Positions 1 through 64,000 are shown, counted from the stretch's first letter. The stretch: 64,000 bases of DNA from an uncultured Kofleriaceae bacterium (GCA_964419605.1 CAYQQM010000001.1:51620-115619), one strand, 5' to 3'. Numbers and translations: made by a program. Notes: generated by a model from the sequence alone, not told the origin.

Positions 1-1155
1 ATACTCGCGCAAACGTCGAGTTTCGCCGAGCGATGCCTGGGTGATGTGAACATAGGCGGGATCGAGAACAATCGAGTGCTCGGCGACGAGCTGATGGTCT
101 GTAACGATTCCGCTGCGAGCCAAATCGGCGAGTACGCGGGCACGCATCTCGTCGAGCTCCACGCTCGCGGCACCAGGCACGCCCACTTCGACGTAAAGGC
201 TCATTCGATCGCCCGCTGCGATGTTGTCGTACCAGCCAACGCGATAAAACGAGACCGACGGGTCGGGGAAGTACATCCAATGAACGTCGGTCGCACCTTT
301 GCGATCAAAGCCCAGGTTCCACACCAAGACCTTGTTCGAGGAGAACACCGGTGCGTGCGAAACTCTAGCGAGCCGCGCCAGCGCAGGCAGCGGCGCCGAG
401 CTAACGATGCGGCGGTATGCGATCGTTCGCTTCGGCGTGGTAACGGTGTGCTGCGCCAAATCGATGGCAGTGACCGGCTCACCACACGCCACCACCCCGG
501 ACTTCAAGTCGCGCATCAGCGCGTGGATGTATTCAATCGCTCCGCCAGCTGGATAGGTAAACGTTGCATTGTAACCCGCTGCGCGGCGCTCGGGTCGCAT
601 GTTCGCGATGACATCGGCGAACTCCACGTGGGGAAAGAACCGCCCCATGGCGTCGACATCGAGCTCATCGATGCGAGTTGCGTAGAGCTTCTCGTTGTAC
701 GGGCGCAGGAATTTGTCGGTGATCGCCTTGCCGAGTCGCTGGTACAACATGTCGCCAAAGGACGTGGGCGGCCCGCCTTGCGGACGAAAGTACAGGTCGA
801 CCAAACACTCGAGAAATTCGCTTTGCGGCAGCTGATGGATGTGGCTCTGAAACGGAAAGTCGATATCGAGCCCGGCGTAGCGTATTTTGGCCACGCGCTC
901 GACGGTGCGGGGAGGCTCGCGCATTCGGTCGCGCAGCCATGCTTCCATCGACGGATCCTTAAAGTGAAAAAAGTGGCCGGAGTAATCCCACACAAAACCC
1001 GCGCGGAATACGGTCTTGCAGTAACCGCCTGGGGTGGGCTCGGCCTCGAGCACCACGACCCGTTCTGATGGCCGATGTTCGCGCCACCAATTCGCAAAGC
1101 TTAATCCCGACACCCCGGCGCCGATCACCACGACATCGGCTGCCTCAGTGGCCAC
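1..1155 (-). CDS. FAD/NAD(P)-binding oxidoreductase (amine-oxidase / UDP-galactopyranose-mutase-like fold); 3' end lies outside the window
   Basis: This frame is open from 1155 to the window edge, which is why it is absent from the ORF track. My translation starts [24 protein letters not shown] (GxGxxG) and continues ...[12 protein letters not shown]...[10 protein letters not shown]...YPAGGAIEY. The GTG start overlaps the stop of the upstream gene by 11 nt. Confidence 0.7.
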
Positions 1156-2827
1156 GCAGTTTCCCAAGCTCGTTGGTGAAGATGCGGCGCAGAATGGCAA
1201 TCGCGCAACCGTAGGTGCTTTCCATGCCGAAATACGACAGCGACTTTGACAGCAGGCTCTGACGTCTCGAGTACGGCGTATCCGAGGCGTAGTGAATGAC
1301 GCCGAGCTCGAACGGCGCGCCCTCGACGAGCGACACGATTTCATCTTTGGGATGCCGCTTGGGCTCGGCGATTTCATAACTGGCAGACAGGTACGGCCCC
1401 GCCTCCATTTCCATCACGGTGTATCCCTCGCGATAAAATACGTCCATGTAGTCGCGATTCTGCAGGAACGCCGAGCGCACAGTGAGCGCTTTCTGGTTGT
1501 CGAGTACGGTGCCGTGCCGCATAAACGGCGCCACATCGGCCGCGGTCAGCGCGTTGCGAATCAAGTACGTATTAGACGAGTGCTCGTCGTGAATGACTTT
1601 GGAAATCATCACGTCCCCTACCCTGCCGTTCAGCGTGGCTGCCTTGCCCATGATGTAAATGCCGACGAGGTCGTCCACGCCTAGCGCAACCGCCGACAGA
1701 TGGTGAAATGCCGCCATCCCGAGCGGATAGTCGATATTCACGATCAGCGCCTTGGAGTGAGCAAGTTCCTCCACACCGGGCACGCAGATGCGCGGGTCGA
1801 GATTGGCGACGCGAAGCTTGCCGAGATCGATGACTTGAGCGTCGACGTCGATTCGACCAGGAGACATGATCGAACGAATCCCGGCATCGAGGTCGAATTG
1901 CTGTACCGTGTTCAGCCGGCCGACGCTCTGCCCCGGCTCGTGAATATAGGCGCGCAGCGCGTAGTACAAAATGTTGGTCGCGAGCGATGCATCACCCGCC
2001 GCGTGGGCCCGTTCGTACGTAGGCGCCAAGTCCTCAAAATTTCGACGGCGAAGAAACTCAACGATCTCGTCGCGATGAATTCGAGCATAGCCACCGAGCA
2101 GGTTGGCGAGAGAGTGGCTATTCGACGACACGAAATAGATCGGCCGCCCAGAATCGATACTAGGTGCAATCGCGTTCCACCACCGCAACGCTTGACGCTG
2201 ATATTCGCGCAGCGAACCATCGAGGAGCCGCACCGAGACGTCGCATTCGTGAACCAGCATGTCGCGCAGCACATCGTTGGATTGCGTTCCGAGCGCTGCT
2301 CGCAAGCGCGCAATGCCGGCGTGGTCGGTTCCAAGCGCCGCCGCAACCCCGCTGTCGTCGGCGACGTCCCTCACTCGACTCATCGCCAGTCGCTCGCGAA
2401 TCTTGTTCCACTCGATCTGGTACGCGGTGACCGTGGGAATCAGATCGTCGATATCGGAACCCGATGAGATGTATACGGCGAGCGTCTGCGCACCGTCCCA
2501 GCGCAAAGGCCGCCTACGCCCCCGGGTGCGCACCATCTGCCACGACTCGATCGGGTACCCCGCGCTGGCAAATTGCGCCACGCTTTGCCCCAGCACGATT
2601 CGACGCACCTGGGGCATGCAATCGGGAAGTCGAGCCGCGGAATACGCGAACGCCGCCAGATCTGGCTCCGACTGCTCGGCGCCGAGGTGCAAGCTCGAAC
2701 GTGAAAACAGGTGCGCCTCTTCAAATGCCCGAACCCGCACGTCGCCGCTTGAGCGCAATAGCGAGTACATCGTTCGGATATAGAGGTCGATTTCGTCACT
2801 GGTCGCGCGGGGTGGCTGGCGGTCCAC
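1145..2827 (-). CDS. Conserved hypothetical protein with a C-terminal nucleoside-phosphorylase-like (PNP_UDP_1-type) domain
   Basis: 560-aa ORF. The C-terminal half ([13 protein letters not shown]...[12 protein letters not shown]...[12 protein letters not shown]...[10 protein letters not shown]) resembles the phosphorylase superfamily. I do not recognise the N-terminal half. Confidence 0.6.
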
Positions 2828-2927
2828 CCCTATAGGGTAGCACTGCGCTCGTGCCGATCACCTGGTGGCCGAAGCGCTTTCCCTGGCGCCCAGTTAGTGC
2901 TAACCAAGGGGTCCTAACGAGGTACCC

Positions 2928-3146
2928 TTGAGCAAGGAAGAGCTAGTTCATCTCGATGGCGAAGTCATTTTGATCGCGAAAGGCGGAAACTTTCGGGTCA
3001 AACTGGACAATGGCCACGAGGTCTTGGCCAAGCTCGCTGGCAAGGTGCGCCGGCATCGAATCCGCGTCGTGTTGGGTGATCGCGTGACCGTGGCCGTTTC
3101 GCCCTACGATCCGACCCGCGGCTTTATCGTTTACCGTCAGCGTTAG
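2928..3146 (+). CDS. infA: Translation initiation factor IF-1
   Basis: 72 aa. (M)SKEELVHLDGEVILIAKGGNFRVKLDNGHEVLAKLAGKVRRHRIRVVLGDRVTVAVSPYDPTRGFIVYRQR is a full-length IF-1 S1-like fold sequence. TTG start, with GAGG 5 nt upstream. Confidence 0.95.
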   Translation: MSKEELVHLDGEVILIAKGGNFRVKLDNGHEVLAKLAGKVRRHRIRVVLGDRVTVAVSPYDPTRGFIVYRQR

Positions 3147-3159
3147 GCGGCCTTAGGCA

Positions 3160-4332
3160 CTACTTGTGCCAGTCACAGCCCAGCTCATCTGCGGCAATGT
3201 GACAGCGTAAGCACATGCGGCGGTTGCCTCGATCCAACGCGCGACATCGCACGCTGCCCCGCCAGTTGGCGGGATGGGGCGATATGCGCAGCGCGCCAAC
3301 TTCGGCGGAGTGGCAGCGCACGCAGTCTTCCTCGCGGTGGCACGACGCACAAGCAGCGATATTGCGCTGCGCTTCGCGCCCATGCGCGTTGGCCCCCATC
3401 CCCGACGCTGCCCAACCCGCAGGGTGAAACTGCGCCTCCGTGCGACTGGAATCAAAGCCCCGGTCGCCGCGGGTGCCGAGTCCAGATCGCTCGTGGCATC
3501 CGACGCAAAACGACTCCGCTCGGTGACATGCTGAGCAGTCGGGGTTGCCCCGACGCGCTTCGACAGCGTGGGTCAAAAGGTAGTTGCCGGGGTGAAACTC
3601 CATCGGCTTGATCACGCCTTGATGACACGCCACGCATTCGGATCGATCGTGACAGGCGGTACAGGTGGCGCCGATTTCACGCGCCGGGCGCTTGTGATCG
3701 GTCCCAAACCCCGGTTCGTGTGCTTCGCCAGAGGCGCTGCCGGACGGTACGAGCCGGCCGTGCGCGAACTGAGTTTCGAGCAGACCGCCAAGCGTGGCGA
3801 GATGGCACTTCGCGCACTGGCGTTCCTGGCCGCCGTTCTGGTGGCAGGTAAGGCACAGCGCCATGGTGGGAAGCTGGCGCGTCGTTGCAAGGTCGACCGC
3901 GCGCACGTTTGGATGGCAACTCTCACAGCTGATCCCAGTGTGCTCGGCGTGAGCGAACTTGAGCGGAGGTGGTGTAATGTAGGTTCTCTCGACAACGCGA
4001 TCCCGCTGCCAGCCGGGATGACATCCCACACAGGCTGCCACCGGGGTAGAAGGCTTCTCCGGATCGCTGCGATCGATCGCGTGGCACGTTCGGCACTGCA
4101 CTTCTGTGGGCAATAGGTTATCGACCGCCGATTGCGAGGCGAGTGCCCTGGGATGACAAGTACCGCAAGCCGCTCCGCGCGCCAGATGCTTGGCGTGCGA
4201 AAATACCAGCGGCAAGCGCTGAAGTGGATACACAACGGGCGACCACGCTGGACCGCGAACCGGATCGCTCGGCTGGGCCGACGCGCTCGCGATCGAAGCG
4301 ATCACAATCATCGATGCGAGGCGGCGCATCAT
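3160..4332 (-). CDS. Secreted multiheme c-type cytochrome (13 CxxCH motifs)
   Basis: Signal peptide MMRRLASMIVIASIASASA. I count 13 CxxCH motifs: CGTCH, CRTCH, CVGCH, CESCH, CLTCH, CAKCH, CTACH, CVACH, CSACH, CVGCH, CASCH, CVRCH, CLRCH. Confidence 0.9.
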   Translation of the reverse strand: MMRRLASMIVIASIASASAQPSDPVRGPAWSPVVYPLQRLPLVFSHAKHLARGAACGTCHPRALASQSAVDNLLPTEVQCRTCHAIDRSDPEKPSTPVAACVGCHPGWQRDRVVERTYITPPPLKFAHAEHTGISCESCHPNVRAVDLATTRQLPTMALCLTCHQNGGQERQCAKCHLATLGGLLETQFAHGRLVPSGSASGEAHEPGFGTDHKRPAREIGATCTACHDRSECVACHQGVIKPMEFHPGNYLLTHAVEARRGNPDCSACHRAESFCVGCHERSGLGTRGDRGFDSSRTEAQFHPAGWAASGMGANAHGREAQRNIAACASCHREEDCVRCHSAEVGALRISPHPANWRGSVRCRALDRGNRRMCLRCHIAADELGCDWHK

Positions 4333-5993
4333 GGTTCCGGCGCAAACCCTAGATCAAAGATGACGACCGCGCGGGTTTGGAAGCCGTGAACCGCATCGCG
4401 ATCGGCCTCGAGCACCGCGTGCAGCGCTACCGCATCGGCAGCGCGCCACGTCGTGCTAACGACGGCCGAACTCGTGACGTACGCACGTGCGCCGCGACCC
4501 GCCATCGCGTCCGGATCGACCCCAAGTACGATCAGCCGACCGCGCAGCCACAGCTCCTGGTCTCGCTGCCACGCTGCCTGGGCCGTGCCACCGATTCTTC
4601 GCCCACCCCACCCGTCGTCCCACAATGCGTCGACGCGACCGCGCAGCGCGCGGCCGAATAGTCGCTCGACCGCCATCGACCCACCGCCCGAAAACGCGGC
4701 CCCGACATCTGCGGGCGCGTACCGGCGCAACCAGAAGTCCGCAGCTCCACGCCACCCATCCGTACCGTCGAATCGGTATCCGAGTCGAGCATCCGTAGAT
4801 GGTTCGATCGAAAACACGTTGAAGATCGAATCGCCATCGAAGGTTGGAAAAAACGACGCGATTGCCGGCTCGACCGCGTGTCGACCGCGGCGCACGCGCA
4901 CGCCGGCCTCGGCCCGGTCGACCACTCCGTGCAGCAGTGAAAAGCGCGCTGCGCTATAGGGCTCGACGATGGCATAGGGGGTTGCAAACGCGGCGTGAAA
5001 TCGACCGTAGATCCGCTCCTCGTTAACACCGGACGCTGGGGCTTGACCGAATTCGTTCGGATACAAGCCGACATCTGGATAGTCGAGCCGGTCGACCGAT
5101 CCGATCCGACCGACAGATCGCGACCACGTTCGGCGGTACCCCACTTCCGCTCCCCAGTGCTTGCGATCGAGCGTTGCCAGGCTGATCCCGACCGTCGGCT
5201 GCAGCGCATTGCGCTGGGGGCAGTACTCGTAGTCGCTCGACAGAGTTCGGTTTTCGACCGCCCGGTTGCGATCGATCAACTGCCACGCCCCACCCCCGGG
5301 GACCGCGCTTTCCACGTACTCGCGGCATCCAGCGCCTGAGGTCCCATCGAGCTCATACGCCGAAACGCCCAGCGGCGAGCTCGCGCGCACGCGGAGACCC
5401 GCAAGTGCTGACAACGCGAATGGCCCGCCGAGATCCACGCTGCCGCTCGCGCCATCGATCGCCGCTGTTGCCCAGCCATCGTCGACGACAACTCGCCCAA
5501 GCTTGGCCTTGACCCGGTCACCGCCGAGCCCGTCAATTTCGAGGAAGCCATACATGAGTTGGAGAGCTGCCACGGAATCGGCGAGCTCCGGGATCACGTC
5601 GATCGCATCGCGCCCCCCAAAGGGACTTCCTCCCGGGCGCCCCGCTGCCCCGGAACGCGCAATTTTTCCGCTCGTGAAGTCGCCAAAGTCGTGATCGACG
5701 CGAAGATAGCTGTGCCAAGAAACGCGCAGGCCGCGGTCCGGTAGGCGCGCTCGGCGACGACTGGCCGAAAAGTCCCCCACATCAAAGATGCGCAAGGCAA
5801 GCGTGTGGGTGATGCGACGGCGACTCAAGAATAGATCCGGACCCACCAACCGAAACCCGCGCAGCTGATACGCCTGGCCGTACGCCTGAGCGCGCAGCCA
5901 AAATTCGTATGCGTGCGACGGTGTGCTCGCCATCACGATCGCGCACGTGCAGGCACACGCGACCCAGGTCACAGCGGTCGAAGAATGCCGCAT
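4329..5993 (-). CDS. Secreted protein, probably an outer-membrane beta-barrel
   Basis: The ORF track gives 4329..6056. I prefer the internal ATG at 5993 (MRHSSTAVTWVACACTCAIVMASTPSHA is signal-like), which overlaps the upstream stop by 1 nt. Aromatic/Gly-rich alternating segments occur throughout. Its stop overlaps the cytochrome start (ATGA). Confidence 0.6.
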   Translation of the reverse strand: MRHSSTAVTWVACACTCAIVMASTPSHAYEFWLRAQAYGQAYQLRGFRLVGPDLFLSRRRITHTLALRIFDVGDFSASRRRARLPDRGLRVSWHSYLRVDHDFGDFTSGKIARSGAAGRPGGSPFGGRDAIDVIPELADSVAALQLMYGFLEIDGLGGDRVKAKLGRVVVDDGWATAAIDGASGSVDLGGPFALSALAGLRVRASSPLGVSAYELDGTSGAGCREYVESAVPGGGAWQLIDRNRAVENRTLSSDYEYCPQRNALQPTVGISLATLDRKHWGAEVGYRRTWSRSVGRIGSVDRLDYPDVGLYPNEFGQAPASGVNEERIYGRFHAAFATPYAIVEPYSAARFSLLHGVVDRAEAGVRVRRGRHAVEPAIASFFPTFDGDSIFNVFSIEPSTDARLGYRFDGTDGWRGAADFWLRRYAPADVGAAFSGGGSMAVERLFGRALRGRVDALWDDGWGGRRIGGTAQAAWQRDQELWLRGRLIVLGVDPDAMAGRGARAYVTSSAVVSTTWRAADAVALHAVLEADRDAVHGFQTRAVVIFDLGFAPEP

Positions 5994-7924
5994 CACCGCG
6001 AAACCGTCACTGCGGCGACGTCGACCATCGCTCCGTCGATGGCAGCAATGCCCCAACTCCCCCGCTCCGCACCGGCCATTTCACTCGAAAGGTCGCAACC
6101 CACGCGGATGACCGGCGGGGTACCGACCGAGACGGTAATCCGATCCGCCCGAACCACCAGCTGCAGCGGCGAAGCCAAGTCTTCGACCGTTATCATCGCG
6201 CCTGAGCAGAACACGGAGGACTTTGCCCCTTGCAACCGTTCCACCCGTGCCGGTTGCCCCACCACCAGCCGGGCCACGAGCGCACGCGACGGCGCTGTTT
6301 GCTGCGCGATCAGAGCCACCCCGCCCGGCGATGCTACGCGCACAAGCGCGGTCAACGTTCCGGTGGCCAGGCGTGGTCCTCCCACAAGCGCGCGGGCCGT
6401 CAGGTCGCCCGCGTCCAGCGTCGGCGAAATCAGCGTGAGCCGTCCCGATGCGCGCTGGACCGCCGAGGGGTTCGGCGTCGTGATGATCGCACCGCTGCCA
6501 TCCGGAAACGCAACCACCTGCCCCGAATGCGGTCCTACGAGCGATGGGCGAAACAACCAGGCATCGGCGGTGGGAATGCCGCCACGCGTTGCGCCGACAA
6601 CGAGGACCGAGCCATCATCGAGTCGAATCATCGACGGTGCTTTCCGATCTCCGGGACCTTCGCCGGGCGGTACAGCGGTGGTCCAGGCGTTCGTGGTTGG
6701 CACGTAGCGAGCGATTTGCGCGTCGCCGCCCATGGCAAACACGCTCCCGTCCTCGGCGGTGATCAACCGTGCGCCATCGAATGCGGGGGCGATCGCGATG
6801 GCTTGGGCGTCTCCTGCTTCAGGCGGAATGATGGAAGCGGAGCCGTCTTGTGGCACGGTGCCGTCGGGGTCAAAGGCGGTCAGCACGGCTCCCCCGTCGA
6901 GGGCTGCGGATTGCGAATACGCACCCAGCACCACGGTCGATGCATCGCCGGCGGAACCTGGGTCGTAGGGAAGTCGCACCGCCGAATGCGGATCAGGCCG
7001 GCCACCGGCGAGAACGATGGAGCGCTGGCCATCCGAGAGCTCGCCCACATCATACGCCGAGCTGCCGAACTGCGCGCTCGCTGCCGGTAGCGACGTTCTC
7101 GCGCGCCCATCGCCGACGATCTGCCCGGAAGCGTCGATCTGGTATTCCAGCGAGCTGCGCAGTGGCGTTGCCCCAGAATCGCACAGAGCGGCCGCAGACA
7201 AGCAGCCGCCCGCGACCAAGACGCGTTGGTCGCCGACCGCCACCGCCACATGCTCGAGCCGACGCGAGATCAGCGCCGGCGATGAAAATGCGCGGGTCTT
7301 CGGATCAAACACCGTAAGGGCCTGCCCCCCGGACACGACAACGCGTCCATCCGACAGCGTCGCAGCTGCGGCACCGGCGATCGCGCTCGGGTCGTCGGCG
7401 AGCACACTCGGCAAGGCCACCGCCGAAAACGTTCCCGTCGCCGGATCGTAGTACTCCGCCTCGGGCTCGGGGCCACCGCCGATCACCAGCACGCCGGATC
7501 CGGCTCGAGCTAGCAGCGGCTGAGCGCGCGGCATCGTCATGCTGTGAACGGGGCAAAACCCGTTCGGGGGCAGAACCGCAATCGGAATCGCGGACTGGTC
7601 GGCCAGTGCGCCATAGGCAAGCGGAGCGGACTTTCCGATCGCGAGCACCCCACCTCCCCCGAGAATCTCGACGCCGATCTGCTCGGTGTCCGAGGGAAAA
7701 TCAGCGATTTCGCTATCGGTACGCCGCACCTCGCCACTGCCGGTATATGCGATCACGCGTACCGCCGTGACACTCGCCGCGTCTACCTTGCCGCACGCAG
7801 TGCCGAGGTCGATCACCGCCACGTGAACGCGAGCCGCCGATTCGCCGCACGCGACAACCGACGCCAGGTATGCACCTCCCAGCAGCTGACCGACAAAGGC
7901 CCTTACCACCCCAAAATGGTACAC
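5993..7924 (-). CDS. Lipoprotein with Kelch/beta-propeller-like repeats
   Basis: 643 aa. Lipobox-like N-terminus ...GGAYLASVVAC. Recurrent motifs include VLVAGG, VVVSGGQALTVFDPKT, VLAGGRPDP and VFAMGGD. Confidence 0.6.
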   Translation of the reverse strand: MYHFGVVRAFVGQLLGGAYLASVVACGESAARVHVAVIDLGTACGKVDAASVTAVRVIAYTGSGEVRRTDSEIADFPSDTEQIGVEILGGGGVLAIGKSAPLAYGALADQSAIPIAVLPPNGFCPVHSMTMPRAQPLLARAGSGVLVIGGGPEPEAEYYDPATGTFSAVALPSVLADDPSAIAGAAAATLSDGRVVVSGGQALTVFDPKTRAFSSPALISRRLEHVAVAVGDQRVLVAGGCLSAAALCDSGATPLRSSLEYQIDASGQIVGDGRARTSLPAASAQFGSSAYDVGELSDGQRSIVLAGGRPDPHSAVRLPYDPGSAGDASTVVLGAYSQSAALDGGAVLTAFDPDGTVPQDGSASIIPPEAGDAQAIAIAPAFDGARLITAEDGSVFAMGGDAQIARYVPTTNAWTTAVPPGEGPGDRKAPSMIRLDDGSVLVVGATRGGIPTADAWLFRPSLVGPHSGQVVAFPDGSGAIITTPNPSAVQRASGRLTLISPTLDAGDLTARALVGGPRLATGTLTALVRVASPGGVALIAQQTAPSRALVARLVVGQPARVERLQGAKSSVFCSGAMITVEDLASPLQLVVRADRITVSVGTPPVIRVGCDLSSEMAGAERGSWGIAAIDGAMVDVAAVTVSR

Positions 7925-8027
7925 TTCTCAAGGGTTGGCAGGCCATCTCGCCGCCTGGCTCGTCACCGGGAGGCGATCCGCCAGTTCCCCATGCGAATGG
8001 GTGCAACGAGATGATACTCTGATCGAG

Positions 8028-9836
8028 ATGCCTGATGTCGAACGGGACGTGCCAGCGACGTTCGGCAAGTATTACCTAACGGAGAAGCTGGCCACCGGCG
8101 GAATGGCGGAGATCTATCTCGCCAAGATCATCGGTCCGAATGGATTCGAGAAACCGCTCGTCATCAAGCAAATCCATCCCGATCTCTCGGGCCAACGCCA
8201 GTTCGTCGACCTGTTCGTGGCGGAGGCCAAAACCCTCGTCACGCTCGCACACGGCAACATCGTTCCGGTCTACGAGCTAGGGGTTGTCGACGACACCTAT
8301 TTCATCGCGATGGACTATATCGATGGGCCAACCCTACATCGGCTCACTGAAATCATGATTCGCCGTCGCGATCCGATGAGTCCCGGAGTCGCCGCGTGGA
8401 TCGCGGCCCGCATCCTCGACGGTCTCGACTACGCGCACCGCAAAGGCGGCGTCATTCACCGCGACCTTTCCCCGCGCAATGTCATGTTGTCCCGGGACGG
8501 AGAGGTCAAACTGGTCGATTTCGGCATCGCAGTTGCGCTCAGCGACGCACAACCGGGTGTCGCAAGCCATGCAGCGCCAACGGGCTCATTTCCGTATATG
8601 TCGCCGGAGCAAGCGCGCCGCGAACCGCTTTCGCCGCAGACCGACTTGTTTTCAATGGGCGTGTTGCTGTGGGAAATGCTGGTCGGCCGCCGGCTGTTCG
8701 CGCGCAATTCTGCCGACGAGACCCTGAACGCCGTGCTCGAAGCGCCGATTCCAGCGCCGTCGCACGAACGCGCCGGCATCGCCTCGCGGCTCGACGAGGT
8801 CGTGATGCGGGCGCTGGAGCGAGATCGGGCTGCGCGATGGGCAAGCGCCAGCGACATGCTTACTTCGATTAATAAGTATTTGTATTCGCTGGATAATATC
8901 CCTGGGCCTCGAGACATCGCGGCATGGGTCGCGAAGCACTGTCCACCTACCACGCGCCGACTCCCTACAGACATTGAGGCGATGGGCCCAGAGGGTGAAG
9001 TAAGCTTCGATCGAAGCGGACCGGTGCAGCGGACGTCGGGCATGACTCCACATACCGCCGTCCTGCCGCGCGACAACGCAGCTCCGAAAGGCAAACAGGC
9101 GCACCGGCACCAAACGTTTGCAACCCATGTCGCGCTCACGGACCTGCTAAGACGCGCGGGGACGCAGGACGACAGCGCCATCACGGGTCCATCGACTGGC
9201 AATGAAACTCACGCCAGCTCCCAAGCAACCCCGGCACTCGGTCGGACACCCCGAAGGGAGTCCCCTTGGGGTGCGCCCGGGAACGCACTGCTTATCAGCG
9301 GCAGCCTGATCGGCTTTGCCCTTCTGGCCGCGGCAGTGTACGTGTTCTACCAGCGAAAAGACGACGTCCTCGCACAAAGCGCGGCCGCGTTCGATTCCGG
9401 CAAGTCGACCGCGTCGACGGGGCGCTCCGGTGAAACCCAAGCGTCGACTACGGGGTCGCTGGATGCCCCGCCGATCGCGCCTGTCCCCGCGAATGGTTCC
9501 AACGCGTCGAGCGCGGCCCCACCTATTCCAGGCCGCCGCGATGAACGAACGAGCCGACCGGTTGCGACCGCCACATCGATTCGAACCGGGCGCGCGGTCC
9601 CGTCAAAATCGTCCGGTCCAGTCGCCACACTCGTCGTAGGCGCAAACCCCTGGGGCGAAGTATTTGTCGACGGCGTTAAGCTGCCGCGCCACGCTCCATC
9701 CGATTTTGCCATCGCACCTGGGCGACACGAAATCCGGGTGGTCTTTCCGGCCGAGTCCCCGCCGCTAGTAAAAATCTGCGCCGTTGAAGTGGCGGCAGGT
9801 GAAACCAAGCGGTGCGACGCCGATTTTACAAAGTAA
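8028..9836 (+). CDS. Ser/Thr protein kinase with a TM segment and a C-terminal PEGA-like domain
   Basis: Hanks kinase motifs are present: GGMAEIYLAK, VIKQI, HRDLSPRNVML, DFGIA, YMSPEQ. TM segment ALLISGSLIGFALLAAAVYVF. The C-terminus ATLVVGANPWGEVFVDG...PGRHEIRVVFP is PEGA-like. Start set to the ATG at 8028; the track ORF begins at 7935. Confidence 0.9.
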   Translation: MPDVERDVPATFGKYYLTEKLATGGMAEIYLAKIIGPNGFEKPLVIKQIHPDLSGQRQFVDLFVAEAKTLVTLAHGNIVPVYELGVVDDTYFIAMDYIDGPTLHRLTEIMIRRRDPMSPGVAAWIAARILDGLDYAHRKGGVIHRDLSPRNVMLSRDGEVKLVDFGIAVALSDAQPGVASHAAPTGSFPYMSPEQARREPLSPQTDLFSMGVLLWEMLVGRRLFARNSADETLNAVLEAPIPAPSHERAGIASRLDEVVMRALERDRAARWASASDMLTSINKYLYSLDNIPGPRDIAAWVAKHCPPTTRRLPTDIEAMGPEGEVSFDRSGPVQRTSGMTPHTAVLPRDNAAPKGKQAHRHQTFATHVALTDLLRRAGTQDDSAITGPSTGNETHASSQATPALGRTPRRESPWGAPGNALLISGSLIGFALLAAAVYVFYQRKDDVLAQSAAAFDSGKSTASTGRSGETQASTTGSLDAPPIAPVPANGSNASSAAPPIPGRRDERTSRPVATATSIRTGRAVPSKSSGPVATLVVGANPWGEVFVDGVKLPRHAPSDFAIAPGRHEIRVVFPAESPPLVKICAVEVAAGETKRCDADFTK

Positions 9837-9966
9837 CGCGCTGTCGATCTCTGGTCCGTGCCAGATTGGCAGTGCGGTCGGTATAGTTGAAGCCTCGATC
9901 CCCTCGTGATATCGACGCATTGCCGGGGCGGGCGTTCGGCCTTGGCCTTGCATTCGAAAGCTGCGC

Positions 9967-12204
9967 ATGCGTCTTTTACTACTCGCGGTCGTTCTCGTCA
10001 CAGCCCCTGTTGCTCGCGCCGATTCGACGCTGCCGGGCGGCGCCACAATAGAGTTCAATCGACTATTCCTGCACGAAAACGACTCCCAGACACTCGTCCA
10101 GCCAGAAAAGGTCCCCGACTCGCTGCTGCGCTACTTCAATTATGCGCACTGCGTCTGTGGCCAACCCGGCAAAGCCGTCCGACCCGACTTTCGTGAAACC
10201 TCGTTTGCGTACGAGTTGTTGCTCAAGAACCAAACCGTGCTCGTTCGTCGACCGCTCGAGATTTGGGTCGGAGCCTCATGCGACGACACGGTGATGCGGC
10301 CGATGAACTGCCACCGCATCGACTCGGCCGGAGTCGCCGACATCGCATCGATCGCCACCACAAACGGTGTCACACCCGAAATCCCGGTTTTCGACCTCTT
10401 GAACCCTGAGCCGTCGCGCCAGGACGCATGCCCCAAACGAGCGCTGTCCGCGACCCAATGGGCCATCGCGGATGGCGACGCCAACGGTTCACCCGACTAC
10501 TTCGTTTCCAAATCGATTTCGACCGACTCCTTGCCGCCGCCTCTGCCAACCGAGTTCAAGGCGACCGGAGCGGAGTCCGGCGTGGTGCTGTCATGGAACA
10601 CACCATCCGGCGATATCGCAGATATCGCGTACTACCAGGCGCTTTGCGCCACCGATTCGGGCGAACCCGGACGAGCTGATCCCCCGGCAGCGCGCTATAT
10701 GAGCCCGCGCGGGCTGTGCGCCGCAGACGAAGACTTCGAGTTGGTTGCGGCCACCGTCGATATCGGGTCTGCAGGTTCCGCCGCCGACGTCGATGAGAGC
10801 ACGTTGGTCAACGGACTAAAGCAGTTCGACCCGAAATACATTTGCGGCGAATCGACGGAGTCCACCGCGACCAGCTTGCGGCTCGAAAAGCTCAAGAACG
10901 GGGAGCCCTACACGGTCGTCCTCGTTGCAATCGACAAGTCCGGAAACGCCAAGGGCGCCTATTTCACCAAAAAGCTAACGCCGCAGCCGGCGACCGATTT
11001 TTGGGAAGACCTCCACGACAAGGGCAGCGATGCTCAAGGTGGATTTTGCCTCATCGCAGAGACCTACGGCGACGATAGTTCGCTGACGAACGCGCTGCGC
11101 CGATTTCGCGACCAAACGCTGGCGCCCCGTGCAAGTGGGCGTTGGTTAACCGCTGCGTACTACGCGTGGTTTGGCAAGCTGGGATCCGCCGCACACAACC
11201 ATGTCATCGTGCGGGGGGTCGCAGCACTTGTGCTCGCGCCTCTCGTCGCGGTGGCATTGCTATGGCATGCGCTCACCCTGCCAGGTATCGCAGTGCTAAT
11301 CGCGCTCGGATGGGTTTGGCGGCGCAGCGCCCGCGATCGATCCCGACGATTCGCGCAGCTCGCTGCATCGGCGATCGCAGCGCTCGCCATGGCGGTTCCA
11401 GCCACTGCGCGCGCGCAATCGCCGTATTGGAGCGACCCGCTTGCATCGGAGAGCAACGGGTCTGTCGCCGATGATCTGAACGTAACGTGGCACGTCGGCG
11501 TTCGCGTTGGCCCCTACACGCCGCAGATCGACTCCGAACCAGGCCTGCTCACCAATACTGCCGGCGAAGGTCCGTATCGCGCGATGTTCGGAGGCTCTCG
11601 GATCACGCCGATACTGGACCTCAATCGCATCGTATGGAGCGGCGTTGGTCAGCTCGGCGTGGGACTGAGCGTGGGATTCATGGGCAAAACTGCCAAGTCG
11701 TACGCAGCAACCGTGGATGCCGACGCCCCAGAGTGCGCCAACCTCGAGGACAAGAACTATTGCATCGATCCGCGCAATCCAAATCGCCTCCGATCGAAGG
11801 GCGACCGCACGTCGTTTCGGCTGATTCCTCTCGAGCTGACCGCCGTATATCGATTCACGTACCTCGACGACGACTTCGGAATTCCGCTTGTGCCTTATGT
11901 GCGCGGTGGTCTTGGGTACTACGTGTGGTGGTCCACTGCGCCCAACGGTGACTTCTCAGTCGCTCCGGGCGCATCGAGCAACAAAGCCCGAGGCGCGAGC
12001 GCCGGACTCGTCGGCGCAGTCGGCTTGCAGGTCCGCGCCGAGCGCATCGATGCTGCTGCTGCGCGGTCCATGACCCAGAGCGGCATCGCCCACGCGGGCT
12101 TTTACGGCGAACTTGCAGTCGGCTGGGTCGACGGATTTGGCAACTCCAGCAAGCTGAACCTCGGCGACAAAACCTGGTTTGCCGGCGTTGACTTCGAGTT
12201 TTAG
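9967..12204 (+). CDS. Composite secreted protein: N-terminal extracellular region, two TM helices, a second signal-like segment and a C-terminal outer-membrane beta-barrel (Myxococcales-type)
   Basis: Signal peptide MRLLLLAVVLVTAPVARA. The C-terminal roughly 260 aa have alternating barrel-like strands and end in ...FAGVDFEF (terminal Phe). See the finding on its internal architecture. Confidence 0.7.
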   Translation: MRLLLLAVVLVTAPVARADSTLPGGATIEFNRLFLHENDSQTLVQPEKVPDSLLRYFNYAHCVCGQPGKAVRPDFRETSFAYELLLKNQTVLVRRPLEIWVGASCDDTVMRPMNCHRIDSAGVADIASIATTNGVTPEIPVFDLLNPEPSRQDACPKRALSATQWAIADGDANGSPDYFVSKSISTDSLPPPLPTEFKATGAESGVVLSWNTPSGDIADIAYYQALCATDSGEPGRADPPAARYMSPRGLCAADEDFELVAATVDIGSAGSAADVDESTLVNGLKQFDPKYICGESTESTATSLRLEKLKNGEPYTVVLVAIDKSGNAKGAYFTKKLTPQPATDFWEDLHDKGSDAQGGFCLIAETYGDDSSLTNALRRFRDQTLAPRASGRWLTAAYYAWFGKLGSAAHNHVIVRGVAALVLAPLVAVALLWHALTLPGIAVLIALGWVWRRSARDRSRRFAQLAASAIAALAMAVPATARAQSPYWSDPLASESNGSVADDLNVTWHVGVRVGPYTPQIDSEPGLLTNTAGEGPYRAMFGGSRITPILDLNRIVWSGVGQLGVGLSVGFMGKTAKSYAATVDADAPECANLEDKNYCIDPRNPNRLRSKGDRTSFRLIPLELTAVYRFTYLDDDFGIPLVPYVRGGLGYYVWWSTAPNGDFSVAPGASSNKARGASAGLVGAVGLQVRAERIDAAAARSMTQSGIAHAGFYGELAVGWVDGFGNSSKLNLGDKTWFAGVDFEF

Positions 12205-12257
12205 GCCAAGCGCAGAACCGAACGCGCGGAGCGACGCGGTCCACCGTGGAGCTTCTC

Positions 12258-12896
12258 TCAATCTTTGGCGATGAGCCTGGGCGCCTCCTGCAGAAAGTAT
12301 CGCTTGATTTCACTCCAGAGTTGAGGCGTCATCCCCGAAGGCAGCGTGGATTCAAGCTCCGCGTCATCGAAAAATGTCAGAGCCCGCAGCACGTGGTACA
12401 GGTCAGGCTCTGCGACTCCAAAGCGTTGAACATATGCGGTGCCCATGGTTCGCAACGCGACCCCACTCGTGGCGATGACGTAGAGATCCCAGAAATCTCG
12501 ACGAATGCCCCGCCGTGAAATCGCGGCCAACTTCATCACCGCCAGATCCAAGGGACTCGCAATCATGATCCCAAGGTCGCTGTCTGCGACCTGAATCGGG
12601 GGATACGCGTACCGAACAAAATCGATTGGAACATCTTCAACGATTGCGTGAAGCGCTACGTCGGTTTCATGGACGATCACAACGTTTTTAAAATGCGCCA
12701 GAAGGTCGGCCTTTGTCCGCGACAGATCCACCGAAGCTCCTCGACTAAAAAAATCGAGATCGCGAGACCGACGGTGGCCGAAATGAAATCCGATCGCACT
12801 GCCGCCGGCGAGATAATACGAATCAACGAGGCCGAATCGCTTTAGTCGATCCAGGGTGCCGCGGAGCTTTTCCTCCAAGTTGGCGGTGCTGGCCAT
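12258..12896 (-). CDS. Nucleotidyltransferase AbiEii/AbiGii-family toxin (type IV TA)
   Basis: 212 aa. YYLAGGSAIGFHFGHRRSRDLDFF ... SPLDLAVMKLAAISRRGIRRDFWDLY matches the pattern I recall for AbiEii-like nucleotidyltransferases. Confidence 0.8.
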   Translation of the reverse strand: MASTANLEEKLRGTLDRLKRFGLVDSYYLAGGSAIGFHFGHRRSRDLDFFSRGASVDLSRTKADLLAHFKNVVIVHETDVALHAIVEDVPIDFVRYAYPPIQVADSDLGIMIASPLDLAVMKLAAISRRGIRRDFWDLYVIATSGVALRTMGTAYVQRFGVAEPDLYHVLRALTFFDDAELESTLPSGMTPQLWSEIKRYFLQEAPRLIAKD

Positions 12897-13174
12897 GGTG
12901 TCGTTTCCTCAAAGTAGGCATGCCAAAACGTTCGAGTGCGGTGCGAAACAATAGGATGTGCATACGAGCGAAAAAACTGCCGAATCCGTTCCGATCCGTA
13001 CTGTCGCAGCAACCACCGCACATCCGCAAGCCGGCCGTGCTCGAGCACGCGAGCCATGATTGCCTCTGCGTCCCGATCCAGATCAAGAGCTTCGACATCG
13101 AGGTCCCAAAGAAACGGCACCACGCTCTCCGGCAGCTCGCTCACACTACCAGCATAGCACGCCAGGGGATCCAC
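12842..13174 (-). CDS. Small protein upstream of AbiEii; putative cognate antitoxin (family not recognised)
   Basis: 110-aa ORF immediately upstream on the same strand. It overlaps the AbiEii start by 55 nt. The local sequence is more A/T-rich than the flanks. Confidence 0.5.
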   Translation of the reverse strand: MDPLACYAGSVSELPESVVPFLWDLDVEALDLDRDAEAIMARVLEHGRLADVRWLLRQYGSERIRQFFRSYAHPIVSHRTRTFWHAYFEETTPWPAPPTWRKSSAAPWID

Positions 13175-13260
13175 ACGATCTGAATCGCGTCCGAGGGGGT
13201 GTGATCACAAACCATGGGTAGGAGTTCGCGAAAAATCGCTTCACCAGCCATTGGTTGCTA

Positions 13261-14613
13261 TCACTTCCCCAGTTCGTCGGCGCCGAGGTCGCATCCGGCG
13301 CCGATCGGCCTTTGGTCGCCGTCGACGTCCACCGTATTTCCAGGACAGCTAGCTTTGTCGGTAACTTTGTCGACAATGTCCCCCGGCGTCCTTGAGCCGA
13401 GGTGGTAGTCGGTTGCGCTAACAAAGCCTGGATCGCCTGGACCGACGAAGGAGTTGCCGACGTTACAGTCGGCAGTTGCACTGGGAAGCGCAGCGTTACG
13501 ATTTCGCACAATGATGTTGTTGTTTGCGGTGAAGAATCCATTGACTTTTGCACATGAGATGCCACCCGCCAGTACAGAGTTGGACACGGAGTCTGTATTT
13601 GTATTCGTATTATCCGCAATAGTATTGAACTCGATCTTATTCGAGGGTGTGTTGTCTGCATACACACGGATGCCGCCGACAAACAATGTTGAATCTAGAG
13701 CGTCACCATTGCCTACGATAAAATTGTTCGAAATCGTGAACGCGATAGGGCCTCCCATAAAAATTCCGCCGCGACGATTGTCGCGAATCGTCGAGCGCGT
13801 GACGTACAGCGGGCCCGCGGCACCAACAGCGAAGTCCATTCGGTTGTTCCGGACCGTCGATTCGATGACATTTAGGGCGCCGTCACGGATCGTATAAACC
13901 CCGGCTCCGTTGTCGCGAACCGTCGATTGGAGGATCGTTAACGCGCCTAGCGTCTCATTGGTAGCGCCGCACCAATCGTTGCTGCTCATCGTCACGCGCT
14001 GCAGTGTGACCTCCGGAGCGTCGCCGTTTTTCATCCAAAGCGCACAACCAGTGGAGGCCGGGCTACTTTGTGCTCCGGTGAGTTCAAGGTCGTAGATGGT
14101 AACCTTCGAGTTGCCCGCAATCGTAATCAATTTGCCCGTCGTGCTGCGAGTGAGCTGGGCGCCGGGGTCGGCCGCGATAGTGACAGTCTGGTTCGTGATC
14201 GTCACATTGTCCGCGATCGTTCCGGTCATCTTGACGACGGGCCGCCGGGTATCCAGCGCGATCTGTAGCGACGAACAGGGCAGGTCTTTGGTGCATGCGG
14301 CACCTTTTCCGTTGGACGCCACATACGCGACATTGTTCTCGGCGCTACAGCCTTCCGGCAAGCAGACATCCGAGGCGCATTGTTTGTGCATCGTGCACGC
14401 CTTGCACGTGTTATCGGCGCCGCAATACGGAGTAGCCCCGCTACAGGCTCCAGATTCCCCGGCGGTGCACTGTACGCAGCTTCCGGCCGTTGTGTCGCAC
14501 ACGGCGGTTGCTCCAGAACATTCGGCGCTCGATTGACATCCTGTGGGCTTGGCGTCTGTGCCAGCATCCTTGTGACGGTTCGGGTTGGGCACCGTGCAGG
14601 CCGACATCAGCAA
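13261..14613 (-). CDS. Secreted right-handed parallel beta-helix protein with a Cys-rich N-terminal module
   Basis: Cys-rich stretch CQSSAECSGATAVCDTTAGSCVQCTAGESGACSGATPYCGADNTCKACTMHKQC. It is followed by many short N/G/I/T-rich turns (VTITNQTVTIAA, NNRMDF, IRDNRRGGIF, ISNNFIVGNGD), typical of pectate-lyase-like beta-helices. The N-terminus is anomalous; see the finding. Confidence 0.75.
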   Translation of the reverse strand: MLMSACTVPNPNRHKDAGTDAKPTGCQSSAECSGATAVCDTTAGSCVQCTAGESGACSGATPYCGADNTCKACTMHKQCASDVCLPEGCSAENNVAYVASNGKGAACTKDLPCSSLQIALDTRRPVVKMTGTIADNVTITNQTVTIAADPGAQLTRSTTGKLITIAGNSKVTIYDLELTGAQSSPASTGCALWMKNGDAPEVTLQRVTMSSNDWCGATNETLGALTILQSTVRDNGAGVYTIRDGALNVIESTVRNNRMDFAVGAAGPLYVTRSTIRDNRRGGIFMGGPIAFTISNNFIVGNGDALDSTLFVGGIRVYADNTPSNKIEFNTIADNTNTNTDSVSNSVLAGGISCAKVNGFFTANNNIIVRNRNAALPSATADCNVGNSFVGPGDPGFVSATDYHLGSRTPGDIVDKVTDKASCPGNTVDVDGDQRPIGAGCDLGADELGK

Positions 14614-14833
14614 CAGGCGATCATTTTGAGAACTGGTTTTGCTTCATGGGGGAGTTATCGGTAAAGGGCGGCGATAGTTGCGCACTTTTGTATGATTTTG
14701 GGATGATTGTTTGTTTTTGAACAAAATTGGGATGTTAGGATCAACAGGATCAACTTGATCAGTATCCGAGCGACGATTCGACGTTTGCTTGCAGCGGCGA
14801 TCACCTGGGGCGAGCACCGCCGCCAGGCCGAGT

Positions 14834-16537
14834 TCAGCGGCCAGAGCCCGATTCGTTGGCGAGGGCGACATCCGGTAAGCCAACGCCATCGCACAAGGCA
14901 TAGCCACTAAATGTGGTGCCGCGATCGATACTCGTCGCGTAGCCAACGACAACTCGGTTGCGATCCACAAGTTCGCGAAGCGAAAACGTCTGCTGTATCG
15001 GCAATGACCCCGTAACCCGACAGTACCCGCGCTGCGTCGTCGGACTGAACGTCTTGACTCGGATCGCAGAGCCGCCTTCCGGCCAGGTCGATCCAAGGGG
15101 CGCCACCCACGCAAAAATGCTGCGCCGATGACGGCGCAGGTAGGGCATCAGAGCGTCTAGTTCCGTCTTAAAATAGGCGTCCGACCACGCCGCAGTGGTT
15201 TCGGGAACGAGTGCCGGGAATCCGAGGAGGAACGCTGTCGTCGCTAGATTGAGGTACGGCCGCCGTAAGTCTCTACAGTGTGCAATTCCAGCTCTGGCCT
15301 CATCGATGAATACGAGTAAACTAACGAGCAGCAGCCCTACACTTGCAAACCGGCGCAACCGCGACAGCGCACCGCTAAGTCCCCAACACGCAAGTAACCA
15401 CCAACCGATGATCGCCGTTGCACAATACCGGTGTGGAACAAATAGCCGGTCGAGGTCTCCGGGGATCCCCGGATTGCGCACGAGTTGAATCGTTACGGCG
15501 CCAATGCCTGCCATCGCGTAAAGAACGAGCACACTGGCGGAGAACACGACGAGTGCGCTAGAGGTCCGATTCGCAAACGGCTTGGACGAAACGATCGGAG
15601 GAAGCTGGCGGGCCCATTGTTGATACAACGCGCGCCCAATGCTCACGGCCAACCAGGCAAACATTCCAAGCACAGCCACCGCGATGGGCAGACGTATCCA
15701 CGCGAACTCTTTCCACAGGTAGGACTCTAGAACCGGAGTCAGCAGAAATCCGGTAAACAGGCCGAAGGCCTGTCTCGCCTTAGCGATGCTGAGCACCGAG
15801 ACCGCAGCGGTAAATTCCGTTTCGCGCGGACCGTATACGCGTTGAATGATGAACACTGTTACGAGTGGCAACACGCTAAGTGCGATTCGGCGCCATCCGG
15901 CGCGCGCGACCACGTGGAGCGCGATTAGCGAAATCGCAAACAGATGCCCCGACCCGTGAAACGTCGTAGCGATACACGCGAGGACGAGTCGAGTGACATA
16001 GGATCTGCTCAGCACACTGACCGAATTTCGGACGACGATATGAGCCATCGACCACAATAGCCAAAGGTAGGTGAGCCGCGACGCTTGGATCACGACGTGA
16101 AACGGCATCACCACCCCTTCGGTGTCTTGTGGGCTTGTAAACAGGAATGCGAAGGTGATGCCCGCAAGCCATCGCAGCCACGCTCGCTCGATTGGGAATG
16201 ACAGCAGGACGTGGACGACAAAAAACGCAGTCGCGACCGTGGTTGTCACCGCGGTGGCGAGTAAGAAAATCTGATGTCCTCCAAGCGCAAAATCTATGTA
16301 CGTAAGGACGTAAACGATAGAGTGCAAATGCGCCCCATGCAGGTGGAAGATGTACTGATCAGGGCGCAGCGCCCCCAGATTTGCCAGCATGATGCGATGC
16401 AAGACCGCCCAGCCGTCTACAAATGGTGCCGGCGTAAACACGCCGATCACCGACACCATGTTCACCGCGCAAACGGCGGCGATGCCAGTATACAGCCACC
16501 TCCGTTCACGGGCTGTTGTCGCGGGTGCGCTCAGCAC
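14834..16537 (-). CDS. Polytopic integral membrane protein (function unknown; glycosyltransferase-C-like by context only)
   Basis: 567 aa with more than 10 hydrophobic helices along about 450 aa, followed by a soluble tail of roughly 100 aa. Confidence 0.65.
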   Translation of the reverse strand: MLSAPATTARERRWLYTGIAAVCAVNMVSVIGVFTPAPFVDGWAVLHRIMLANLGALRPDQYIFHLHGAHLHSIVYVLTYIDFALGGHQIFLLATAVTTTVATAFFVVHVLLSFPIERAWLRWLAGITFAFLFTSPQDTEGVVMPFHVVIQASRLTYLWLLWSMAHIVVRNSVSVLSRSYVTRLVLACIATTFHGSGHLFAISLIALHVVARAGWRRIALSVLPLVTVFIIQRVYGPRETEFTAAVSVLSIAKARQAFGLFTGFLLTPVLESYLWKEFAWIRLPIAVAVLGMFAWLAVSIGRALYQQWARQLPPIVSSKPFANRTSSALVVFSASVLVLYAMAGIGAVTIQLVRNPGIPGDLDRLFVPHRYCATAIIGWWLLACWGLSGALSRLRRFASVGLLLVSLLVFIDEARAGIAHCRDLRRPYLNLATTAFLLGFPALVPETTAAWSDAYFKTELDALMPYLRRHRRSIFAWVAPLGSTWPEGGSAIRVKTFSPTTQRGYCRVTGSLPIQQTFSLRELVDRNRVVVGYATSIDRGTTFSGYALCDGVGLPDVALANESGSGR

Positions 16538-16780
16538 ACTGGCCTATATCACGCATTTGGAGCCGAAAGCGCGAGAGGGACGCGCTGCGCGCTACCCCGC
16601 CCCCTTCATGAACGGCCGTTTGATGGGAAGTATGGGCGGGGCGGAGCAATCGTTCCAACCCGCGGCACGCGGACCCAATATCGGCGTTGGCTTGCCTCGT
16701 CTCATTCCTTGCTCGAGCAGGCGTGGAGAAATTGGCCACTGGCGACCTCCGCATCTGTTCTCCGCGAAAATTATTAACAA

Positions 16781-16792
16781 AAACAATTGTTT
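16781..16792. promoter_or_regulatory. Perfect 12-bp palindrome AAACAATTGTTT in an A/T-rich divergent intergenic region
   Basis: It lies between the divergently oriented membrane-protein gene (start 16537) and the FG-GAP lipoprotein gene (start 16850). Confidence 0.3.
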
Positions 16793-16849
16793 GTACCCCA
16801 CGCTACTTTTCGTAGCAACTCTGGTAACCATGTGCCGATACTCCCCCGT

Positions 16850-18643
16850 ATGAAGCAAATCGTTCTACATCGAACTGTTAACCATCACCCTCTCAACACA
16901 GACAGCCAATGGCGATCGATTCTCCGGCAGTCGGTGTTCATGGCGCTAGCGATATTCATGGTGGCGTGCACAGTGGCTAATCCAAGGCGTCGCCCCGACG
17001 GGGGGACAGACGCGGGGATCGACCCGAACTCGCCCGCCAAGGAGCTCACATCGTTTGTGTTCCGCACCAGCGATAACCCGGGGCTCGCAGCGGATATCAC
17101 TGCGGTCATCGACGGAACCAACGTCCGGGCCACCGTGCCGTTTGGGAGAAACCAGTCGCTGGTCGCTGCTTTCACCACCACGGGGGCACGCGTCGAGGTA
17201 GCCGGCGCAACCCAAGAGTCGGGCGTCACCAGTAACGGATTTGGAAGCCCCGTCGTCTATCGCGTTTTCGCTGGCAATGGATCGACGCAGGACTACACAG
17301 TCACCGCGTCGACGCCCATCCAACAGGCGTACGTCAAAGCGTCGAATCCCGGTACTATCGACGGATTCGGCGCTGTGGCTCTATCGGCCGATGGCAATAC
17401 CCTCGCGGTCGGTGCTCCCGGGGAAGGCGATGTAAAGCAGAACAGCGGAGCCGTGTACGTGTTCACGCGGTCGGGCGTCGGATGGAGCCAACAGGCGTAT
17501 CTCAAAGCATCCAATGCGGGCCCAGATGACATCTTCGGTAGCAGTGTTGCTCTCTCGGCGGACGGCACCATCCTTGCTGTCGGCGCCCTCGGGGAGGACA
17601 GCGATTCTCAGGGCATCGACGGGCCCGACAATAATAACGCCCCGGACAGCGGCGCGGCGTACATATTCGTCCGATCTGGCACCTCCTGGAGCGAACAGGC
17701 GTACGCAAAAGCCTCCAACACGAGTGCGGGGGCCGCATTCGGCACGAGCGTGGCACTGTCGGCCAATGGTGACACGCTCGCTGTTGGAGCGTATGGGGAA
17801 AACAGTGTGCAGCCCCAAAGTGGGGCTGCATATGTATTCACCCGGTCCGGCGGCGTTTGGAGCCAACAAGCGGATCTGAAAGCGTCCAATGCGAGCCAGG
17901 GATACCACTTCGGTATCGGCGTTTCGCTATCGGCCGACGGGAACACCCTCGCTGTCGGCGCTTTCGGGGAAAGCGCGCCGTCGGGACAAGTGGGAAGCGG
18001 AGCCGCCTACGTTTTTGTCCGGTCTGGCACCGCGTGGAGCCAACAGGGGAACCTCAAAGCGTCCAACGCTGATAGTGCGAAGGATAGTTTCGGAGTCAGC
18101 GTTTCACTCTCGGCAGACGGTACTACGCTGGCCGTTGGGGCCCGCTGGGAGGACAGCTCAACCAGAGGCATCGGCACAAACCCAAACAATTCGGCGAACA
18201 AGTGTGGGGCCGCCTACGTGTTTGCCCGCTCTGGCACGGTGTGGACGCAGCAGGAGTACATTAAAGCGTCGAATGCCGACGCGGCAGACGAGTTCGGGCA
18301 GAGTGTCGCGTTGTCGGCGGACGGCAACACCCTCGCTGTTGGCGCGTACGGAGAAGGCAGCAAGGCCACAGGCATTGGCGGGGACCAGAATGACAATTCC
18401 TGGTCGTTTGCCGGCGCCGTATACGAGTTCACCCGGACGGGCTCTGCGTGGAGCCAACAAGCATATATCAAGGCGTCCAATACCGGCGCCGTAGACGCAT
18501 TCGGCGGTCGAGTCGCGCTGTCAGCGGACGGCGTGACCCTAGCCGTTGGGGCCCACCGTGAAGACAGCAAGGCCACAGGCGTCAACGGGAAACAGAACGA
18601 TAATTCAGTCGAAGACAGCGGCGCCGTGTATTTGTTCCACTAG
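16850..18643 (+). CDS. Lipoprotein with an Ig-like N-domain and seven FG-GAP/integrin-alpha-like repeats (beta-propeller)
   Basis: Start set to ATG 16850 (MKQIVLH...). Lipobox ALAIFMVAC. There are seven units of the form QQAYxKASN...FGxSVALSADGNTLAVGA.GE....GAAYVFxRSG..WSQQ. Confidence 0.85.
   Translation: MKQIVLHRTVNHHPLNTDSQWRSILRQSVFMALAIFMVACTVANPRRRPDGGTDAGIDPNSPAKELTSFVFRTSDNPGLAADITAVIDGTNVRATVPFGRNQSLVAAFTTTGARVEVAGATQESGVTSNGFGSPVVYRVFAGNGSTQDYTVTASTPIQQAYVKASNPGTIDGFGAVALSADGNTLAVGAPGEGDVKQNSGAVYVFTRSGVGWSQQAYLKASNAGPDDIFGSSVALSADGTILAVGALGEDSDSQGIDGPDNNNAPDSGAAYIFVRSGTSWSEQAYAKASNTSAGAAFGTSVALSANGDTLAVGAYGENSVQPQSGAAYVFTRSGGVWSQQADLKASNASQGYHFGIGVSLSADGNTLAVGAFGESAPSGQVGSGAAYVFVRSGTAWSQQGNLKASNADSAKDSFGVSVSLSADGTTLAVGARWEDSSTRGIGTNPNNSANKCGAAYVFARSGTVWTQQEYIKASNADAADEFGQSVALSADGNTLAVGAYGEGSKATGIGGDQNDNSWSFAGAVYEFTRTGSAWSQQAYIKASNTGAVDAFGGRVALSADGVTLAVGAHREDSKATGVNGKQNDNSVEDSGAVYLFH
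17321..18640 (+). repeat. Seven tandem coding repeats (about 56-69 codons each) inside the FG-GAP lipoprotein gene
   Basis: Repeat starts at protein residues 179, 235, 303, 360, 419, 488 and 557 of the track ORF (QQAYVKASN, QQAYLKASN, EQAYAKASN, QQADLKASN, QQGNLKASN, QQEYIKASN, QQAYIKASN). Confidence 0.85.
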
Positions 18644-18829
18644 GCTCAAATGGGCGCCCCGACCGCTAGGAACTCGGCCAGAACGCGGTGGGGCGCGGTT
18701 GCGAACGGACAATCGCAAACGATCCCCCCTCCAATCGACCAAGAGTCTCAGCCGGGCCGTCGCGTGGCCACCGGCGGCACATGAGCGTGGCTCGGTCGTG
18801 GCTGTGGTGGCATCGGCCTTGCGTCGAAG

Positions 18830-21196
18830 TTGCTGAAAATGCTAGTCACCGTGAGAGGGTACGCCCCAGCTGTGGACGGCAACGCGAGTGCTTTGGTGAT
18901 GCAGGCTTTATCCAAGTTGGCAAGCTGGTTACGGCCCCGACCTCAGCTGTTGTTCGCGCTCATCACTGTTTGTTCTACCGTAGTGGTAACGTGGGAGTTT
19001 GCGCGGCAATTTTCGGTCTACGTGCCCACTACGCACGTCGACGGGGCGTTCCAAACGGCAAGTGGCTTGTTTAGGCTCGATGACGGCCAGGTTTTCGGCC
19101 GCGATTTTCAGACATACATCGGTGCTGGCGTTCTGTTATCGCTGTTCCCGTTGTTCGCCCTGTTTGGCGCAACACTTTCTGCGAGCCTGCAAGCGGCGCA
19201 TTGTCTCGCACTGGTAGCCGGCGCGGTCCCGGTTGCCATTCTTACCGCGTTGCGGTTTCATCACCACCGCCACGTCAAGCGGATCGCCTCGTTTGCATTC
19301 GTCGCAGTTGTGTGTGTGGTGTCGGTTTGTTTTGCGGACCTGCCAGCATTTCTCCAAGAGAGGGTATTTCCGGGAAATAGTCTCCGCCCTCTACGATCGC
19401 TCGTCGCATATTGGAGCAGTTTCGCAGCGGTTTACGTGTTGTCATCGTCTCTGTCCCAGCGGCTCCGCGCTTGTGCGGTTGGTGCGATCATGGGGGCCTG
19501 CCTACTATGGTCAAACGACTTGGGACCAGCAACGGCGGCGGTCCTTGGCCTTCTGCTGCTGATCGATGCGGTATGGCGTCGGCAACGAGTGGCGATCACC
19601 ATCGCGTGGGCGGGTGTAAGCTGCACAGGACTGAGCTTTTTGCTGTTGACGCTAGTCACGGGTGGCCATCCGCTCGCACTGATTCGCTATAGTCTTGATG
19701 TTGCGCACGATCAGTACTGGTACTTTGATTCCTGGCACTTTGACCAGCATCCGACCGCATGGCGCTTGCTGAAGCTCGTTACCGACACGACGCACGGCGC
19801 ATGGTTCTTGGTCCCGGTGTTCACGTGGCAGGCGTGGCGCCGGCGCGACTTATTCCAAATGACATCGTCGCTCATCGGGCTGGCCGCGCTTCTGGGCGGA
19901 ATCATCGCAACCTGGGGCGGTCATTTTGAGGGTGGCTACTTTGCCAGTTTCAACTACTGGGTAGTCATTCAGCTGGCACTGAATGCCGTGGTTGGCACTG
20001 CGCGCGCGTCTGCCGCGCTCGAACAACGCGTGCCACAACTCAGGTCGATTGTATCCTGCTGGAACTCTTCGCCATTTCGACGATGGGCCCCGCGTATCGG
20101 CTTGTTGGCCGCTCTCGGATATTCGTGGATTAACGTTCGCGAACGAGTACGTGAAACGGAAACAACGGCAAGAACCAACGCTGAACTATTCTATGTACCC
20201 GAGCTTGGAGGGTATCTCGACAATGCATGGCGCGATCACGTTGAGTTTGCGCGAAAGCACCGCGGAATTCTGGAAGAGTACTGGGGACTGGCAAGCGCGA
20301 TCACGAGGGAACGATCGGGGGTACGTGTCGATTCAGTGATTCACGCGCTCGGCTCAGAGCGAGCCAAATTCGCTTCGAGCGTGCTGGTACACCCCTACGT
20401 GATCACAACCGCCCATACGTTCACGCTCGAATGGCAGACCTGGAATACGTCTGCAAATTGGTGGTTCTATCGGCCGCTACGAGAAAACTATACTGTGCGA
20501 CCGCTATCGCCAACTACACTACTATGGACAAGAGATCCGACAACGCATGACGAGGTTTGGGCGGACGCGTTGTGCGAAGTCACAGTGGAACAAGGCGCTG
20601 GAGCATTGCGAATCCACGGCGACCCTGGGTATTACGAGGTAACTCTAAACGGGACGGTGAAGCCGCCTCGACGTGGAATCGTGAAAATCAAAAACTTTCT
20701 CACCGGCCGCGGTGCTGGATACCTTGCGCTTGATCCCGGAGCCAGTACGCACCGTTTTCCGGCACGTATTCCGCCCTACGGCAATGGAACGTTGCGATTC
20801 GATGTGATGGACCCGAGCAACCGCAAGGCGAAGTACAAGGCCACGCAAGGCTTTTCTTGCACCGCTCGCACCGCCAGTAATTGGCAGCCGGAAGCATTCC
20901 CACCCTCTGGCACACCGCTCGAGATTGTCGACGCAAATTGGAACAAGGGGTACGGGCGAGCAAGCGCTGCAATTGTGCTCGAGTACTCGCGTGAGGCTCA
21001 GCACTACTACCGACCTGGGAGAACCGTCCTGTTTGCCAATGGCATGCGGCGTAGGATCACTGACAACCCGGGTGTCGACCCGTATCTGAATGTGTATTTT
21101 GAAGGCGAACCGTTCGGGCCGGAGGCTGGGGCAGGCAACGTCATTGAGGCGGTCTCCGTCGATGGGAAACCTCCAAATTGGGCTCCTAAGCCATGA
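18830..21196 (+). CDS. Large polytopic membrane protein with a C-terminal soluble domain of roughly 350 aa (function unknown)
   Basis: 788-aa ORF with a multi-helix N-terminal half. Its stop overlaps the start of the next gene (ATGA at 21193-21196). The true start may be the ATG at 18899 (MQALSKLASW...). Confidence 0.7.
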   Translation: MLKMLVTVRGYAPAVDGNASALVMQALSKLASWLRPRPQLLFALITVCSTVVVTWEFARQFSVYVPTTHVDGAFQTASGLFRLDDGQVFGRDFQTYIGAGVLLSLFPLFALFGATLSASLQAAHCLALVAGAVPVAILTALRFHHHRHVKRIASFAFVAVVCVVSVCFADLPAFLQERVFPGNSLRPLRSLVAYWSSFAAVYVLSSSLSQRLRACAVGAIMGACLLWSNDLGPATAAVLGLLLLIDAVWRRQRVAITIAWAGVSCTGLSFLLLTLVTGGHPLALIRYSLDVAHDQYWYFDSWHFDQHPTAWRLLKLVTDTTHGAWFLVPVFTWQAWRRRDLFQMTSSLIGLAALLGGIIATWGGHFEGGYFASFNYWVVIQLALNAVVGTARASAALEQRVPQLRSIVSCWNSSPFRRWAPRIGLLAALGYSWINVRERVRETETTARTNAELFYVPELGGYLDNAWRDHVEFARKHRGILEEYWGLASAITRERSGVRVDSVIHALGSERAKFASSVLVHPYVITTAHTFTLEWQTWNTSANWWFYRPLRENYTVRPLSPTTLLWTRDPTTHDEVWADALCEVTVEQGAGALRIHGDPGYYEVTLNGTVKPPRRGIVKIKNFLTGRGAGYLALDPGASTHRFPARIPPYGNGTLRFDVMDPSNRKAKYKATQGFSCTARTASNWQPEAFPPSGTPLEIVDANWNKGYGRASAAIVLEYSREAQHYYRPGRTVLFANGMRRRITDNPGVDPYLNVYFEGEPFGPEAGAGNVIEAVSVDGKPPNWAPKP

Positions 21197-23124
21197 CCAA
21201 CACTTCCTTACCTCGTTTCGAAACGCGATGGCGATCGTTTTGGATTAGCGGTCTTGCAGGTTTTGCCCTGTTATGGGCAACCGGCGCTCTGTCTGATCCA
21301 CGAACACTGTATACGTCATTACCATTCTTTCGCGCACAGGTATTTGCGCTGATGGAAGGCCGACTTTCGTTGTCGTCAAACCCGCTGGGCTTGATGCATG
21401 ACCTTGTTTGGGCTGACGGCGTGCACCAAACTTGGGGCCTAGGAATACCGCTGCTCACGCTGCCGTTTGAGGCTCTCGGACGACTGTTCGGCTTTGTGGC
21501 GTTTCCCGATCGACTGGTGCTTTTGATTTACTTAATCGGAACACTATTTTTCGTTCGCCGCACTTGCTTGTTCATTACCCCTTCGCGCTGGAAGCAAGCA
21601 GGCCTGCTGTTTGGGGTCGTGGCTTGCCCAGCGCTGGTTGCCATGTTGAAGGCGCGCTTTGCGGTTTACGAGGAAACCATTTTGTACGTGTATCTCGCGA
21701 ACCTGTGGCTCGCGTCTTGCCTCGTTCGCATGCGATTCGATCGAGCGCGACGCTGGTACGTCGTCGGCTGTGCAATTGCCGGCGTTTCAGTCTTCATCCG
21801 GCCGACGCAATTATTTGCTGCCGCCGCGCTCTGGGGCATCGCGACGGCCTATTTGTTGTGGCAGCAGCGCGATCGCAGATCGCTGGTCATCGCTGTTGTC
21901 GGCAGCTTGGTGTTTTCCGCCCAGGTCGGTGCGGTTGCATGGACCAATTACGCAAAATTCGGATCGCCGGTCGAGTTTGGCCATTCGCTCGCCGTGCACG
22001 ATTTACCTGGAAACATCTACGCGACGCGCTTCGATTACCCGTTTCGGCATATTGGGTTTGCCACGGCCGCCAAAGACCTCGTCGGTGGACTGCTAGGACG
22101 CCCCGAGCGAGCGTGGAAATTACGTAAGTTCTACCAACGCGACTTGCATTTTTGGCAAGCGCCCGACGTGCGCTGGCGAGACTACTACTTCACGGTAATG
22201 GATTTCACTTGGCTGCCCTTGTTGGTACTTGGCGCGTTTGCGCTGGCGCGAAACCGAAGCTATCGCGTATTGGGCGCTTGGACAGCGGTTACGTTGGCCG
22301 GCGTTCTGGCGTTCTATCTTCGTTCGCCGAGCGCATCGTCGCGCTACTACATGGACGCCGGCCTACCGTTCGCGCTCTTGGTCATCGCTGGTGGCTGGCA
22401 ATTCCTTGCGTGGGCGCATTCTCGACCGATGCAATACGGCGCTGTGGCCGTACTCGCCATATGGTGGCTGCACGCGTTTTTTGCGATTCGGGTAAGAGTC
22501 CCTTATGCGCGCGGACTTAGTCGCAAGAATGCGCTGGAAGCGACGTACAACATAACGCGGCCCGATGGCGAATATTTGGCTTTGGGGACGGTGTATGATC
22601 GAACGGACGCGAACCTCGTGCGGCTGTTCGGTCGCGATACGCTGGATCGGGAGTATCGCCGAAAAGCGATAGACTTCACGGCGCGCTATGTCGACTACAC
22701 GATCAGAAGGACCGCTTGCGATCAGGCACACAGCGACGGCGCCTTCTGCCCAGACGAGGATCCGCCAGAGCGTCCAGAGCGCTTGGGTATGCTGCAAGAC
22801 AACGGCACGAAGTGGAATCTAGAGACTGGTGAAGTCCCACCGGGCACACTGTTTTTCGTCGAAAAGCCCGATCACCTGGCGTTAACTCTTGAGGGTGAAT
22901 ACCCGGACGAGGTCATCCGTACTCAGGTTCGCGCCCGTCTCGGATTGATCGAGCTCGCGCAAACTGCAATCGAGCGCCACGCTGGAACGGCAGTCGTTCG
23001 GTTTGCAGTCCCTGCCCACCTCCAAACAAAGGGTCTGCAAGTCGTATTCTTGGCATTCGGTCCACCTAGCGCACTCGACAAGTCGTCATCGGGATTCAAG
23101 CTGAAGCGCGTGGAATGGCGGTAG
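21193..23124 (+). CDS. Polytopic membrane protein, paralog A (GT-C-fold glycosyltransferase-like; inference)
   Basis: 643 aa. It aligns along its whole length with 23566..25401. Examples: HDLVWADGVHQTWGLGIPL vs HDLVWTESGVQHAWGLGVPL; FAVYEETILYVY vs LGVYEEAAIYAY; LPGNIYATRFDYPF vs LPGNIVATRFGYPF; GLQVVFLAFGP vs GLQVVFVAFGP. Confidence 0.7.
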   Translation: MTNTSLPRFETRWRSFWISGLAGFALLWATGALSDPRTLYTSLPFFRAQVFALMEGRLSLSSNPLGLMHDLVWADGVHQTWGLGIPLLTLPFEALGRLFGFVAFPDRLVLLIYLIGTLFFVRRTCLFITPSRWKQAGLLFGVVACPALVAMLKARFAVYEETILYVYLANLWLASCLVRMRFDRARRWYVVGCAIAGVSVFIRPTQLFAAAALWGIATAYLLWQQRDRRSLVIAVVGSLVFSAQVGAVAWTNYAKFGSPVEFGHSLAVHDLPGNIYATRFDYPFRHIGFATAAKDLVGGLLGRPERAWKLRKFYQRDLHFWQAPDVRWRDYYFTVMDFTWLPLLVLGAFALARNRSYRVLGAWTAVTLAGVLAFYLRSPSASSRYYMDAGLPFALLVIAGGWQFLAWAHSRPMQYGAVAVLAIWWLHAFFAIRVRVPYARGLSRKNALEATYNITRPDGEYLALGTVYDRTDANLVRLFGRDTLDREYRRKAIDFTARYVDYTIRRTACDQAHSDGAFCPDEDPPERPERLGMLQDNGTKWNLETGEVPPGTLFFVEKPDHLALTLEGEYPDEVIRTQVRARLGLIELAQTAIERHAGTAVVRFAVPAHLQTKGLQVVFLAFGPPSALDKSSSGFKLKRVEWR

Positions 23125-23274
23125 CCCAAGCAACCCGAAGCGATCTTTTGCGACTTCGTCTGCATTGAGGTACTCAACGTCGTCGCTCCACCGATCTTGC
23201 CGCAAGCGCTTTGTGACAGTCGTCTTTCCTGATCCATTAGGCCCGGCTACGAGTAGAAGTTCAGGGCGCTTCAT
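23086..23274 (-). pseudogene. Truncated zeta-toxin-like / AAA P-loop kinase gene (N-terminal 62 codons only)
   Basis: MKRPELLLVAGPNGSGKTTVTKRL...YLNADEVAKD is the Walker-A N-terminus of a zeta-like P-loop protein. The frame stops after 62 codons, and its last 39 nt are antisense to the end of paralog A. Confidence 0.5.
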
Positions 23275-23569
23275 TACGGCCGACCTCAGTAGAGGGGAGG
23301 TCTTTCAGTTGGGGGGCATGTGCGCGCATGCGTTCATAAACGTCCGCTAGGAATTTCGTGAGAACGGCCTCCCGTTGCTCTCGTTCATCGGCAAACGCTC
23401 TCCGCATCAATGTTGCGAATTCTTCGTCGGTCGGTTCGAAATCTGGATCGGAAAGATCAATCTTGCGAACGTGTTGACTGTCCAGGCGGCTCACCAGGCA
23501 AGTATATCGCAAAGCAAGTGCTGCCGCTTCGGCTGTTTTTGGGGAGAAAAGAGACGGCGAACGGGTCAC
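23261..23569 (-). CDS. Small ORF upstream of the zeta-like relic; possible antitoxin remnant
   Basis: 102-aa ORF that overlaps the relic start by 14 nt. Its GTG at 23569 overlaps the stop of paralog B (GTGA). Acidic helical sequence (DLSDPDFEPTDEEFATLMRRAFADEREQ). No family recognised. Confidence 0.35.
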   Translation of the reverse strand: MTRSPSLFSPKTAEAAALALRYTCLVSRLDSQHVRKIDLSDPDFEPTDEEFATLMRRAFADEREQREAVLTKFLADVYERMRAHAPQLKDLPSTEVGRNEAP

Positions 23570-25401
23570 TCCCGCCAGCGAATCGAACGTAAGATGTGAT
23601 CGCTGACGGGGCGGTCGAGGTGGTCGGCAGGGCCAAATGCGACAAAAACAACCTGGAGGCCGTGCCGCGGCCGCGGCAACGCAAATCGCGCTCGCACCGT
23701 CTCGCCCAGTCGCTGAGAACTGACCAGGACCAGATGATCGAGTCCAATCGCAACCTGCACCGTGCGCGAGAGGTCTTCCGGTGGTGTTGCTCCAGCTGGA
23801 GCGAGCTCAAGCTCGATGAATTGGGGATCGTTGACAAAAAAATGCGTCGCTGGAGGCACGCGCCCCGTCGCCTGGTCCCAGCCGATGCCGTTCAGGTATA
23901 GACCGTGGGGACGTTCGCTCGCCTGGTTGGCAATCCAGTCTCGATCGCCCAACACGTACGATGCGGGGAATTGTCTGGATTCAGCGGGCGCGTCGGTAAT
24001 CGATCGAGTGGTCTGAAGCGCCGTGTGGGCGTTCACTGGATCGCCGGCAATGCGTTTGCGCACGCGGCTCGTCCCGACAGCGACGATCCATAGTAGGCAA
24101 ATGGCAATGATCGCGACTCGCTCGCGCCGCTGTGCTGCGGCCCATTGTAATAGCGCAAACCACGCGATCAATAGTAGTGCCACAAAGCCGGGCGCAAAGT
24201 CGAGCTGATAGCGCGAGGATACGCTCGGAGCTCGCACGTAGAATGCGACAAGCGGCGCGATGGCCGCCACGGCCCACACACCCAACCAACGCGCGAGTCG
24301 GGTAGTGCCGCCTTGCCCAACATCGTCGGATGCAGCGTCCTTGCGGCGAGGTCGCCAGGCACGGGCGGCGATCACTACGCCACACAAGATGAGCGGCAGG
24401 TACGGCCATGAGTAGGTCGAAAAATAGTACTCACGCCAGCGGACTCGTTCAGATTGTCCAACATGCAATTGCCGGCCGTAAAACGTCTTTGCGCGAGCTA
24501 TTTCTGGCCGTCCAAATAGGCTGCCTACTAGTTCTACAGCCGCTTCTCCGATTCCGGCGTCTTGGAACGGATAGCCGAACCGAGTCGCAACGATGTTGCC
24601 GGGGAGAGAATGGATGGTTAGCCGGTAGCCAAACTCCGTCGCTGCGCCGAACCGCGACTTATTCGCGACGATCTGCACTCCGGCCAGTGCTGCAAATACA
24701 CATAGACCGGCGATCGTCGCCGCCCGCCGCCTCGGCGCTGTTCCCGTCCACACGACGACTCCCCCAACGATGCCAGTGGCAACGCCGTAGCACCATACCG
24801 TCGGCCGAATGAGCCCTGCTGCGCCGGCCAGCGCACACAGCGCCAGATATTTGCCGGCCGACGGCGCACGGATGCAGGACGCCAAGCCGCCCAGCATCAT
24901 CAGGCAACCGCAGTAGGCATAGATCGCCGCTTCCTCGTAAACCCCAAGCCGCCCCCGCACCATCGCAACAAATCCCGGTAGCAGGACGGTCATGAGCAGC
25001 AGCGGCATCGCGTGCCACCACCGAGCTGCCGGCAGCAATCCTCGCAATACGACGACGACAGTCAATGCCAACCACAGGGCCAACGCGATCCGGTCAGGAA
25101 ATTCTCGCCCGACAACGCTCCACATCGCTTGAAACGGCGCCAGCCACAGCGGAACCCCGAGCCCCCACGCGTGTTGAACACCGGATTCGGTCCACACCAG
25201 ATCGTGCGCCAAACCCTCAGGGTGCGTGCTCATTGCCAGCTCGCCGTGCAACAGCGCATCGACCTGGGCGCGGTACACGCCATTGCGCGCGAACATCGAT
25301 GCTCCAGTGAGCTGGCCAGTAACGGTGAAGAGACCGATCGCGATGCATAACCCAATTGCGAACGTCCGTCCTCGGGCAGTCCAGGTTTGCGTCGCGATCA
25401 C
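23566..25401 (-). CDS. Polytopic membrane protein, paralog B (GT-C-fold glycosyltransferase-like; inference)
   Basis: 611 aa, homologous end to end with 21193..23124 (see that entry). Confidence 0.7.
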   Translation of the reverse strand: MIATQTWTARGRTFAIGLCIAIGLFTVTGQLTGASMFARNGVYRAQVDALLHGELAMSTHPEGLAHDLVWTESGVQHAWGLGVPLWLAPFQAMWSVVGREFPDRIALALWLALTVVVVLRGLLPAARWWHAMPLLLMTVLLPGFVAMVRGRLGVYEEAAIYAYCGCLMMLGGLASCIRAPSAGKYLALCALAGAAGLIRPTVWCYGVATGIVGGVVVWTGTAPRRRAATIAGLCVFAALAGVQIVANKSRFGAATEFGYRLTIHSLPGNIVATRFGYPFQDAGIGEAAVELVGSLFGRPEIARAKTFYGRQLHVGQSERVRWREYYFSTYSWPYLPLILCGVVIAARAWRPRRKDAASDDVGQGGTTRLARWLGVWAVAAIAPLVAFYVRAPSVSSRYQLDFAPGFVALLLIAWFALLQWAAAQRRERVAIIAICLLWIVAVGTSRVRKRIAGDPVNAHTALQTTRSITDAPAESRQFPASYVLGDRDWIANQASERPHGLYLNGIGWDQATGRVPPATHFFVNDPQFIELELAPAGATPPEDLSRTVQVAIGLDHLVLVSSQRLGETVRARFALPRPRHGLQVVFVAFGPADHLDRPVSDHILRSIRWRE

Positions 25402-25588
25402 GGCACCTTATAGAGTCGGTGACCCCGTTGCCGCAAGCTGCTGCCATGGCAGGAGAAACGACATTCGTGTCATACCTTGGTCGACTTCGGAGCCTGTTTG
25501 TGTCGCAGCTCACTCGCTGCGCGGCGCTTACCGGTGTGGGTTCGCATGGTTCTTGACTCGTCTTCAAACGATCTGATATCCGAGGGAA

Positions 25589-26602
25589 ATGGTTCCGGGC
25601 GGCCTGTTCGTTTCGTGCGTAGTCGCCCTATCGCGGTATTCGGCTCGAGTCACCGAATCCATCAGCAACTTATGTCGGCTGTTTGATTCGATGGAGTGCG
25701 ACTACGAAATCGTTACGGTAGTGAATGGTCCGCTCCCAGGTGTAGAGGTAGCGCTGCGAGACCTAACCGCGGAGGCGGGACTGGCAAATGTTCAGGTCGT
25801 GGGACTCGCGCAGGAAGTCGATCCAGACATGGCGACGTGGGCGGGTGTCGAGCACTGCATCGGCGACGCTGTGATCGTGTTTGACGCAGCGTTCGACGAC
25901 CCGGCATGCCTACCGGAGATCGTCAACCAGATTAAGAGTGGGTACGATGTCGTACTCGTGCAATCGCCAACACAAAAGGTCCCGTTGCGTTTCCGATTGC
26001 TGCAGAGCGCGTATCACCGCCTGTTTGGATGGCTTAACGGAGTCGACCTAAAGAACGATGCCCCGCGATTTCGCGGCGTGCGGCGCAATGTGGTTACCCA
26101 CTCTCAGCAGTTCGCACTGCCCAGTCTCGCGTTTCGACATCTTCCTGCATCGCCTCATTTTCGCTCGACTACGATTTCTGGTGGCAAGGGAGCATCCGAG
26201 CGTTTTGCGTTGCCGCTCATTGGCAGTGTCGACCGGGGAATCCAAACGCTCGTCGCTGCATCGACCGCGCCGCTGCGGATCGCCACTTCGGCGTGCCTTC
26301 TCGGCGCGTTCGCGAATATGTTCTACGTGCTGTACGTGTTCTTGGTGTTTTTGCTTAAGAAAGATATGGCACCTGGCTGGGCGTCTTTGTCGCTGCAGCA
26401 ATCCGGCCTGTTTTTCCTCGTTTCGATCGTATTATTCGTTTTCGGTGAGTATTTGCTGCACATCGTACGCTTGACGCATCGCGGCCCGCAGTATCACGTC
26501 GCGTACCAGCTGCAGAGCAAACTCATCAAACATCGCGACCGGCTCAATATCGTGAAGGGTGGTCTCGATGCATCCGACCCGTCTGTCGCACTGAGCTCAT
26601 GA
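25589..26602 (+). CDS. Family-2 glycosyltransferase with C-terminal TM helices (polyprenyl-phosphate sugar synthase type, GtrB/ArnC/DPM1-like)
   Basis: N-terminal GT-A fold segments (YEIVTVVNG, AVIVFDAAFDDP, GYDVVLVQS, FRGVRRNVV) plus two C-terminal hydrophobic helices (LLGAFANMFYVLYVFLVFLL, GLFFLVSIVLFVFGEYLL). Confidence 0.7.
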   Translation: MVPGGLFVSCVVALSRYSARVTESISNLCRLFDSMECDYEIVTVVNGPLPGVEVALRDLTAEAGLANVQVVGLAQEVDPDMATWAGVEHCIGDAVIVFDAAFDDPACLPEIVNQIKSGYDVVLVQSPTQKVPLRFRLLQSAYHRLFGWLNGVDLKNDAPRFRGVRRNVVTHSQQFALPSLAFRHLPASPHFRSTTISGGKGASERFALPLIGSVDRGIQTLVAASTAPLRIATSACLLGAFANMFYVLYVFLVFLLKKDMAPGWASLSLQQSGLFFLVSIVLFVFGEYLLHIVRLTHRGPQYHVAYQLQSKLIKHRDRLNIVKGGLDASDPSVALSS

Positions 26603-27705
26603 TCGCATACGACGCGGTGGTGATCGGCGGCGGCCTATACGGCACAAGCGTTGCCTCCTATTTGGTGCGAGCTCGGCATCAAAAACGGGTCGCCCTAGTC
26701 GAGCGCGCCACCGACCTATTGCAGCACGCGTCGCGCCACAATCAAGCGCGCGTGCACGCGGGATACCACTATCCGCGCAACTTCACGACCGCGTTTCGCA
26801 GTCGCGCCAATTTCGATCGGTTCGTCAGCGAGTTTCGCGAGGCCGTTTATCGCGACTACGTGTCGCTGTACGCAATCGCTCAGCACGGGTCCTTTGTGTC
26901 TGCCGAACAATTCTACCGGTTCTGCGTCAGTATTGGCGCCGATATCAAAGAAGCGCCAAACGAACTATCGCGCCTATTTAACCCGGCACAAATCGAGCGT
27001 GTGTTCCTGACAACGGAATATGCCTTTGATGCCAACGCACTCAGAACCCGGGCCCGACAGCAGCTGACGGAAGACCGCGTAGACCTCCTGTTGGGCACAA
27101 CAGTCACCCAAGTGTCGAACCAGGCCAATGGAATCGGCGTGACGACAACGGCTCAAGGCCAATCCACGCAACTGCGTGCGAATCACGTTTTCAACTGCAC
27201 ATACAGCGGTCTCAATACGATATGGGGCGGCCAGAAATTGCTCGAGACAGGCCTCAAACACGAGATCACTGAAATGGCGATTGTCCACGTGCCTCCCCCG
27301 CTGCGGACGATCGGAATCACGGTCATGGATGGCCCGTTTTTTTCCTGTATGCCCCATCCGACCGTTTCCGGAACGCATTCGCTGTCGCACGTGTCGTACA
27401 CGCCGCACAGCCATTGGAACGACAACGGCTCCAATCCCTATGAGCGCCTCGCTGAGTATGCCGGCGGCAGCCGAGCGGAACTGATGGTGCGAGCAGCGGC
27501 GCGTTACGTGCCCCTGCTCGCCGAAACCAAGGTCCAAGGAGCGTTCAGAGAGGTCAAGACCGTGTTGGTTCGCAACGAGGGCGACGACGGTCGGCCGATC
27601 TTGTTTGAACGACATCCCGACATACCGAACTGCTATTCGATCCTAGGCAGCAAGATCGACAACATCTACGATGTGTTACAAGTACTCGATGAACTTCCGA
27701 TGTAG
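26599..27705 (+). CDS. FAD-dependent oxidoreductase (DAO-like)
   Basis: MIAYDAVVIGGGLYGTSVASYL...VALVER is a dinucleotide-binding N-terminus. ATGA overlap with the upstream GT2 gene. Confidence 0.8.
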   Translation: MIAYDAVVIGGGLYGTSVASYLVRARHQKRVALVERATDLLQHASRHNQARVHAGYHYPRNFTTAFRSRANFDRFVSEFREAVYRDYVSLYAIAQHGSFVSAEQFYRFCVSIGADIKEAPNELSRLFNPAQIERVFLTTEYAFDANALRTRARQQLTEDRVDLLLGTTVTQVSNQANGIGVTTTAQGQSTQLRANHVFNCTYSGLNTIWGGQKLLETGLKHEITEMAIVHVPPPLRTIGITVMDGPFFSCMPHPTVSGTHSLSHVSYTPHSHWNDNGSNPYERLAEYAGGSRAELMVRAAARYVPLLAETKVQGAFREVKTVLVRNEGDDGRPILFERHPDIPNCYSILGSKIDNIYDVLQVLDELPM

Positions 27706-28497
27706 GTGGCAATGATTGGGAACAGTGCACTGATTGGGCATACCGGATTTGTGGGCAGCACGTTGATGCGGCAGCGCACGTTTGCGGCGCACTTCAACTC
27801 ATCCACCATTGCTCAGATTCGAGGGCAACGGTTCGACACCGTGATATGCGCGGGCGCTCCAGCGCAAAAGTGGATCGCAAACAAAGATCCGCAGGCAGAC
27901 CGCAACAATCTTGAGACTCTCATGGGTCACCTCAGCGAGATGACCTGTTCAACGTTTGTATTGATCAGCACGGTCGATGTATTTGCGAACTCTCGCGGCA
28001 AGACGGAGGCATCCGATGTAACGGAGGGCAACTCCGAGCCGTACGGGTTACACCGATATCAACTTGAAATGTTTGCGAAGAAGCGCTTTGCCCGCTGTTT
28101 GGTGATTCGGCTGCCCGGGTTGGTAGGACCCGGGCTACGCAAGAATGTCATTTACGATTTCGCTCACAACAATCGCCTAGAGTTCATTGATGCTCGCGGT
28201 GTGTTTCAGTTCTATCCCATGGTCAATTTGAGCAGCGATATTCAAACAGCGCTCGAATGCGGGCTTGATCTGGTACATCTCACAGCGGAGCCGATCAGTG
28301 TGGGCGATGTCGCACGCGAAGGTTTTGGCATGGCCTTCACAAACGTTACTGCGAATGCGCCTGCCGAGTATGACTTTCAGACCGCCCACGCCGAAGCGTT
28401 TGGCGGGCGGGGTCGCTATACCTATAACCGCCGCGAATCGCTTCTTGCCATTCGCGCGTACGCGCAGCATACGCGCGAACCACGTCAGTCACCGTGA
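27706..28497 (+). CDS. NAD(P)-binding Rossmann protein (epimerase/dehydratase/reductase-like short SDR)
   Basis: N-terminus ALIGHTGFVGSTL (GxxGxxG) and a later YGLHRYQLE segment (YxxxK-like position). It starts directly after the upstream stop. Confidence 0.65.
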   Translation: MAMIGNSALIGHTGFVGSTLMRQRTFAAHFNSSTIAQIRGQRFDTVICAGAPAQKWIANKDPQADRNNLETLMGHLSEMTCSTFVLISTVDVFANSRGKTEASDVTEGNSEPYGLHRYQLEMFAKKRFARCLVIRLPGLVGPGLRKNVIYDFAHNNRLEFIDARGVFQFYPMVNLSSDIQTALECGLDLVHLTAEPISVGDVAREGFGMAFTNVTANAPAEYDFQTAHAEAFGGRGRYTYNRRESLLAIRAYAQHTREPRQSP

Positions 28498-29336
28498 CCG
28501 GTCTTTCAATATCTAATATTGCCTGGGATGTCGGGCTCGATGCGCAGGTCGCGGAGCTCCTCCGCGAAGTGGGAGTCTCGGCGATTGATATCGCACCTGG
28601 CAAATACTTCCCAAACATTGCCGAAGCCTCGGATCGAGACATCGATGCCGTTCGAAGCGTGTGGGAACAGCGCGGCATTCGCATCGTCGGAATGCAGGCG
28701 CTGCTGTTCGGTACAACGAACCTGAATTTGTTCGGCGATGCCGCGACCCAAGCCCGCATGCTGGCCCACTTGGCCTCGGTGTGTCGGATCGCGAAGGGGC
28801 TTGGCGCGGCCAACCTTACATTTGGATCGCCGAAAAATCGAGATTGCTCCGTAATTTCAGCCATTTCGGTACGGCACGTATACCTGGACTTCTTTCGACG
28901 GCTCGGCGACATCGCCGAATCGCACGATGTCGCGATTTGCCTCGAGCCCAACCCAACGCGGTATCAAAGCAATTTCATGACGACCACGCTCGAAGCGCTT
29001 GCTGTGGTGCGCCAGGTGAATTCGCGAGGCATTCGGCTGCAGCTCGATACCGGTGCGCTCCTGATCAATGGCGAAGAACCGGCCACGATCCTTGCGGAAT
29101 GCGCAGGTGCGGTAGGTCATGTCCATCTCAGTGAGCCCGATTTGGTCCCGCTTGGAACCACCGGCGCACCCCACGACCGCGTTGCTGCAGCACTGCACTC
29201 CTCTCCGCCGGATGCGCGTTATCGAACGATCGAGATGTTGGTAAAAGATCCGGAGCCGCTTCCCATTCTTCGGTCTGCGTTAGCATTTGCAAAACGGACT
29301 TATCTGGACTCTGGCACTGCCCAAAAACCATCATGA
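28494..29336 (+). CDS. Sugar-phosphate isomerase/epimerase-type TIM-barrel protein (xylose-isomerase-like fold)
   Basis: 280 aa. Pattern GVSAIDIAPGKYF...GIRIVGMQALLF...LGAANLTFGSPKNR...ICLEPNP...LQLDTGAL...HVHLSEPD. GTGA overlap upstream and ATGA overlap downstream. Confidence 0.7.
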   Translation: MTGLSISNIAWDVGLDAQVAELLREVGVSAIDIAPGKYFPNIAEASDRDIDAVRSVWEQRGIRIVGMQALLFGTTNLNLFGDAATQARMLAHLASVCRIAKGLGAANLTFGSPKNRDCSVISAISVRHVYLDFFRRLGDIAESHDVAICLEPNPTRYQSNFMTTTLEALAVVRQVNSRGIRLQLDTGALLINGEEPATILAECAGAVGHVHLSEPDLVPLGTTGAPHDRVAAALHSSPPDARYRTIEMLVKDPEPLPILRSALAFAKRTYLDSGTAQKPS

Positions 29337-30142
29337 CTACATCTCCAACCGCGACCGAATCCACTCACTACGTTCCAGCATACGACATCGCATTTGAGCG
29401 CGTTCGCGGTAGGCGTGCCGTTGTCATTCCGGTGATCAACGAAGGCGACCGCATTCACAGCCAGTTGAAGCGAATGCAAGGGCTACGAATTCAGGAGCTG
29501 GCCGATACGATTCTCGTCGATGCTGGCAGCACAGACGGCTCGACAGAAGCTTCCGCGCTGCAGCCTCTCGGAGTCGCCACGCTACTAATAAAGACCGGCC
29601 CGGGCCGGCTCAGCGCGCAACTTCAGTGCGCCTACGATTTCTGTTTGCTCCGCGGCTACGAGGAAATTGTTACGATCGACGGAAACAACAAAGACGACCC
29701 GGATGCGATCCCCGAGTTCTTTGCGAAACTTGCCGACGGGTACGATTTCATTCAAGCATCGCGGTTTGTTCCGGGTGGCGTCGCCGAAAATACGCCTTTT
29801 GTCCGTACGGTCGCGATCCGATACATTCATGCGCCTTTGCTGAGTACCTCATCAGGGTTTCACTGGACGGATACAACCCAAGGATTTCGCGGATACCGAG
29901 CCTCGCTGTTGCGCGACCCGCGCCTGGCAATTTTTCGCGACGTGTTTCAAAAGTACGAACTGCTGTTCTACTTGTCGTATGCGGCGCCCAAGCTGGGATT
30001 TCGTTGCATTGAACTTCCAACGGCGCGGCGATATCCACCCGATACCGTGCCGACGAAAATCGCTGGGTTGCGCGGGTACGGGGAGCTCATGGTGGCCCTT
30101 GGAAAGGTCTGCATGGGCCGCTTCGGACCGCTTGCCGCGTAG
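29333..30142 (+). CDS. Family-2 glycosyltransferase (soluble, DPM1-like)
   Basis: AVVIPVINEGDRI, ILVDAGSTDGS, IVTIDGNNKDDP (DxD-like region), QGFRGY. Confidence 0.8.
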   Translation: MTTSPTATESTHYVPAYDIAFERVRGRRAVVIPVINEGDRIHSQLKRMQGLRIQELADTILVDAGSTDGSTEASALQPLGVATLLIKTGPGRLSAQLQCAYDFCLLRGYEEIVTIDGNNKDDPDAIPEFFAKLADGYDFIQASRFVPGGVAENTPFVRTVAIRYIHAPLLSTSSGFHWTDTTQGFRGYRASLLRDPRLAIFRDVFQKYELLFYLSYAAPKLGFRCIELPTARRYPPDTVPTKIAGLRGYGELMVALGKVCMGRFGPLAA

Positions 30143-30176
30143 TGCGGCCACCTAATTTCGCATGCTACGCTAGGCA

Positions 30177-31073
30177 GTGTCGCAACTCCGATTTAGTCGC
30201 CGAGCGCTTCTGAAAGGCCTCGCGATGTTTGGGGTGACAGGGCTAAGCAGTTGTACCGATCGCGTACCGCTTCGGATCTCGCTGTCGCAGTGGTCGTTCC
30301 ATCGAGCATTTTTGAACGGCTCGATCAACGTTGTTGATTTTCCCGCCTTCGCTCAGGAACAATACGCAATCGGGTTCATCGACTACGTCAATACGCTGCT
30401 CGGCAGCAACCCGGACATGGCTAGGCGAGCGGCAGAACTCGCGCGGGCCTCGGCCGACGCGGGAGTCCAGAATCAAGTGCTGATGATCGACGAAGAAGGC
30501 CTTCTAGGCGATCCGGATCCATCGCGACGCGCGCAGTCCGTAGACAACCATCTCCGGTGGTGGGACGTTGCAGATGCCATCGGCTGTCGCTACATGCGCG
30601 TGAACGCGCATTCAAGCGGATCCGACACAGAGCAGCTCGAGCTGTGCCGCGACGGTATCTCCACATTGATCGACCGCGGCGAAGGCCGGCCAAGCACACT
30701 GTTGATTGAGAATCATGGAGGGCTGTCGTCTCGGGCGGACTGGATTGTGTCGCTCGTCGAGTCGCTTCCATCGTCTCGGTGCGCATTGATGACCGACTTC
30801 AACAACTTCGAATATGCTGCTGGGCAAGTCTATGATCGGTATCTCGGCGTCCAGCAGATGATGCCGTTTACACGCGTCGTTAGCGCCAAATCGTTCGACT
30901 TCGATCAAGAGGGAAGCGAGACCACGATCGATTTTGCGCGCATGTTTGACATCATTCGCAACTTCGCGCTGGAAGGAGCCGTGAGCGCGGAATACGAAGG
31001 CGCACGGCTGAGCGAGTCCGACGGGGCCGGGGCAACGGTCAAGCTGCTGCGGCAGCTTGTTGCCGGCTCATGA
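30177..31073 (+). CDS. Tat-signal-bearing TIM-barrel protein (sugar-phosphate isomerase/epimerase-like), probably periplasmic
   Basis: N-terminus MSQLRFSRRALLKGLAMFGVTGLSSC (twin-arginine motif plus a possible lipobox), followed by xylose-isomerase-like TIM-barrel segments (YMRVNAHS, LLIENHGG). Confidence 0.7.
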   Translation: MSQLRFSRRALLKGLAMFGVTGLSSCTDRVPLRISLSQWSFHRAFLNGSINVVDFPAFAQEQYAIGFIDYVNTLLGSNPDMARRAAELARASADAGVQNQVLMIDEEGLLGDPDPSRRAQSVDNHLRWWDVADAIGCRYMRVNAHSSGSDTEQLELCRDGISTLIDRGEGRPSTLLIENHGGLSSRADWIVSLVESLPSSRCALMTDFNNFEYAAGQVYDRYLGVQQMMPFTRVVSAKSFDFDQEGSETTIDFARMFDIIRNFALEGAVSAEYEGARLSESDGAGATVKLLRQLVAGS

Positions 31074-31251
31074 TCAGCAGCTCTGCGTTGCGCCGGACAA
31101 TTACTCAATCTATGGAGCGACCAAATTTGGACCTCGGAATTTGACTCCGTCCTGACCTCGTTGAAACGGCAACCCCGGGGCGCCTGGTGGGGCCCCAGAG
31201 AAACGCACCGCAACACCGAACTCGCGATACCACACGAACCGCCAAGCTGAT

Positions 31252-32376
31252 ATGGTCCGCGCCTTCGTGTCGGCCCCCGCTCAGCCTGGGTTTGTTCGTC
31301 GCCATGCGGTCAAGCTGGCGGCCTCCGTCCTTATCACGGCCGGGGTCGTGTATTCGGCTCACTCCGGAGGGCTGAAACTCGTGCCCAAGAGGCACGATTT
31401 CGAGTCGGTCCACTGGTCCGGCCTGGCGGTCTACGCGCTGCTCATGGTCGCGATGACGTGGTTTCGCGGCGTCCGATGGCGGTTTTTGCTGCGCAACATT
31501 GCGATCGTGCCAAAGCTGCGACTGCTCGCGATCTCGTTGGCCGGCTTTGCGGCGATCCTGTTATTGCCGTTTCGGCTCGGCGAATTTGCGCGCCCGTACA
31601 TGCTGCGCACTCGTTCGGAGGATCGCGCTAGCGGTCAGCCGGTCATCACGATGACTGCGGCGATGGGGTCGGTTGTGGCGGAACGCATTATCGACGGACT
31701 GTTCCTCAGTGTCGTGTTGGCAGCGGTGCTGCTCTGGGTGCCGACCGTTCAGCCGCTTCCCGCGCGCGTGGTGGGCCTGCCGATTTCTGTTGCGAGTGTG
31801 CGGGCTATGGGCTTTGCCATGCTCGGATTGTTTGCGGTCGCGTTCGTTACCATCGCGGTGTTCTATTTCGCGCGCGAATGGGCACGGCGGGTCACGCACA
31901 CCGTGTTCGGCGTTGTATCCCAAAAGCTTGGTGACAAACTGGCGGATTTCGCCACCAACCTTGCCGATGGGCTACACGTATTCGGTCGCGCGCGAGACTT
32001 TGCCGGCTTTCTGGCCGAAACGGCCGCCTACTGGGGACTCAACGCGCTGGGATTCTGGATCTTGGCGATCAGTTGCGGCGTAGTTCATGCCGACGGCTCC
32101 TACATCACGTTTCCCGAGGCGTGCACGCTGATGGGGATGCTGGGCGCAACGATTCTCATCCCCGGTCCCCCTGGGCTGCTCGGAGTGTTTCAAGCGGGGA
32201 TTTACGCGGGAATGACGTTCTATTTTCCAACCAGTGTCGTGACAGGACCCGGTTCGGCGTACATCTTCTTGATGTACGCAACCCAGCTCATTCTTACCGT
32301 CGTCTTGGGTGCTTGGGGCGTATGGTATCAAGGTGGAGCGCAACGGCTGCGCAACGCCTTAGAAGCGCCGAGCTAG
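31252..32376 (+). CDS. Lysylphosphatidylglycerol-synthase-TM-region / flippase-like membrane protein (UPF0104-type)
   Basis: 374 aa with about 8 TM helices. The motif RWRFLL...LLPFRLGEFARPYML is characteristic of that family as I recall it. Confidence 0.65.
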   Translation: MVRAFVSAPAQPGFVRRHAVKLAASVLITAGVVYSAHSGGLKLVPKRHDFESVHWSGLAVYALLMVAMTWFRGVRWRFLLRNIAIVPKLRLLAISLAGFAAILLLPFRLGEFARPYMLRTRSEDRASGQPVITMTAAMGSVVAERIIDGLFLSVVLAAVLLWVPTVQPLPARVVGLPISVASVRAMGFAMLGLFAVAFVTIAVFYFAREWARRVTHTVFGVVSQKLGDKLADFATNLADGLHVFGRARDFAGFLAETAAYWGLNALGFWILAISCGVVHADGSYITFPEACTLMGMLGATILIPGPPGLLGVFQAGIYAGMTFYFPTSVVTGPGSAYIFLMYATQLILTVVLGAWGVWYQGGAQRLRNALEAPS

Positions 32377-32410
32377 CGCTACCCAAGCAAAAGAATTTAT
32401 TGTAATAAAT

Positions 32411-32440
32411 ACACCCTATAGGTGTATACTCCTATAGGTG
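32411..32440. promoter_or_regulatory. Candidate operator: two copies of the 8-bp palindrome CCTATAGG, 16 bp apart, preceded by an A/T-rich stretch
   Basis: CCTATAGG(TG) occurs at 32415-32424 and 32431-32440. The second copy overlaps the GTG start of the toxin gene. TTATTGTAATAAATAC lies just upstream. Confidence 0.4.
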
Positions 32441-32707
32441 CTTCGTCAGGTCGCTCTGAGCAAGCTCGTGCAAAAGCAGATTCGACGGCTGCCGAGCCAC
32501 ATTGTCGATTCGCTGCTTATGTGGGTCGACGACGTCGAAGAACGTGGAGTCGCGGAAGTAAGGAAAGTACCTGGATACCACGACGAACCACTGAAGGGCG
32601 AACGCAGTGGCGAAAGGTCGATCCGGCTCAATCGCAGTTGGCGAGCAATCTACGTAGTTCGAGGCGACGAGATCCTCGTGAAGGAAGTTACCCATCATGT
32701 CTACTAA
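32438..32707 (+). CDS. RelE/HigB-type type II toxin
   Basis: 89 aa. The pattern KQIRRLP...PGYHDEPLKGERSGERSIRLNRSWRAIYVV...VTHHVY is typical of RelE/ParE-superfamily toxins. The toxin-first gene order is HigBA-like. Confidence 0.75.
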   Translation: MLRQVALSKLVQKQIRRLPSHIVDSLLMWVDDVEERGVAEVRKVPGYHDEPLKGERSGERSIRLNRSWRAIYVVRGDEILVKEVTHHVY

Positions 32708-33014
32708 AAGGCCGAAAAGTGAAGCTAGGAAAATTCTTGAGAAGCTGACCGGAGGGCCGTTGACTCTCGGCCGCGCGCTTCGAGCTATTCGTCTCGGAGA
32801 AGAACAGAGTTTGTCCGAGTTTGCGAAGATACTCAGCATCTCTGCGTCTCATCTTTCGGACATCGAACTCGGCCGAAAGACGGTGAGCGCGGAGCGCGCA
32901 GCGAAATTTGCACGGCGACTTCGCCGCTCGGAAGAGCAGTTTGTCCGTCTTGCACTGCAAGATCTTGTATCGCAAGCAGGCCTCAAGTTTCGGGTCAATC
33001 TGAACGCTGCCTGA
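32697..33014 (+). CDS. XRE-family HTH antitoxin (HigA-like)
   Basis: 105 aa. LRAIRLGEEQSLSEFAKILSISASHLSDIELGRK is a Cro/C1-type HTH. It overlaps the toxin stop by 11 nt. Confidence 0.8.
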   Translation: MSTKRPKSEARKILEKLTGGPLTLGRALRAIRLGEEQSLSEFAKILSISASHLSDIELGRKTVSAERAAKFARRLRRSEEQFVRLALQDLVSQAGLKFRVNLNAA

Positions 33015-33095
33015 CGAGCCTCATAGCGGCGCGCCTACCGACCCTGTAGTTTGGGCCATCCATCCTATCTTACAACGTATGATGACAGGTGCGGC

Positions 33096-34100
33096 TCAGC
33101 GCCGAGCTGATCGATCGATCCGGTAGCCGGACACCATAGCCGCGCCCCAAGCGTAGCCCAGACCTGCGATTTCACGCGGGCCCTCGGTCAGCAGAAGCTT
33201 CTGCGCGATCTGTCGCAACCGCGCCGGCGGCGTGGCACGCAGGATGTCGTCGGTCGAGGGCAATATCCGAGAGCTAGGGCCGAGATCAGGGCGCTCGCTG
33301 CGACCGGCCGCGAGGTTCTCGGTCATCTGCAACACGGCGGTCACCGATCGGCGCAGGCGATACCGCCGGGCGCGGGCCAGAAGTTCGTCGCGCTGGCCTG
33401 TGGTCAAACGCTGCCACAATCGATGCACGTCGAGGAAATTGATTGCGGGCACAGCGAGCTCGTGACGCGACGCGTGGACCATACACAACATCAGCTCGTC
33501 GATGCGTTCGAGGCGAAGCGCTCCACTGCCGCGATCATCCGGCGAGGTGCGCTCCCAAATTTCTCCCAGCGGCATCCGCATCCGGGTGCGCTGCTGAATG
33601 TTGCGGTGAAGTTCCAGCATCATGTCACCGCGACAAAACGCGATCGCGTGGTAGTGGTCGCTCAGCTTCCGAACCATCCCAACCCGTACAAACCCGAGCT
33701 CGGTCACGGCCTCGATCGCAATCGGTAGCTGCTCGAGGCGCACCAGCAGGTCGATGTCGTTCATCGGCCGCTCCGCCGGATCTGGGTATATCGTGCCGAT
33801 CAGCGACACGCCCTTGAGCAGAGCTGCGGACAGACTGCGCGTTGCAAACGCGGCAATGACCTTGCGCAGTGTGCGGGCGCGCCGGTCGGCCATGATCAAC
33901 GACGCAGCGTACTCCTGCCGAAGTTCGGCTACTCCGCGGGTGTACGCGATCGGGCCCATGTGCGCCGCCTTTACAAGCGCGATCGGCGGCGGCACCGATA
34001 GCGGTCGCTCCGCCATCACATCGGCCACAAACGCACGCATCTTCTCCACGTCGACCGGGCCGCAAGCGCCTAGGTGGGAGGGTTCCTCATCGGTGCTCAT
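33096..34100 (-). CDS. Uncharacterised nucleotidyltransferase (NTP_transf_5-type)
   Basis: 334 aa. LLKGVSLIGTIYPDPAERPMNDIDLLV...ELGF...LELH matches the pattern I recall for this family. Confidence 0.7.
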   Translation of the reverse strand: MSTDEEPSHLGACGPVDVEKMRAFVADVMAERPLSVPPPIALVKAAHMGPIAYTRGVAELRQEYAASLIMADRRARTLRKVIAAFATRSLSAALLKGVSLIGTIYPDPAERPMNDIDLLVRLEQLPIAIEAVTELGFVRVGMVRKLSDHYHAIAFCRGDMMLELHRNIQQRTRMRMPLGEIWERTSPDDRGSGALRLERIDELMLCMVHASRHELAVPAINFLDVHRLWQRLTTGQRDELLARARRYRLRRSVTAVLQMTENLAAGRSERPDLGPSSRILPSTDDILRATPPARLRQIAQKLLLTEGPREIAGLGYAWGAAMVSGYRIDRSARR

Positions 34101-34101
34101 G

Positions 34102-34132
34102 CGAGTAGGCTCTGCGCTAGCTCCAGCGCTCG
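34102..34132. repeat. 31-bp direct repeat, copy 1 (CGAGTAGGCTCTGCGCTAGCTCCAGCGCTCG)
   Basis: Identical 31-mer at 34949-34979, compared base by base. Confidence 0.9.
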
Positions 34133-34142
34133 GGTCCGTAGG

Positions 34143-34527
<385 letters not shown>

Positions 34528-34931
34528 GTAGACACCCTAACAGAATAGCAACTCACTCGGGTTTGCCGCCAGAGATTGCTTGCTAGAGTCAGTGCCGCTC
34601 AGATAAGCGTAAGCTAGTGAGTTTGAGACGATTTGCAGATCGAGACGCAATGCGTTTGACCTTGACGATGACCCGAACATTGACCTTGAGGCAACGTTCG
34701 ACTTCGACCCCACCGTGAACCTCTGCCTTGACGTCGTCGAGGGGGTGCAGTGGGCGGCGTAGGTCAACCGTGGGGTCATCGTCGTACGTCGCCGTCGACC
34801 TCATGGGCGGAGTCAAGGATCAAGTCAAGGTCAACGAATTGATACTTTCGATGTTTCACTTGACTTGCCCGCATTGTTGCTAGGGTCCGATGGGCGCAAG
34901 ATTCCGTAGAAATCGTCATTATTACAATGGT

Positions 34932-35744
34932 TTATATTTCTCCGGACACGAGTAGGCTCTGCGCTAGCTCCAGCGCTCGCTCGGGCGTTCGGGTGTGCAG
35001 CCGGTAGAGCGGCACGCCGGCAAGGGCCGGGCCGAGCTTTGGCAGGTCGCGATGGGTGCGATGGAATACGGCGGGCCACAGCGCCGCGAGCGCTTCGCCC
35101 GTCGATAGCCGCTGGATCGCGTCACTGGCATCCGGACCGTGTGCGATCGAAACGATGGCTGCGGTCGATGCTGTGCCGCGCCACATCTGGGATTGCGGTG
35201 GGTGAAACAGCCGAAATGTATTGCGCGGATGCGGGCGCAAAGGATAATCGTCGACGATGAACCCGAGAGGAGTCGCAAGGTCCGGATCTGCGACGTGCAG
35301 AGCCCGCGCGAGGCCTCGACAGGTGCCGTCTGAGCCGATCGCAACACACTCTTCGGACAGGTAGTGCCAACCGCGAGCGAGCAGTGCGCGGACCAGCGTG
35401 CTCTTGCCCGACCCAGACTCGCCAGCAACCACCATGGCGCGCCCGTCACCGGTAACCACCGCGCCGGCGTGAAACGCGATGTCGGCGGTGTACATCAGCA
35501 CGCGCGACACGAGATTGCGCTCAAACGCCGGAATCAGGTCGATCGGCTGCTCGACGCGAATCATCACGTCCTGCTCGAGCCAAACTTGTGGCGGCGGCCC
35601 AGCGTCGAGAACGTACCGAATATCGGGTGTCTTCGAACTGTCCGCGTAGGACCGCAGCACGCCCGCAAGCGGCGCCTCGACCTCGACCGCGTTCGTGGCT
35701 ACGCGAACCGAAACACCTAGACAGTCGACGACGCGGTGCCACAT
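34932..35744 (-). CDS. HPr-kinase-C-terminal-like P-loop protein (HprK-related kinase)
   Basis: 270 aa. HAGAVVTGDGRAMVVAGESGSGKSTLVRALLARGWHYLSEE is the HprK-like P-loop region. Confidence 0.75.
   Translation of the reverse strand: MWHRVVDCLGVSVRVATNAVEVEAPLAGVLRSYADSSKTPDIRYVLDAGPPPQVWLEQDVMIRVEQPIDLIPAFERNLVSRVLMYTADIAFHAGAVVTGDGRAMVVAGESGSGKSTLVRALLARGWHYLSEECVAIGSDGTCRGLARALHVADPDLATPLGFIVDDYPLRPHPRNTFRLFHPPQSQMWRGTASTAAIVSIAHGPDASDAIQRLSTGEALAALWPAVFHRTHRDLPKLGPALAGVPLYRLHTRTPERALELAQSLLVSGEI
34949..34979. repeat. 31-bp direct repeat, copy 2
   Basis: Identical to 34102-34132. It encodes ...RALELAQSLL at the 3' end of the HprK-like gene. Confidence 0.9.
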
Positions 35745-36007
35745 GACTCCAGGATTCCGTCCTGTACAAGCCGCGCGATCAGAGCCTGGACGTCGCGCTG
35801 CATCGCATCGGCACTCTGGTCGGGAAACGTTTGTGCAAAGGCATTGGCAACATCCGATTCTGTACCCTCATCGGCAAGCAGTTCGAGGACTGCGAGCGCA
35901 GCGGCGTTAACGATCACCGCCTCGGTGCCATCCGAACGAGCCACGACGGCATCGCCGTCGGGCAGCGCGCGAATGGCAACGTCAGGTCTCAGCCGCAGCC
36001 GCATCAT
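35717..36007 (-). CDS. PqqD-family protein (likely RiPP recognition element)
   Basis: 96 aa from the ATG at 36007, which overlaps the radical SAM stop (ATGA). MMRLRLRPDVAIRALPDGDAVVARSDGTEAVIVNAAALAVLELLADEG...DVQALIARLVQDGIL is a typical PqqD pattern. Confidence 0.75.
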   Translation of the reverse strand: MMRLRLRPDVAIRALPDGDAVVARSDGTEAVIVNAAALAVLELLADEGTESDVANAFAQTFPDQSADAMQRDVQALIARLVQDGILESCGTASSTV

Positions 36008-37158
36008 GTTGGCCCCCCTAGAACTACAAGGGCGCGCTCGGTGAGGCGACAGCTTGCACACTGAAGCCTCAGTTCAGGTTCGGCGGCTACCGGAAGTGCG
36101 TGTGTGGGCACGGCGCGACGGGTCGGCGTGCGGCCCAACAAATCGAGCAATGAGCCGTCGCGAACATTGCCAAGCACCGCAGCGCGCTGAAAGATACAGG
36201 GCACGACATCGCCGGTATACGTGACACATAGCTTTCCGCGGCGCGAGGCCATCGGTCCCGCTCCGGTGTGCGTGCTACCCGCGGGGTCGCGCATCGCCAG
36301 CGCTACCGCCCTACCCGCCTCGGCTACGGCCTCACCCCGGCCCACCGAGTAAGCTCGCGTCCAGTCGACCTGTTTCACACCGCGTGCATGCAGGTCATCG
36401 ACGAGGTCCTGGATGCCGGTCTGTTGGTCGATGACGATGATCGAAACGCGAAGCTCGAGCCCGGACCCGACCACGCGATCGATCGCCGCGAGGGTTCGGC
36501 GCTGGCTTCCCGGGGTGCGCGTGATTCGGTCGTGCTCGTTGGCATCGATCGAGTACATCGAAAACGCAAACGCGGGGCGGGCCGGGGCAAGCTGCGCGAG
36601 CAGGTCGCCATGCAGCGCCAAACCGTTGGTGTAGATCTCTAGGTGCGGAATGCCGCGCGCTCGGGCATGTGCCACAGCGTCGGGCAGAAAATCGCACAAC
36701 AGCGGATCGCCACCGGTGAACTGGATGCGGCGAAACCCCAGGTCCACGGCTTGGTCGATCACAGACAATGCGGTGGTGCGCTCGAGGGCCGCCTCAACCG
36801 AAGGGGCTGAGTCCGCATAACAGTGCACGCACCGCTCATTGCACCGACCGATGAGCTCGAGAAACAGCGTGTCAAAGCCATCCAGCCGAACCACGTCGAG
36901 CCGTGTCAGAGGTACCGAGGGCGTTGCGAGCCAGTCGGTCAGCTCTCCGAGCGCAGCGTGGGCGGGTGCCCATCGCGTTAGGGTCGAGGTTGGCGCTGCC
37001 TGTGCGAGCGATGCTTCGATCTCGGCGCAAATCGGCCCCTCGACGACCGCGCGCTGCCCCGCCTGGTTGATGAGCACGAACGCGCCCTGTCGACGCGCGA
37101 CCAGCCCGCCCGCTTCAGGAAAAGCCCGACCCAACGCGACGGCGGCCAGAGCGTGCAT
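36004..37158 (-). CDS. Radical SAM enzyme with a C-terminal SPASM/twitch-type auxiliary-cluster region
   Basis: FLELIGRCNERCVHCYA (CxxxCxxC), FTGGDPLL, and C-terminal KLCVTYTGDVVPCIF (C-x9-C containing GxxxxC) plus LQCASC (CxxC). The N-terminal extension of about 100 aa is unassigned. Confidence 0.9.
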   Translation of the reverse strand: MHALAAVALGRAFPEAGGLVARRQGAFVLINQAGQRAVVEGPICAEIEASLAQAAPTSTLTRWAPAHAALGELTDWLATPSVPLTRLDVVRLDGFDTLFLELIGRCNERCVHCYADSAPSVEAALERTTALSVIDQAVDLGFRRIQFTGGDPLLCDFLPDAVAHARARGIPHLEIYTNGLALHGDLLAQLAPARPAFAFSMYSIDANEHDRITRTPGSQRRTLAAIDRVVGSGLELRVSIIVIDQQTGIQDLVDDLHARGVKQVDWTRAYSVGRGEAVAEAGRAVALAMRDPAGSTHTGAGPMASRRGKLCVTYTGDVVPCIFQRAAVLGNVRDGSLLDLLGRTPTRRAVPTHALPVAAEPELRLQCASCRLTERALVVLGGPT

Positions 37159-37382
37159 TACCTCACCGGCGGGCAGCCTATAACGGGGGGACAGTTGTCA
37201 GGTACGCAGCCACTAGGACGACAGCCGCCGTTGGGCACGCAAGATCCTGCCGGCTGGCACCCCGCCTGCTCCAGCGTGATCACGCCAATTACCATCGGCG
37301 GAACGTACTTCGCCATCCGCAGGAGACGTCGTCGCCCTGGGTTCGCAAGCTCTGCACTCGAATCCTCGTTGTCGTGGGACAT
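37158..37382 (-). CDS. Candidate RiPP precursor: 74-aa peptide with a Tat-like leader and six Cys-x-Pro repeats
   Basis: MSHDNEDSSAELANPGRRRLLRMAKYVPPMVIGVITLEQAGCQPAGSCVPNGGCRPSGCVPDNCPPVIGCPPVR. Its TAA stop shares one base with the radical SAM ATG (TAATG). The start choice (ATG 37382) is uncertain: there is an alternative ATG at 37421, and the track ORF extends to 37562. Confidence 0.55.
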   Translation of the reverse strand: MSHDNEDSSAELANPGRRRLLRMAKYVPPMVIGVITLEQAGCQPAGSCVPNGGCRPSGCVPDNCPPVIGCPPVR

Positions 37383-37539
37383 GATCGCGTCTTGCGCTGG
37401 GTAGCGCCGAAAACGTCTCATGAAGGGAGCGCCCGCCGCAACCCATGTCAGTGGTTTTGAGCGGTGCGCGCCGCCGATCACTCTCGCTGCGGACTGCCCT
37501 GCTTTGGCGGCGCCCAAGCGCTGGGCTTGGCATGTTTCG

Positions 37540-39528
37540 TCATTCCGTTGCGCGCCGCACAATCGCCCGCAGGCGGCGGAAATAGTGGTGAGCTGCAGCC
37601 TGACCGAGGCCCCGGCTCACTGAAATCCACTCGCGCAATGCGGTTGCAGGTTCGAACGCCGCACCAGCCCGTGTTCGCGCCGCATCGTCTGGAGTAACCG
37701 CCACGCCGTTCGCACGCGCCGAGTCGGGAAGCGCGACGGCCGCGCCGCCAGTCGTACGCGCCGCATCCTTTTGAGCCGGTGACGTGGCGGTGTCATTGGG
37801 CGCGGTGCTTCGCGGCACATCCGATAACCATCGAGTAACAGACGCGACCGCGATCCACTCCGCTGGCATGCGGGTACGCTCGATCTCCGCCCGGATATCC
37901 TTCAGTGCGAAGGGTGTATTGGCGGCCGAATCCCGCAGTTTACCGGCTCGGGCTTGGCTCAGCACACGGGCGAGCGTGAGGCACGCCACGGTCTCGGCGC
38001 GATCGAGCCATAACCAGCGCGCGTTCGGCATGCTTTCAAACGCGGAGCGACGCTCCTGCACTGCCGTCCACGTGCGCGGCAGCTCGAAGCGCTGCTCGCG
38101 GATGATCACGACCTTGCTCGTGCGCGCCAGGTCGACCGCTCGCGCGAGCACCGAAGCGACGGAAGCATGATGAAGCGACGTTAGATAAACCGCCTCCAGT
38201 TCGTGCCCCGGCGCCTTAACCGTGGTGATCAACCGATCGCGCTCCGTGCGCGTCGACACGTCGAGCCTATGCACGAACGACAGCGCACTCGCGATCCCTT
38301 CGGCCAGCTCGGCGGCATCGAACGGAGTGCCGGCGCGCTCTTTGTCGCTGAACTCCCGTTCGACCTTAGCGGTCTCTCCATCCCACCCGTCCGGGTCTTC
38401 GATCCATCTCCGCACTCCCTTGTCGGGAGCGCTACGCACCTCGGTGGAGCTGGGGCTCTCGAGCCGACCTGCCGCTGCGGGTACAAGCACTGCGTTGCCC
38501 TCGAAACCGCGAAGTAATGCGGCGAGTAGGAGACGCGGCGTCATTCCGGGCTCCGCGATCAGGGCTTTGACATCGGCCTTTGCGAGCGGACTCGGGAACC
38601 GCTGGTTTCGACCGTCGCCGTTTGCGCGCGCGATCCTCTCATGCCACGCGCGCAGCAATAGCTCCCGTTCGCTGGGATTGGGCGCGTCGAGCAGCAGCGT
38701 CTCATGCGCCACGCGCGACTTTTGCGGCAGACTCAACCGCGGGGCGATGAATTGCATCCACTCACTGGTGAGGGCCAGCTGCACAATCGTTAGAGCTGGC
38801 AATGTATCGACCATTTCGCTGACGAGATTGCCGTAGCTCAGAACGCGCGCGTCGTTATCTCCTGCTAGATTTTCGAGCTGGTCGAATGTGAGAACCAGAG
38901 GCGCCACCGGCGCAGCCATCACCGCCAGTAGGCGCAGGACGTGAAGGACGTCGCGCTCCGACAGCGGCACGCCTGTATCCCCCGAGCGCGGCTCTCGCCC
39001 TGAGAGCCAGGCGAGCTCTTTCCACCGCGCAGCCGAGTCCAGAATGCCAAGGCCCAAGATCGCACTCGCCAAATGCGACGCCGGCGCCGCTTCGGGGACC
39101 ATGGCGAGAAGCCTGGCAGTGGCGCGTTCGACCACCGCGGCGTCTCTCGGGGTGTTCTCCAGCCAGTGTGCGGCAAACAGGTCGAGATGGGTAGCGCTTC
39201 CACCGTCGACCGGAAGGCACAGTTGATCGACGACACCGGCGAGGACATCCCGCAGCGACAATCCAACCCCGAAATAGGGTCGGAGCAAAATCAACGTGGC
39301 GCGGGAGGACGCGCGGTGTCGCATGCGGGCGAATAGATGGGTTTTGCCGCCGCCGGCTGGGCCGAGTACGGCGACCGCTTTCGATGGCGCCAACGTGCCG
39401 CGGCCAGCGAGCTGCCTGACTTCGTCGAGGCGCTCGAGGATTGGAGTGGAGATATGCGAATTTAGCGCCTCGACGTCGAGAAATTCTTCTGCAAATGGCG
39501 CTGTATGCAGGCCGATCGGAGTTCGCAT
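37540..39528 (-). CDS. Large P-loop NTPase (AAA/ORC/STAND-like), family not recognised
   Basis: 662 aa. Walker A AVLGPAGGGKTHLFARM and Walker-B-like PLVLTFDQLENL. The remainder is Ala/Leu/Arg-rich and helical. Confidence 0.7.
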   Translation of the reverse strand: MRTPIGLHTAPFAEEFLDVEALNSHISTPILERLDEVRQLAGRGTLAPSKAVAVLGPAGGGKTHLFARMRHRASSRATLILLRPYFGVGLSLRDVLAGVVDQLCLPVDGGSATHLDLFAAHWLENTPRDAAVVERATARLLAMVPEAAPASHLASAILGLGILDSAARWKELAWLSGREPRSGDTGVPLSERDVLHVLRLLAVMAAPVAPLVLTFDQLENLAGDNDARVLSYGNLVSEMVDTLPALTIVQLALTSEWMQFIAPRLSLPQKSRVAHETLLLDAPNPSERELLLRAWHERIARANGDGRNQRFPSPLAKADVKALIAEPGMTPRLLLAALLRGFEGNAVLVPAAAGRLESPSSTEVRSAPDKGVRRWIEDPDGWDGETAKVEREFSDKERAGTPFDAAELAEGIASALSFVHRLDVSTRTERDRLITTVKAPGHELEAVYLTSLHHASVASVLARAVDLARTSKVVIIREQRFELPRTWTAVQERRSAFESMPNARWLWLDRAETVACLTLARVLSQARAGKLRDSAANTPFALKDIRAEIERTRMPAEWIAVASVTRWLSDVPRSTAPNDTATSPAQKDAARTTGGAAVALPDSARANGVAVTPDDAARTRAGAAFEPATALREWISVSRGLGQAAAHHYFRRLRAIVRRATE

Positions 39529-39529
39529 A

Positions 39530-40372
39530 TCAGTTCATTCCTTTCGATCCGCGACCAACAATCCACGACAGGCGCGTTCCCATGGGGCCCACTGGGCACC
39601 ACTCCGCATCTTCGCCCGACAAGCGCCCCATGCCGCTTTCAGGTTCTAGAGCAATCGCGCCCCGCGCCGCCGCGGCAAGAAGCGCGCGCTTGCCGGCTTC
39701 TGCGCTCGCCCCCACGGAACGGAGCAGGTCTGGAACGTGGATCGGGTGGTGATCTGCGCGAAGCCGCCGTCGGATTTCTCGGTCGATTACTTCATCGATT
39801 ACTTCGGCCCGTTCGGCCCGTTCGGCCCGTTCCGGGCTCGTCAGCGTAGCCGTGTGATCTTCGATGGAACTCGTCCAACGCGCCAGCTGCGCGGCGATGT
39901 CTTCACAAAGCACGCCACAGCCTCCCCCCTTGCCGCGGGCGCGGCGAACCAGGCGCTGTGCCTGGGTCAGGCGACGCAAAAGCTCGTCGAGGTCGCGAGC
40001 AATGCGACCCTCGCTCGACGAGCGGACAAACCCGATTCCCCCCTCGCGCATGACGACAACGAGCTCGCGGCGAGCGACGAGACGCTGCACCGCTTCCTTT
40101 ACCTCTCGGGCGGTTGCCCCCGAAATCCGCTTCTCGATCGCCTTGCTCGGAACAAATCCCTGGTCGGCGAGCCGAAGCAGTTGCTCCTCGAGAGGCCGCC
40201 GAATGGTCGATCCCACTTCGTAACCACGCGCCGTTAGCCCTGGCATCAGCGCCGACAGATGGCGTCGAAGCGATGTCCATTCGCGACGTGGAACCGACCC
40301 GCTCTGTTGCACCAGCTGATCGACGCGAAGCAACAAGGCGTCGACATCCACTGGCGTTTTCGCGCGAGCCAT
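39530..40372 (-). CDS. Hypothetical 280-aa protein coupled to the P-loop NTPase (possible winged-helix segments)
   Basis: Its stop TGA (39530-39532) is separated by 1 nt from the NTPase ATG (39526-39528). It contains in-frame tandem repeats (ERAERAERAE, VIDEVIDREI). Confidence 0.6.
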   Translation of the reverse strand: MARAKTPVDVDALLLRVDQLVQQSGSVPRREWTSLRRHLSALMPGLTARGYEVGSTIRRPLEEQLLRLADQGFVPSKAIEKRISGATAREVKEAVQRLVARRELVVVMREGGIGFVRSSSEGRIARDLDELLRRLTQAQRLVRRARGKGGGCGVLCEDIAAQLARWTSSIEDHTATLTSPERAERAERAEVIDEVIDREIRRRLRADHHPIHVPDLLRSVGASAEAGKRALLAAAARGAIALEPESGMGRLSGEDAEWCPVGPMGTRLSWIVGRGSKGMN

Positions 40373-40532
40373 GCGCGCGACTATAGCTCATGCCAAGCGA
40401 GCCGCGGTTCGGTCGCTCTGCGCGCGCGAACGGCCTGATCCAGGCTGCCGTTCGAGGGCCCTTACGGAAGACAGTCGATACTGAACGCATTGCCAGCTCC
40501 ACCCGCGAAGCCCGTGCTATATTGGTTTTGTC

Positions 40533-41105
40533 ATGGTCGTCGCCACTCCGCGCCATCGCTATACCTACGCGGAATATTTGGCGTTGGAAGCCGAGAGCCC
40601 GACAAGGCACGAGTACTTCGACGGCGAAATTTACGCCATGGCGGGCGGCACTCCTGATCACGCGGCAATCGCAGCTACCCTGCTCCGACTGCTCGGGAAC
40701 ATCCTTCCGCCAACGTGTCAAGCGTTCACTTCCGACCTGCGCGTGCGCATCGAGTCCACCGGGCTGACCACGTACCCGGACGCGGCCGTGGTCTGCGGAA
40801 AGAGCAATCGCGCCGAATTGGATAGCCTTGCGGTGACAAATCCGGTTCTTCTCGCCGAGGTCACGAGTCCATCCACCGAGAGCTACGATCGCAACGAAAA
40901 GCTGCAGCACTATCAAACCATCGCAACACTTCGCGAAGTGCTCATCGTCGCGCACGACCGACCTCACGTGACGCATTGGGTGCGGACGGGAACCGGAGGA
41001 TGGGAGACGCGTGAATACACCAGCGGAGAATCGGTCTCTCTGCGCTGCGTTCCAGGCCATCTCTCGATCGATGACCTCTACCGACGCCCGCTTGAAGACG
41101 GGTAG
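40533..41105 (+). CDS. Uma2-family (DUF820) restriction-endonuclease-like protein
   Basis: 190 aa. YTYAEYLALEAESPTRHEYFDGEIYAMAGGTPDHA...TYPDAAVVCG...NPVLLAEVTSPSTESYDRNEKLQHYQ is the canonical Uma2 pattern. Confidence 0.85.
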   Translation: MVVATPRHRYTYAEYLALEAESPTRHEYFDGEIYAMAGGTPDHAAIAATLLRLLGNILPPTCQAFTSDLRVRIESTGLTTYPDAAVVCGKSNRAELDSLAVTNPVLLAEVTSPSTESYDRNEKLQHYQTIATLREVLIVAHDRPHVTHWVRTGTGGWETREYTSGESVSLRCVPGHLSIDDLYRRPLEDG

Positions 41106-41666
41106 TTATGCGAGATCCACCAGTGGATCGCCTCGCTCAACCGACTTCCCGACTGCCGTGTGGATAGCGGTTACCGTACCACCGCGCTCGCACATGAGCT
41201 CATTTTCCATTTTCATTGCCTCAATTGCGATGACGGGCGCGTGCGCGGGCACGGAATCGCCGATGGCAACCAGTACCTTGACGATCTTCCCTGCAATAGG
41301 CGCGCGCAATCGTTCGGCGCCAAGGGTTGGAGTGCTTTGTGCTCCGGGTTGATCCGCGGGTCTGCGTCGTAGCGCGTCTTCGACCGCGATCGATACTTCG
41401 GCTGAGCCTATCGTTGCGATCACCGAGGCAGGCGAGGCAGGCGAGGCAGGCGACGCCGGGACACCGCCGCGCCGCTCTACGTCGATGAGTATGCTCCGCT
41501 GATCGATCAGGATCGACCAGGTTCCGGGTCGAACTTCGTTCGCATCGACCTCGTAAACGCGATCGTCGATCGAAATCCGAACGCGCCCATTGGGCAAAGG
41601 TCCTTCGACCACAACGGCACGTTCCCTACCATCGTGGCCTGGCGTCACGACCAGCTGGCGCTTCAT
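41106..41666 (-). CDS. Biotinyl/lipoyl-attachment-domain protein (BCCP-like C-terminus)
   Basis: C-terminus APIAGKIVKVLVAIGDSVPAHAPVIAIEAMKMENELMCERGGTV (AMKM biotinylation motif). It also has a PAS x4 linker. Confidence 0.8.
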   Translation of the reverse strand: MKRQLVVTPGHDGRERAVVVEGPLPNGRVRISIDDRVYEVDANEVRPGTWSILIDQRSILIDVERRGGVPASPASPASPASVIATIGSAEVSIAVEDALRRRPADQPGAQSTPTLGAERLRAPIAGKIVKVLVAIGDSVPAHAPVIAIEAMKMENELMCERGGTVTAIHTAVGKSVERGDPLVDLA

Positions 41667-42244
41667 GGAACCTGCTCCACGACCCGGAACCCGCTGCCAA
41701 TCGGCTCGAATACTCCGCGGTCAGTAATAACCAGCGAAACCACTCCGGCGGCGGTCAACGGATAGGTGCAGCGCGGAACCAGTTTGTCTTCCCCGGTCTT
41801 GGTCACATGCTGCATCATGACAATTAGCCGGCGACACCCGCTGGCGAGGTCCATCGCGCCCCCAATGCCAATGGTCTTGCCGCCTGGAATCGCCCAGTTT
41901 GCGAGGTCGCCGCTCGCTGAGACTTGCATCGCTCCCATGATCGCCAGATCGATGTGTCCGCCTCGGATCATCGCAAACGACGCCGCAGAGTCAAAGGTCG
42001 ATCCGCCTGGGAGAACCGTTACTGTTTGTTTGCCAGCGTTGATCAGCCTGGGGTCTTCATCGCCATCGAATGGAAATGGCCCCATTCCAAGCAAGCCATT
42101 CTCCGAATGCAGCCACGCGTGACCGTCGGGCAGGTGATCAGCGACCAGGGTCGGCAATCCGATGCCGAGATTGACGATGGATCCTGCGGGAATCTCCTTC
42201 GCCGCGCGGCGAGCCATGTCGGCGGTCGACCATGCTCGAGTCAT
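41663..42244 (-). CDS. 3-oxoacid CoA-transferase subunit B
   Basis: IVNLGIGLPT...LHSENGLLGMGP (catalytic SENG)...GAMQVS..GDLANW. Confidence 0.9.
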   Translation of the reverse strand: MTRAWSTADMARRAAKEIPAGSIVNLGIGLPTLVADHLPDGHAWLHSENGLLGMGPFPFDGDEDPRLINAGKQTVTVLPGGSTFDSAASFAMIRGGHIDLAIMGAMQVSASGDLANWAIPGGKTIGIGGAMDLASGCRRLIVMMQHVTKTGEDKLVPRCTYPLTAAGVVSLVITDRGVFEPIGSGFRVVEQVP

Positions 42245-42990
42245 TGCGCGTCCTCGCCGTGGGGAGTTCCAGTCGCACCCGGGCGCTGCCTCACGGTCTT
42301 GTATTCAAAGGCGTCTTCGTGCTCAGGGACATGGACAATCTTATGTACGTAGATGCCCGGCAGGTGGACGTCGTCCGGCGCAATGTCGCCGTTTTCGACC
42401 AGCACATCGCATTCCACGATGGACAGCTTGGCCGCAGTTGCGGCGACTGGATTAAAATTTCGCGCCGTGCGCCAAAATCGCAGGTTGCCGAATCGGTCGC
42501 TCGTGTGAGCTCGTACCAGAGCCACATCGCCGGGTAGTGCACGCTCCAATAGGTAACGCCGTCCGTCGATTTCGCGTACCTCCTTGCCCTGCTCCACGAC
42601 CGTGCCCACGCCAGTCGCTGTAAAAAACGCCGGAATGCCAGCTCCTGCTGCCCGCATGCGTTCGGCAAGGGTTCCCTGCGGAACGACTTCCACCTCGACC
42701 TCCCCGGAGGCCATGCGCGCGTGCAGATCATCGTTGTTGCCGATGTAGCTGCAGATAACTTTCTTCACGATTCCGGCTTTCAACCACGCAGCTAGGCCTT
42801 TTCCAAGATTCCCCGCGTTGTTGGAAACCAACGTCAAATCGCGAACGCCGCGATCGACCACGCCGCGTATCAACGCTTCTGGATTTCCCGAAAGCCCAAA
42901 GCCTCCCACCAAAATCGTCATACCGTCGCGCAGCGACATCAACGCATCGGCAACCGATGCTTCCACTTTGGATGCGTGTCTGCCGATCAT
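42241..42990 (-). CDS. 3-oxoacid CoA-transferase subunit A
   Basis: DGMTILVGGFGLSGNPEALI...VSNNAG...VEVVPQGTLAERMRAAGAGIPAFFT. Confidence 0.9.
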   Translation of the reverse strand: MIGRHASKVEASVADALMSLRDGMTILVGGFGLSGNPEALIRGVVDRGVRDLTLVSNNAGNLGKGLAAWLKAGIVKKVICSYIGNNDDLHARMASGEVEVEVVPQGTLAERMRAAGAGIPAFFTATGVGTVVEQGKEVREIDGRRYLLERALPGDVALVRAHTSDRFGNLRFWRTARNFNPVAATAAKLSIVECDVLVENGDIAPDDVHLPGIYVHKIVHVPEHEDAFEYKTVRQRPGATGTPHGEDAQ

Positions 42991-44273
42991 GACCCAAATG
43001 CAATGCTAACTGCTTCGCCAAACGAACGCACGCCCAGGAGCAAATCCTGTTCGGTGATGCACAGCGGCGGCGCGATGATGCAGGTACGCCGGGTCGCATC
43101 GACGTGCAGCGACAATCGGCGGGTGGCTAGTTCGGCTCCGAGTTTGGCCCATGCCAAACGCGATTCCGGCTCAGGGGCAGACAGCTGGATCTCTAGAACC
43201 GCCAGCAACCCCAGGCCTCGGCTGAATACCTGGGCCGAAGTGCCGGACGACAGCCGAACTCGAATCGCCTCGAGCTCGCCGAGCAATATCGGACCGAGCC
43301 GCGCAGAGTTTGCAAACAACGCTTCGTCGTCATAGACCTTCAGCGTTTCGAGCGCGGCGGCACAGGCGGTTGGATGCGCGTAGTACGTGAGACCACATGC
43401 CAAGACGTGGTCGTCAAAATAGCGCGCAATTCGATCGTGAACGATAACAGCGCCGATGGAGGCGTATCCCGACGCAAGCCCCTTGGCCACCGTGATCATG
43501 TCGGGGACCGCCGACCAATGTTGAAACGCAAAGGCGGTGCCGGTCCGCCCGAATCCCGTGAGCACCTCGTCGGCCACCAGCAGCGCGCCATCTTCGTCGC
43601 ACGCGCGCCGTACCATTGGCCAGTATTCGGCCGGCGGCACGAGCACGCCATTGGCCCCGGGAACAGGTTCGAGAAATACGGCCGCCACCTGGCCTGGGCC
43701 TTCGCGACGCAGCAGCTCGCCGATGTGCGTTGCACACTCGCGCGCACAGCTCGCGACGCGCTGCCCAAACGGGCATCGATCGCAGTAGCAATCCTCGGCG
43801 CGAACAACGCCAGGGATTCCCGGCTCTACCGGGGCACGCCTCCAGTCTCCGGTGAGTGATACGGCCCCCATGGACGCACCGTGATAGCTGTGGCGCCGCG
43901 CGATGTTCTTGGTTCGCTTCGTGAATAGTCGCGCGATTTTTAGGGCATTTTCGTTGGCTTCCGCGCCGCCCAGCGTGAAGAACACCTTGGAAAACCCCGG
44001 CCCCGCCAGACGCAACAGCCGCTCAGCGAGCTCGGTCTTGGCGGGAAACACCGCGTTCGGCGCAGAAACACACAAGGTGTCGGCCTGGCGTTTGATCGCG
44101 TTAACGATGCGCGCGTTGCCATGTCCAACATTGACCTGATAGCTCAGCGATCCGAGGTCCAGCCACCGTCCTCCATCCGCGGTTGTGAACCATGCGCCCT
44201 GCCCGCCGGTCAGCTCCAGCGGTTTTGCGCCGCGCTGCGCGGTCCAGGTGAAGAAAAACGGGTAGTCGCTCAC
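42987..44273 (-). CDS. Class-III (omega-type) PLP aminotransferase
   Basis: GSLSYQVNVGHGN, FFTLGGAEANENALK, HGAS, LLVADEVLTGFGRTG, ITVAKGLASGY. Start set to the GTG at 44273, which overlaps the upstream stop (GTGA); the track ORF begins at 44363. Confidence 0.85.
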   Translation of the reverse strand: MSDYPFFFTWTAQRGAKPLELTGGQGAWFTTADGGRWLDLGSLSYQVNVGHGNARIVNAIKRQADTLCVSAPNAVFPAKTELAERLLRLAGPGFSKVFFTLGGAEANENALKIARLFTKRTKNIARRHSYHGASMGAVSLTGDWRRAPVEPGIPGVVRAEDCYCDRCPFGQRVASCARECATHIGELLRREGPGQVAAVFLEPVPGANGVLVPPAEYWPMVRRACDEDGALLVADEVLTGFGRTGTAFAFQHWSAVPDMITVAKGLASGYASIGAVIVHDRIARYFDDHVLACGLTYYAHPTACAAALETLKVYDDEALFANSARLGPILLGELEAIRVRLSSGTSAQVFSRGLGLLAVLEIQLSAPEPESRLAWAKLGAELATRRLSLHVDATRRTCIIAPPLCITEQDLLLGVRSFGEAVSIAFGS

Positions 44274-45397
44274 AGCTGCCAGCGCTCCGATGCGACGCGA
44301 TGTATCAGGCCCTGCTGCGCCCACACCGCGCCGGTATCGAGGTTCATCGCGATGGCACCGCACGTTGCAGCACCGTGTGGAGACTCGGGCGTCGACAGGT
44401 TCGTGCAGATGCTTTGCGGCGACCCATCGTCAGCGCCAAGTCGCTGCCACGCATCGTCGAGATCCGCGATCGGCGCCCGCTGCATGTCGGCCTGGAGCCA
44501 ACGCATGCGGTCGAACGTCGTGCTGGTTTCCGGAACCTTGCTCCGCGCTGCGATGTCCGAATCGAGGCAGTGATTCGTATGGCAATACCAAGCACCGCCG
44601 GCGAACACTTGTTTGCGCCGGGTACCGCTCGCCTCGATCGCAAATGCATTCGTCCGATCCGCGACCATGTAGTGGCGCCCCGAGCCGATCGGACTACGCG
44701 CAATCACATCGCGGGCAGCCGCGGCGGTTCGCTCGCGAAGTGCACGACGCACGATCCCCGGCCACACCACGCCCAACGTTGCGTCGGTGGAATGCAGGTT
44801 ATTGATCACCAGCCCGACGCGCGCTGCGTTCATGCCGGCCATTCCCAAACAGCCCGTCACAGTGAGCAAGCGAGCAGCTGGCCCGGTTGCCGATTCAGGA
44901 ACGGACAGCACCATGACGTACGGAATCGCCGTCGCATGCATGTCCCAGGTTTGCGCCAGGATTCGTCCAGTTGGCGACTCGGCCCATAACACGCTGCACC
45001 CGTCGCCGCCCAGCTCACCCAAAGCGTGGACACCGGCTGCAGCGGGCTGCAATCGCGCATCGTCGTGGGTAGGCGCTGGCTGCCATGTACTCAAATCGGG
45101 ATCGAGGTCGCGCAAATCGGTATAATGGTTGGCCACCACGACCGCCTCGGGCGATAGCTGCGCGCCCTCGGCAATTCCAAGTAGCTCGGCGTACACGTCG
45201 GAGTCGTAGCGCTCGAGCACCGGAAGGTGGGCTGCAGCGGCCGCAAGCACCTGAGCGCGCGATGAAAAGCTACTCACTTTGGTGCAGAGATACATTCGAA
45301 TCTCCGCCACGGCTGCCACTTCGGTTCGAAAGTGCTCGCCGTGGATGCGGCCCCACTCGCGCGCACTCACCCCCGTTGGGAGATCGAGAACTCTCAC
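44270..45397 (-). CDS. Peptidase C45 / acyl-CoA:6-aminopenicillanic-acid acyltransferase-family (Ntn hydrolase) protein
   Basis: 375 aa. It has a GGDGCSVLWAE candidate Gly-Cys autoprocessing site and overall C45-like features. GTG start overlaps the upstream stop (GTGA). Confidence 0.7.
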   Translation of the reverse strand: MRVLDLPTGVSAREWGRIHGEHFRTEVAAVAEIRMYLCTKVSSFSSRAQVLAAAAAHLPVLERYDSDVYAELLGIAEGAQLSPEAVVVANHYTDLRDLDPDLSTWQPAPTHDDARLQPAAAGVHALGELGGDGCSVLWAESPTGRILAQTWDMHATAIPYVMVLSVPESATGPAARLLTVTGCLGMAGMNAARVGLVINNLHSTDATLGVVWPGIVRRALRERTAAAARDVIARSPIGSGRHYMVADRTNAFAIEASGTRRKQVFAGGAWYCHTNHCLDSDIAARSKVPETSTTFDRMRWLQADMQRAPIADLDDAWQRLGADDGSPQSICTNLSTPESPHGAATCGAIAMNLDTGAVWAQQGLIHRVASERWQL

Positions 45398-48300
45398 GGT
45401 TTCATCTCGCTGGCCGCAAGCGCTGCGGCCGCTGCAGCGATCTGATCCAGTGCGGGGATGATTCCGATCCGCCCGTTGGGAAACCGTCGAACGCGAATTC
45501 CGCGCAGTTCAAACGCAAGCGCAACTGCGGCAGGGTCACCGCCCGGATCAATCACGCGGTAGCCGCCCAGCCCGAAGCTGTTGTACGCACCGAGCGAGCG
45601 TTCGAGCGCTGCCGAAGCCGTCGCGATATCGAGTTGGCGCGCCGCGCGGAGTTGGTGATGTTGTCGCACGAGTGAGAGTTCGTCGCCGTCCCACGTCGAA
45701 ATCAAGGTCAGCGGCGCAGACACAAACCACCGAGCAGCGACGTGGAGATAACCGGTTTGCCCGCCGCCCCACCATGTCAGGACGTCGGGCATCACCCCAG
45801 TTGCTGGCGACAGAAATGCGCCCTTGCCAGAACGGTAACTGTGCGTCGTGGTCTCTACTGCAATCAGCGGAAGGTCCAGCTCCGAACGCAACGTTGCAAG
45901 CTCCGCCAGGAAATCGGCTGGCAGGACCCACCCCGTGCGCTCTTGAACCAACTCATAGACAAATCCGATCACGTTGTCTCGCCCGGCGGTCTCGACTGCT
46001 GAGCGTAGTGCACGGATGGATTCGCCTGTTCCCGCCACGGCCGGATGGGGAATACGCGGCCAGGAAAAATACGCCGGTCCGCCGCGATGCGTGTCCGGAT
46101 CGCTCAGCGACCGCGTCGCGGCGACGGTGTGGCCGTAATATCCCCCCGTGAGCCCGATCGCGACCGTCGCCGATTTGCGAGTGAAGCGAACGAGGCGCAG
46201 TGCTTTGTCCACCGATTCATCGCGGCTCGACGTCAGGTACAGGTGCGGCAACTCTGGCACCAACGAGCTCACCCACTCGATGGCGCGAATCGCAGCGGGT
46301 GTGGCGTAGTTCATCAGCGTGATCTTGTTGACCGCAGGCCCGAACAGCGCACCATGTGCCTCTGCAGCGACGAGAGAATCCGGCCCTGTCGCAAACGGTT
46401 TGGATAATCCCGAGGCGAGGTCGAGGCGAAAATTACCGCTGCTGACTCTCCGCGCGCACGACTCGCGCTTTGCATCCGGATCGGGCTGATAGGGTCCGAG
46501 TGGAATGCGGTAGTACATCGCTTGACCTTCCGGATCTGCGTGTTGCCCCGTCATGACTTGGACCACATGCGCGCCAAAGGCGCGGTTCTTGTGCGTCAGC
46601 GCCGAAGCGCTGCGACCGATTCGATTGCGACCACTGACGTAGCGATAGCGCGATTCGCCGGTTTCGGTTTTGCGCGATGCGGCATCGCGAAGCTGCAGTT
46701 CCTTGAGGCGTCGGCCCACCCCCATGCCTCGATAGTCCGAGGCAACGGTAATTGCCGCAGAGTACATCGTGTTTCGACGTCCGAGCATCGGATCTGCGCT
46801 ACAGCCATCGACGTCGCGATGGGATTCAAGCGCCCCACCGACGGCAACGCCGACCAGCTTCCAACGATCAGGCGATGTGGACACCGTCGACGTTGCGGAG
46901 CCGCTCGGACCCTCAGCGACCGTTTGCGATGAAGCCTGTGCTTCGCAGATGACGAGTGAACCTTCCCGATCCGCAATCGCAGCGCGAATCTCAGCGACCG
47001 GCGTGCGATGGGTTAGAGTGTAGACCTGAGATTCCATGTCGATAATCTGCTGCAGATATGCGGTCGCTTCCTCGCGCGGCACCTGGCGATATCGCAGTGT
47101 GGGTGGCGTCGGCAGCTCCGGGGGAGCAGCGTTGTCATCTTCCCACGATGGAGGTTGTTTGCCCTGATGCGCATCGAGCCAAGACAGCGATCTTCGAATC
47201 GCTTCAAACAGCTGATCGACCTCTCTGGAATGGTACGAATCGCTCAGGCGATATCGCGCGGTCCTGGTGCCCGCCCCAAATACGACCGCGCCGCGCCAAA
47301 ACCGTTGGCCGAGAAATGCATCGAGGAGCGCTGACGTTGGTAGGTCAAACGCAAACGCGTAGCCCGTCGATCTCGGAAATTGCACGAGGTGCGGATAGGA
47401 CGAGGCGATGGCGGCGAGCCGGGGCGCAACGAGCTTCTCGAGCCGCTCGGCGTGGCGGTTGGCGGCGACCATCTCAGCGTGAATTCGACCCCGCACCAAG
47501 GAGGCGCATTGAACGGATGCCGGTTCCGGGTCAGCAAATCGCGACATCACCACGCCGACCTGTGCGCGTTTCGCAAACGTGACGGCGTCTGGGGCATCCT
47601 GCTGGCCTCGAGGGGTGAGCAATCGAAACTTCGAGTGCCATGCAAACGGACCACCTAAGCCGAATCCGACCTGAACCTCATCGAAAACCAACAGGGTCTT
47701 GTGGAACCGCGTCAGAAGGCGCAATGCGCGAAAAAACCGCTCGGTTGCGTACCGGTCGCCACCCTCGCACTGCATCGGCTCGACGATGCAGCAGAAGTAG
47801 GTACCGGTCGCTAAGGCATCGTGCACCGCAGACAATGCGTGCACCTCAGCAGCGAGCAGTGCATCGCTTCGGCTCCGAGTTCCTGAGCCCCCCCCCCGGG
47901 GGACTTCCTGCGCAGCGCCGCTTTCTTTAGACCCCGAGCGGGTCATGCTGGATCCGCCGAATCGGTCCTTCAAGTGTCCGATTTCGCCCGCAGCGATGGC
48001 CGCGTAAAAACCGTTCGGTGCCGTCGGTTGTTCAAGATGGGGGGTATCCCACACCGGAAACGGAGCGAACGTGCATTCGTAACCCGCCAACTCAAAGGGC
48101 TTTCGCTTCGTCGGCGAGTGCGTAGCATGAAGCGCGAGCAGAGTTCGGCCGTGAAAACTGCCTTCAAAGGCCAGCACCCTGGTGGCAGCTGGGCGATCGC
48201 AGTTCATACGACACAGCGCCATCGCTTTTTCATTGGCCTCTGCGCCGCTAGACACAAATGCCACATGGGGCAGTCCCGGAACCAGCTTGCGCAAAGCGGT

Positions 48301-50181
48301 CGCGTACTCGCTAGCTGCCCACGCGTCGTCCAGCGCCGTGTCGTCATTGCTGATCAGCGTGTCGGCAAACTCGCCCTCGGTGTAACTGCGAACCACGGCA
48401 TCTTCGGCGAATCCCCCGACCACGGTTGCGGTTTGGCTCATTCCGTCGAGCACGGACAGCGGCTCGGCGTCGACCGAAACCATCCACGGCCCCGCACTGC
48501 GCAAGTGATCAAACACCAGCGGCTTTTTGTCTTTGGGAACGCGGTCACCAGCGTACAACCGCTGCAGCCACGCCTCGCTCCCGGGAAGCGATCCAGCCGC
48601 CGGCCGGAGTAACGCCATCGGGCGCGGTCGGTCGAGCAAACTGCGAGCCGCTTCGGCGGATTCCTCCGCCTCGTGTTGCGCTTCGAGGCGGTCGAGATCG
48701 ATGCTGGGCAGGAGCGCGGCAAGCTGGACATGCGGCGTTACCGCACCAAAGGCATTGTCGAGTACGGCGACCGGGTAGGTCACATTGCGATGTGCCCACG
48801 CGCCCGCAGGTCGGTAGTTGCCACTGGTGCCAACCCCGCCAAACGGCAACTTTGGACTGGCGAAATTGGTCGAGCGATTGCGATTGAGCATTCCCGATCG
48901 GGTCCGAGCAAAAAACGGTTCAAAACGCGACTGGGTGAACACGGAGTTCACAAAGCCAAACGGACTCGCCGCCAGAATCGCGATCGCTTCATCGTCGTCT
49001 TCGACCACTTCAACGCAAAGATTCGGACCGAACAGTTCGACATCGGTATACCCGGGCACCTCGTGAACGCCGCTGGCCAGCCGATGTAGCGACGCGGTGC
49101 GAAACGCTCCGCCCGGCAGCGCGCGGCTCGGCACCACTACTTCGGCCCCTGCCCGCTCTGCCATGCCGAGGCACGCATCGACCTTGGCCGCTGCCGTCAT
49201 CGTGGACAGCGGGCCGGCAAACACGGCTGGATCCTCCGGCGAACCAAACTTCAGCGACCGCACGCAGTCTGCAAGCGCAGCCACAAACGCGTCCGCAATC
49301 TTGCGGTGGACGAGCACCCGATCCGTCGCTGTGCAGCGCTGCCCCGCACTGATATATCCACCGATGACGACTTCGTGAACGGCTTGTCGCAGCGCGCAGT
49401 CGTCCAACACCACGCACATGTTCTTGCCACCCATTTCGAGGGCGATCAGTAGCTCGGGTCGATCCACAGCCGCCGCCAAAATCCTCTGGCCGACTGCCCA
49501 GCTCCCAGTAAAACACAGCCCATGCAGCTGCGGAGCGCGCACCATCGCGGCGCCTACCTCTCCGGTCCCTGCGACGACGTTGAGCGTGCCCGGAGGCAAT
49601 TCCGCGGCTGCTGCCGCCTCGGCGTACCGCTGACCGCACAACGGGGTGATGTCGCTGGGCTTCACGACCACCGTGTTGCCCGCTGCCAGCGCCGGAATGA
49701 CGTGCGCGTGGCACAGATGCAGTGGGAAGTTGAACGGCCCAATGACCCCCACGACCCCCAACGGGGCATAGCGCAGCGTTTCGCCGGGCGCTACCGGACC
49801 CGACTTTTGGTCGGCGGCCATGGCCGCACGGACCAGGTCGAACCGGTTTAGCAAGGTCGAGATCTCCGCCTTGGCCTCGCTTCGAATTTTTCCAGTTTCC
49901 CATACGATGGCATCGGCGAGCGCGTCGGCGCGAGCCGCAATCGCCTGCTTAAAGCGGCTTAGATGCTCCCAGCGCTCCGACAGCGACCGCGCTCTCCACG
50001 CTGGCTGCGCCGCGGCTGCGGCGAGAGCGGCGTCGTGCACAGCTTCCACCGTATAACCGGTTTCAAAGACCACCGCCCCATCCGCCGCCGGATTGCGCGA
50101 AACCAGAGCCTTTCCGGTGGGCGGAACAAACTGACCGCCGATGAAGTTGCCCAACGCCTGCATAAACATTGAGTAAACCAT
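45394..50181 (-). CDS. Four-domain fusion: aldehyde dehydrogenase, lysine-6-aminotransferase-like class-III aminotransferase, GNAT acetyltransferase, and a degenerate class-III aminotransferase-like domain
   Basis: ALDH motifs: GPFNFPL, ALEMGGKN, GQRCTA. LAT-like motifs: VSSGAEANEKA, FHGRT, LVFDEVQVGFGLGG, VTFAKRAQV. GNAT: YRGMGVGRRL. The C-terminal AT-like domain lacks the DEVQ and Lys motifs. The start is uncertain, with candidate ATGs at 50181, 50169 and 50163; the track ORF begins at 50274. Confidence 0.8.
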   Translation of the reverse strand: MVYSMFMQALGNFIGGQFVPPTGKALVSRNPAADGAVVFETGYTVEAVHDAALAAAAAQPAWRARSLSERWEHLSRFKQAIAARADALADAIVWETGKIRSEAKAEISTLLNRFDLVRAAMAADQKSGPVAPGETLRYAPLGVVGVIGPFNFPLHLCHAHVIPALAAGNTVVVKPSDITPLCGQRYAEAAAAAELPPGTLNVVAGTGEVGAAMVRAPQLHGLCFTGSWAVGQRILAAAVDRPELLIALEMGGKNMCVVLDDCALRQAVHEVVIGGYISAGQRCTATDRVLVHRKIADAFVAALADCVRSLKFGSPEDPAVFAGPLSTMTAAAKVDACLGMAERAGAEVVVPSRALPGGAFRTASLHRLASGVHEVPGYTDVELFGPNLCVEVVEDDDEAIAILAASPFGFVNSVFTQSRFEPFFARTRSGMLNRNRSTNFASPKLPFGGVGTSGNYRPAGAWAHRNVTYPVAVLDNAFGAVTPHVQLAALLPSIDLDRLEAQHEAEESAEAARSLLDRPRPMALLRPAAGSLPGSEAWLQRLYAGDRVPKDKKPLVFDHLRSAGPWMVSVDAEPLSVLDGMSQTATVVGGFAEDAVVRSYTEGEFADTLISNDDTALDDAWAASEYATALRKLVPGLPHVAFVSSGAEANEKAMALCRMNCDRPAATRVLAFEGSFHGRTLLALHATHSPTKRKPFELAGYECTFAPFPVWDTPHLEQPTAPNGFYAAIAAGEIGHLKDRFGGSSMTRSGSKESGAAQEVPRGGGSGTRSRSDALLAAEVHALSAVHDALATGTYFCCIVEPMQCEGGDRYATERFFRALRLLTRFHKTLLVFDEVQVGFGLGGPFAWHSKFRLLTPRGQQDAPDAVTFAKRAQVGVVMSRFADPEPASVQCASLVRGRIHAEMVAANRHAERLEKLVAPRLAAIASSYPHLVQFPRSTGYAFAFDLPTSALLDAFLGQRFWRGAVVFGAGTRTARYRLSDSYHSREVDQLFEAIRRSLSWLDAHQGKQPPSWEDDNAAPPELPTPPTLRYRQVPREEATAYLQQIIDMESQVYTLTHRTPVAEIRAAIADREGSLVICEAQASSQTVAEGPSGSATSTVSTSPDRWKLVGVAVGGALESHRDVDGCSADPMLGRRNTMYSAAITVASDYRGMGVGRRLKELQLRDAASRKTETGESRYRYVSGRNRIGRSASALTHKNRAFGAHVVQVMTGQHADPEGQAMYYRIPLGPYQPDPDAKRESCARRVSSGNFRLDLASGLSKPFATGPDSLVAAEAHGALFGPAVNKITLMNYATPAAIRAIEWVSSLVPELPHLYLTSSRDESVDKALRLVRFTRKSATVAIGLTGGYYGHTVAATRSLSDPDTHRGGPAYFSWPRIPHPAVAGTGESIRALRSAVETAGRDNVIGFVYELVQERTGWVLPADFLAELATLRSELDLPLIAVETTTHSYRSGKGAFLSPATGVMPDVLTWWGGGQTGYLHVAARWFVSAPLTLISTWDGDELSLVRQHHQLRAARQLDIATASAALERSLGAYNSFGLGGYRVIDPGGDPAAVALAFELRGIRVRRFPNGRIGIIPALDQIAAAAAALAASEMKP

Positions 50182-50242
50182 AAGTACCCACGGCTGTGTC
50201 GCGTCACCACGGACACGAGGCATCGTGGTAATAACGTTACTG

Positions 50243-52024
50243 ATGCCGTCTCTGCAGTTTCTGGCTGGTCCCATCGCAGGACGGCGGTATTCCCTCGCCG
50301 AGGGCGATTACGTCATCGGCCGACGCGCCGACTGCCAGATTTTCGTACCCGACATGCGGGTTTCGCGGCAGCACGCCCGACTGTGGCGCACGGGCGAGAC
50401 GTGGTCCCTAGAAGACCTGGGATCCAACAACGGGACGTACATCAACGGAATAAAGGTTCAGTCGTCGATACAGCTGAAGCACGACGACGAGATCGCAATT
50501 GCCAACAACCGGATCCGGGTCGAACTGGCCGACAAGTCCAGCGACGGCAGCAGGGCGCCAGATCCGCATTTGGTCACGATCGTCAATGTGCCTTCGCAGT
50601 CGCTGATCCGATCCCGCGATGACTCGCTCGGCGCAATGCCGATCGTGAGCTCGAGTATGGTCAGCATCACCGATCCCAAGGCGGTTCGGCTGATCGAGCG
50701 CAAACTCGATGCGCTGATCCGCATTCTGCACGCGACCGCGTCTTCCGGCTCGGCCAATGCGTTACTCGAAAAGCTCGTCGAGGCTCTCCTCGATGTATTT
50801 CCGCTCGCAGAAGACGTTGGTGTGCTCGTTGAGGAAGAGCGAACCAACGAGCTCCGCGTGCAATGTCAGCGCCATCGCCGGCAGCGCGGCAACTTTGAGC
50901 CGGGCTCGGTCGATAGCGCTGTCGACGGCCAGCTGCGCGTGCCTGGCACCATCATCGAGCACGTCGTCTCCGATCGCCGGGGTGTGCTGCTGGGCGAAGG
51001 CTCAGACAACGACGAAGCGATCGGGGCCCGTATGGGAGCGCCGCTCATTTACGCTGGGTCGCACTACGGCGTGGTCTACGTTGAGGCAGCACAGCAGATG
51101 TTTCGCCAGGAAGATGTCGACCTTTTGCAAGCCATTGCAACCCAAGCAGGCCTCGCGATTCACGCAACGCGAGTCGCGGCTCAGCTCGCAACGCGCGAGC
51201 GACTTGAACGAGATTTGCGCGTTGCTCGTCAAATCCAGCGTTCGCTACTGCCACCCGACGTGCCGCAAGTCGTCGGATTGGACTTCGCCGTCCACTACGA
51301 GCCCGCCTACCAAATCGGCGGCGATTTTTACGATTTCATCTGGCACGATCCGTCGCACCTCGGCCTCGCTGTCGGCGACGTAGCGGGCAAGGCGATCAGC
51401 GCCGCGCTGTACATGGCGCGGCTGACGTCGGAGTTGCGGTCTCGTGCTGCGATCGCGCGCACACCCGCGCGGCTGCTGAGGCGGGTCAACCAAGAAATCG
51501 CACGCCTCGGCGACGACGGCATGTTCGCCACGCTGGTCTACTGCATTTACGACCTCGACACGCGGACCCTGGTATTCACCAACGCTGGGCACTGCGTGCC
51601 GCTGTTGCGGCGAGGCGACCGTGTGTTTCCGCTGCAGGCGGAGCGCGCGCATACCCCTCCACTTGGAGTGGTGCCCGAACTCGAAGCCGGCGAGGCGCGC
51701 GTCCAACTTCATACGGGCGACGTTTTGATCATCGTTTCGGATGGAATCATCGAGTCGCGTGATGCCAACGGCAACGAATACGGTGTCCACCGACTTTCTC
51801 GACGGATCCGCACGGCTCGTGGCTCGGCGCAGGACATCATTAAGGCGATTTTGGCCGATATCGATGCCCACGCCCATGACCAACATGAACAAGGTGACGA
51901 CATGACCATCGTTGCGATGGCGATCGAGTCGCGGCGCGCCAAGCGCAAGACCACCACGATTCCGGGAGTCAATCCGGAAGATAGCGGCACGTCGCTAACC
52001 CCCGACGAAGAAGAGTCCGACTGA
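50243..52024 (+). CDS. FHA-GAF-PP2C (SpoIIE-type) phosphatase
   Basis: FHA: IGRRADCQIFVPDMRVSRQHARL...LGSNNGTYINGIKV. The central region is GAF-like. PP2C: ARQIQRSLLPP...GGDFYDF...GDVAGKAISAAL...TNAGH...SDGIIE...DDMTIV. Confidence 0.85.
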   Translation: MPSLQFLAGPIAGRRYSLAEGDYVIGRRADCQIFVPDMRVSRQHARLWRTGETWSLEDLGSNNGTYINGIKVQSSIQLKHDDEIAIANNRIRVELADKSSDGSRAPDPHLVTIVNVPSQSLIRSRDDSLGAMPIVSSSMVSITDPKAVRLIERKLDALIRILHATASSGSANALLEKLVEALLDVFPLAEDVGVLVEEERTNELRVQCQRHRRQRGNFEPGSVDSAVDGQLRVPGTIIEHVVSDRRGVLLGEGSDNDEAIGARMGAPLIYAGSHYGVVYVEAAQQMFRQEDVDLLQAIATQAGLAIHATRVAAQLATRERLERDLRVARQIQRSLLPPDVPQVVGLDFAVHYEPAYQIGGDFYDFIWHDPSHLGLAVGDVAGKAISAALYMARLTSELRSRAAIARTPARLLRRVNQEIARLGDDGMFATLVYCIYDLDTRTLVFTNAGHCVPLLRRGDRVFPLQAERAHTPPLGVVPELEAGEARVQLHTGDVLIIVSDGIIESRDANGNEYGVHRLSRRIRTARGSAQDIIKAILADIDAHAHDQHEQGDDMTIVAMAIESRRAKRKTTTIPGVNPEDSGTSLTPDEEESD

Positions 52025-52055
52025 GATTGTAGCGATACGAGCTCGCCGCAAGGCA

Positions 52056-52098
52056 TCAACACAATGCGTTGACAGCTGATAGGGTTGTTGACGATAGT
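52056..52098 (+). promoter_or_regulatory. Candidate promoter/operator upstream of the PTS genes
   Basis: Imperfect palindrome TCAACAC-AAT-GCGTTGA (52056-52072) overlapping a TTGACA hexamer (52069-52074). GATAGT lies 18 nt downstream (52093-52098). This is speculative. Confidence 0.25.
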
Positions 52099-52109
52099 CC
52101 CGCCTCTAC

Positions 52110-54635
52110 ATGACGGCTGAATTCAGTTTGCTGGCGCCTGTCGATGGAGTTGCGGTGCCAATCGAGGATCTTCCGGATCCGGTCTTCGCACAGAAGATGA
52201 TTGGCGACGGAATCTCGATCGATCCAACTTCCGGCAAGTTGTTCGCCCCGTGCGCCGCCACGGTCACGCAGGTTCATCGCGCCAACCACGCAATCACCCT
52301 CAAAACCGACGATGGATTGGCGATTCTGATCCACATTGGTCTCGATACCGTCACACTCGGCGGCCGCGGGTTTCGCGTATTGGTGTCCGAGGGGACCCGG
52401 GTGGCAGCACGACAGCAACTGGTGGAGTTTGACCTCGACGTGATCGCTTCGGCGAAGAGCGCTGTCACGGAAATGGTCATTACCGAGGGCGCAGAGCGGC
52501 TATCGTTCAAGCGCACAACGGGCATTGTAGCGGCCGGAACCGATGAGGTGATCCGGATTAGCGCGCGGTCCGCTAGCGCATCCGCTCCGACAGCTAGCGC
52601 CGCAACGCATAGCGTGTCGGTAACGATCCGCAATCCAAATGGACTGCACGCGCGACCCGCGGCGCGAATTGTCCAGTGCGCTCGCGGTTTCGACGCAAGA
52701 CTCGTGTTGATCAAAGCGAACCGGACTGCGCAGGCAACGTCGGTGACCGAAATTATGGAGCTCGATCTCGCGTTCGGAGACGAGGTACGCATCGATGCAT
52801 CGGGCCCCAGTGCGCAGCAAGCCGCAGATGCCCTCAAGGCGCTCGTGGATAGCGGCTTGGGCGAAGCGGATTCGCCTCCGCAGCCAACCCCGGCAGAAAA
52901 GCGGTTTGTGTCATCGGATCCGCGCCGCATTGGTGGCGTTCCGGCTGCCGGAGGCATCGCGCTGGGTAGAATTTTTGTCAAAGCTCCAACAACACTCCCC
53001 GATTTTCCCGCAACAAGCGATACCCCGAAGCAAGAGTGCGAGCGCCTCGATGCTGCCCTGCGGCAGGTATTGGAAGCCCTCGCCGACGAACGCGATGCGT
53101 CTCAACTGCGCGCAGAAACCGAAAAAGCGGAAATCTTTTCGGCCCACGTCGAGCTTTTGAGCGACGCTGGATTCCGCAGCGAAACGATCAACGCCATCGA
53201 AAACGGCGCGTCTGTGCCCGCGGCATGGCGAGCCGTGATCGATGCTCGCGTCGAGCGCTTGGGCAATCTTAAGAGCTCGCTCATGCGACAGCGCCGCGAC
53301 GACCTCAAAGACGTTGGACAACGCGTTCTGTTCGCTCTGCTCAACGTCCGCCCCCAGTCGCTTCCGGTCGCGAGCGATACCGTGATCTTGGCAGAAGAAC
53401 TCACTCCGTCGGATGTCGCGAACTTAGAAAAGGCGAACGTGGCCGCCATCGTGAGCGCACAAGGCGGATCAACGTCGCACGCCGCGATTATCGCTCGCGC
53501 GAAAGCCATCCCGTATGTGGCGGGAATTGGCGAAGCGTGGATGCAGATCAAGACGGGCACATCCGTCTGTGTAGATGGCGATCAGGGATTTCTGCAACTC
53601 GAGCCCAGCCGCGAGGAAGTGACGACGATCGAGCAGGTCATCCGCGATCGACAGACCGCGGAAGTCACTCGACTCGCAGCCGCCCAGCAGCCGGTACGTA
53701 CCAGGGATGGACACCGGGTCGAAATCGCCGCCAATATCGGAAACCGACGCGAAGCCCAGGGCGCCGTCGACCAAGGGGCCGATGGCGTGGGACTGTTGCG
53801 CTCGGAGTTTCTGTTCCTCAGCCGCCGGCGTGCACCGACCGAGGACGAACAGGGCTGCGAGTTTGAGGAAATTGGCAAAATCCTGGGGCCTAAGCGCCCG
53901 CTGGTCGTACGCACTCTGGACGTTGGCGGCGACAAACCGCTCGCGTATATGCCGGTGGAACCGGAAGAAAATCCGTTTTTGGGTATCCGCGGACTCCGGC
54001 TGTCGCTCCGCTACCCCGACCTGTTTTCATCGCAGATCCGCGCCATCCTACGTGCCGCGGCGCACACCCGCTTGCACATCATGTTTCCCATGGTGGCGAA
54101 GCGCGACGAATTTTTGCGGGCCAAAGAGCTCGTGCTCGCCGAAGCAAAATCCATCCAGAACGCGAATATTGCACTTGGCGTGATGATCGAGGTGCCCTCC
54201 GCCGCCCTGATGGCGGATGTGCTGGCCAAAGAGGTCGATTTCTTTTCGATTGGTACTAACGACCTGACGCAATACACATTGGCGATGGACCGCGGCCACG
54301 CAGAATTGGCCGCGGAAGCGGACGCACTGGATCCTTCTGTGCTGCGCCTGATTAAAATGACGGCCGACGCCGGGCAGGCCGCGAAGAAATGGGTCGGAGT
54401 GTGTGGTGGACTCGCCGCGGAAACCGTAGCCGTTCCGTTGCTCATCGGGCTCGGCATCGAAGAGCTCAGCGCCCCTTCCCCATCGATCCCGACCCTCAAG
54501 GCAGCGGTACGCGATCTATCGCTTGCCGACTGCAGACTGTTGGCAGAGAAGGCACTAGCAGCCCCGGGCAGTCGCGAAGTGCGCAGTCTCCTCAAAGAGT
54601 TTCAGCCCAAAGCAACGTCGCACGACAAGAACTGA
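52110..54635 (+). CDS. PTS multiphosphoryl transfer protein: EIIA(Glc-type)-HPr-Enzyme I fusion
   Basis: EIIA: [18 protein letters not shown]...[22 protein letters not shown]. HPr: [16 protein letters not shown]: [32 protein letters not shown]. Confidence 0.9.
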
Positions 54636-54642
54636 GGTGAAC

Positions 54643-56418
54643 ATGAAGGACTCGGGCGCATTCGCAGTTCTGCAGAAAGTTGGAAAGTCGCTGATGCTGC
54701 CGGTGTCGGTGCTGCCGGTCGCTGGGATCTTATTGGGGGTAGGAGCGGCGAAGTTCGGATGGATGCCCTCGGTGGTTTCGAGCTTGATGGAACAAGCCGG
54801 CGGTGCAGTGTTCTCGAGCATGCCGATCATCTTTGCGATCGCCGTCGCCGTGGCGTTCGCCGACAACGATGGTGTAGCCGCCCTAGCGGCGGTGGTCGGA
54901 TATTTCGTCTTCCTCGCAACGATGGGAGCGGTCGCTCACGCCCAAGGGGTGGAGACCAGCGACATCATGGGGTTCAAGTCGATCAATACATCCGTGTTTG
55001 GCGGCGTTGTCATCGGCGCGATCGCGGCAAATCTGTTCAAGCGCTACTACACTCTGAAATTGCCTCCGTACCTCGGTTTTTTTGCCGGCAAGCGATCCGT
55101 TCCCATCATCACAGCATTTGCGGCCATTGTCGTAGCATTAGTGTTTAGTGTCGTGTGGCCACCGATTGGCCGGGGCATTCAACACTTCTCGGAATGGGCT
55201 TCCCACGGAAATCCCAAATTTGCGTTCTCGTTGTACGGTGTTGTAGAGCGGGCGCTGATTCCTTTTGGGCTACACCACATCTGGAACGTTCCGTTCCAAC
55301 AACTCGTGGGATCGTTCACCACCGACAACGGCGTGATCCACGGCGAAATCCACCGGTACATGGCTGGAGATCCCACGGCGGGAAATCTTGCTGGCGGCTA
55401 CCTGTTCAAAATGTGGGGGCTTCCCGCTGCTGCCATCGCAATTTGGCACACCGCCCGCCCCGAGCAAAAAGCGAAGGTGGGCGGCATCATGTTATCCGGC
55501 GCGTTGACGTCGTTCGTAACGGGAATCACCGAGCCGATTGAGTTTTCGTTCTTGTTCGTGGCTCCGGTCCTGTATGGCCTGCACGCCTTGCTCGCAGGCG
55601 CAGCGTTCTACATTTGCATCGCGCTAGGTATTAAACACGGAACGTCGTTTTCCCATGGTCTCATCGACTACGTCGTCCTGTTTTCCAAGTCGCATAACGC
55701 CCTTTGGCTACTGGTCCTCGGCCCGCTTTGGGGCGCCATGTACTACGGAGTGTTCCGGACGTGCATCGTTCGATTCAATTTGGCGACCCCGGGTCGCGAA
55801 CTAGATCCACAAGTAGATGCCCTGCCCGGGACGAGCGCGACCGCCGACACGGCAAGCATGCCCGCAAAACTTGTGGGGGCATTTGGTGGATCTGCCAACA
55901 TCAAGTCCTTGGACGCATGCATCACTCGATTGCGGGTCGAGCTCTACGATGTGCAAAAGGCCAACCGATCAAGGCTGATGGAACTCGGTGCAGCAGGGAC
56001 GATGGTGATCGGCAGCGGAATGCAGGCGATCTTCGGGCCGCAGTCCGAGAACCTCAAAACCGAGATGGAGGCTTACATCCGCGGTGGAGGTACAGGCGCA
56101 ATTGCGACGACATCCACAGCTGCTGGTAGCAGCAATTCCGCGCCGCCAACCGTTGCTGCGCCAAGTAGCGCCCAGCCGCAAATCGACATCCATGGCCTGG
56201 TATCCGCTCTGGGCGGGGCAAACAACATTGAAGAACTTACGTCGTGCGCAACAACCCGACTCCGCGTAGTCGTTGCCAGACGGGATTCCGTCGACATCGC
56301 CCAGCTTCACAAGGTCGGCGTAACGGCCGTGGTCCCCATCAAGGACACGTTGCTCCACCTGATCGTAGGTTGGCAGGCAGAAGGCGTGGCAACGCAGCTA
56401 AAAGCCAGCTTGTCATAG
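54643..56418 (+). CDS. PTS EIIC-EIIB-EIIB permease (N-acetylglucosamine/glucose family)
   Basis: EIIC: [31 protein letters not shown]. There are two EIIB modules, with ACITRLR and [11 protein letters not shown] 54643 is preferred because TGAGG lies 5 nt upstream. Confidence 0.9.
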
Positions 56419-56512
56419 CTACTCTTCAAGGAAAGGCTAACGCTGCCCTGACGGAGCGGGTTGTGGAGAGCGGAAATAGAGCCGATTCTTACGAATAACC
56501 GCAGCGAACCCA

Positions 56513-57883
56513 TCAAACTTTTTCGTCGAGCGGCGTCGGCGCGATACCGTGTTTCGGGTCGAGCTCATGTAAGCACTCACCCAAAATCCGAAGTCCCACC
56601 TGCAGCTCCGCCGCGGAAATTACCAAAGGTGGAGCAAACCGAATCGTCGACTTGCCGCACGATAACAGCAGCAGCCCTTTGCGGAAGGCAAGCTGTTCGA
56701 GGTCACCCACGTAGGCGCCAGCGGGTTCGCGGCCGGCCGGGGTCACGAATTCCGCACCGATCATCAAGCCGAGCCCCCGAATGTCGCCAATGACGGGGTG
56801 GGCGCGCTGCAACGCGATGACTCCGTCCTGCAGTTTTTTCCCTACCGTGCGGACGTGAGGCAGCATCCCCTCAACGATCTCCAAGGTCGCCAGCGCCGCG
56901 GCGCACGCCACGGGATTGCCGCCAAAGGTACTTCCGTGGCTACCGCGCGGCCACGTCATCACCGATTCCTTCGCGATAATCGCTCCGATCGGCATTCCCG
57001 AAGCAAGACCCTTAGCGCTGAGTACGATGTCTGGGGCGACGCCAAACGTCTCCGCCGCAAACATTTCGCCTGTCCGACCGATGCCCGACTGAATCTCATC
57101 GAACACCAACAGGATTCCGTGGGAATCGCAAATCCTTCGCAGGTCTTGCAAGAACGACTTCGGCGGCACGACATAACCACCCTCCCCCAGCACCGGCTCG
57201 ACAAAAATCGCCGCCACTTCGCGCGGATCGACGTGGTTGAGAAACCAGTCGGATTCCAACACCTCGGCGCAACCACACTTCGCCATGCACGAAGCCGCCG
57301 CCTGGCCGCGGGGACAGCGGTACGGATAGGCGTACGGAACGTGCAGAACGCCGGGCACCAGCGGACCAAAGAAGGCGCGCTGTCCGACTTTTGACGAGTT
57401 GAGCGAAATCGCGCCGTACGTGCGACCGTGGAACCCACCCTTGAATGCGATCACGTTCTGGCGACGCGTGTGAAAACGGACGAGCTTAAGCGCACCATCA
57501 ACCGCTTCGGTGCCGGAATTCGTCAGAAATACTTTCTTCGGCCCCATCGCGGGCAGATACGACGCGAGCCGCTCACACAGCGTCGCAAATGACTCGTAGT
57601 AGAAGTCGGTGCCGCAGATATGGAGAAACCGCTCGCTGGCGCGCTGGATGGACTCCACAACCTTCGGATGCGCGTGACCGGTTGAATTCACCGCGATCCC
57701 AGCCATAAAATCGAGGTAGCGATTCCCATCGACGTCGTAGATCCATACGCCCTCGCCTCGGTCGACGACGAGCGGATATTCTTTGATGTACGAAGGTGAG
57801 CTGTGTTTGCGATCCCGTTCGATGACTGCGCGCGCTTTGGGGCCCGGCGGCTCAACCACAATGTTTGGCTCTAGACTGCCCAT
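56513..57883 (-). CDS. Class-III aminotransferase (4-aminobutyrate / acetylornithine aminotransferase family)
   Basis: GIAVNSTGHAHPKVV, TNSGTEAVDGALK, GGFHGRT, LVFDEIQSGIGRTG, LSAKGLASGMP. Confidence 0.9.
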   Translation of the reverse strand: MGSLEPNIVVEPPGPKARAVIERDRKHSSPSYIKEYPLVVDRGEGVWIYDVDGNRYLDFMAGIAVNSTGHAHPKVVESIQRASERFLHICGTDFYYESFATLCERLASYLPAMGPKKVFLTNSGTEAVDGALKLVRFHTRRQNVIAFKGGFHGRTYGAISLNSSKVGQRAFFGPLVPGVLHVPYAYPYRCPRGQAAASCMAKCGCAEVLESDWFLNHVDPREVAAIFVEPVLGEGGYVVPPKSFLQDLRRICDSHGILLVFDEIQSGIGRTGEMFAAETFGVAPDIVLSAKGLASGMPIGAIIAKESVMTWPRGSHGSTFGGNPVACAAALATLEIVEGMLPHVRTVGKKLQDGVIALQRAHPVIGDIRGLGLMIGAEFVTPAGREPAGAYVGDLEQLAFRKGLLLLSCGKSTIRFAPPLVISAAELQVGLRILGECLHELDPKHGIAPTPLDEKV

Positions 57884-57894
57884 ATTATGCTCCG

Positions 57895-59454
57895 CTACTG
57901 CATCCTAGTTTGCGACTGTTCCCGCATGAATTGGGCGACATAATACGGACCGCAACCGCCCTTCCCCGTCGAGCCACTTCCCTTCCAACCGCAGAACGAC
58001 TGCACGCCGGGCCAAGCGCCGGTGGTCGCTCCGGTCCGTCGATTGGCGTACAACACGCCCGCTTCTACATGGTCCATGAAGTACTCGACATCTTCTGGCC
58101 GCTCGCTGAATACGCCACCGGTCAGGCCGTACGGCAATGCGTTTACCCGAGCGACCGCATCGCGAAGCTCGTCGAACGTTTCCACCGTGAGGAACGGCAA
58201 AAATAACTCATCTTGCGTGAGGCGGTGATCTTGCGGCAGCTCGGCAACGGTGGGCAGCACATAGTATCCTGCCGCCAGGTCGATGCGATTGCACGGGCGG
58301 TCAGCGCCTACGTGGATTACTCCGGCGTGTCGAGCTTCCTGGGCAGCATGGACGTACCGCTGCACGGCATCGGCATTGATGACGGGGCCAACAAACACGT
58401 CGCGTTCGGTCGGATCGCCGATCTTCAGCGCGGCGGTTCGCTGCCGAATTCGATCGAGTAACGGCTCCTTGACATTCAGGTCCACGAACAGGCGCGACAA
58501 CGCACTGCATTTTTGTCCCGAAAGCCCAAACGCCGAGCGAACACAGCCTTCTGCAGCCGCATCGAGATCGGCATGGCGACATACCACGGCCGCGTTTTTT
58601 CCACCGAGCTCGAGAAGCGCCGGCTTGATGTATTCGCGAGCGAGCGCTCGGTGAATCTCGAGGCCCACAGCGCGGCTCCCAGTAAACGCGACCCCGTCGA
58701 TGCCACCGTGCTGCACCAAGCTGCGGCCGACGACCTCGCCGGTTCCATGCAGAACTTGAAATACGCCGCCTGGAACGCCGGCATCGCGCAAAGCGAAATA
58801 CAAGATCTCCGCAGACATCGGCGTCTCCTCGCTCGGCTTTAGGATGACTGCGTTACCTCCGAGAAGTGCCGCTGAGCTCATCCCGGCAGGAAGTGCGAGC
58901 GGAAAATTGAACGGAGAAATCACTGCAAACACGCCAAACGGCTTTAAGACGTCGCGGGTATTCTCGTTCGACGACAGCCGCCCGAGCGGCCTGGCATATC
59001 CATCCGCCTCTTCGAGCTGAGCTGCGTAATAGCGCAATAGGTCCGCTGCTTCTTCGACGTCGCCCAGCGATTCCAGCCGATTCTTCCCGGTCTCTAGCAT
59101 CATGATCGACGCCGCCTCCAATCGCCGTTCGGAGATCCGCTCAGCCGCATCGCGGATGATCGCCACGCGTTCTTGCCACGGGCGCCGACCCCAATCTCGC
59201 TGTGCCGTGCGCGCCGCATCCACCGCCGCTTCGACCATGTGGTGGTCGGCCGCATGGATGCGCCCGAGGAGCTGTTGCGTGTTGGCCGGGTTTCGATTGT
59301 CGAACACCGTCGGAGTTCGGATCGGATTGCCATTCACCCAACACGGATGCTCACTTCCAAGGTTGCTGCGAACCCGAGCGAGCGCGCCATCGAGTTCGCG
59401 ATGGAGCGCCTCCAAATCGGCATCCAGCACCGAATACGTGATGCGAAAGCTCAC
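57895..59454 (-). CDS. L-glutamate gamma-semialdehyde (delta-1-pyrroline-5-carboxylate) dehydrogenase-type aldehyde dehydrogenase
   Basis: ALDH motifs: SPFNFPLA, LELGGKNA, GQKCSA. The N-terminus FRITYSVLDAD..L is typical of the P5CDH type. Start set to the GTG at 59454, preceded by GGGAGG 6 nt upstream; an ATG at 59481 is also possible. The track start at 59682 would overlap rpmG. Confidence 0.85.
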   Translation of the reverse strand: MSFRITYSVLDADLEALHRELDGALARVRSNLGSEHPCWVNGNPIRTPTVFDNRNPANTQQLLGRIHAADHHMVEAAVDAARTAQRDWGRRPWQERVAIIRDAAERISERRLEAASIMMLETGKNRLESLGDVEEAADLLRYYAAQLEEADGYARPLGRLSSNENTRDVLKPFGVFAVISPFNFPLALPAGMSSAALLGGNAVILKPSEETPMSAEILYFALRDAGVPGGVFQVLHGTGEVVGRSLVQHGGIDGVAFTGSRAVGLEIHRALAREYIKPALLELGGKNAAVVCRHADLDAAAEGCVRSAFGLSGQKCSALSRLFVDLNVKEPLLDRIRQRTAALKIGDPTERDVFVGPVINADAVQRYVHAAQEARHAGVIHVGADRPCNRIDLAAGYYVLPTVAELPQDHRLTQDELFLPFLTVETFDELRDAVARVNALPYGLTGGVFSERPEDVEYFMDHVEAGVLYANRRTGATTGAWPGVQSFCGWKGSGSTGKGGCGPYYVAQFMREQSQTRMQ

Positions 59455-59633
59455 AGCCAACCTCCCAACCTTGGATAACATGTCGGGGCCCAACGCGACA
59501 TATTCCACCCGTTCAGGAGGTTCCACCCCGATCGGGGCTGCGAGGAGGGGGGGGGCGAACCGCAGCCCCGCTCGATGGCACTTGCCAGCCCCGCCACGGT
59601 ATGCGATAAGGCCCTCCCTACGGGTACCGACAC

Positions 59634-59807
59634 ATGGCGAAAAAAGGCAAATCTGGTCGCGAGCTAATCCGGCTCGTATCAACCGCCGACACTGGTTTTT
59701 TTTACACCACGTCGAAGAATCGCAAGCGCACTCCGGACAAGCTGGTGCTGAAAAAGTACGACCCGGTCGTCCGGAAGCATGTCGAATTTAAGGAATCGAA
59801 GATCTAA
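59634..59807 (+). CDS. rpmG: 50S ribosomal protein L33
   Basis: 57 aa, below the ORF-track cutoff. My translation: [57 protein letters not shown]. Confidence 0.9.
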
Positions 59808-59822
59808 TACGGAAGGCCCGTT

Positions 59823-60059
59823 ATGTCGCGCGTTTGCCAAGTCACCGGAAAGTCGCCGCTCGTCGGCTCCAATATCAGTCACTCGAATCGCCATACCAAG
59901 CGCCGATTTGAGGTCAACCTGCGCAACAAGCGGTTTTGGCTTGAAGACGAAAAGCGCTGGATTACGTTGCGGATTTCGGCGCGAGGCATGCGGATAATCG
60001 ACCGCCTCGGACTCGATAAAGTCGTTGCGCAGCTTCGCGCGCGCGGCGAAAAAATCTAA
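59823..60059 (+). CDS. rpmB: 50S ribosomal protein L28
   Basis: [63 protein letters not shown]. Confidence 0.95.
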
Positions 60060-60146
60060 AAAATCCTAAAAAAAATCAGATCGACCGCTCCAATTCCATG
60101 CTGTCGCGCACGGCAACCTCAGCGCGGCGATAACGAGCTAACAACG

Positions 60147-61487
60147 GTGGCGTGTGCCTCCAACAGAAATCGATCGCTTGCAGCGGCGCTTGGTAGCTCG
60201 CTGATAGCGGCAGGCTGTGGTGGCCCACATGTCGTTGCATCCCCCACAGCGATTGAGTTCGACCTGCCCGGCGCTAGCTTGCGAAGCGTGGCGGGCGACG
60301 GCACACGAGTCGCTGTAACGTGGTCTACGCGCACACAGACATGGCTCGAAGTGCGCGACCGTTCGCAACCAGGGCTTTCAGAACCGCAGCGTGGCCGCAT
60401 CTCATGGTCGTCCCAACTTCAAGGAGTCGCGGGGCCCATGCAGCTCACGCCAACATCCGTCGTTGTTGCGCTTTCGGTCCAGGAATCGCCGCCGGCGCCA
60501 GCAGCTGAGCCTGCGGTGCGAGGCCAACCCGGTGCCGCACTCGTTTCCATCGACGCGCTCAATGGCTCGCCCACTTGGCGAGTCCACTTTGACGCGACGG
60601 AGTGGGCGATCATCGCATCGCTCGCCGTCGATGGATCAGATTTTGTCGTCGGGGGAAGCTTTGCCGGAACGCTTCGCGCGGGAGACTCCGCCGTCACCAG
60701 CGGGGGGGAATCCGATGGCTTTGTCGCAAAAATTCGCTCCGATGGAGCACTCGTTTGGCTGCGCCGCCTCGGTGGATATGAGTTTGATTCAGTTGCGGGT
60801 GTTGCGATCCACAGCGGCCGCATCGCGATCGCTGGCGCGGCGGGCGCCGACGCCGAACTAGGAGGCGCGCCCATTGCTCCCAGAGCCAGCGCCGCTCGGA
60901 AAGGGATGGGATTTCTCGCCCTGCTAAATCCGGCCGGCGACGTTATCTGGGCGAAGGACTTCGACGATGGAGACGCCGTCGCTGGCATCGCAATCGATAG
61001 CAAATTCCGCATTGCTATCGCCACGACGATCGCCGAGCCGAATCACCCAGGGTCGCGCACAGTCGCCAAGCGCGGCGCGACCATCGGCCTGGTGCGTTTT
61101 GTTTCTCCGAGTGGCCACCTCGAGTCGAACTCAGAGATCCGGAGCAGTGCCTCCGTAAGCGTGCGCTCGATCGTTGCGGTTGGTGAGCGCATGATCGTCG
61201 GCGGTGTGTTCTCCGGAACCCTGCGAATCGGTCGGGCTGCGTTCGTCGCCAACGAGAGCGGCGACGCATTTCTGGCCAGCATGAATGCAATGGGAGAAAT
61301 CGAAGCTCCGTGGCATGTGGCGGGCGCGGGGCACGAAGAAATCGTATCGCTTGCGAGTGTTCCCGGGGGATTTCTTGCCGGCGTGTCATACACTCGCGGT
61401 CTCGCTCTCAATGCCGAACGCTCCTCGCCGCACGATGAGGGCCGGGGCGGATCCGCGATGGTAGTTGGCCCCAGCGCGGCAAAGTGA
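60147..61487 (+). CDS. Lipoprotein, beta-propeller-like, function unknown
   Basis: GTG start. Lipobox LIAAGC. Recurrent motifs include DGSDFVVGGSFAGTL, GESDGFVAK and GERMIVGGVFSGTL. Confidence 0.6.
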   Translation: MACASNRNRSLAAALGSSLIAAGCGGPHVVASPTAIEFDLPGASLRSVAGDGTRVAVTWSTRTQTWLEVRDRSQPGLSEPQRGRISWSSQLQGVAGPMQLTPTSVVVALSVQESPPAPAAEPAVRGQPGAALVSIDALNGSPTWRVHFDATEWAIIASLAVDGSDFVVGGSFAGTLRAGDSAVTSGGESDGFVAKIRSDGALVWLRRLGGYEFDSVAGVAIHSGRIAIAGAAGADAELGGAPIAPRASAARKGMGFLALLNPAGDVIWAKDFDDGDAVAGIAIDSKFRIAIATTIAEPNHPGSRTVAKRGATIGLVRFVSPSGHLESNSEIRSSASVSVRSIVAVGERMIVGGVFSGTLRIGRAAFVANESGDAFLASMNAMGEIEAPWHVAGAGHEEIVSLASVPGGFLAGVSYTRGLALNAERSSPHDEGRGGSAMVVGPSAAK

Positions 61488-61605
61488 CGAGCTCGCTACT
61501 GGTACCTCATGTCAATGGTTTTGATCGGTTCGGCCGATCCATCCCTCGCCGACGTGAGCACCGGAGCGCAACGGCAACGAAGCGAGCGGAGCCCGCAGCC
61601 GTTTT

Positions 61606-63732
61606 TCACCGGAAGACGCTTCGGTCGGCACGCACTCCGCTCGCTTCAAGCTCTGAATAAAACCGCGGTACCGTTCCAGTCGCAATAAATCCATTTTCGC
61701 GGCAGCTGAACAGCGTTTGCGTATCGAAGTTTGCTTCAGAAACGCTCAGCATCTCTTCGATCGATTGGATCTTCATCGCACCGTCACCCCGCCTCACGAC
61801 ATGAATGGCGATATCAAACGCGGAGCCCACGAGTTCGCGGTACGCCAAATCATTTCCGCCAGCAGCCGTAGCCCGAACGAGCACAGCAAGTCGGTTGAGC
61901 GCTGCATTCACGCCGTCCCCTGCCACAGAAACCACAGCGCCATCTGCGTATGCGCTCAGGGTATGCACGAGCACGGTCGCCTCGCGACCGCGCACATCGC
62001 CGACCACCAAGCGATCAGGCGACAAGCGCAACGCGGTTTCCAGCAGCGTGGCCATGTCGATATCGCGCGACCCAGATGCGCCTATTCGGGATTCGAGTTG
62101 GATCCACTCATCGCGAGCAATCGCGAGCTCGGCGACGTCTTCCACGGAAACCAAGCGCTCGCCCGCCGGTGCTGCAGCAGCAAGTGCCGCCACAACCACC
62201 GCCCTACCGGATCCAGGGCCGCCGCATACGAGGATGTTGCGACGAGCTACGATGCAGGTCGCCAAAAACGCGGCCATGCCAGATGACAACACGCCAGACT
62301 GCACAAGCTCTGCAAGCGCCGGGGACGCCTGTGCTGGCTTCTTAAGGACTAGGCACGGCCCCCTGGCGGCCACCGGAGGCAGCGCCGCGGTCAGACGGGT
62401 GCCGTCTCGCATCCGTACATCGACGATCGGAGAGTTGCTATCGATCGAGGTACCCGCTTCGTTGACCAGCCGTTTGACCACCCGTTCGAGGACATCGTCC
62501 GATGAAAATGCCTTGCCAGAGCCTCGCAGAACTCCGCCCGCGCCGATCACCATGCGATCGCGCCGGTCGATCAAAATTTCATCGACCGTCTCATCGGCGA
62601 GCAGATCTTCCAATGGCCCCAAGCCAAGCGCCTCGTTGAGAGAATCCTTAATGAGCGCGTCCTGGTCGATGTACTTTGGTAGTTCTCCCGCTCCTTCGAG
62701 CCCTTCGACGAGATCGATCGTGAGGCGCTCGGCTTTTTGCCACAGCTCTTCTTCGCCCAGCTTCGCCAGTGGAACGCTATCCAGAACCAGCTTGGCGTTC
62801 AGAGACTCGAGGATTCGCGCTTGAAGGTCGAGCTGTTTCACCACCTTGGGATCCAGCGGATCGAGATGAACGCTGCGCTTAATGGCGGCCGAAACCGACC
62901 GCGCCGCGAGTTTCATCGTGCCCGCAGTCGCCGCGGGAGCCAGCCGCCCAGCCGGCTTGTCCGCGCCCCGGAGGAAGTCCCCTTGGGGGGCGCCCCGGGG
63001 AAAGTCCCCCTGGGGGACACGGTCATGGCGATCTGCGCGTTCCGGCATTTGCACGATGGGGGCTAAAGCCGGCGACTCCGCCGGCGGGCTCGTCGCACCC
63101 GGAGGAGGCGGCGGAACAGGGGCCAGCGGCGGCACACCGGCGGGCGCTGGCGGGCCACCTATCGTTCGACCCGGCGCCGCCGGAGCTACCGATGGACGCG
63201 CCGCAGACGGGGCCATGGGCGCGGCCGACGCCAGATCGCGAGTTCGCGGCCCGGCGTTGTCTCGACTGACATTTCCGGGCGCCGGACGCGGTGGAACCGG
63301 CCGCGGGGCGGGTGCTATGATCGGTGAGAGCGAGGTTTCCCCACCCGGCTCCCCAGCGCGTAGCGCATCGGAATCGAGCTGTCCCATGACATGGGGAGTT
63401 GGAGGAGAGGTGGTGATTTCAGAGGGTCCTTCGCCATCGCCGCTGGCCTCATCGACACCGACAATGAAATCTCCAATGTAGATCTTGTCGGAGTTCTTGA
63501 CGACAAGCGGACTGGTGATTTTTCGGCCGTTCACATAGGTGCCGTTTGTACTCTTCAAGTCGACGATAATGAACTTGGAGTCTTTCAGCACCACACGCGC
63601 ATGGCGTTTCGACACGTTGCCCTTTGCAAGCACAACGTCGTTGCCCTGGACACGTCCAATGGTGACTTCCGTTTTGTTGAACACCATGCGGCGCTGCTCG
63701 CCGCCCTTCTCCTGGATAAGTATGGTGAACAT
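61606..63732 (-). CDS. FHA-domain protein fused to a CpaF/TadA-like (T2SS-E family) ATPase domain with degenerate catalytic motifs
   Basis: FHA: IGRVQGNDVVLAKGNVSKRHARV...STNGTYVNGRKI. A Pro-rich linker of about 180 aa follows. The C-terminal domain is collinear with CpaF, but Walker A reads GGPGSGRA. Confidence 0.85.
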   Translation of the reverse strand: MFTILIQEKGGEQRRMVFNKTEVTIGRVQGNDVVLAKGNVSKRHARVVLKDSKFIIVDLKSTNGTYVNGRKITSPLVVKNSDKIYIGDFIVGVDEASGDGEGPSEITTSPPTPHVMGQLDSDALRAGEPGGETSLSPIIAPAPRPVPPRPAPGNVSRDNAGPRTRDLASAAPMAPSAARPSVAPAAPGRTIGGPPAPAGVPPLAPVPPPPPGATSPPAESPALAPIVQMPERADRHDRVPQGDFPRGAPQGDFLRGADKPAGRLAPAATAGTMKLAARSVSAAIKRSVHLDPLDPKVVKQLDLQARILESLNAKLVLDSVPLAKLGEEELWQKAERLTIDLVEGLEGAGELPKYIDQDALIKDSLNEALGLGPLEDLLADETVDEILIDRRDRMVIGAGGVLRGSGKAFSSDDVLERVVKRLVNEAGTSIDSNSPIVDVRMRDGTRLTAALPPVAARGPCLVLKKPAQASPALAELVQSGVLSSGMAAFLATCIVARRNILVCGGPGSGRAVVVAALAAAAPAGERLVSVEDVAELAIARDEWIQLESRIGASGSRDIDMATLLETALRLSPDRLVVGDVRGREATVLVHTLSAYADGAVVSVAGDGVNAALNRLAVLVRATAAGGNDLAYRELVGSAFDIAIHVVRRGDGAMKIQSIEEMLSVSEANFDTQTLFSCRENGFIATGTVPRFYSELEASGVRADRSVFR

Positions 63733-63856
63733 TGGCTCCTAACGACTTCGCTCCCAAGGGTACTGGGGCTTGGCAATCACGGTCAAGGTCGGGCGGTCCG
63801 TACAATAGCCGATCGAATTTCCGCCGATCGCCTCGTAGCAGTCTACTATCTTGGCG

Positions 63857-64000
63857 ATGTACAAACGGATCGTTTTCGCTGCCTTGATCGGGCTCAGTCG
63901 GATAGCCGGCGCAGCTCCAGCCAACCACACCTATCACTTCGAACTCAGCGCTGTGACCACCAAGTCCGGTGTGGATCCAGAGTTCGCTGCCATCGCCCAG
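63857..64000 (+). CDS. Start of a secreted protein (partial; runs off the window)
   Basis: ATG at 63857. MYKRIVFAALIGLSRIAGAAPANHTYHFELS... is signal-peptide-like. Only 48 codons are visible. Confidence 0.35.
   Translation, partial: MYKRIVFAALIGLSRIAGAAPANHTYHFELSAVTTKSGVDPEFAAIAQ

Follow-up and report, generated by a model that had tools for sequence, protein, structure and literature searches.

A conserved Cys-x-Pro repeat peptide coupled to a radical-SAM enzyme in Myxococcota, plausibly the precursor of an undescribed RiPP family

Introduction

What does a frame of 74 codons encode that runs straight into a radical-SAM gene, carries six Cys each followed by x-Pro, and begins with something resembling a twin-arginine signal? 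The question arises from a 64,000-nucleotide stretch of DNA from an uncultured Kofleriaceae bacterium (GCA_964419605.1, CAYQQM010000001.1:51620-115619; hereafter the window), for which an initial annotation had offered two readings as alternatives, a leader/core RiPP precursor with repeated crosslink modules or a Tat-exported (lipo)peptide modified in the cytoplasm before export. The first is borne out by the coupling of the frame to an enzyme and by a PqqD-type RRE in the cluster, but as alternatives the two do not stand, and the evidence favours merging them. We hold, with modest confidence, that the frame is the precursor of an undescribed RiPP family, in a scheme of leader docking, core modification, Ser decoration and Tat export taken as a whole. 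The features concerned are collected in Table 1.

Table 1. Features of the precursor gene and its cassette, with coordinates in the window
Feature	Coordinates	Strand	Basis or remark
Precursor peptide CDS, 74 codons	37161..37382	-	Frame, purifying selection, family conservation
Precursor stop codon TAA	37158..37160	-	Overlaps next ATG by one base
Leader, residues 1-41: acidic N-terminus, RRRLL, YVPPMV, hydrophobic stretch, L-E-Q-A-G	37260..37382	-	
Twin-arginine motif R17-R18-R19-L20-L21	37320..37334	-	Tat consensus RRxFLK compared by eye
Y26-V-P-P29-M-V31, [Y/W]xxPx[LVIFA]-type RRE-binding motif	37290..37307	-	Motif definition PMC13381572
12-residue uncharged stretch, opening with the YxxPxV motif	37272..37307	-	
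Cys-rich core, residues 42-74, six [G/S/N]-C-x-P units (CQP, CVP, CRP, CVP, CPP, CPP)	37161..37259	-	
Ser47, candidate target of the HprK-like kinase, immediately N-terminal to the first family-wide Cys	37242..37244	-	
Radical-SAM maturase, 384 aa	36004..37158	-	Pfam Radical_SAM 2.9e-16, SPASM 2.3e-5
Discrete PqqD-family RRE, 96 aa	35717..36007	-	PF05402 on orthologues; lasso_PqqD_Strm 5.9e-7
HprK-like / ScmC-like P-loop protein, 270 aa, GESGSGKST	34932..35744	-	HprK_rel_A 1.3e-10, ScmC 5e-4, both below cutoff
NTP_transf_5 nucleotidyltransferase-family protein, 334 aa	33096..34100	-	PF14907 3.4e-33

Results

Translated from the minus strand, the 74-aa precursor reads MSHDNEDSSAELANPGRRRLLRMAKYVPPMVIGVITLEQAGCQPAGSCVPNGGCRPSGCVPDNCPPVIGCPPVR. 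Its stop codon and the ATG of the radical-SAM gene share one base (TAATG), and the frame is translationally coupled to that enzyme. Compared with the 94%-identical contig L082, 19 codons of the precursor differ, 15 of them synonymously and four non-synonymously, with all four non-synonymous changes confined to residues 8-11; in the comparison with L084, 24 codons differ by synonymous changes only and 23 non-synonymously. The precursor gene is conserved, coding and subject to purifying selection, and the loss of a coding-like frame in orthologous loci, which the initial annotation had named as the finding that would tell against the peptide, is not what the L082 comparison gave. Versions of 74 and 87 aa had both been put forward; the shorter one stands, its M-S-x-D start matching the family pattern M-[SAN]-[DE], and the 87-aa start was dropped because the upstream ATG has no counterpart in L084 or L001. 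The region is 65% GC with many overlapping ORFs, among them an opposite-strand ORF at 37153..37404, and public gene callers left the peptide uncalled in L082-L084, all of which would suit a frame that arose by chance from high GC content, or a Cys-rich peptide that stays unmodified and has an unrelated radical-SAM gene as its neighbour. We give that explanation practically no credence, as it is already contradicted by the substitution pattern in the precursor frame, by homologues that number in the hundreds, and by loci in which peptide and enzyme co-occur across differing gene orders and phyla. The opposite-strand ORF was itself rejected because of the substitution pattern. Rfam gave no match anywhere in the window, a sigma-70 promoter scan upstream of the precursor found nothing, and a single terminator-like site was at chance level.

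Searching with the 74-aa peptide as a single sequence returned two relatives only, and the family was recovered through homologues of the radical-SAM enzyme (477 at E<=1e-10) and their flanks. An exhaustive profile search gave a conserved peptide family of 305 clusters at 50% identity (E<=1e-3). Our analyses cover 233 unique precursor sequences and 81 family loci. A precursor is found in 67 of these loci, rearranged gene orders included; in L020, L022, L056 and L069 it follows the kinase gene. In 13 of the 14 loci where it is missing, fewer than 300 nt of sequence precede the enzyme, and L062 has no detectable precursor. By tblastn across the family loci the kinase is present in 50, PqqD in 38 and NTP_transf_5 in 30, and no conserved protease or transporter cluster was found among them; neither an SpI-type (SipW-like) peptidase nor an MsbA-like exporter is annotated in L001 or L082-L084. 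The conserved cassette is made up of the precursor, the radical-SAM enzyme, the discrete PqqD-type RRE, the HprK-like kinase and NTP_transf_5. A 662-aa P-loop protein and other neighbours in the window were set aside, having no homologues in the 81 family loci and recurring only in the same-species contigs L082 and L083. Three long proteins (3,296-3,981 aa) from the profile search matched in the Cys/Pro core only and were treated as low-complexity noise. Pfam and NCBIfam hold no family for the precursors, whole or as leaders, and returned only low-complexity keratin/PMG matches and weak formate_TAT ones.

The radical-SAM enzyme begins with an RRE-like domain (pLDDT about 85-93 in an AF2 model), its cluster motif is CNERCVHC and its SPASM/twitch-like C-domain is truncated; the Radical_SAM and SPASM matches are both over the Pfam gathering cutoff. 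The Cys of the C-domain are only C311, C321, C367 and C370, so that it would be twitch-like with one auxiliary cluster; among the homologues the last three are invariant and C311 is found in 18/21. Foldseek put the thioether-forming SkfB (3.4e-12 over the full length, 16% identity) and SuiB at the top for the model, with an anSME carrying a bound Cys-peptide, 4k39, at rank 32 (1.2e-7). The enzyme falls short of every curated maturase family (StsB, AlbA, CcpM, SCIFF and others), the best being StsB with 64.8 bits where 625 are required; the top 25 NCBIfam matches all lie far under their cutoffs, and no anSME or QhpD-type model is among those 25. The same holds for the SynChlorMet equivalogs (ScmF 60 bits against 400, ScmC 19 against 125, with Pfam ScmC only faint on the orthologues) and for those of the HXS system (HxsC4 52 bits against 500, HxsC 44 against 268), and the substrate here has no HxS repeats. 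PADLOC gave generic viperin-type radical-SAM core matches and none that was specific.

The ATG of the PqqD gene overlaps the radical-SAM stop (ATGA). Its product has a lasso-type model as best NCBIfam match (lasso_PqqD_Strm, 5.9e-7) and the lasso RRE TfuB1 as best PDB match (0.002). N34 and D72 are present in all 39 sequences compared; in LppB, the leader is held at its Pro kink and Tyr hydroxyl by one Asn and one Asp (PMC13381572). The kinase and NTP_transf_5 genes, overlooked in the initial annotation, adjoin one another in L001 and L084. An RRE, a kinase (below cutoff) and an NTP transferase co-occur across loci as in the LPP-type module, with the matches of kinase, RRE and radical-SAM enzyme all under curated family cutoffs.

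The six Cys had been placed at residues 42, 48, 54, 59, 64 and 70, each in a C-x-P context and mostly preceded by Gly, and the translation agrees on all counts, with Gly at -1 in 4/6; the C-terminal string, given as 33 residues, counts 34 as quoted. Shuffling this 34-residue core with its 8 Pro put all six Cys in C-x-P in 23 of 1,000,000 trials. Beyond the window, C-x-P holds for 309/334 Cys in 57 unique precursors adjoining homologous radical-SAM genes and for 913/950 core Cys in 181 database representatives, with position +1 free and position -1 small. The C-x-P unit is the hallmark of the precursor family. Outside the unit no acceptor residue is conserved, and since C-x-P is sometimes the very last three residues of the precursor, nothing after the Pro is required. 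The family also has Ser or Thr at the position of Ser47, in 155/170 sequences of the A-x-A clade and 59/62 of the window clade (214/232 overall). By analogy with LppK, which acts on core Ser3, Ser47 is a candidate target of the kinase; this conserved residue had gone unremarked in the initial annotation.

One alternative for the chemistry of the unit starts from its likeness to the sulfatase maturation motif, (C/S)-x-(P/A)-x-R. An anSME-like enzyme would abstract a C-beta hydrogen and turn each C-x-P Cys into formylglycine or another oxidised or desulfurised residue, giving an exported poly-aldehyde peptide. C-x-P being the only invariant context would fit, as would a last unit of the window peptide that reads C-P-P-V-R, a unit that can end the peptide without a conserved acceptor outside it, and a structural match to 4k39 that is significant in itself. 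We nevertheless judge this outcome improbable: that match ranks behind SkfB and SuiB, the 25 best NCBIfam matches contain no anSME model, the enzyme has a single site for an auxiliary cluster where anSMEs have two, its RRE has no equivalent in anSMEs, and the Arg at +4 occurs in the window peptide only in that last unit and at 17/334 positions family-wide.

The leader is where the two original readings meet. The acidic start, the GRRRLLRMAK segment and the 12-residue hydrophobic stretch YVPPMVIGVITL are all present as the initial annotation described them; a YxxPx[V/I] RRE motif, not pointed out there, sits inside that stretch. R17, R18, Y26 and P29 are invariant in two family alignments (A2 and A3), the offset from RR to Y is 9 in 229/233 unique sequences, and Y+5 is Val or Ile in 228/233. 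The precursor of L014 has no RR. By eye, window peptide and family alike agree with the Tat consensus (S/T)-R-R-x-F-L-K in the N-terminal region: the family consensus is A-R-R-[RK]-L-L-[KR], some members reading R-R-Y-F-L-K and the window peptide G-R-R-R-L-L-R, at a median RR position of 17. An uncharged stretch follows, rich in Ala, Val, Pro, Gly and Thr, with a median length of 16 and at least 13 residues in 222/233, and an A-x-A site is found in 134/181 members, with a basic residue at most four residues before it in 104/155 and Gln at P1' in 92/155. Generic Tat HMMs in Pfam and NCBIfam, by contrast, gave zero matches with full peptides or with leaders alone, and only formate_TAT, a model of formate-dehydrogenase Tat targets, matched twice and weakly (E 0.036 and 0.087). 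The twin-arginine character proposed for the leader, still putative, has the support of the family's RR consensus, uncharged stretch and A-x-A site, and not of the generic models. From this anatomy we infer that the product would be exported by Tat. The window leader itself lies at the weak end of the Tat-like range: its uncharged stretch of 12 residues is ended by Glu38, an acidic residue in the c-region, and its L-E-Q-A-G-C contains no A-x-A, the A-G-C before Gln aligning with A-H-A before Gln elsewhere.

The RR-x7-Y spacing is far stiffer than export alone needs, and RRxLL may be a docking site for the fused RRE or the kinase, instead of or besides serving export. Taken to its end, this gives the same RiPP cassette with a leader that is no export signal at all: RRxLL and YxxPxV would dock two RREs or the kinase, the hydrophobic stretch would serve only as the beta-strand paired with an RRE, and the product would either remain intracellular or be exported by an unlinked system. 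Each system does have two RRE domains, one fused and one discrete, the segment before RR is net acidic (median -3), generic Tat models do not match, and LPP and lasso leaders carry YxxPxV and are not signal peptides (PMC13381572). What such a leader leaves unexplained is the A-x-A site, the Lys or Arg that precedes it, the uncharged run of some 16 residues and the absence of a peptidase and exporter of the LPP or lasso kind, and we regard it as rather unlikely, while giving it more weight than the other alternatives.

The lipobox-like ending of the leader fared worse. Q-A-G-C has Gln at -3, where most of the family has A-x-A, and the window clade, with Gln, Glu, Asp or Asn at -3 or -2, departs from [LVI]-[ASTVI]-[GAS]-C. 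A Tat-exported lipopeptide, cut by signal peptidase II at L-E-Q-A-G-C and diacylglycerol-modified on Cys42, would draw on leaders that end in [AS]-G-C or G-C throughout the window clade (about 62/233 sequences) and on an L-T-Q-G-C sub-clade that would fit the PROSITE lipobox rule. Position -3 of the window clade is filled by those residues instead of Leu, Val or Ile, though, and at the homologous columns most of the family has A-x-A before Gln, with Ala where the window clade has Cys. Since Gly or Ser precedes Cys in every C-x-P unit, the G-C of the putative lipobox is simply the ordinary [G/S]-C-x-P context of every repeat, and we consider lipidation highly improbable.

Discussion

The features expected of an RRE-dependent RiPP are present, namely a co-inherited enzyme, a conserved leader, a repetitive core and an RRE in the cluster. 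In the scheme that we favour, the discrete RRE would bind the YxxPxV of the leader in beta-strand form, the mode known from lasso and LPP RREs, and the core would be offered to the enzymes. The radical-SAM enzyme would act once per C-x-P unit, and our guess for the chemistry is a short-range thioether, most likely one that joins each Cys sulfur to a carbon of the same unit or adjacent to it. The kinase may phosphorylate Ser47, and NTP_transf_5 may extend the phosphate as in paeninodin, pseudomycoidin and LPP. As the cassette has neither protease nor exporter and the leader is twin-arginine-like, we propose that the modified, rigid peptide would exit through the general Tat system and that signal peptidase I would cut it between A-x-A and Gln in most members and between A-G-C and Gln, or nearby, in the window clade. 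A bound RRE could mask the signal in the manner of a Tat proofreading chaperone, and release to Tat only after maturation would explain a cassette without protease or exporter of its own. The most specific form of this scheme has a leader with two jobs, RRE docking and a genuine Tat signal proofread by the RRE, chemistry that C-x-P alone specifies and that recurs three to nine times (such as a thioether from Cys to Pro or to a neighbour, or anSME-like oxidation) and an LPP-type phospho-Ser; we advance it tentatively, as possible rather than probable.

Cytoplasmic chaperones of the TorD/DmsD type hold a twin-arginine leader until maturation is complete, and the role that we propose for the PqqD RRE would by analogy be the same, although the folds are unrelated and those chaperones serve cofactor-containing enzymes. 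The closest known parallels to the RRE, kinase and NTP transferase are in Bacillota. For LPP the core set consists of the RRE plus two enzymes, the HprK-like kinase and the NTP transferase; the leader contains YxxPxV and core Ser3 is polyphosphorylated (PMC13381572), and lasso peptides provide further examples of kinase/NTP-transferase tailoring (PMC8498205). Like the cassette, LPP and the lasso peptides paeninodin and pseudomycoidin combine, as one unit, an HprK-like kinase and an NTP transferase with a PqqD-type RRE that is a discrete protein; their leaders also contain Y-x-x-P-x-[V/I/L] (here within [Y/W]xxPx[L/V/I/F/A]), with the Tyr some 16-18 residues before the cleavage site (a predicted one here), and a conserved Ser stands within the first few residues of the core, polyphosphorylated in LPP and a candidate here. 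The cassette of Myxococcota, in contrast, is without an SpI-type leader peptidase and an MsbA-like exporter, adds a radical-SAM enzyme with its own RRE, and carries RR, a hydrophobic stretch and A-x-A in its leader; its C-x-P repeat is conserved, whereas the LPP core is variable.

On the side of the radical-SAM chemistry, freyrasin is a repeat-unit ranthipeptide with six CxxxD. Sactipeptides and ranthipeptides likewise have a Cys-rich core with one short repeat unit per Cys, and their maturases, SkfB (PDB 6EFN) among them, have the same layout of RRE, radical-SAM barrel and auxiliary cluster. Ranthipeptides, however, have an acceptor such as Asp, where the C-x-P unit has none that is conserved; SkfB-type systems have no second discrete RRE, kinase, NTP transferase or signal-like leader, the sequence similarity to SkfB is remote, and the thioether of the C-x-P family is putative. 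The anSMEs (PDB 4K36-4K39) are alike in that a Pro at +2 sets the target Cys, in having a radical-SAM enzyme with a SPASM-type domain and, by inference for the C-x-P family, in cytoplasmic maturation followed by export of the substrate; they differ in their two auxiliary clusters, the lack of an RRE and of leader dependence, and one site per protein.

Three further systems offer parallels in the order of modification and export. In the HXS antiphage system the substrate HxsA, with tripeptide-type His-x-Ser repeats and an N-terminal signal peptide, comparable to the C-x-P precursor with its putative signal, is matured by the radical-SAM proteins HxsB/HxsC before it acts in the periplasm (PMC13128918), and our radical-SAM enzyme weakly matches HxsC-type models (44-52 bits, cutoffs 268-500); HxsA, however, is larger, with a peptidoglycan-binding domain and an HxS repeat, and the system has no kinase or NTP transferase. 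Bufferins are MNIO-modified, Cys-containing RiPPs with signal peptides (PMC11626156). Their N-terminal extension serves export and is no classical leader, they lack a dedicated exporter, and they are modified on Cys in the cytoplasm to give a periplasmic product, as would be the case for the C-x-P peptide, but with a Sec-type signal, an MNIO (DUF692) enzyme, thiooxazole products and no YxxP/RRE-kinase module. QhpC, the case that the initial annotation had invoked, is a small Cys polypeptide that the radical-SAM/SPASM enzyme QhpD crosslinks in the cytoplasm before export; it differs in its Cys-Asp/Glu thioethers, in a dedicated protease and ABC exporter, and in becoming an enzyme subunit.

If our reading is right, it joins two lines that have so far been separate, radical-SAM Cys chemistry and the RRE/HprK-kinase/NTP-transferase module, which was only recently shown to define LPP peptides, and it would provide in C-x-P a rigid, minimal recognition unit for enzymology. 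If the leader is truly a Tat signal, a natural crosslinked peptide would be travelling on the export route of folded proteins, with an RRE that doubles as a signal-masking chaperone, which would be useful for engineering the secretion of modified peptides. Literature searches on natural Tat-leader RiPPs, CxP with radical SAM, SynChlorMet and ranthipeptides of Myxococcota found the family not described, nor did we find a description of an RRE-docking motif and a twin-arginine-like signal in one leader. The scheme would define a sizeable unnamed RiPP family of about 300 clusters at 50% identity. The cassette occurs in hundreds of myxobacteria, most of them uncultured, and the family mainly in Myxococcota, a phylum valued for its natural products. 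Its precursor genes are often skipped by annotation pipelines, and the 59 called precursors from a separate profile search are all labelled 'hypothetical'; the C-terminus of one sequence, P0002, looks frame-shifted.

A hidden family of precursor genes

The precursor ORF encodes MSHDNEDSSAELANPGRRRLLRMAKYVPPMVIGVITLEQAGCQPAGSCVPNGGCRPSGCVPDNCPPVIGCPPVR, and its translation carries six Cys, at residues 42, 48, 54, 59, 64 and 70, all in Cys-any-Pro (C-x-P) units, as the initial annotation had described. That description was accurate except that the C-terminal string it quoted has 34 residues rather than 33. Shuffling this 34-residue segment placed x-Pro after all six Cys in 23 of 1,000,000 trials. 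The last base of the precursor's TAA is also the first of the downstream ATG (TAATG), a classic coupling arrangement. Substitution in this frame is coding-like: against L082, a 94%-identical contig of the same species, 15 codons differ synonymously and 4 non-synonymously, the latter all within the acidic N-terminus, and the gene is clearly under purifying selection. Family members start M-[S/A/N]-[D/E], with which the 74-aa start agrees; the upstream start of the 87-aa version lacks an equivalent in the contigs L084 and L001. No match to the peptide was found in Pfam or NCBIfam. In the three nearest contigs public gene calls leave a gap at the precursor position, namely in L082 (9607..10000), in L083 of the same species (2294..2687) and in L084 (9110..10000).

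Searched directly, the peptide yielded only two relatives, one of which, the database protein P0001, has seven C-x-P units and the same gene order. At E ≤ 1e-10 the radical-SAM protein returned 477 homologues, assigned where named to Myxococcales, Polyangiales, Kofleriaceae or Hyalangium, and scans of genome and metagenome contigs with this enzyme gave 80 loci, nearly every one of which, once the flanks were translated, proved to contain a short ORF combining this kind of leader with a tail rich in Cys and Pro. With later additions included, a precursor is detectable in 67 of 81 family loci, and 13 of the 14 loci lacking one lie on contigs with under 300 nt of sequence ahead of the enzyme. The only true exception is locus L062, where no precursor-like ORF was found in 7.5 kb flanks. 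Four loci (L020, L022, L056 and L069) carry the precursor downstream of the kinase gene, so the association of precursor and enzyme survives rearrangement; in L056 (8040..8401) a frameshift splits the precursor. A profile built from 33 precursors recovered 59 called proteins, none with a Pfam domain and each labelled 'hypothetical'. When 1.84 billion cluster representatives were searched exhaustively by HMM, 305 passed E ≤ 1e-3 and 139 passed E ≤ 1e-10, nearly all of them 55-120 aa long. The precursor is a real gene of a large, hidden family. Public annotation misses the family systematically, with only 59 called members against about 480 radical-SAM homologues.

Leader, core and possible export

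Anatomy was counted over 233 unique sequences. The leader is invariant at R17, R18, Y26 and P29, within the consensus A-R-R-[RK]-L-L-[KR]-x3-Y-x-x-P-x-[V/I]; the RR-to-Tyr offset is 9 in 229 of 233, and Val or Ile stands five residues after the Tyr in 228. YxxP lies inside an uncharged stretch with a high content of Ala, Val, Leu, Ile, Pro, Gly and Thr; the stretch has a median length of 16 residues and reaches 13 or more in 222/233. An A-x-A, signal-peptidase-I-type site comes next in 134 of 181 representatives and in 155 of the 233-sequence set; among these 155, Lys or Arg lies within four residues before the site in 104, and Tyr is at -17 or -18 from it in 109. The window's precursor falls in a minority clade (62/233) whose leader ends L-x-Q-[A/S]-G-C-Q, with A-G-C-Q aligned to the columns of A-H-A-Q; if cut after Cys42, 46 of the 62 would have Tyr at -17. 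Gln directly follows the predicted A-x-A site in 92/155, and likewise Cys42 in the window clade. In the mature peptide such an N-terminal Gln could form pyroglutamate by cyclisation.

In the core, 309 of 334 and 913 of 950 Cys in two precursor sets are in C-x-P context, with position +1 free, a small residue (Gly, Ser, Pro, Thr) at -1 and a commonest period of five residues. P0165 and P0167 end exactly in C-x-P, so nothing past the Pro is required. Immediately ahead of the first Cys common to all clades, 155/170 and 59/62 sequences have Ser or Thr (Ser47 in the window).

The initial annotation had read the leader as resembling a twin-arginine signal with a possible lipobox. The first reading is plausible for the family, whose leader has the full twin-arginine layout, namely RR, two hydrophobic residues and Lys/Arg, then some 16 residues of moderate hydrophobicity and an A-x-A site often preceded by a basic residue (some members read R-R-Y-F-L-K ... 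R-R-A-H-A|Q), but fits the window's own peptide less well, where the stretch is of 12 residues and ends in Glu. The lipobox idea fails because Gln occupies -3, conservation is lacking and the Gly-Cys is mere C-x-P repeat context. The region before RR is acidic, and generic Tat HMMs gave no match to the precursors. The rigid RR-Tyr spacing suggests that RRxLL serves also, or instead, as a docking site for the second RRE. We consider genuine Tat targeting of the precursor somewhat more likely than not. A proline-rich peptide bearing crosslinks would suit the Tat route naturally, and the twin-arginine signal might take the place of the peptidase and exporter missing from the cassette.

Putative maturation enzymes and proposed chemistry

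In the radical-SAM enzyme the SAM-cluster residues C106, C110 and C113 are invariant, as are C321, C367, C370 and H297, while C311 is present in 18/21. The family alignment lacks the CX2CX5CX3C block of a full SPASM domain, and the Cys pattern therefore indicates a single twitch-type auxiliary-cluster site, which may leave one coordination position open. PDB matches by sequence alone were weak. The AlphaFold model (mean pLDDT 77, pTM 0.79) has an N-terminal four-strand sheet with three helices (pLDDT ~85-93), which form an RRE-like domain. The top structural matches were SkfB (3.4e-12, full-length alignment) and SuiB, both RRE-containing RiPP maturases, of which SkfB forms a Cys thioether. The discrete PqqD protein best matches the lasso-peptide PqqD chaperone in NCBIfam (5.9e-7) and the lasso RRE TfuB1 in the PDB, with a weak match also to PqqD of the 'HPr-rel-A system'; its Asn34 and Asp72 show no variation across 39 family members.

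Linear polyphosphorylated peptides (LPP) offer a close parallel. The LPP leader contains YxxPxVL, one form of the [Y/W]xxPx[L/V/I/F/A] motif that lasso RREs recognise. In its complex with LppB, the Tyr hydroxyl is bonded by an Asp and the kink at the Pro is held in place by an Asn. The RRE brings the cleavage site to the peptidase, and core Ser3 is polyphosphorylated by the kinase (PMC13381572). In paeninodin-type lasso peptides a kinase of the same kind phosphorylates a Ser, and in pseudomycoidin a nucleotidyltransferase adds hexoses to the Ser phosphate (PMC8498205). The window system shares with LPP an RRE, a kinase and a nucleotidyltransferase, YxxPxV in matching register and a conserved Ser early in the core, but differs in having no peptidase or exporter and in having gained the radical-SAM enzyme and the C-x-P core.

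Conservation does not extend beyond the C-x-P unit, which confines the action of the enzyme to each unit and its immediate surroundings. We tentatively favour short-range thioethers as the product, at a little under even chances, because the core is Cys-rich, the architecture resembles that of SkfB and the auxiliary cluster may be open. The main alternative, anSME-like oxidation of Cys, is suggested by the sulfatase motif C-x-P-x-R; anSME ranks 32nd among structural matches to the model.

Our literature search found no description of this precursor family, no natural Tat-leader RiPP and no CxP paired with radical SAM. The nearest concepts are LPP (PMC13381572), a radical-SAM-matured HxS-repeat effector with a signal peptide (PMC13128918) and the bufferins, which carry signal peptides (PMC11626156). 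We classify the system as a new RiPP family, with known modules fused in a new way and a putative core reaction.

Cassette, neighbourhood and divergent branches

Features of the precursor locus and its surroundings in the window
Feature	Position	Strand	Remarks
HigB/RelE-like toxin (89 aa) overlapping HTH antitoxin (105 aa)	32438..33014	+	GC dips to 52-54%
NTP_transf_5 protein, 334 aa	33096..34100	-	PF14907 3.4e-33; beyond ~830-bp insertion
Insertion between kinase and NTP_transf_5 genes	34143..34880	-	lower GC
DUF2442 gene	34143..34415	-	inside kinase/NTP_transf_5 interval
DUF4160 partner of DUF2442, deleted remnant	~34396..34527	-	inside kinase/NTP_transf_5 interval
P-loop protein, 270 aa	34932..35744	-	HprK-related kinase A 1.3e-10, ScmC; both below curated cutoffs
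PqqD-family protein, 96 aa	35717..36007	-	start overlaps radical-SAM stop
Radical-SAM protein, 384 aa	36004..37158	-	CNERCVHC; Pfam Radical_SAM 2.9e-16, SPASM 2.3e-5
Precursor, 74 aa	37161..37382	-	
662-aa P-loop protein and 280-aa protein without family	37540..40372	-	directly upstream of precursor
Operon-like run	41106..50274	-	order conserved in L082

The radical-SAM, PqqD-family, P-loop and NTP_transf_5 genes follow the precursor downstream, all on its strand. Searching the loci by tblastn with the window proteins placed the kinase in 50, PqqD in 38 and NTP_transf_5 in 30, counts that are lowered because many contigs are truncated; in Kofleriaceae-type loci the NTP_transf_5 gene is upstream and divergent. 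Clustering of all long ORFs across the loci revealed no common peptidase or transporter. The 662-aa P-loop protein (GPAGGGKTH motif, only a weak AAA_16 match), the 280-aa protein and all other window neighbours had homologues in 0 of the 81 loci and recur only in the same-species contigs L082 and L083, which lie outside that set.

The kinase and NTP_transf_5 genes abut in L001 and L084. The DUF2442/DUF4160 pair is intact in L083, and the window has ~290 bp extra. The ~720-bp toxin-antitoxin segment is absent from L083 and is therefore a strain-variable insertion, just beyond the NTP_transf_5 gene. The operon-like run encodes a biotin/lipoyl-domain protein, two CoA-transferase subunits, a class-III aminotransferase, an AAT-family acyltransferase and a 1,626-aa aldehyde dehydrogenase-aminotransferase domain fusion.

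Several branches of the family depart from the common plan. In the sub-family of L002-L005, L041 and L042 there are just 3-4 Cys (GCQPEPCSCxPSGG), ahead of a long Cys-free Pro/Ala/acidic tail. A divergent branch (L025 4105..4449; P0172, P0176-P0179), which includes one Mariprofundales MAG, keeps the RRRLLK-YxPP leader ahead of an S-C-x-P-S-A-C-x-P-C core and Lys/Gly/Ser-rich tails. In L014 (107..364), from a Polyangium MAG, YTPP and a C-x-P core occur and the twin arginine is absent, and in L077 (2961..4274) a degenerate second leader (RARRYLLR...) lies in-frame at the N-terminus of the radical-SAM ORF.
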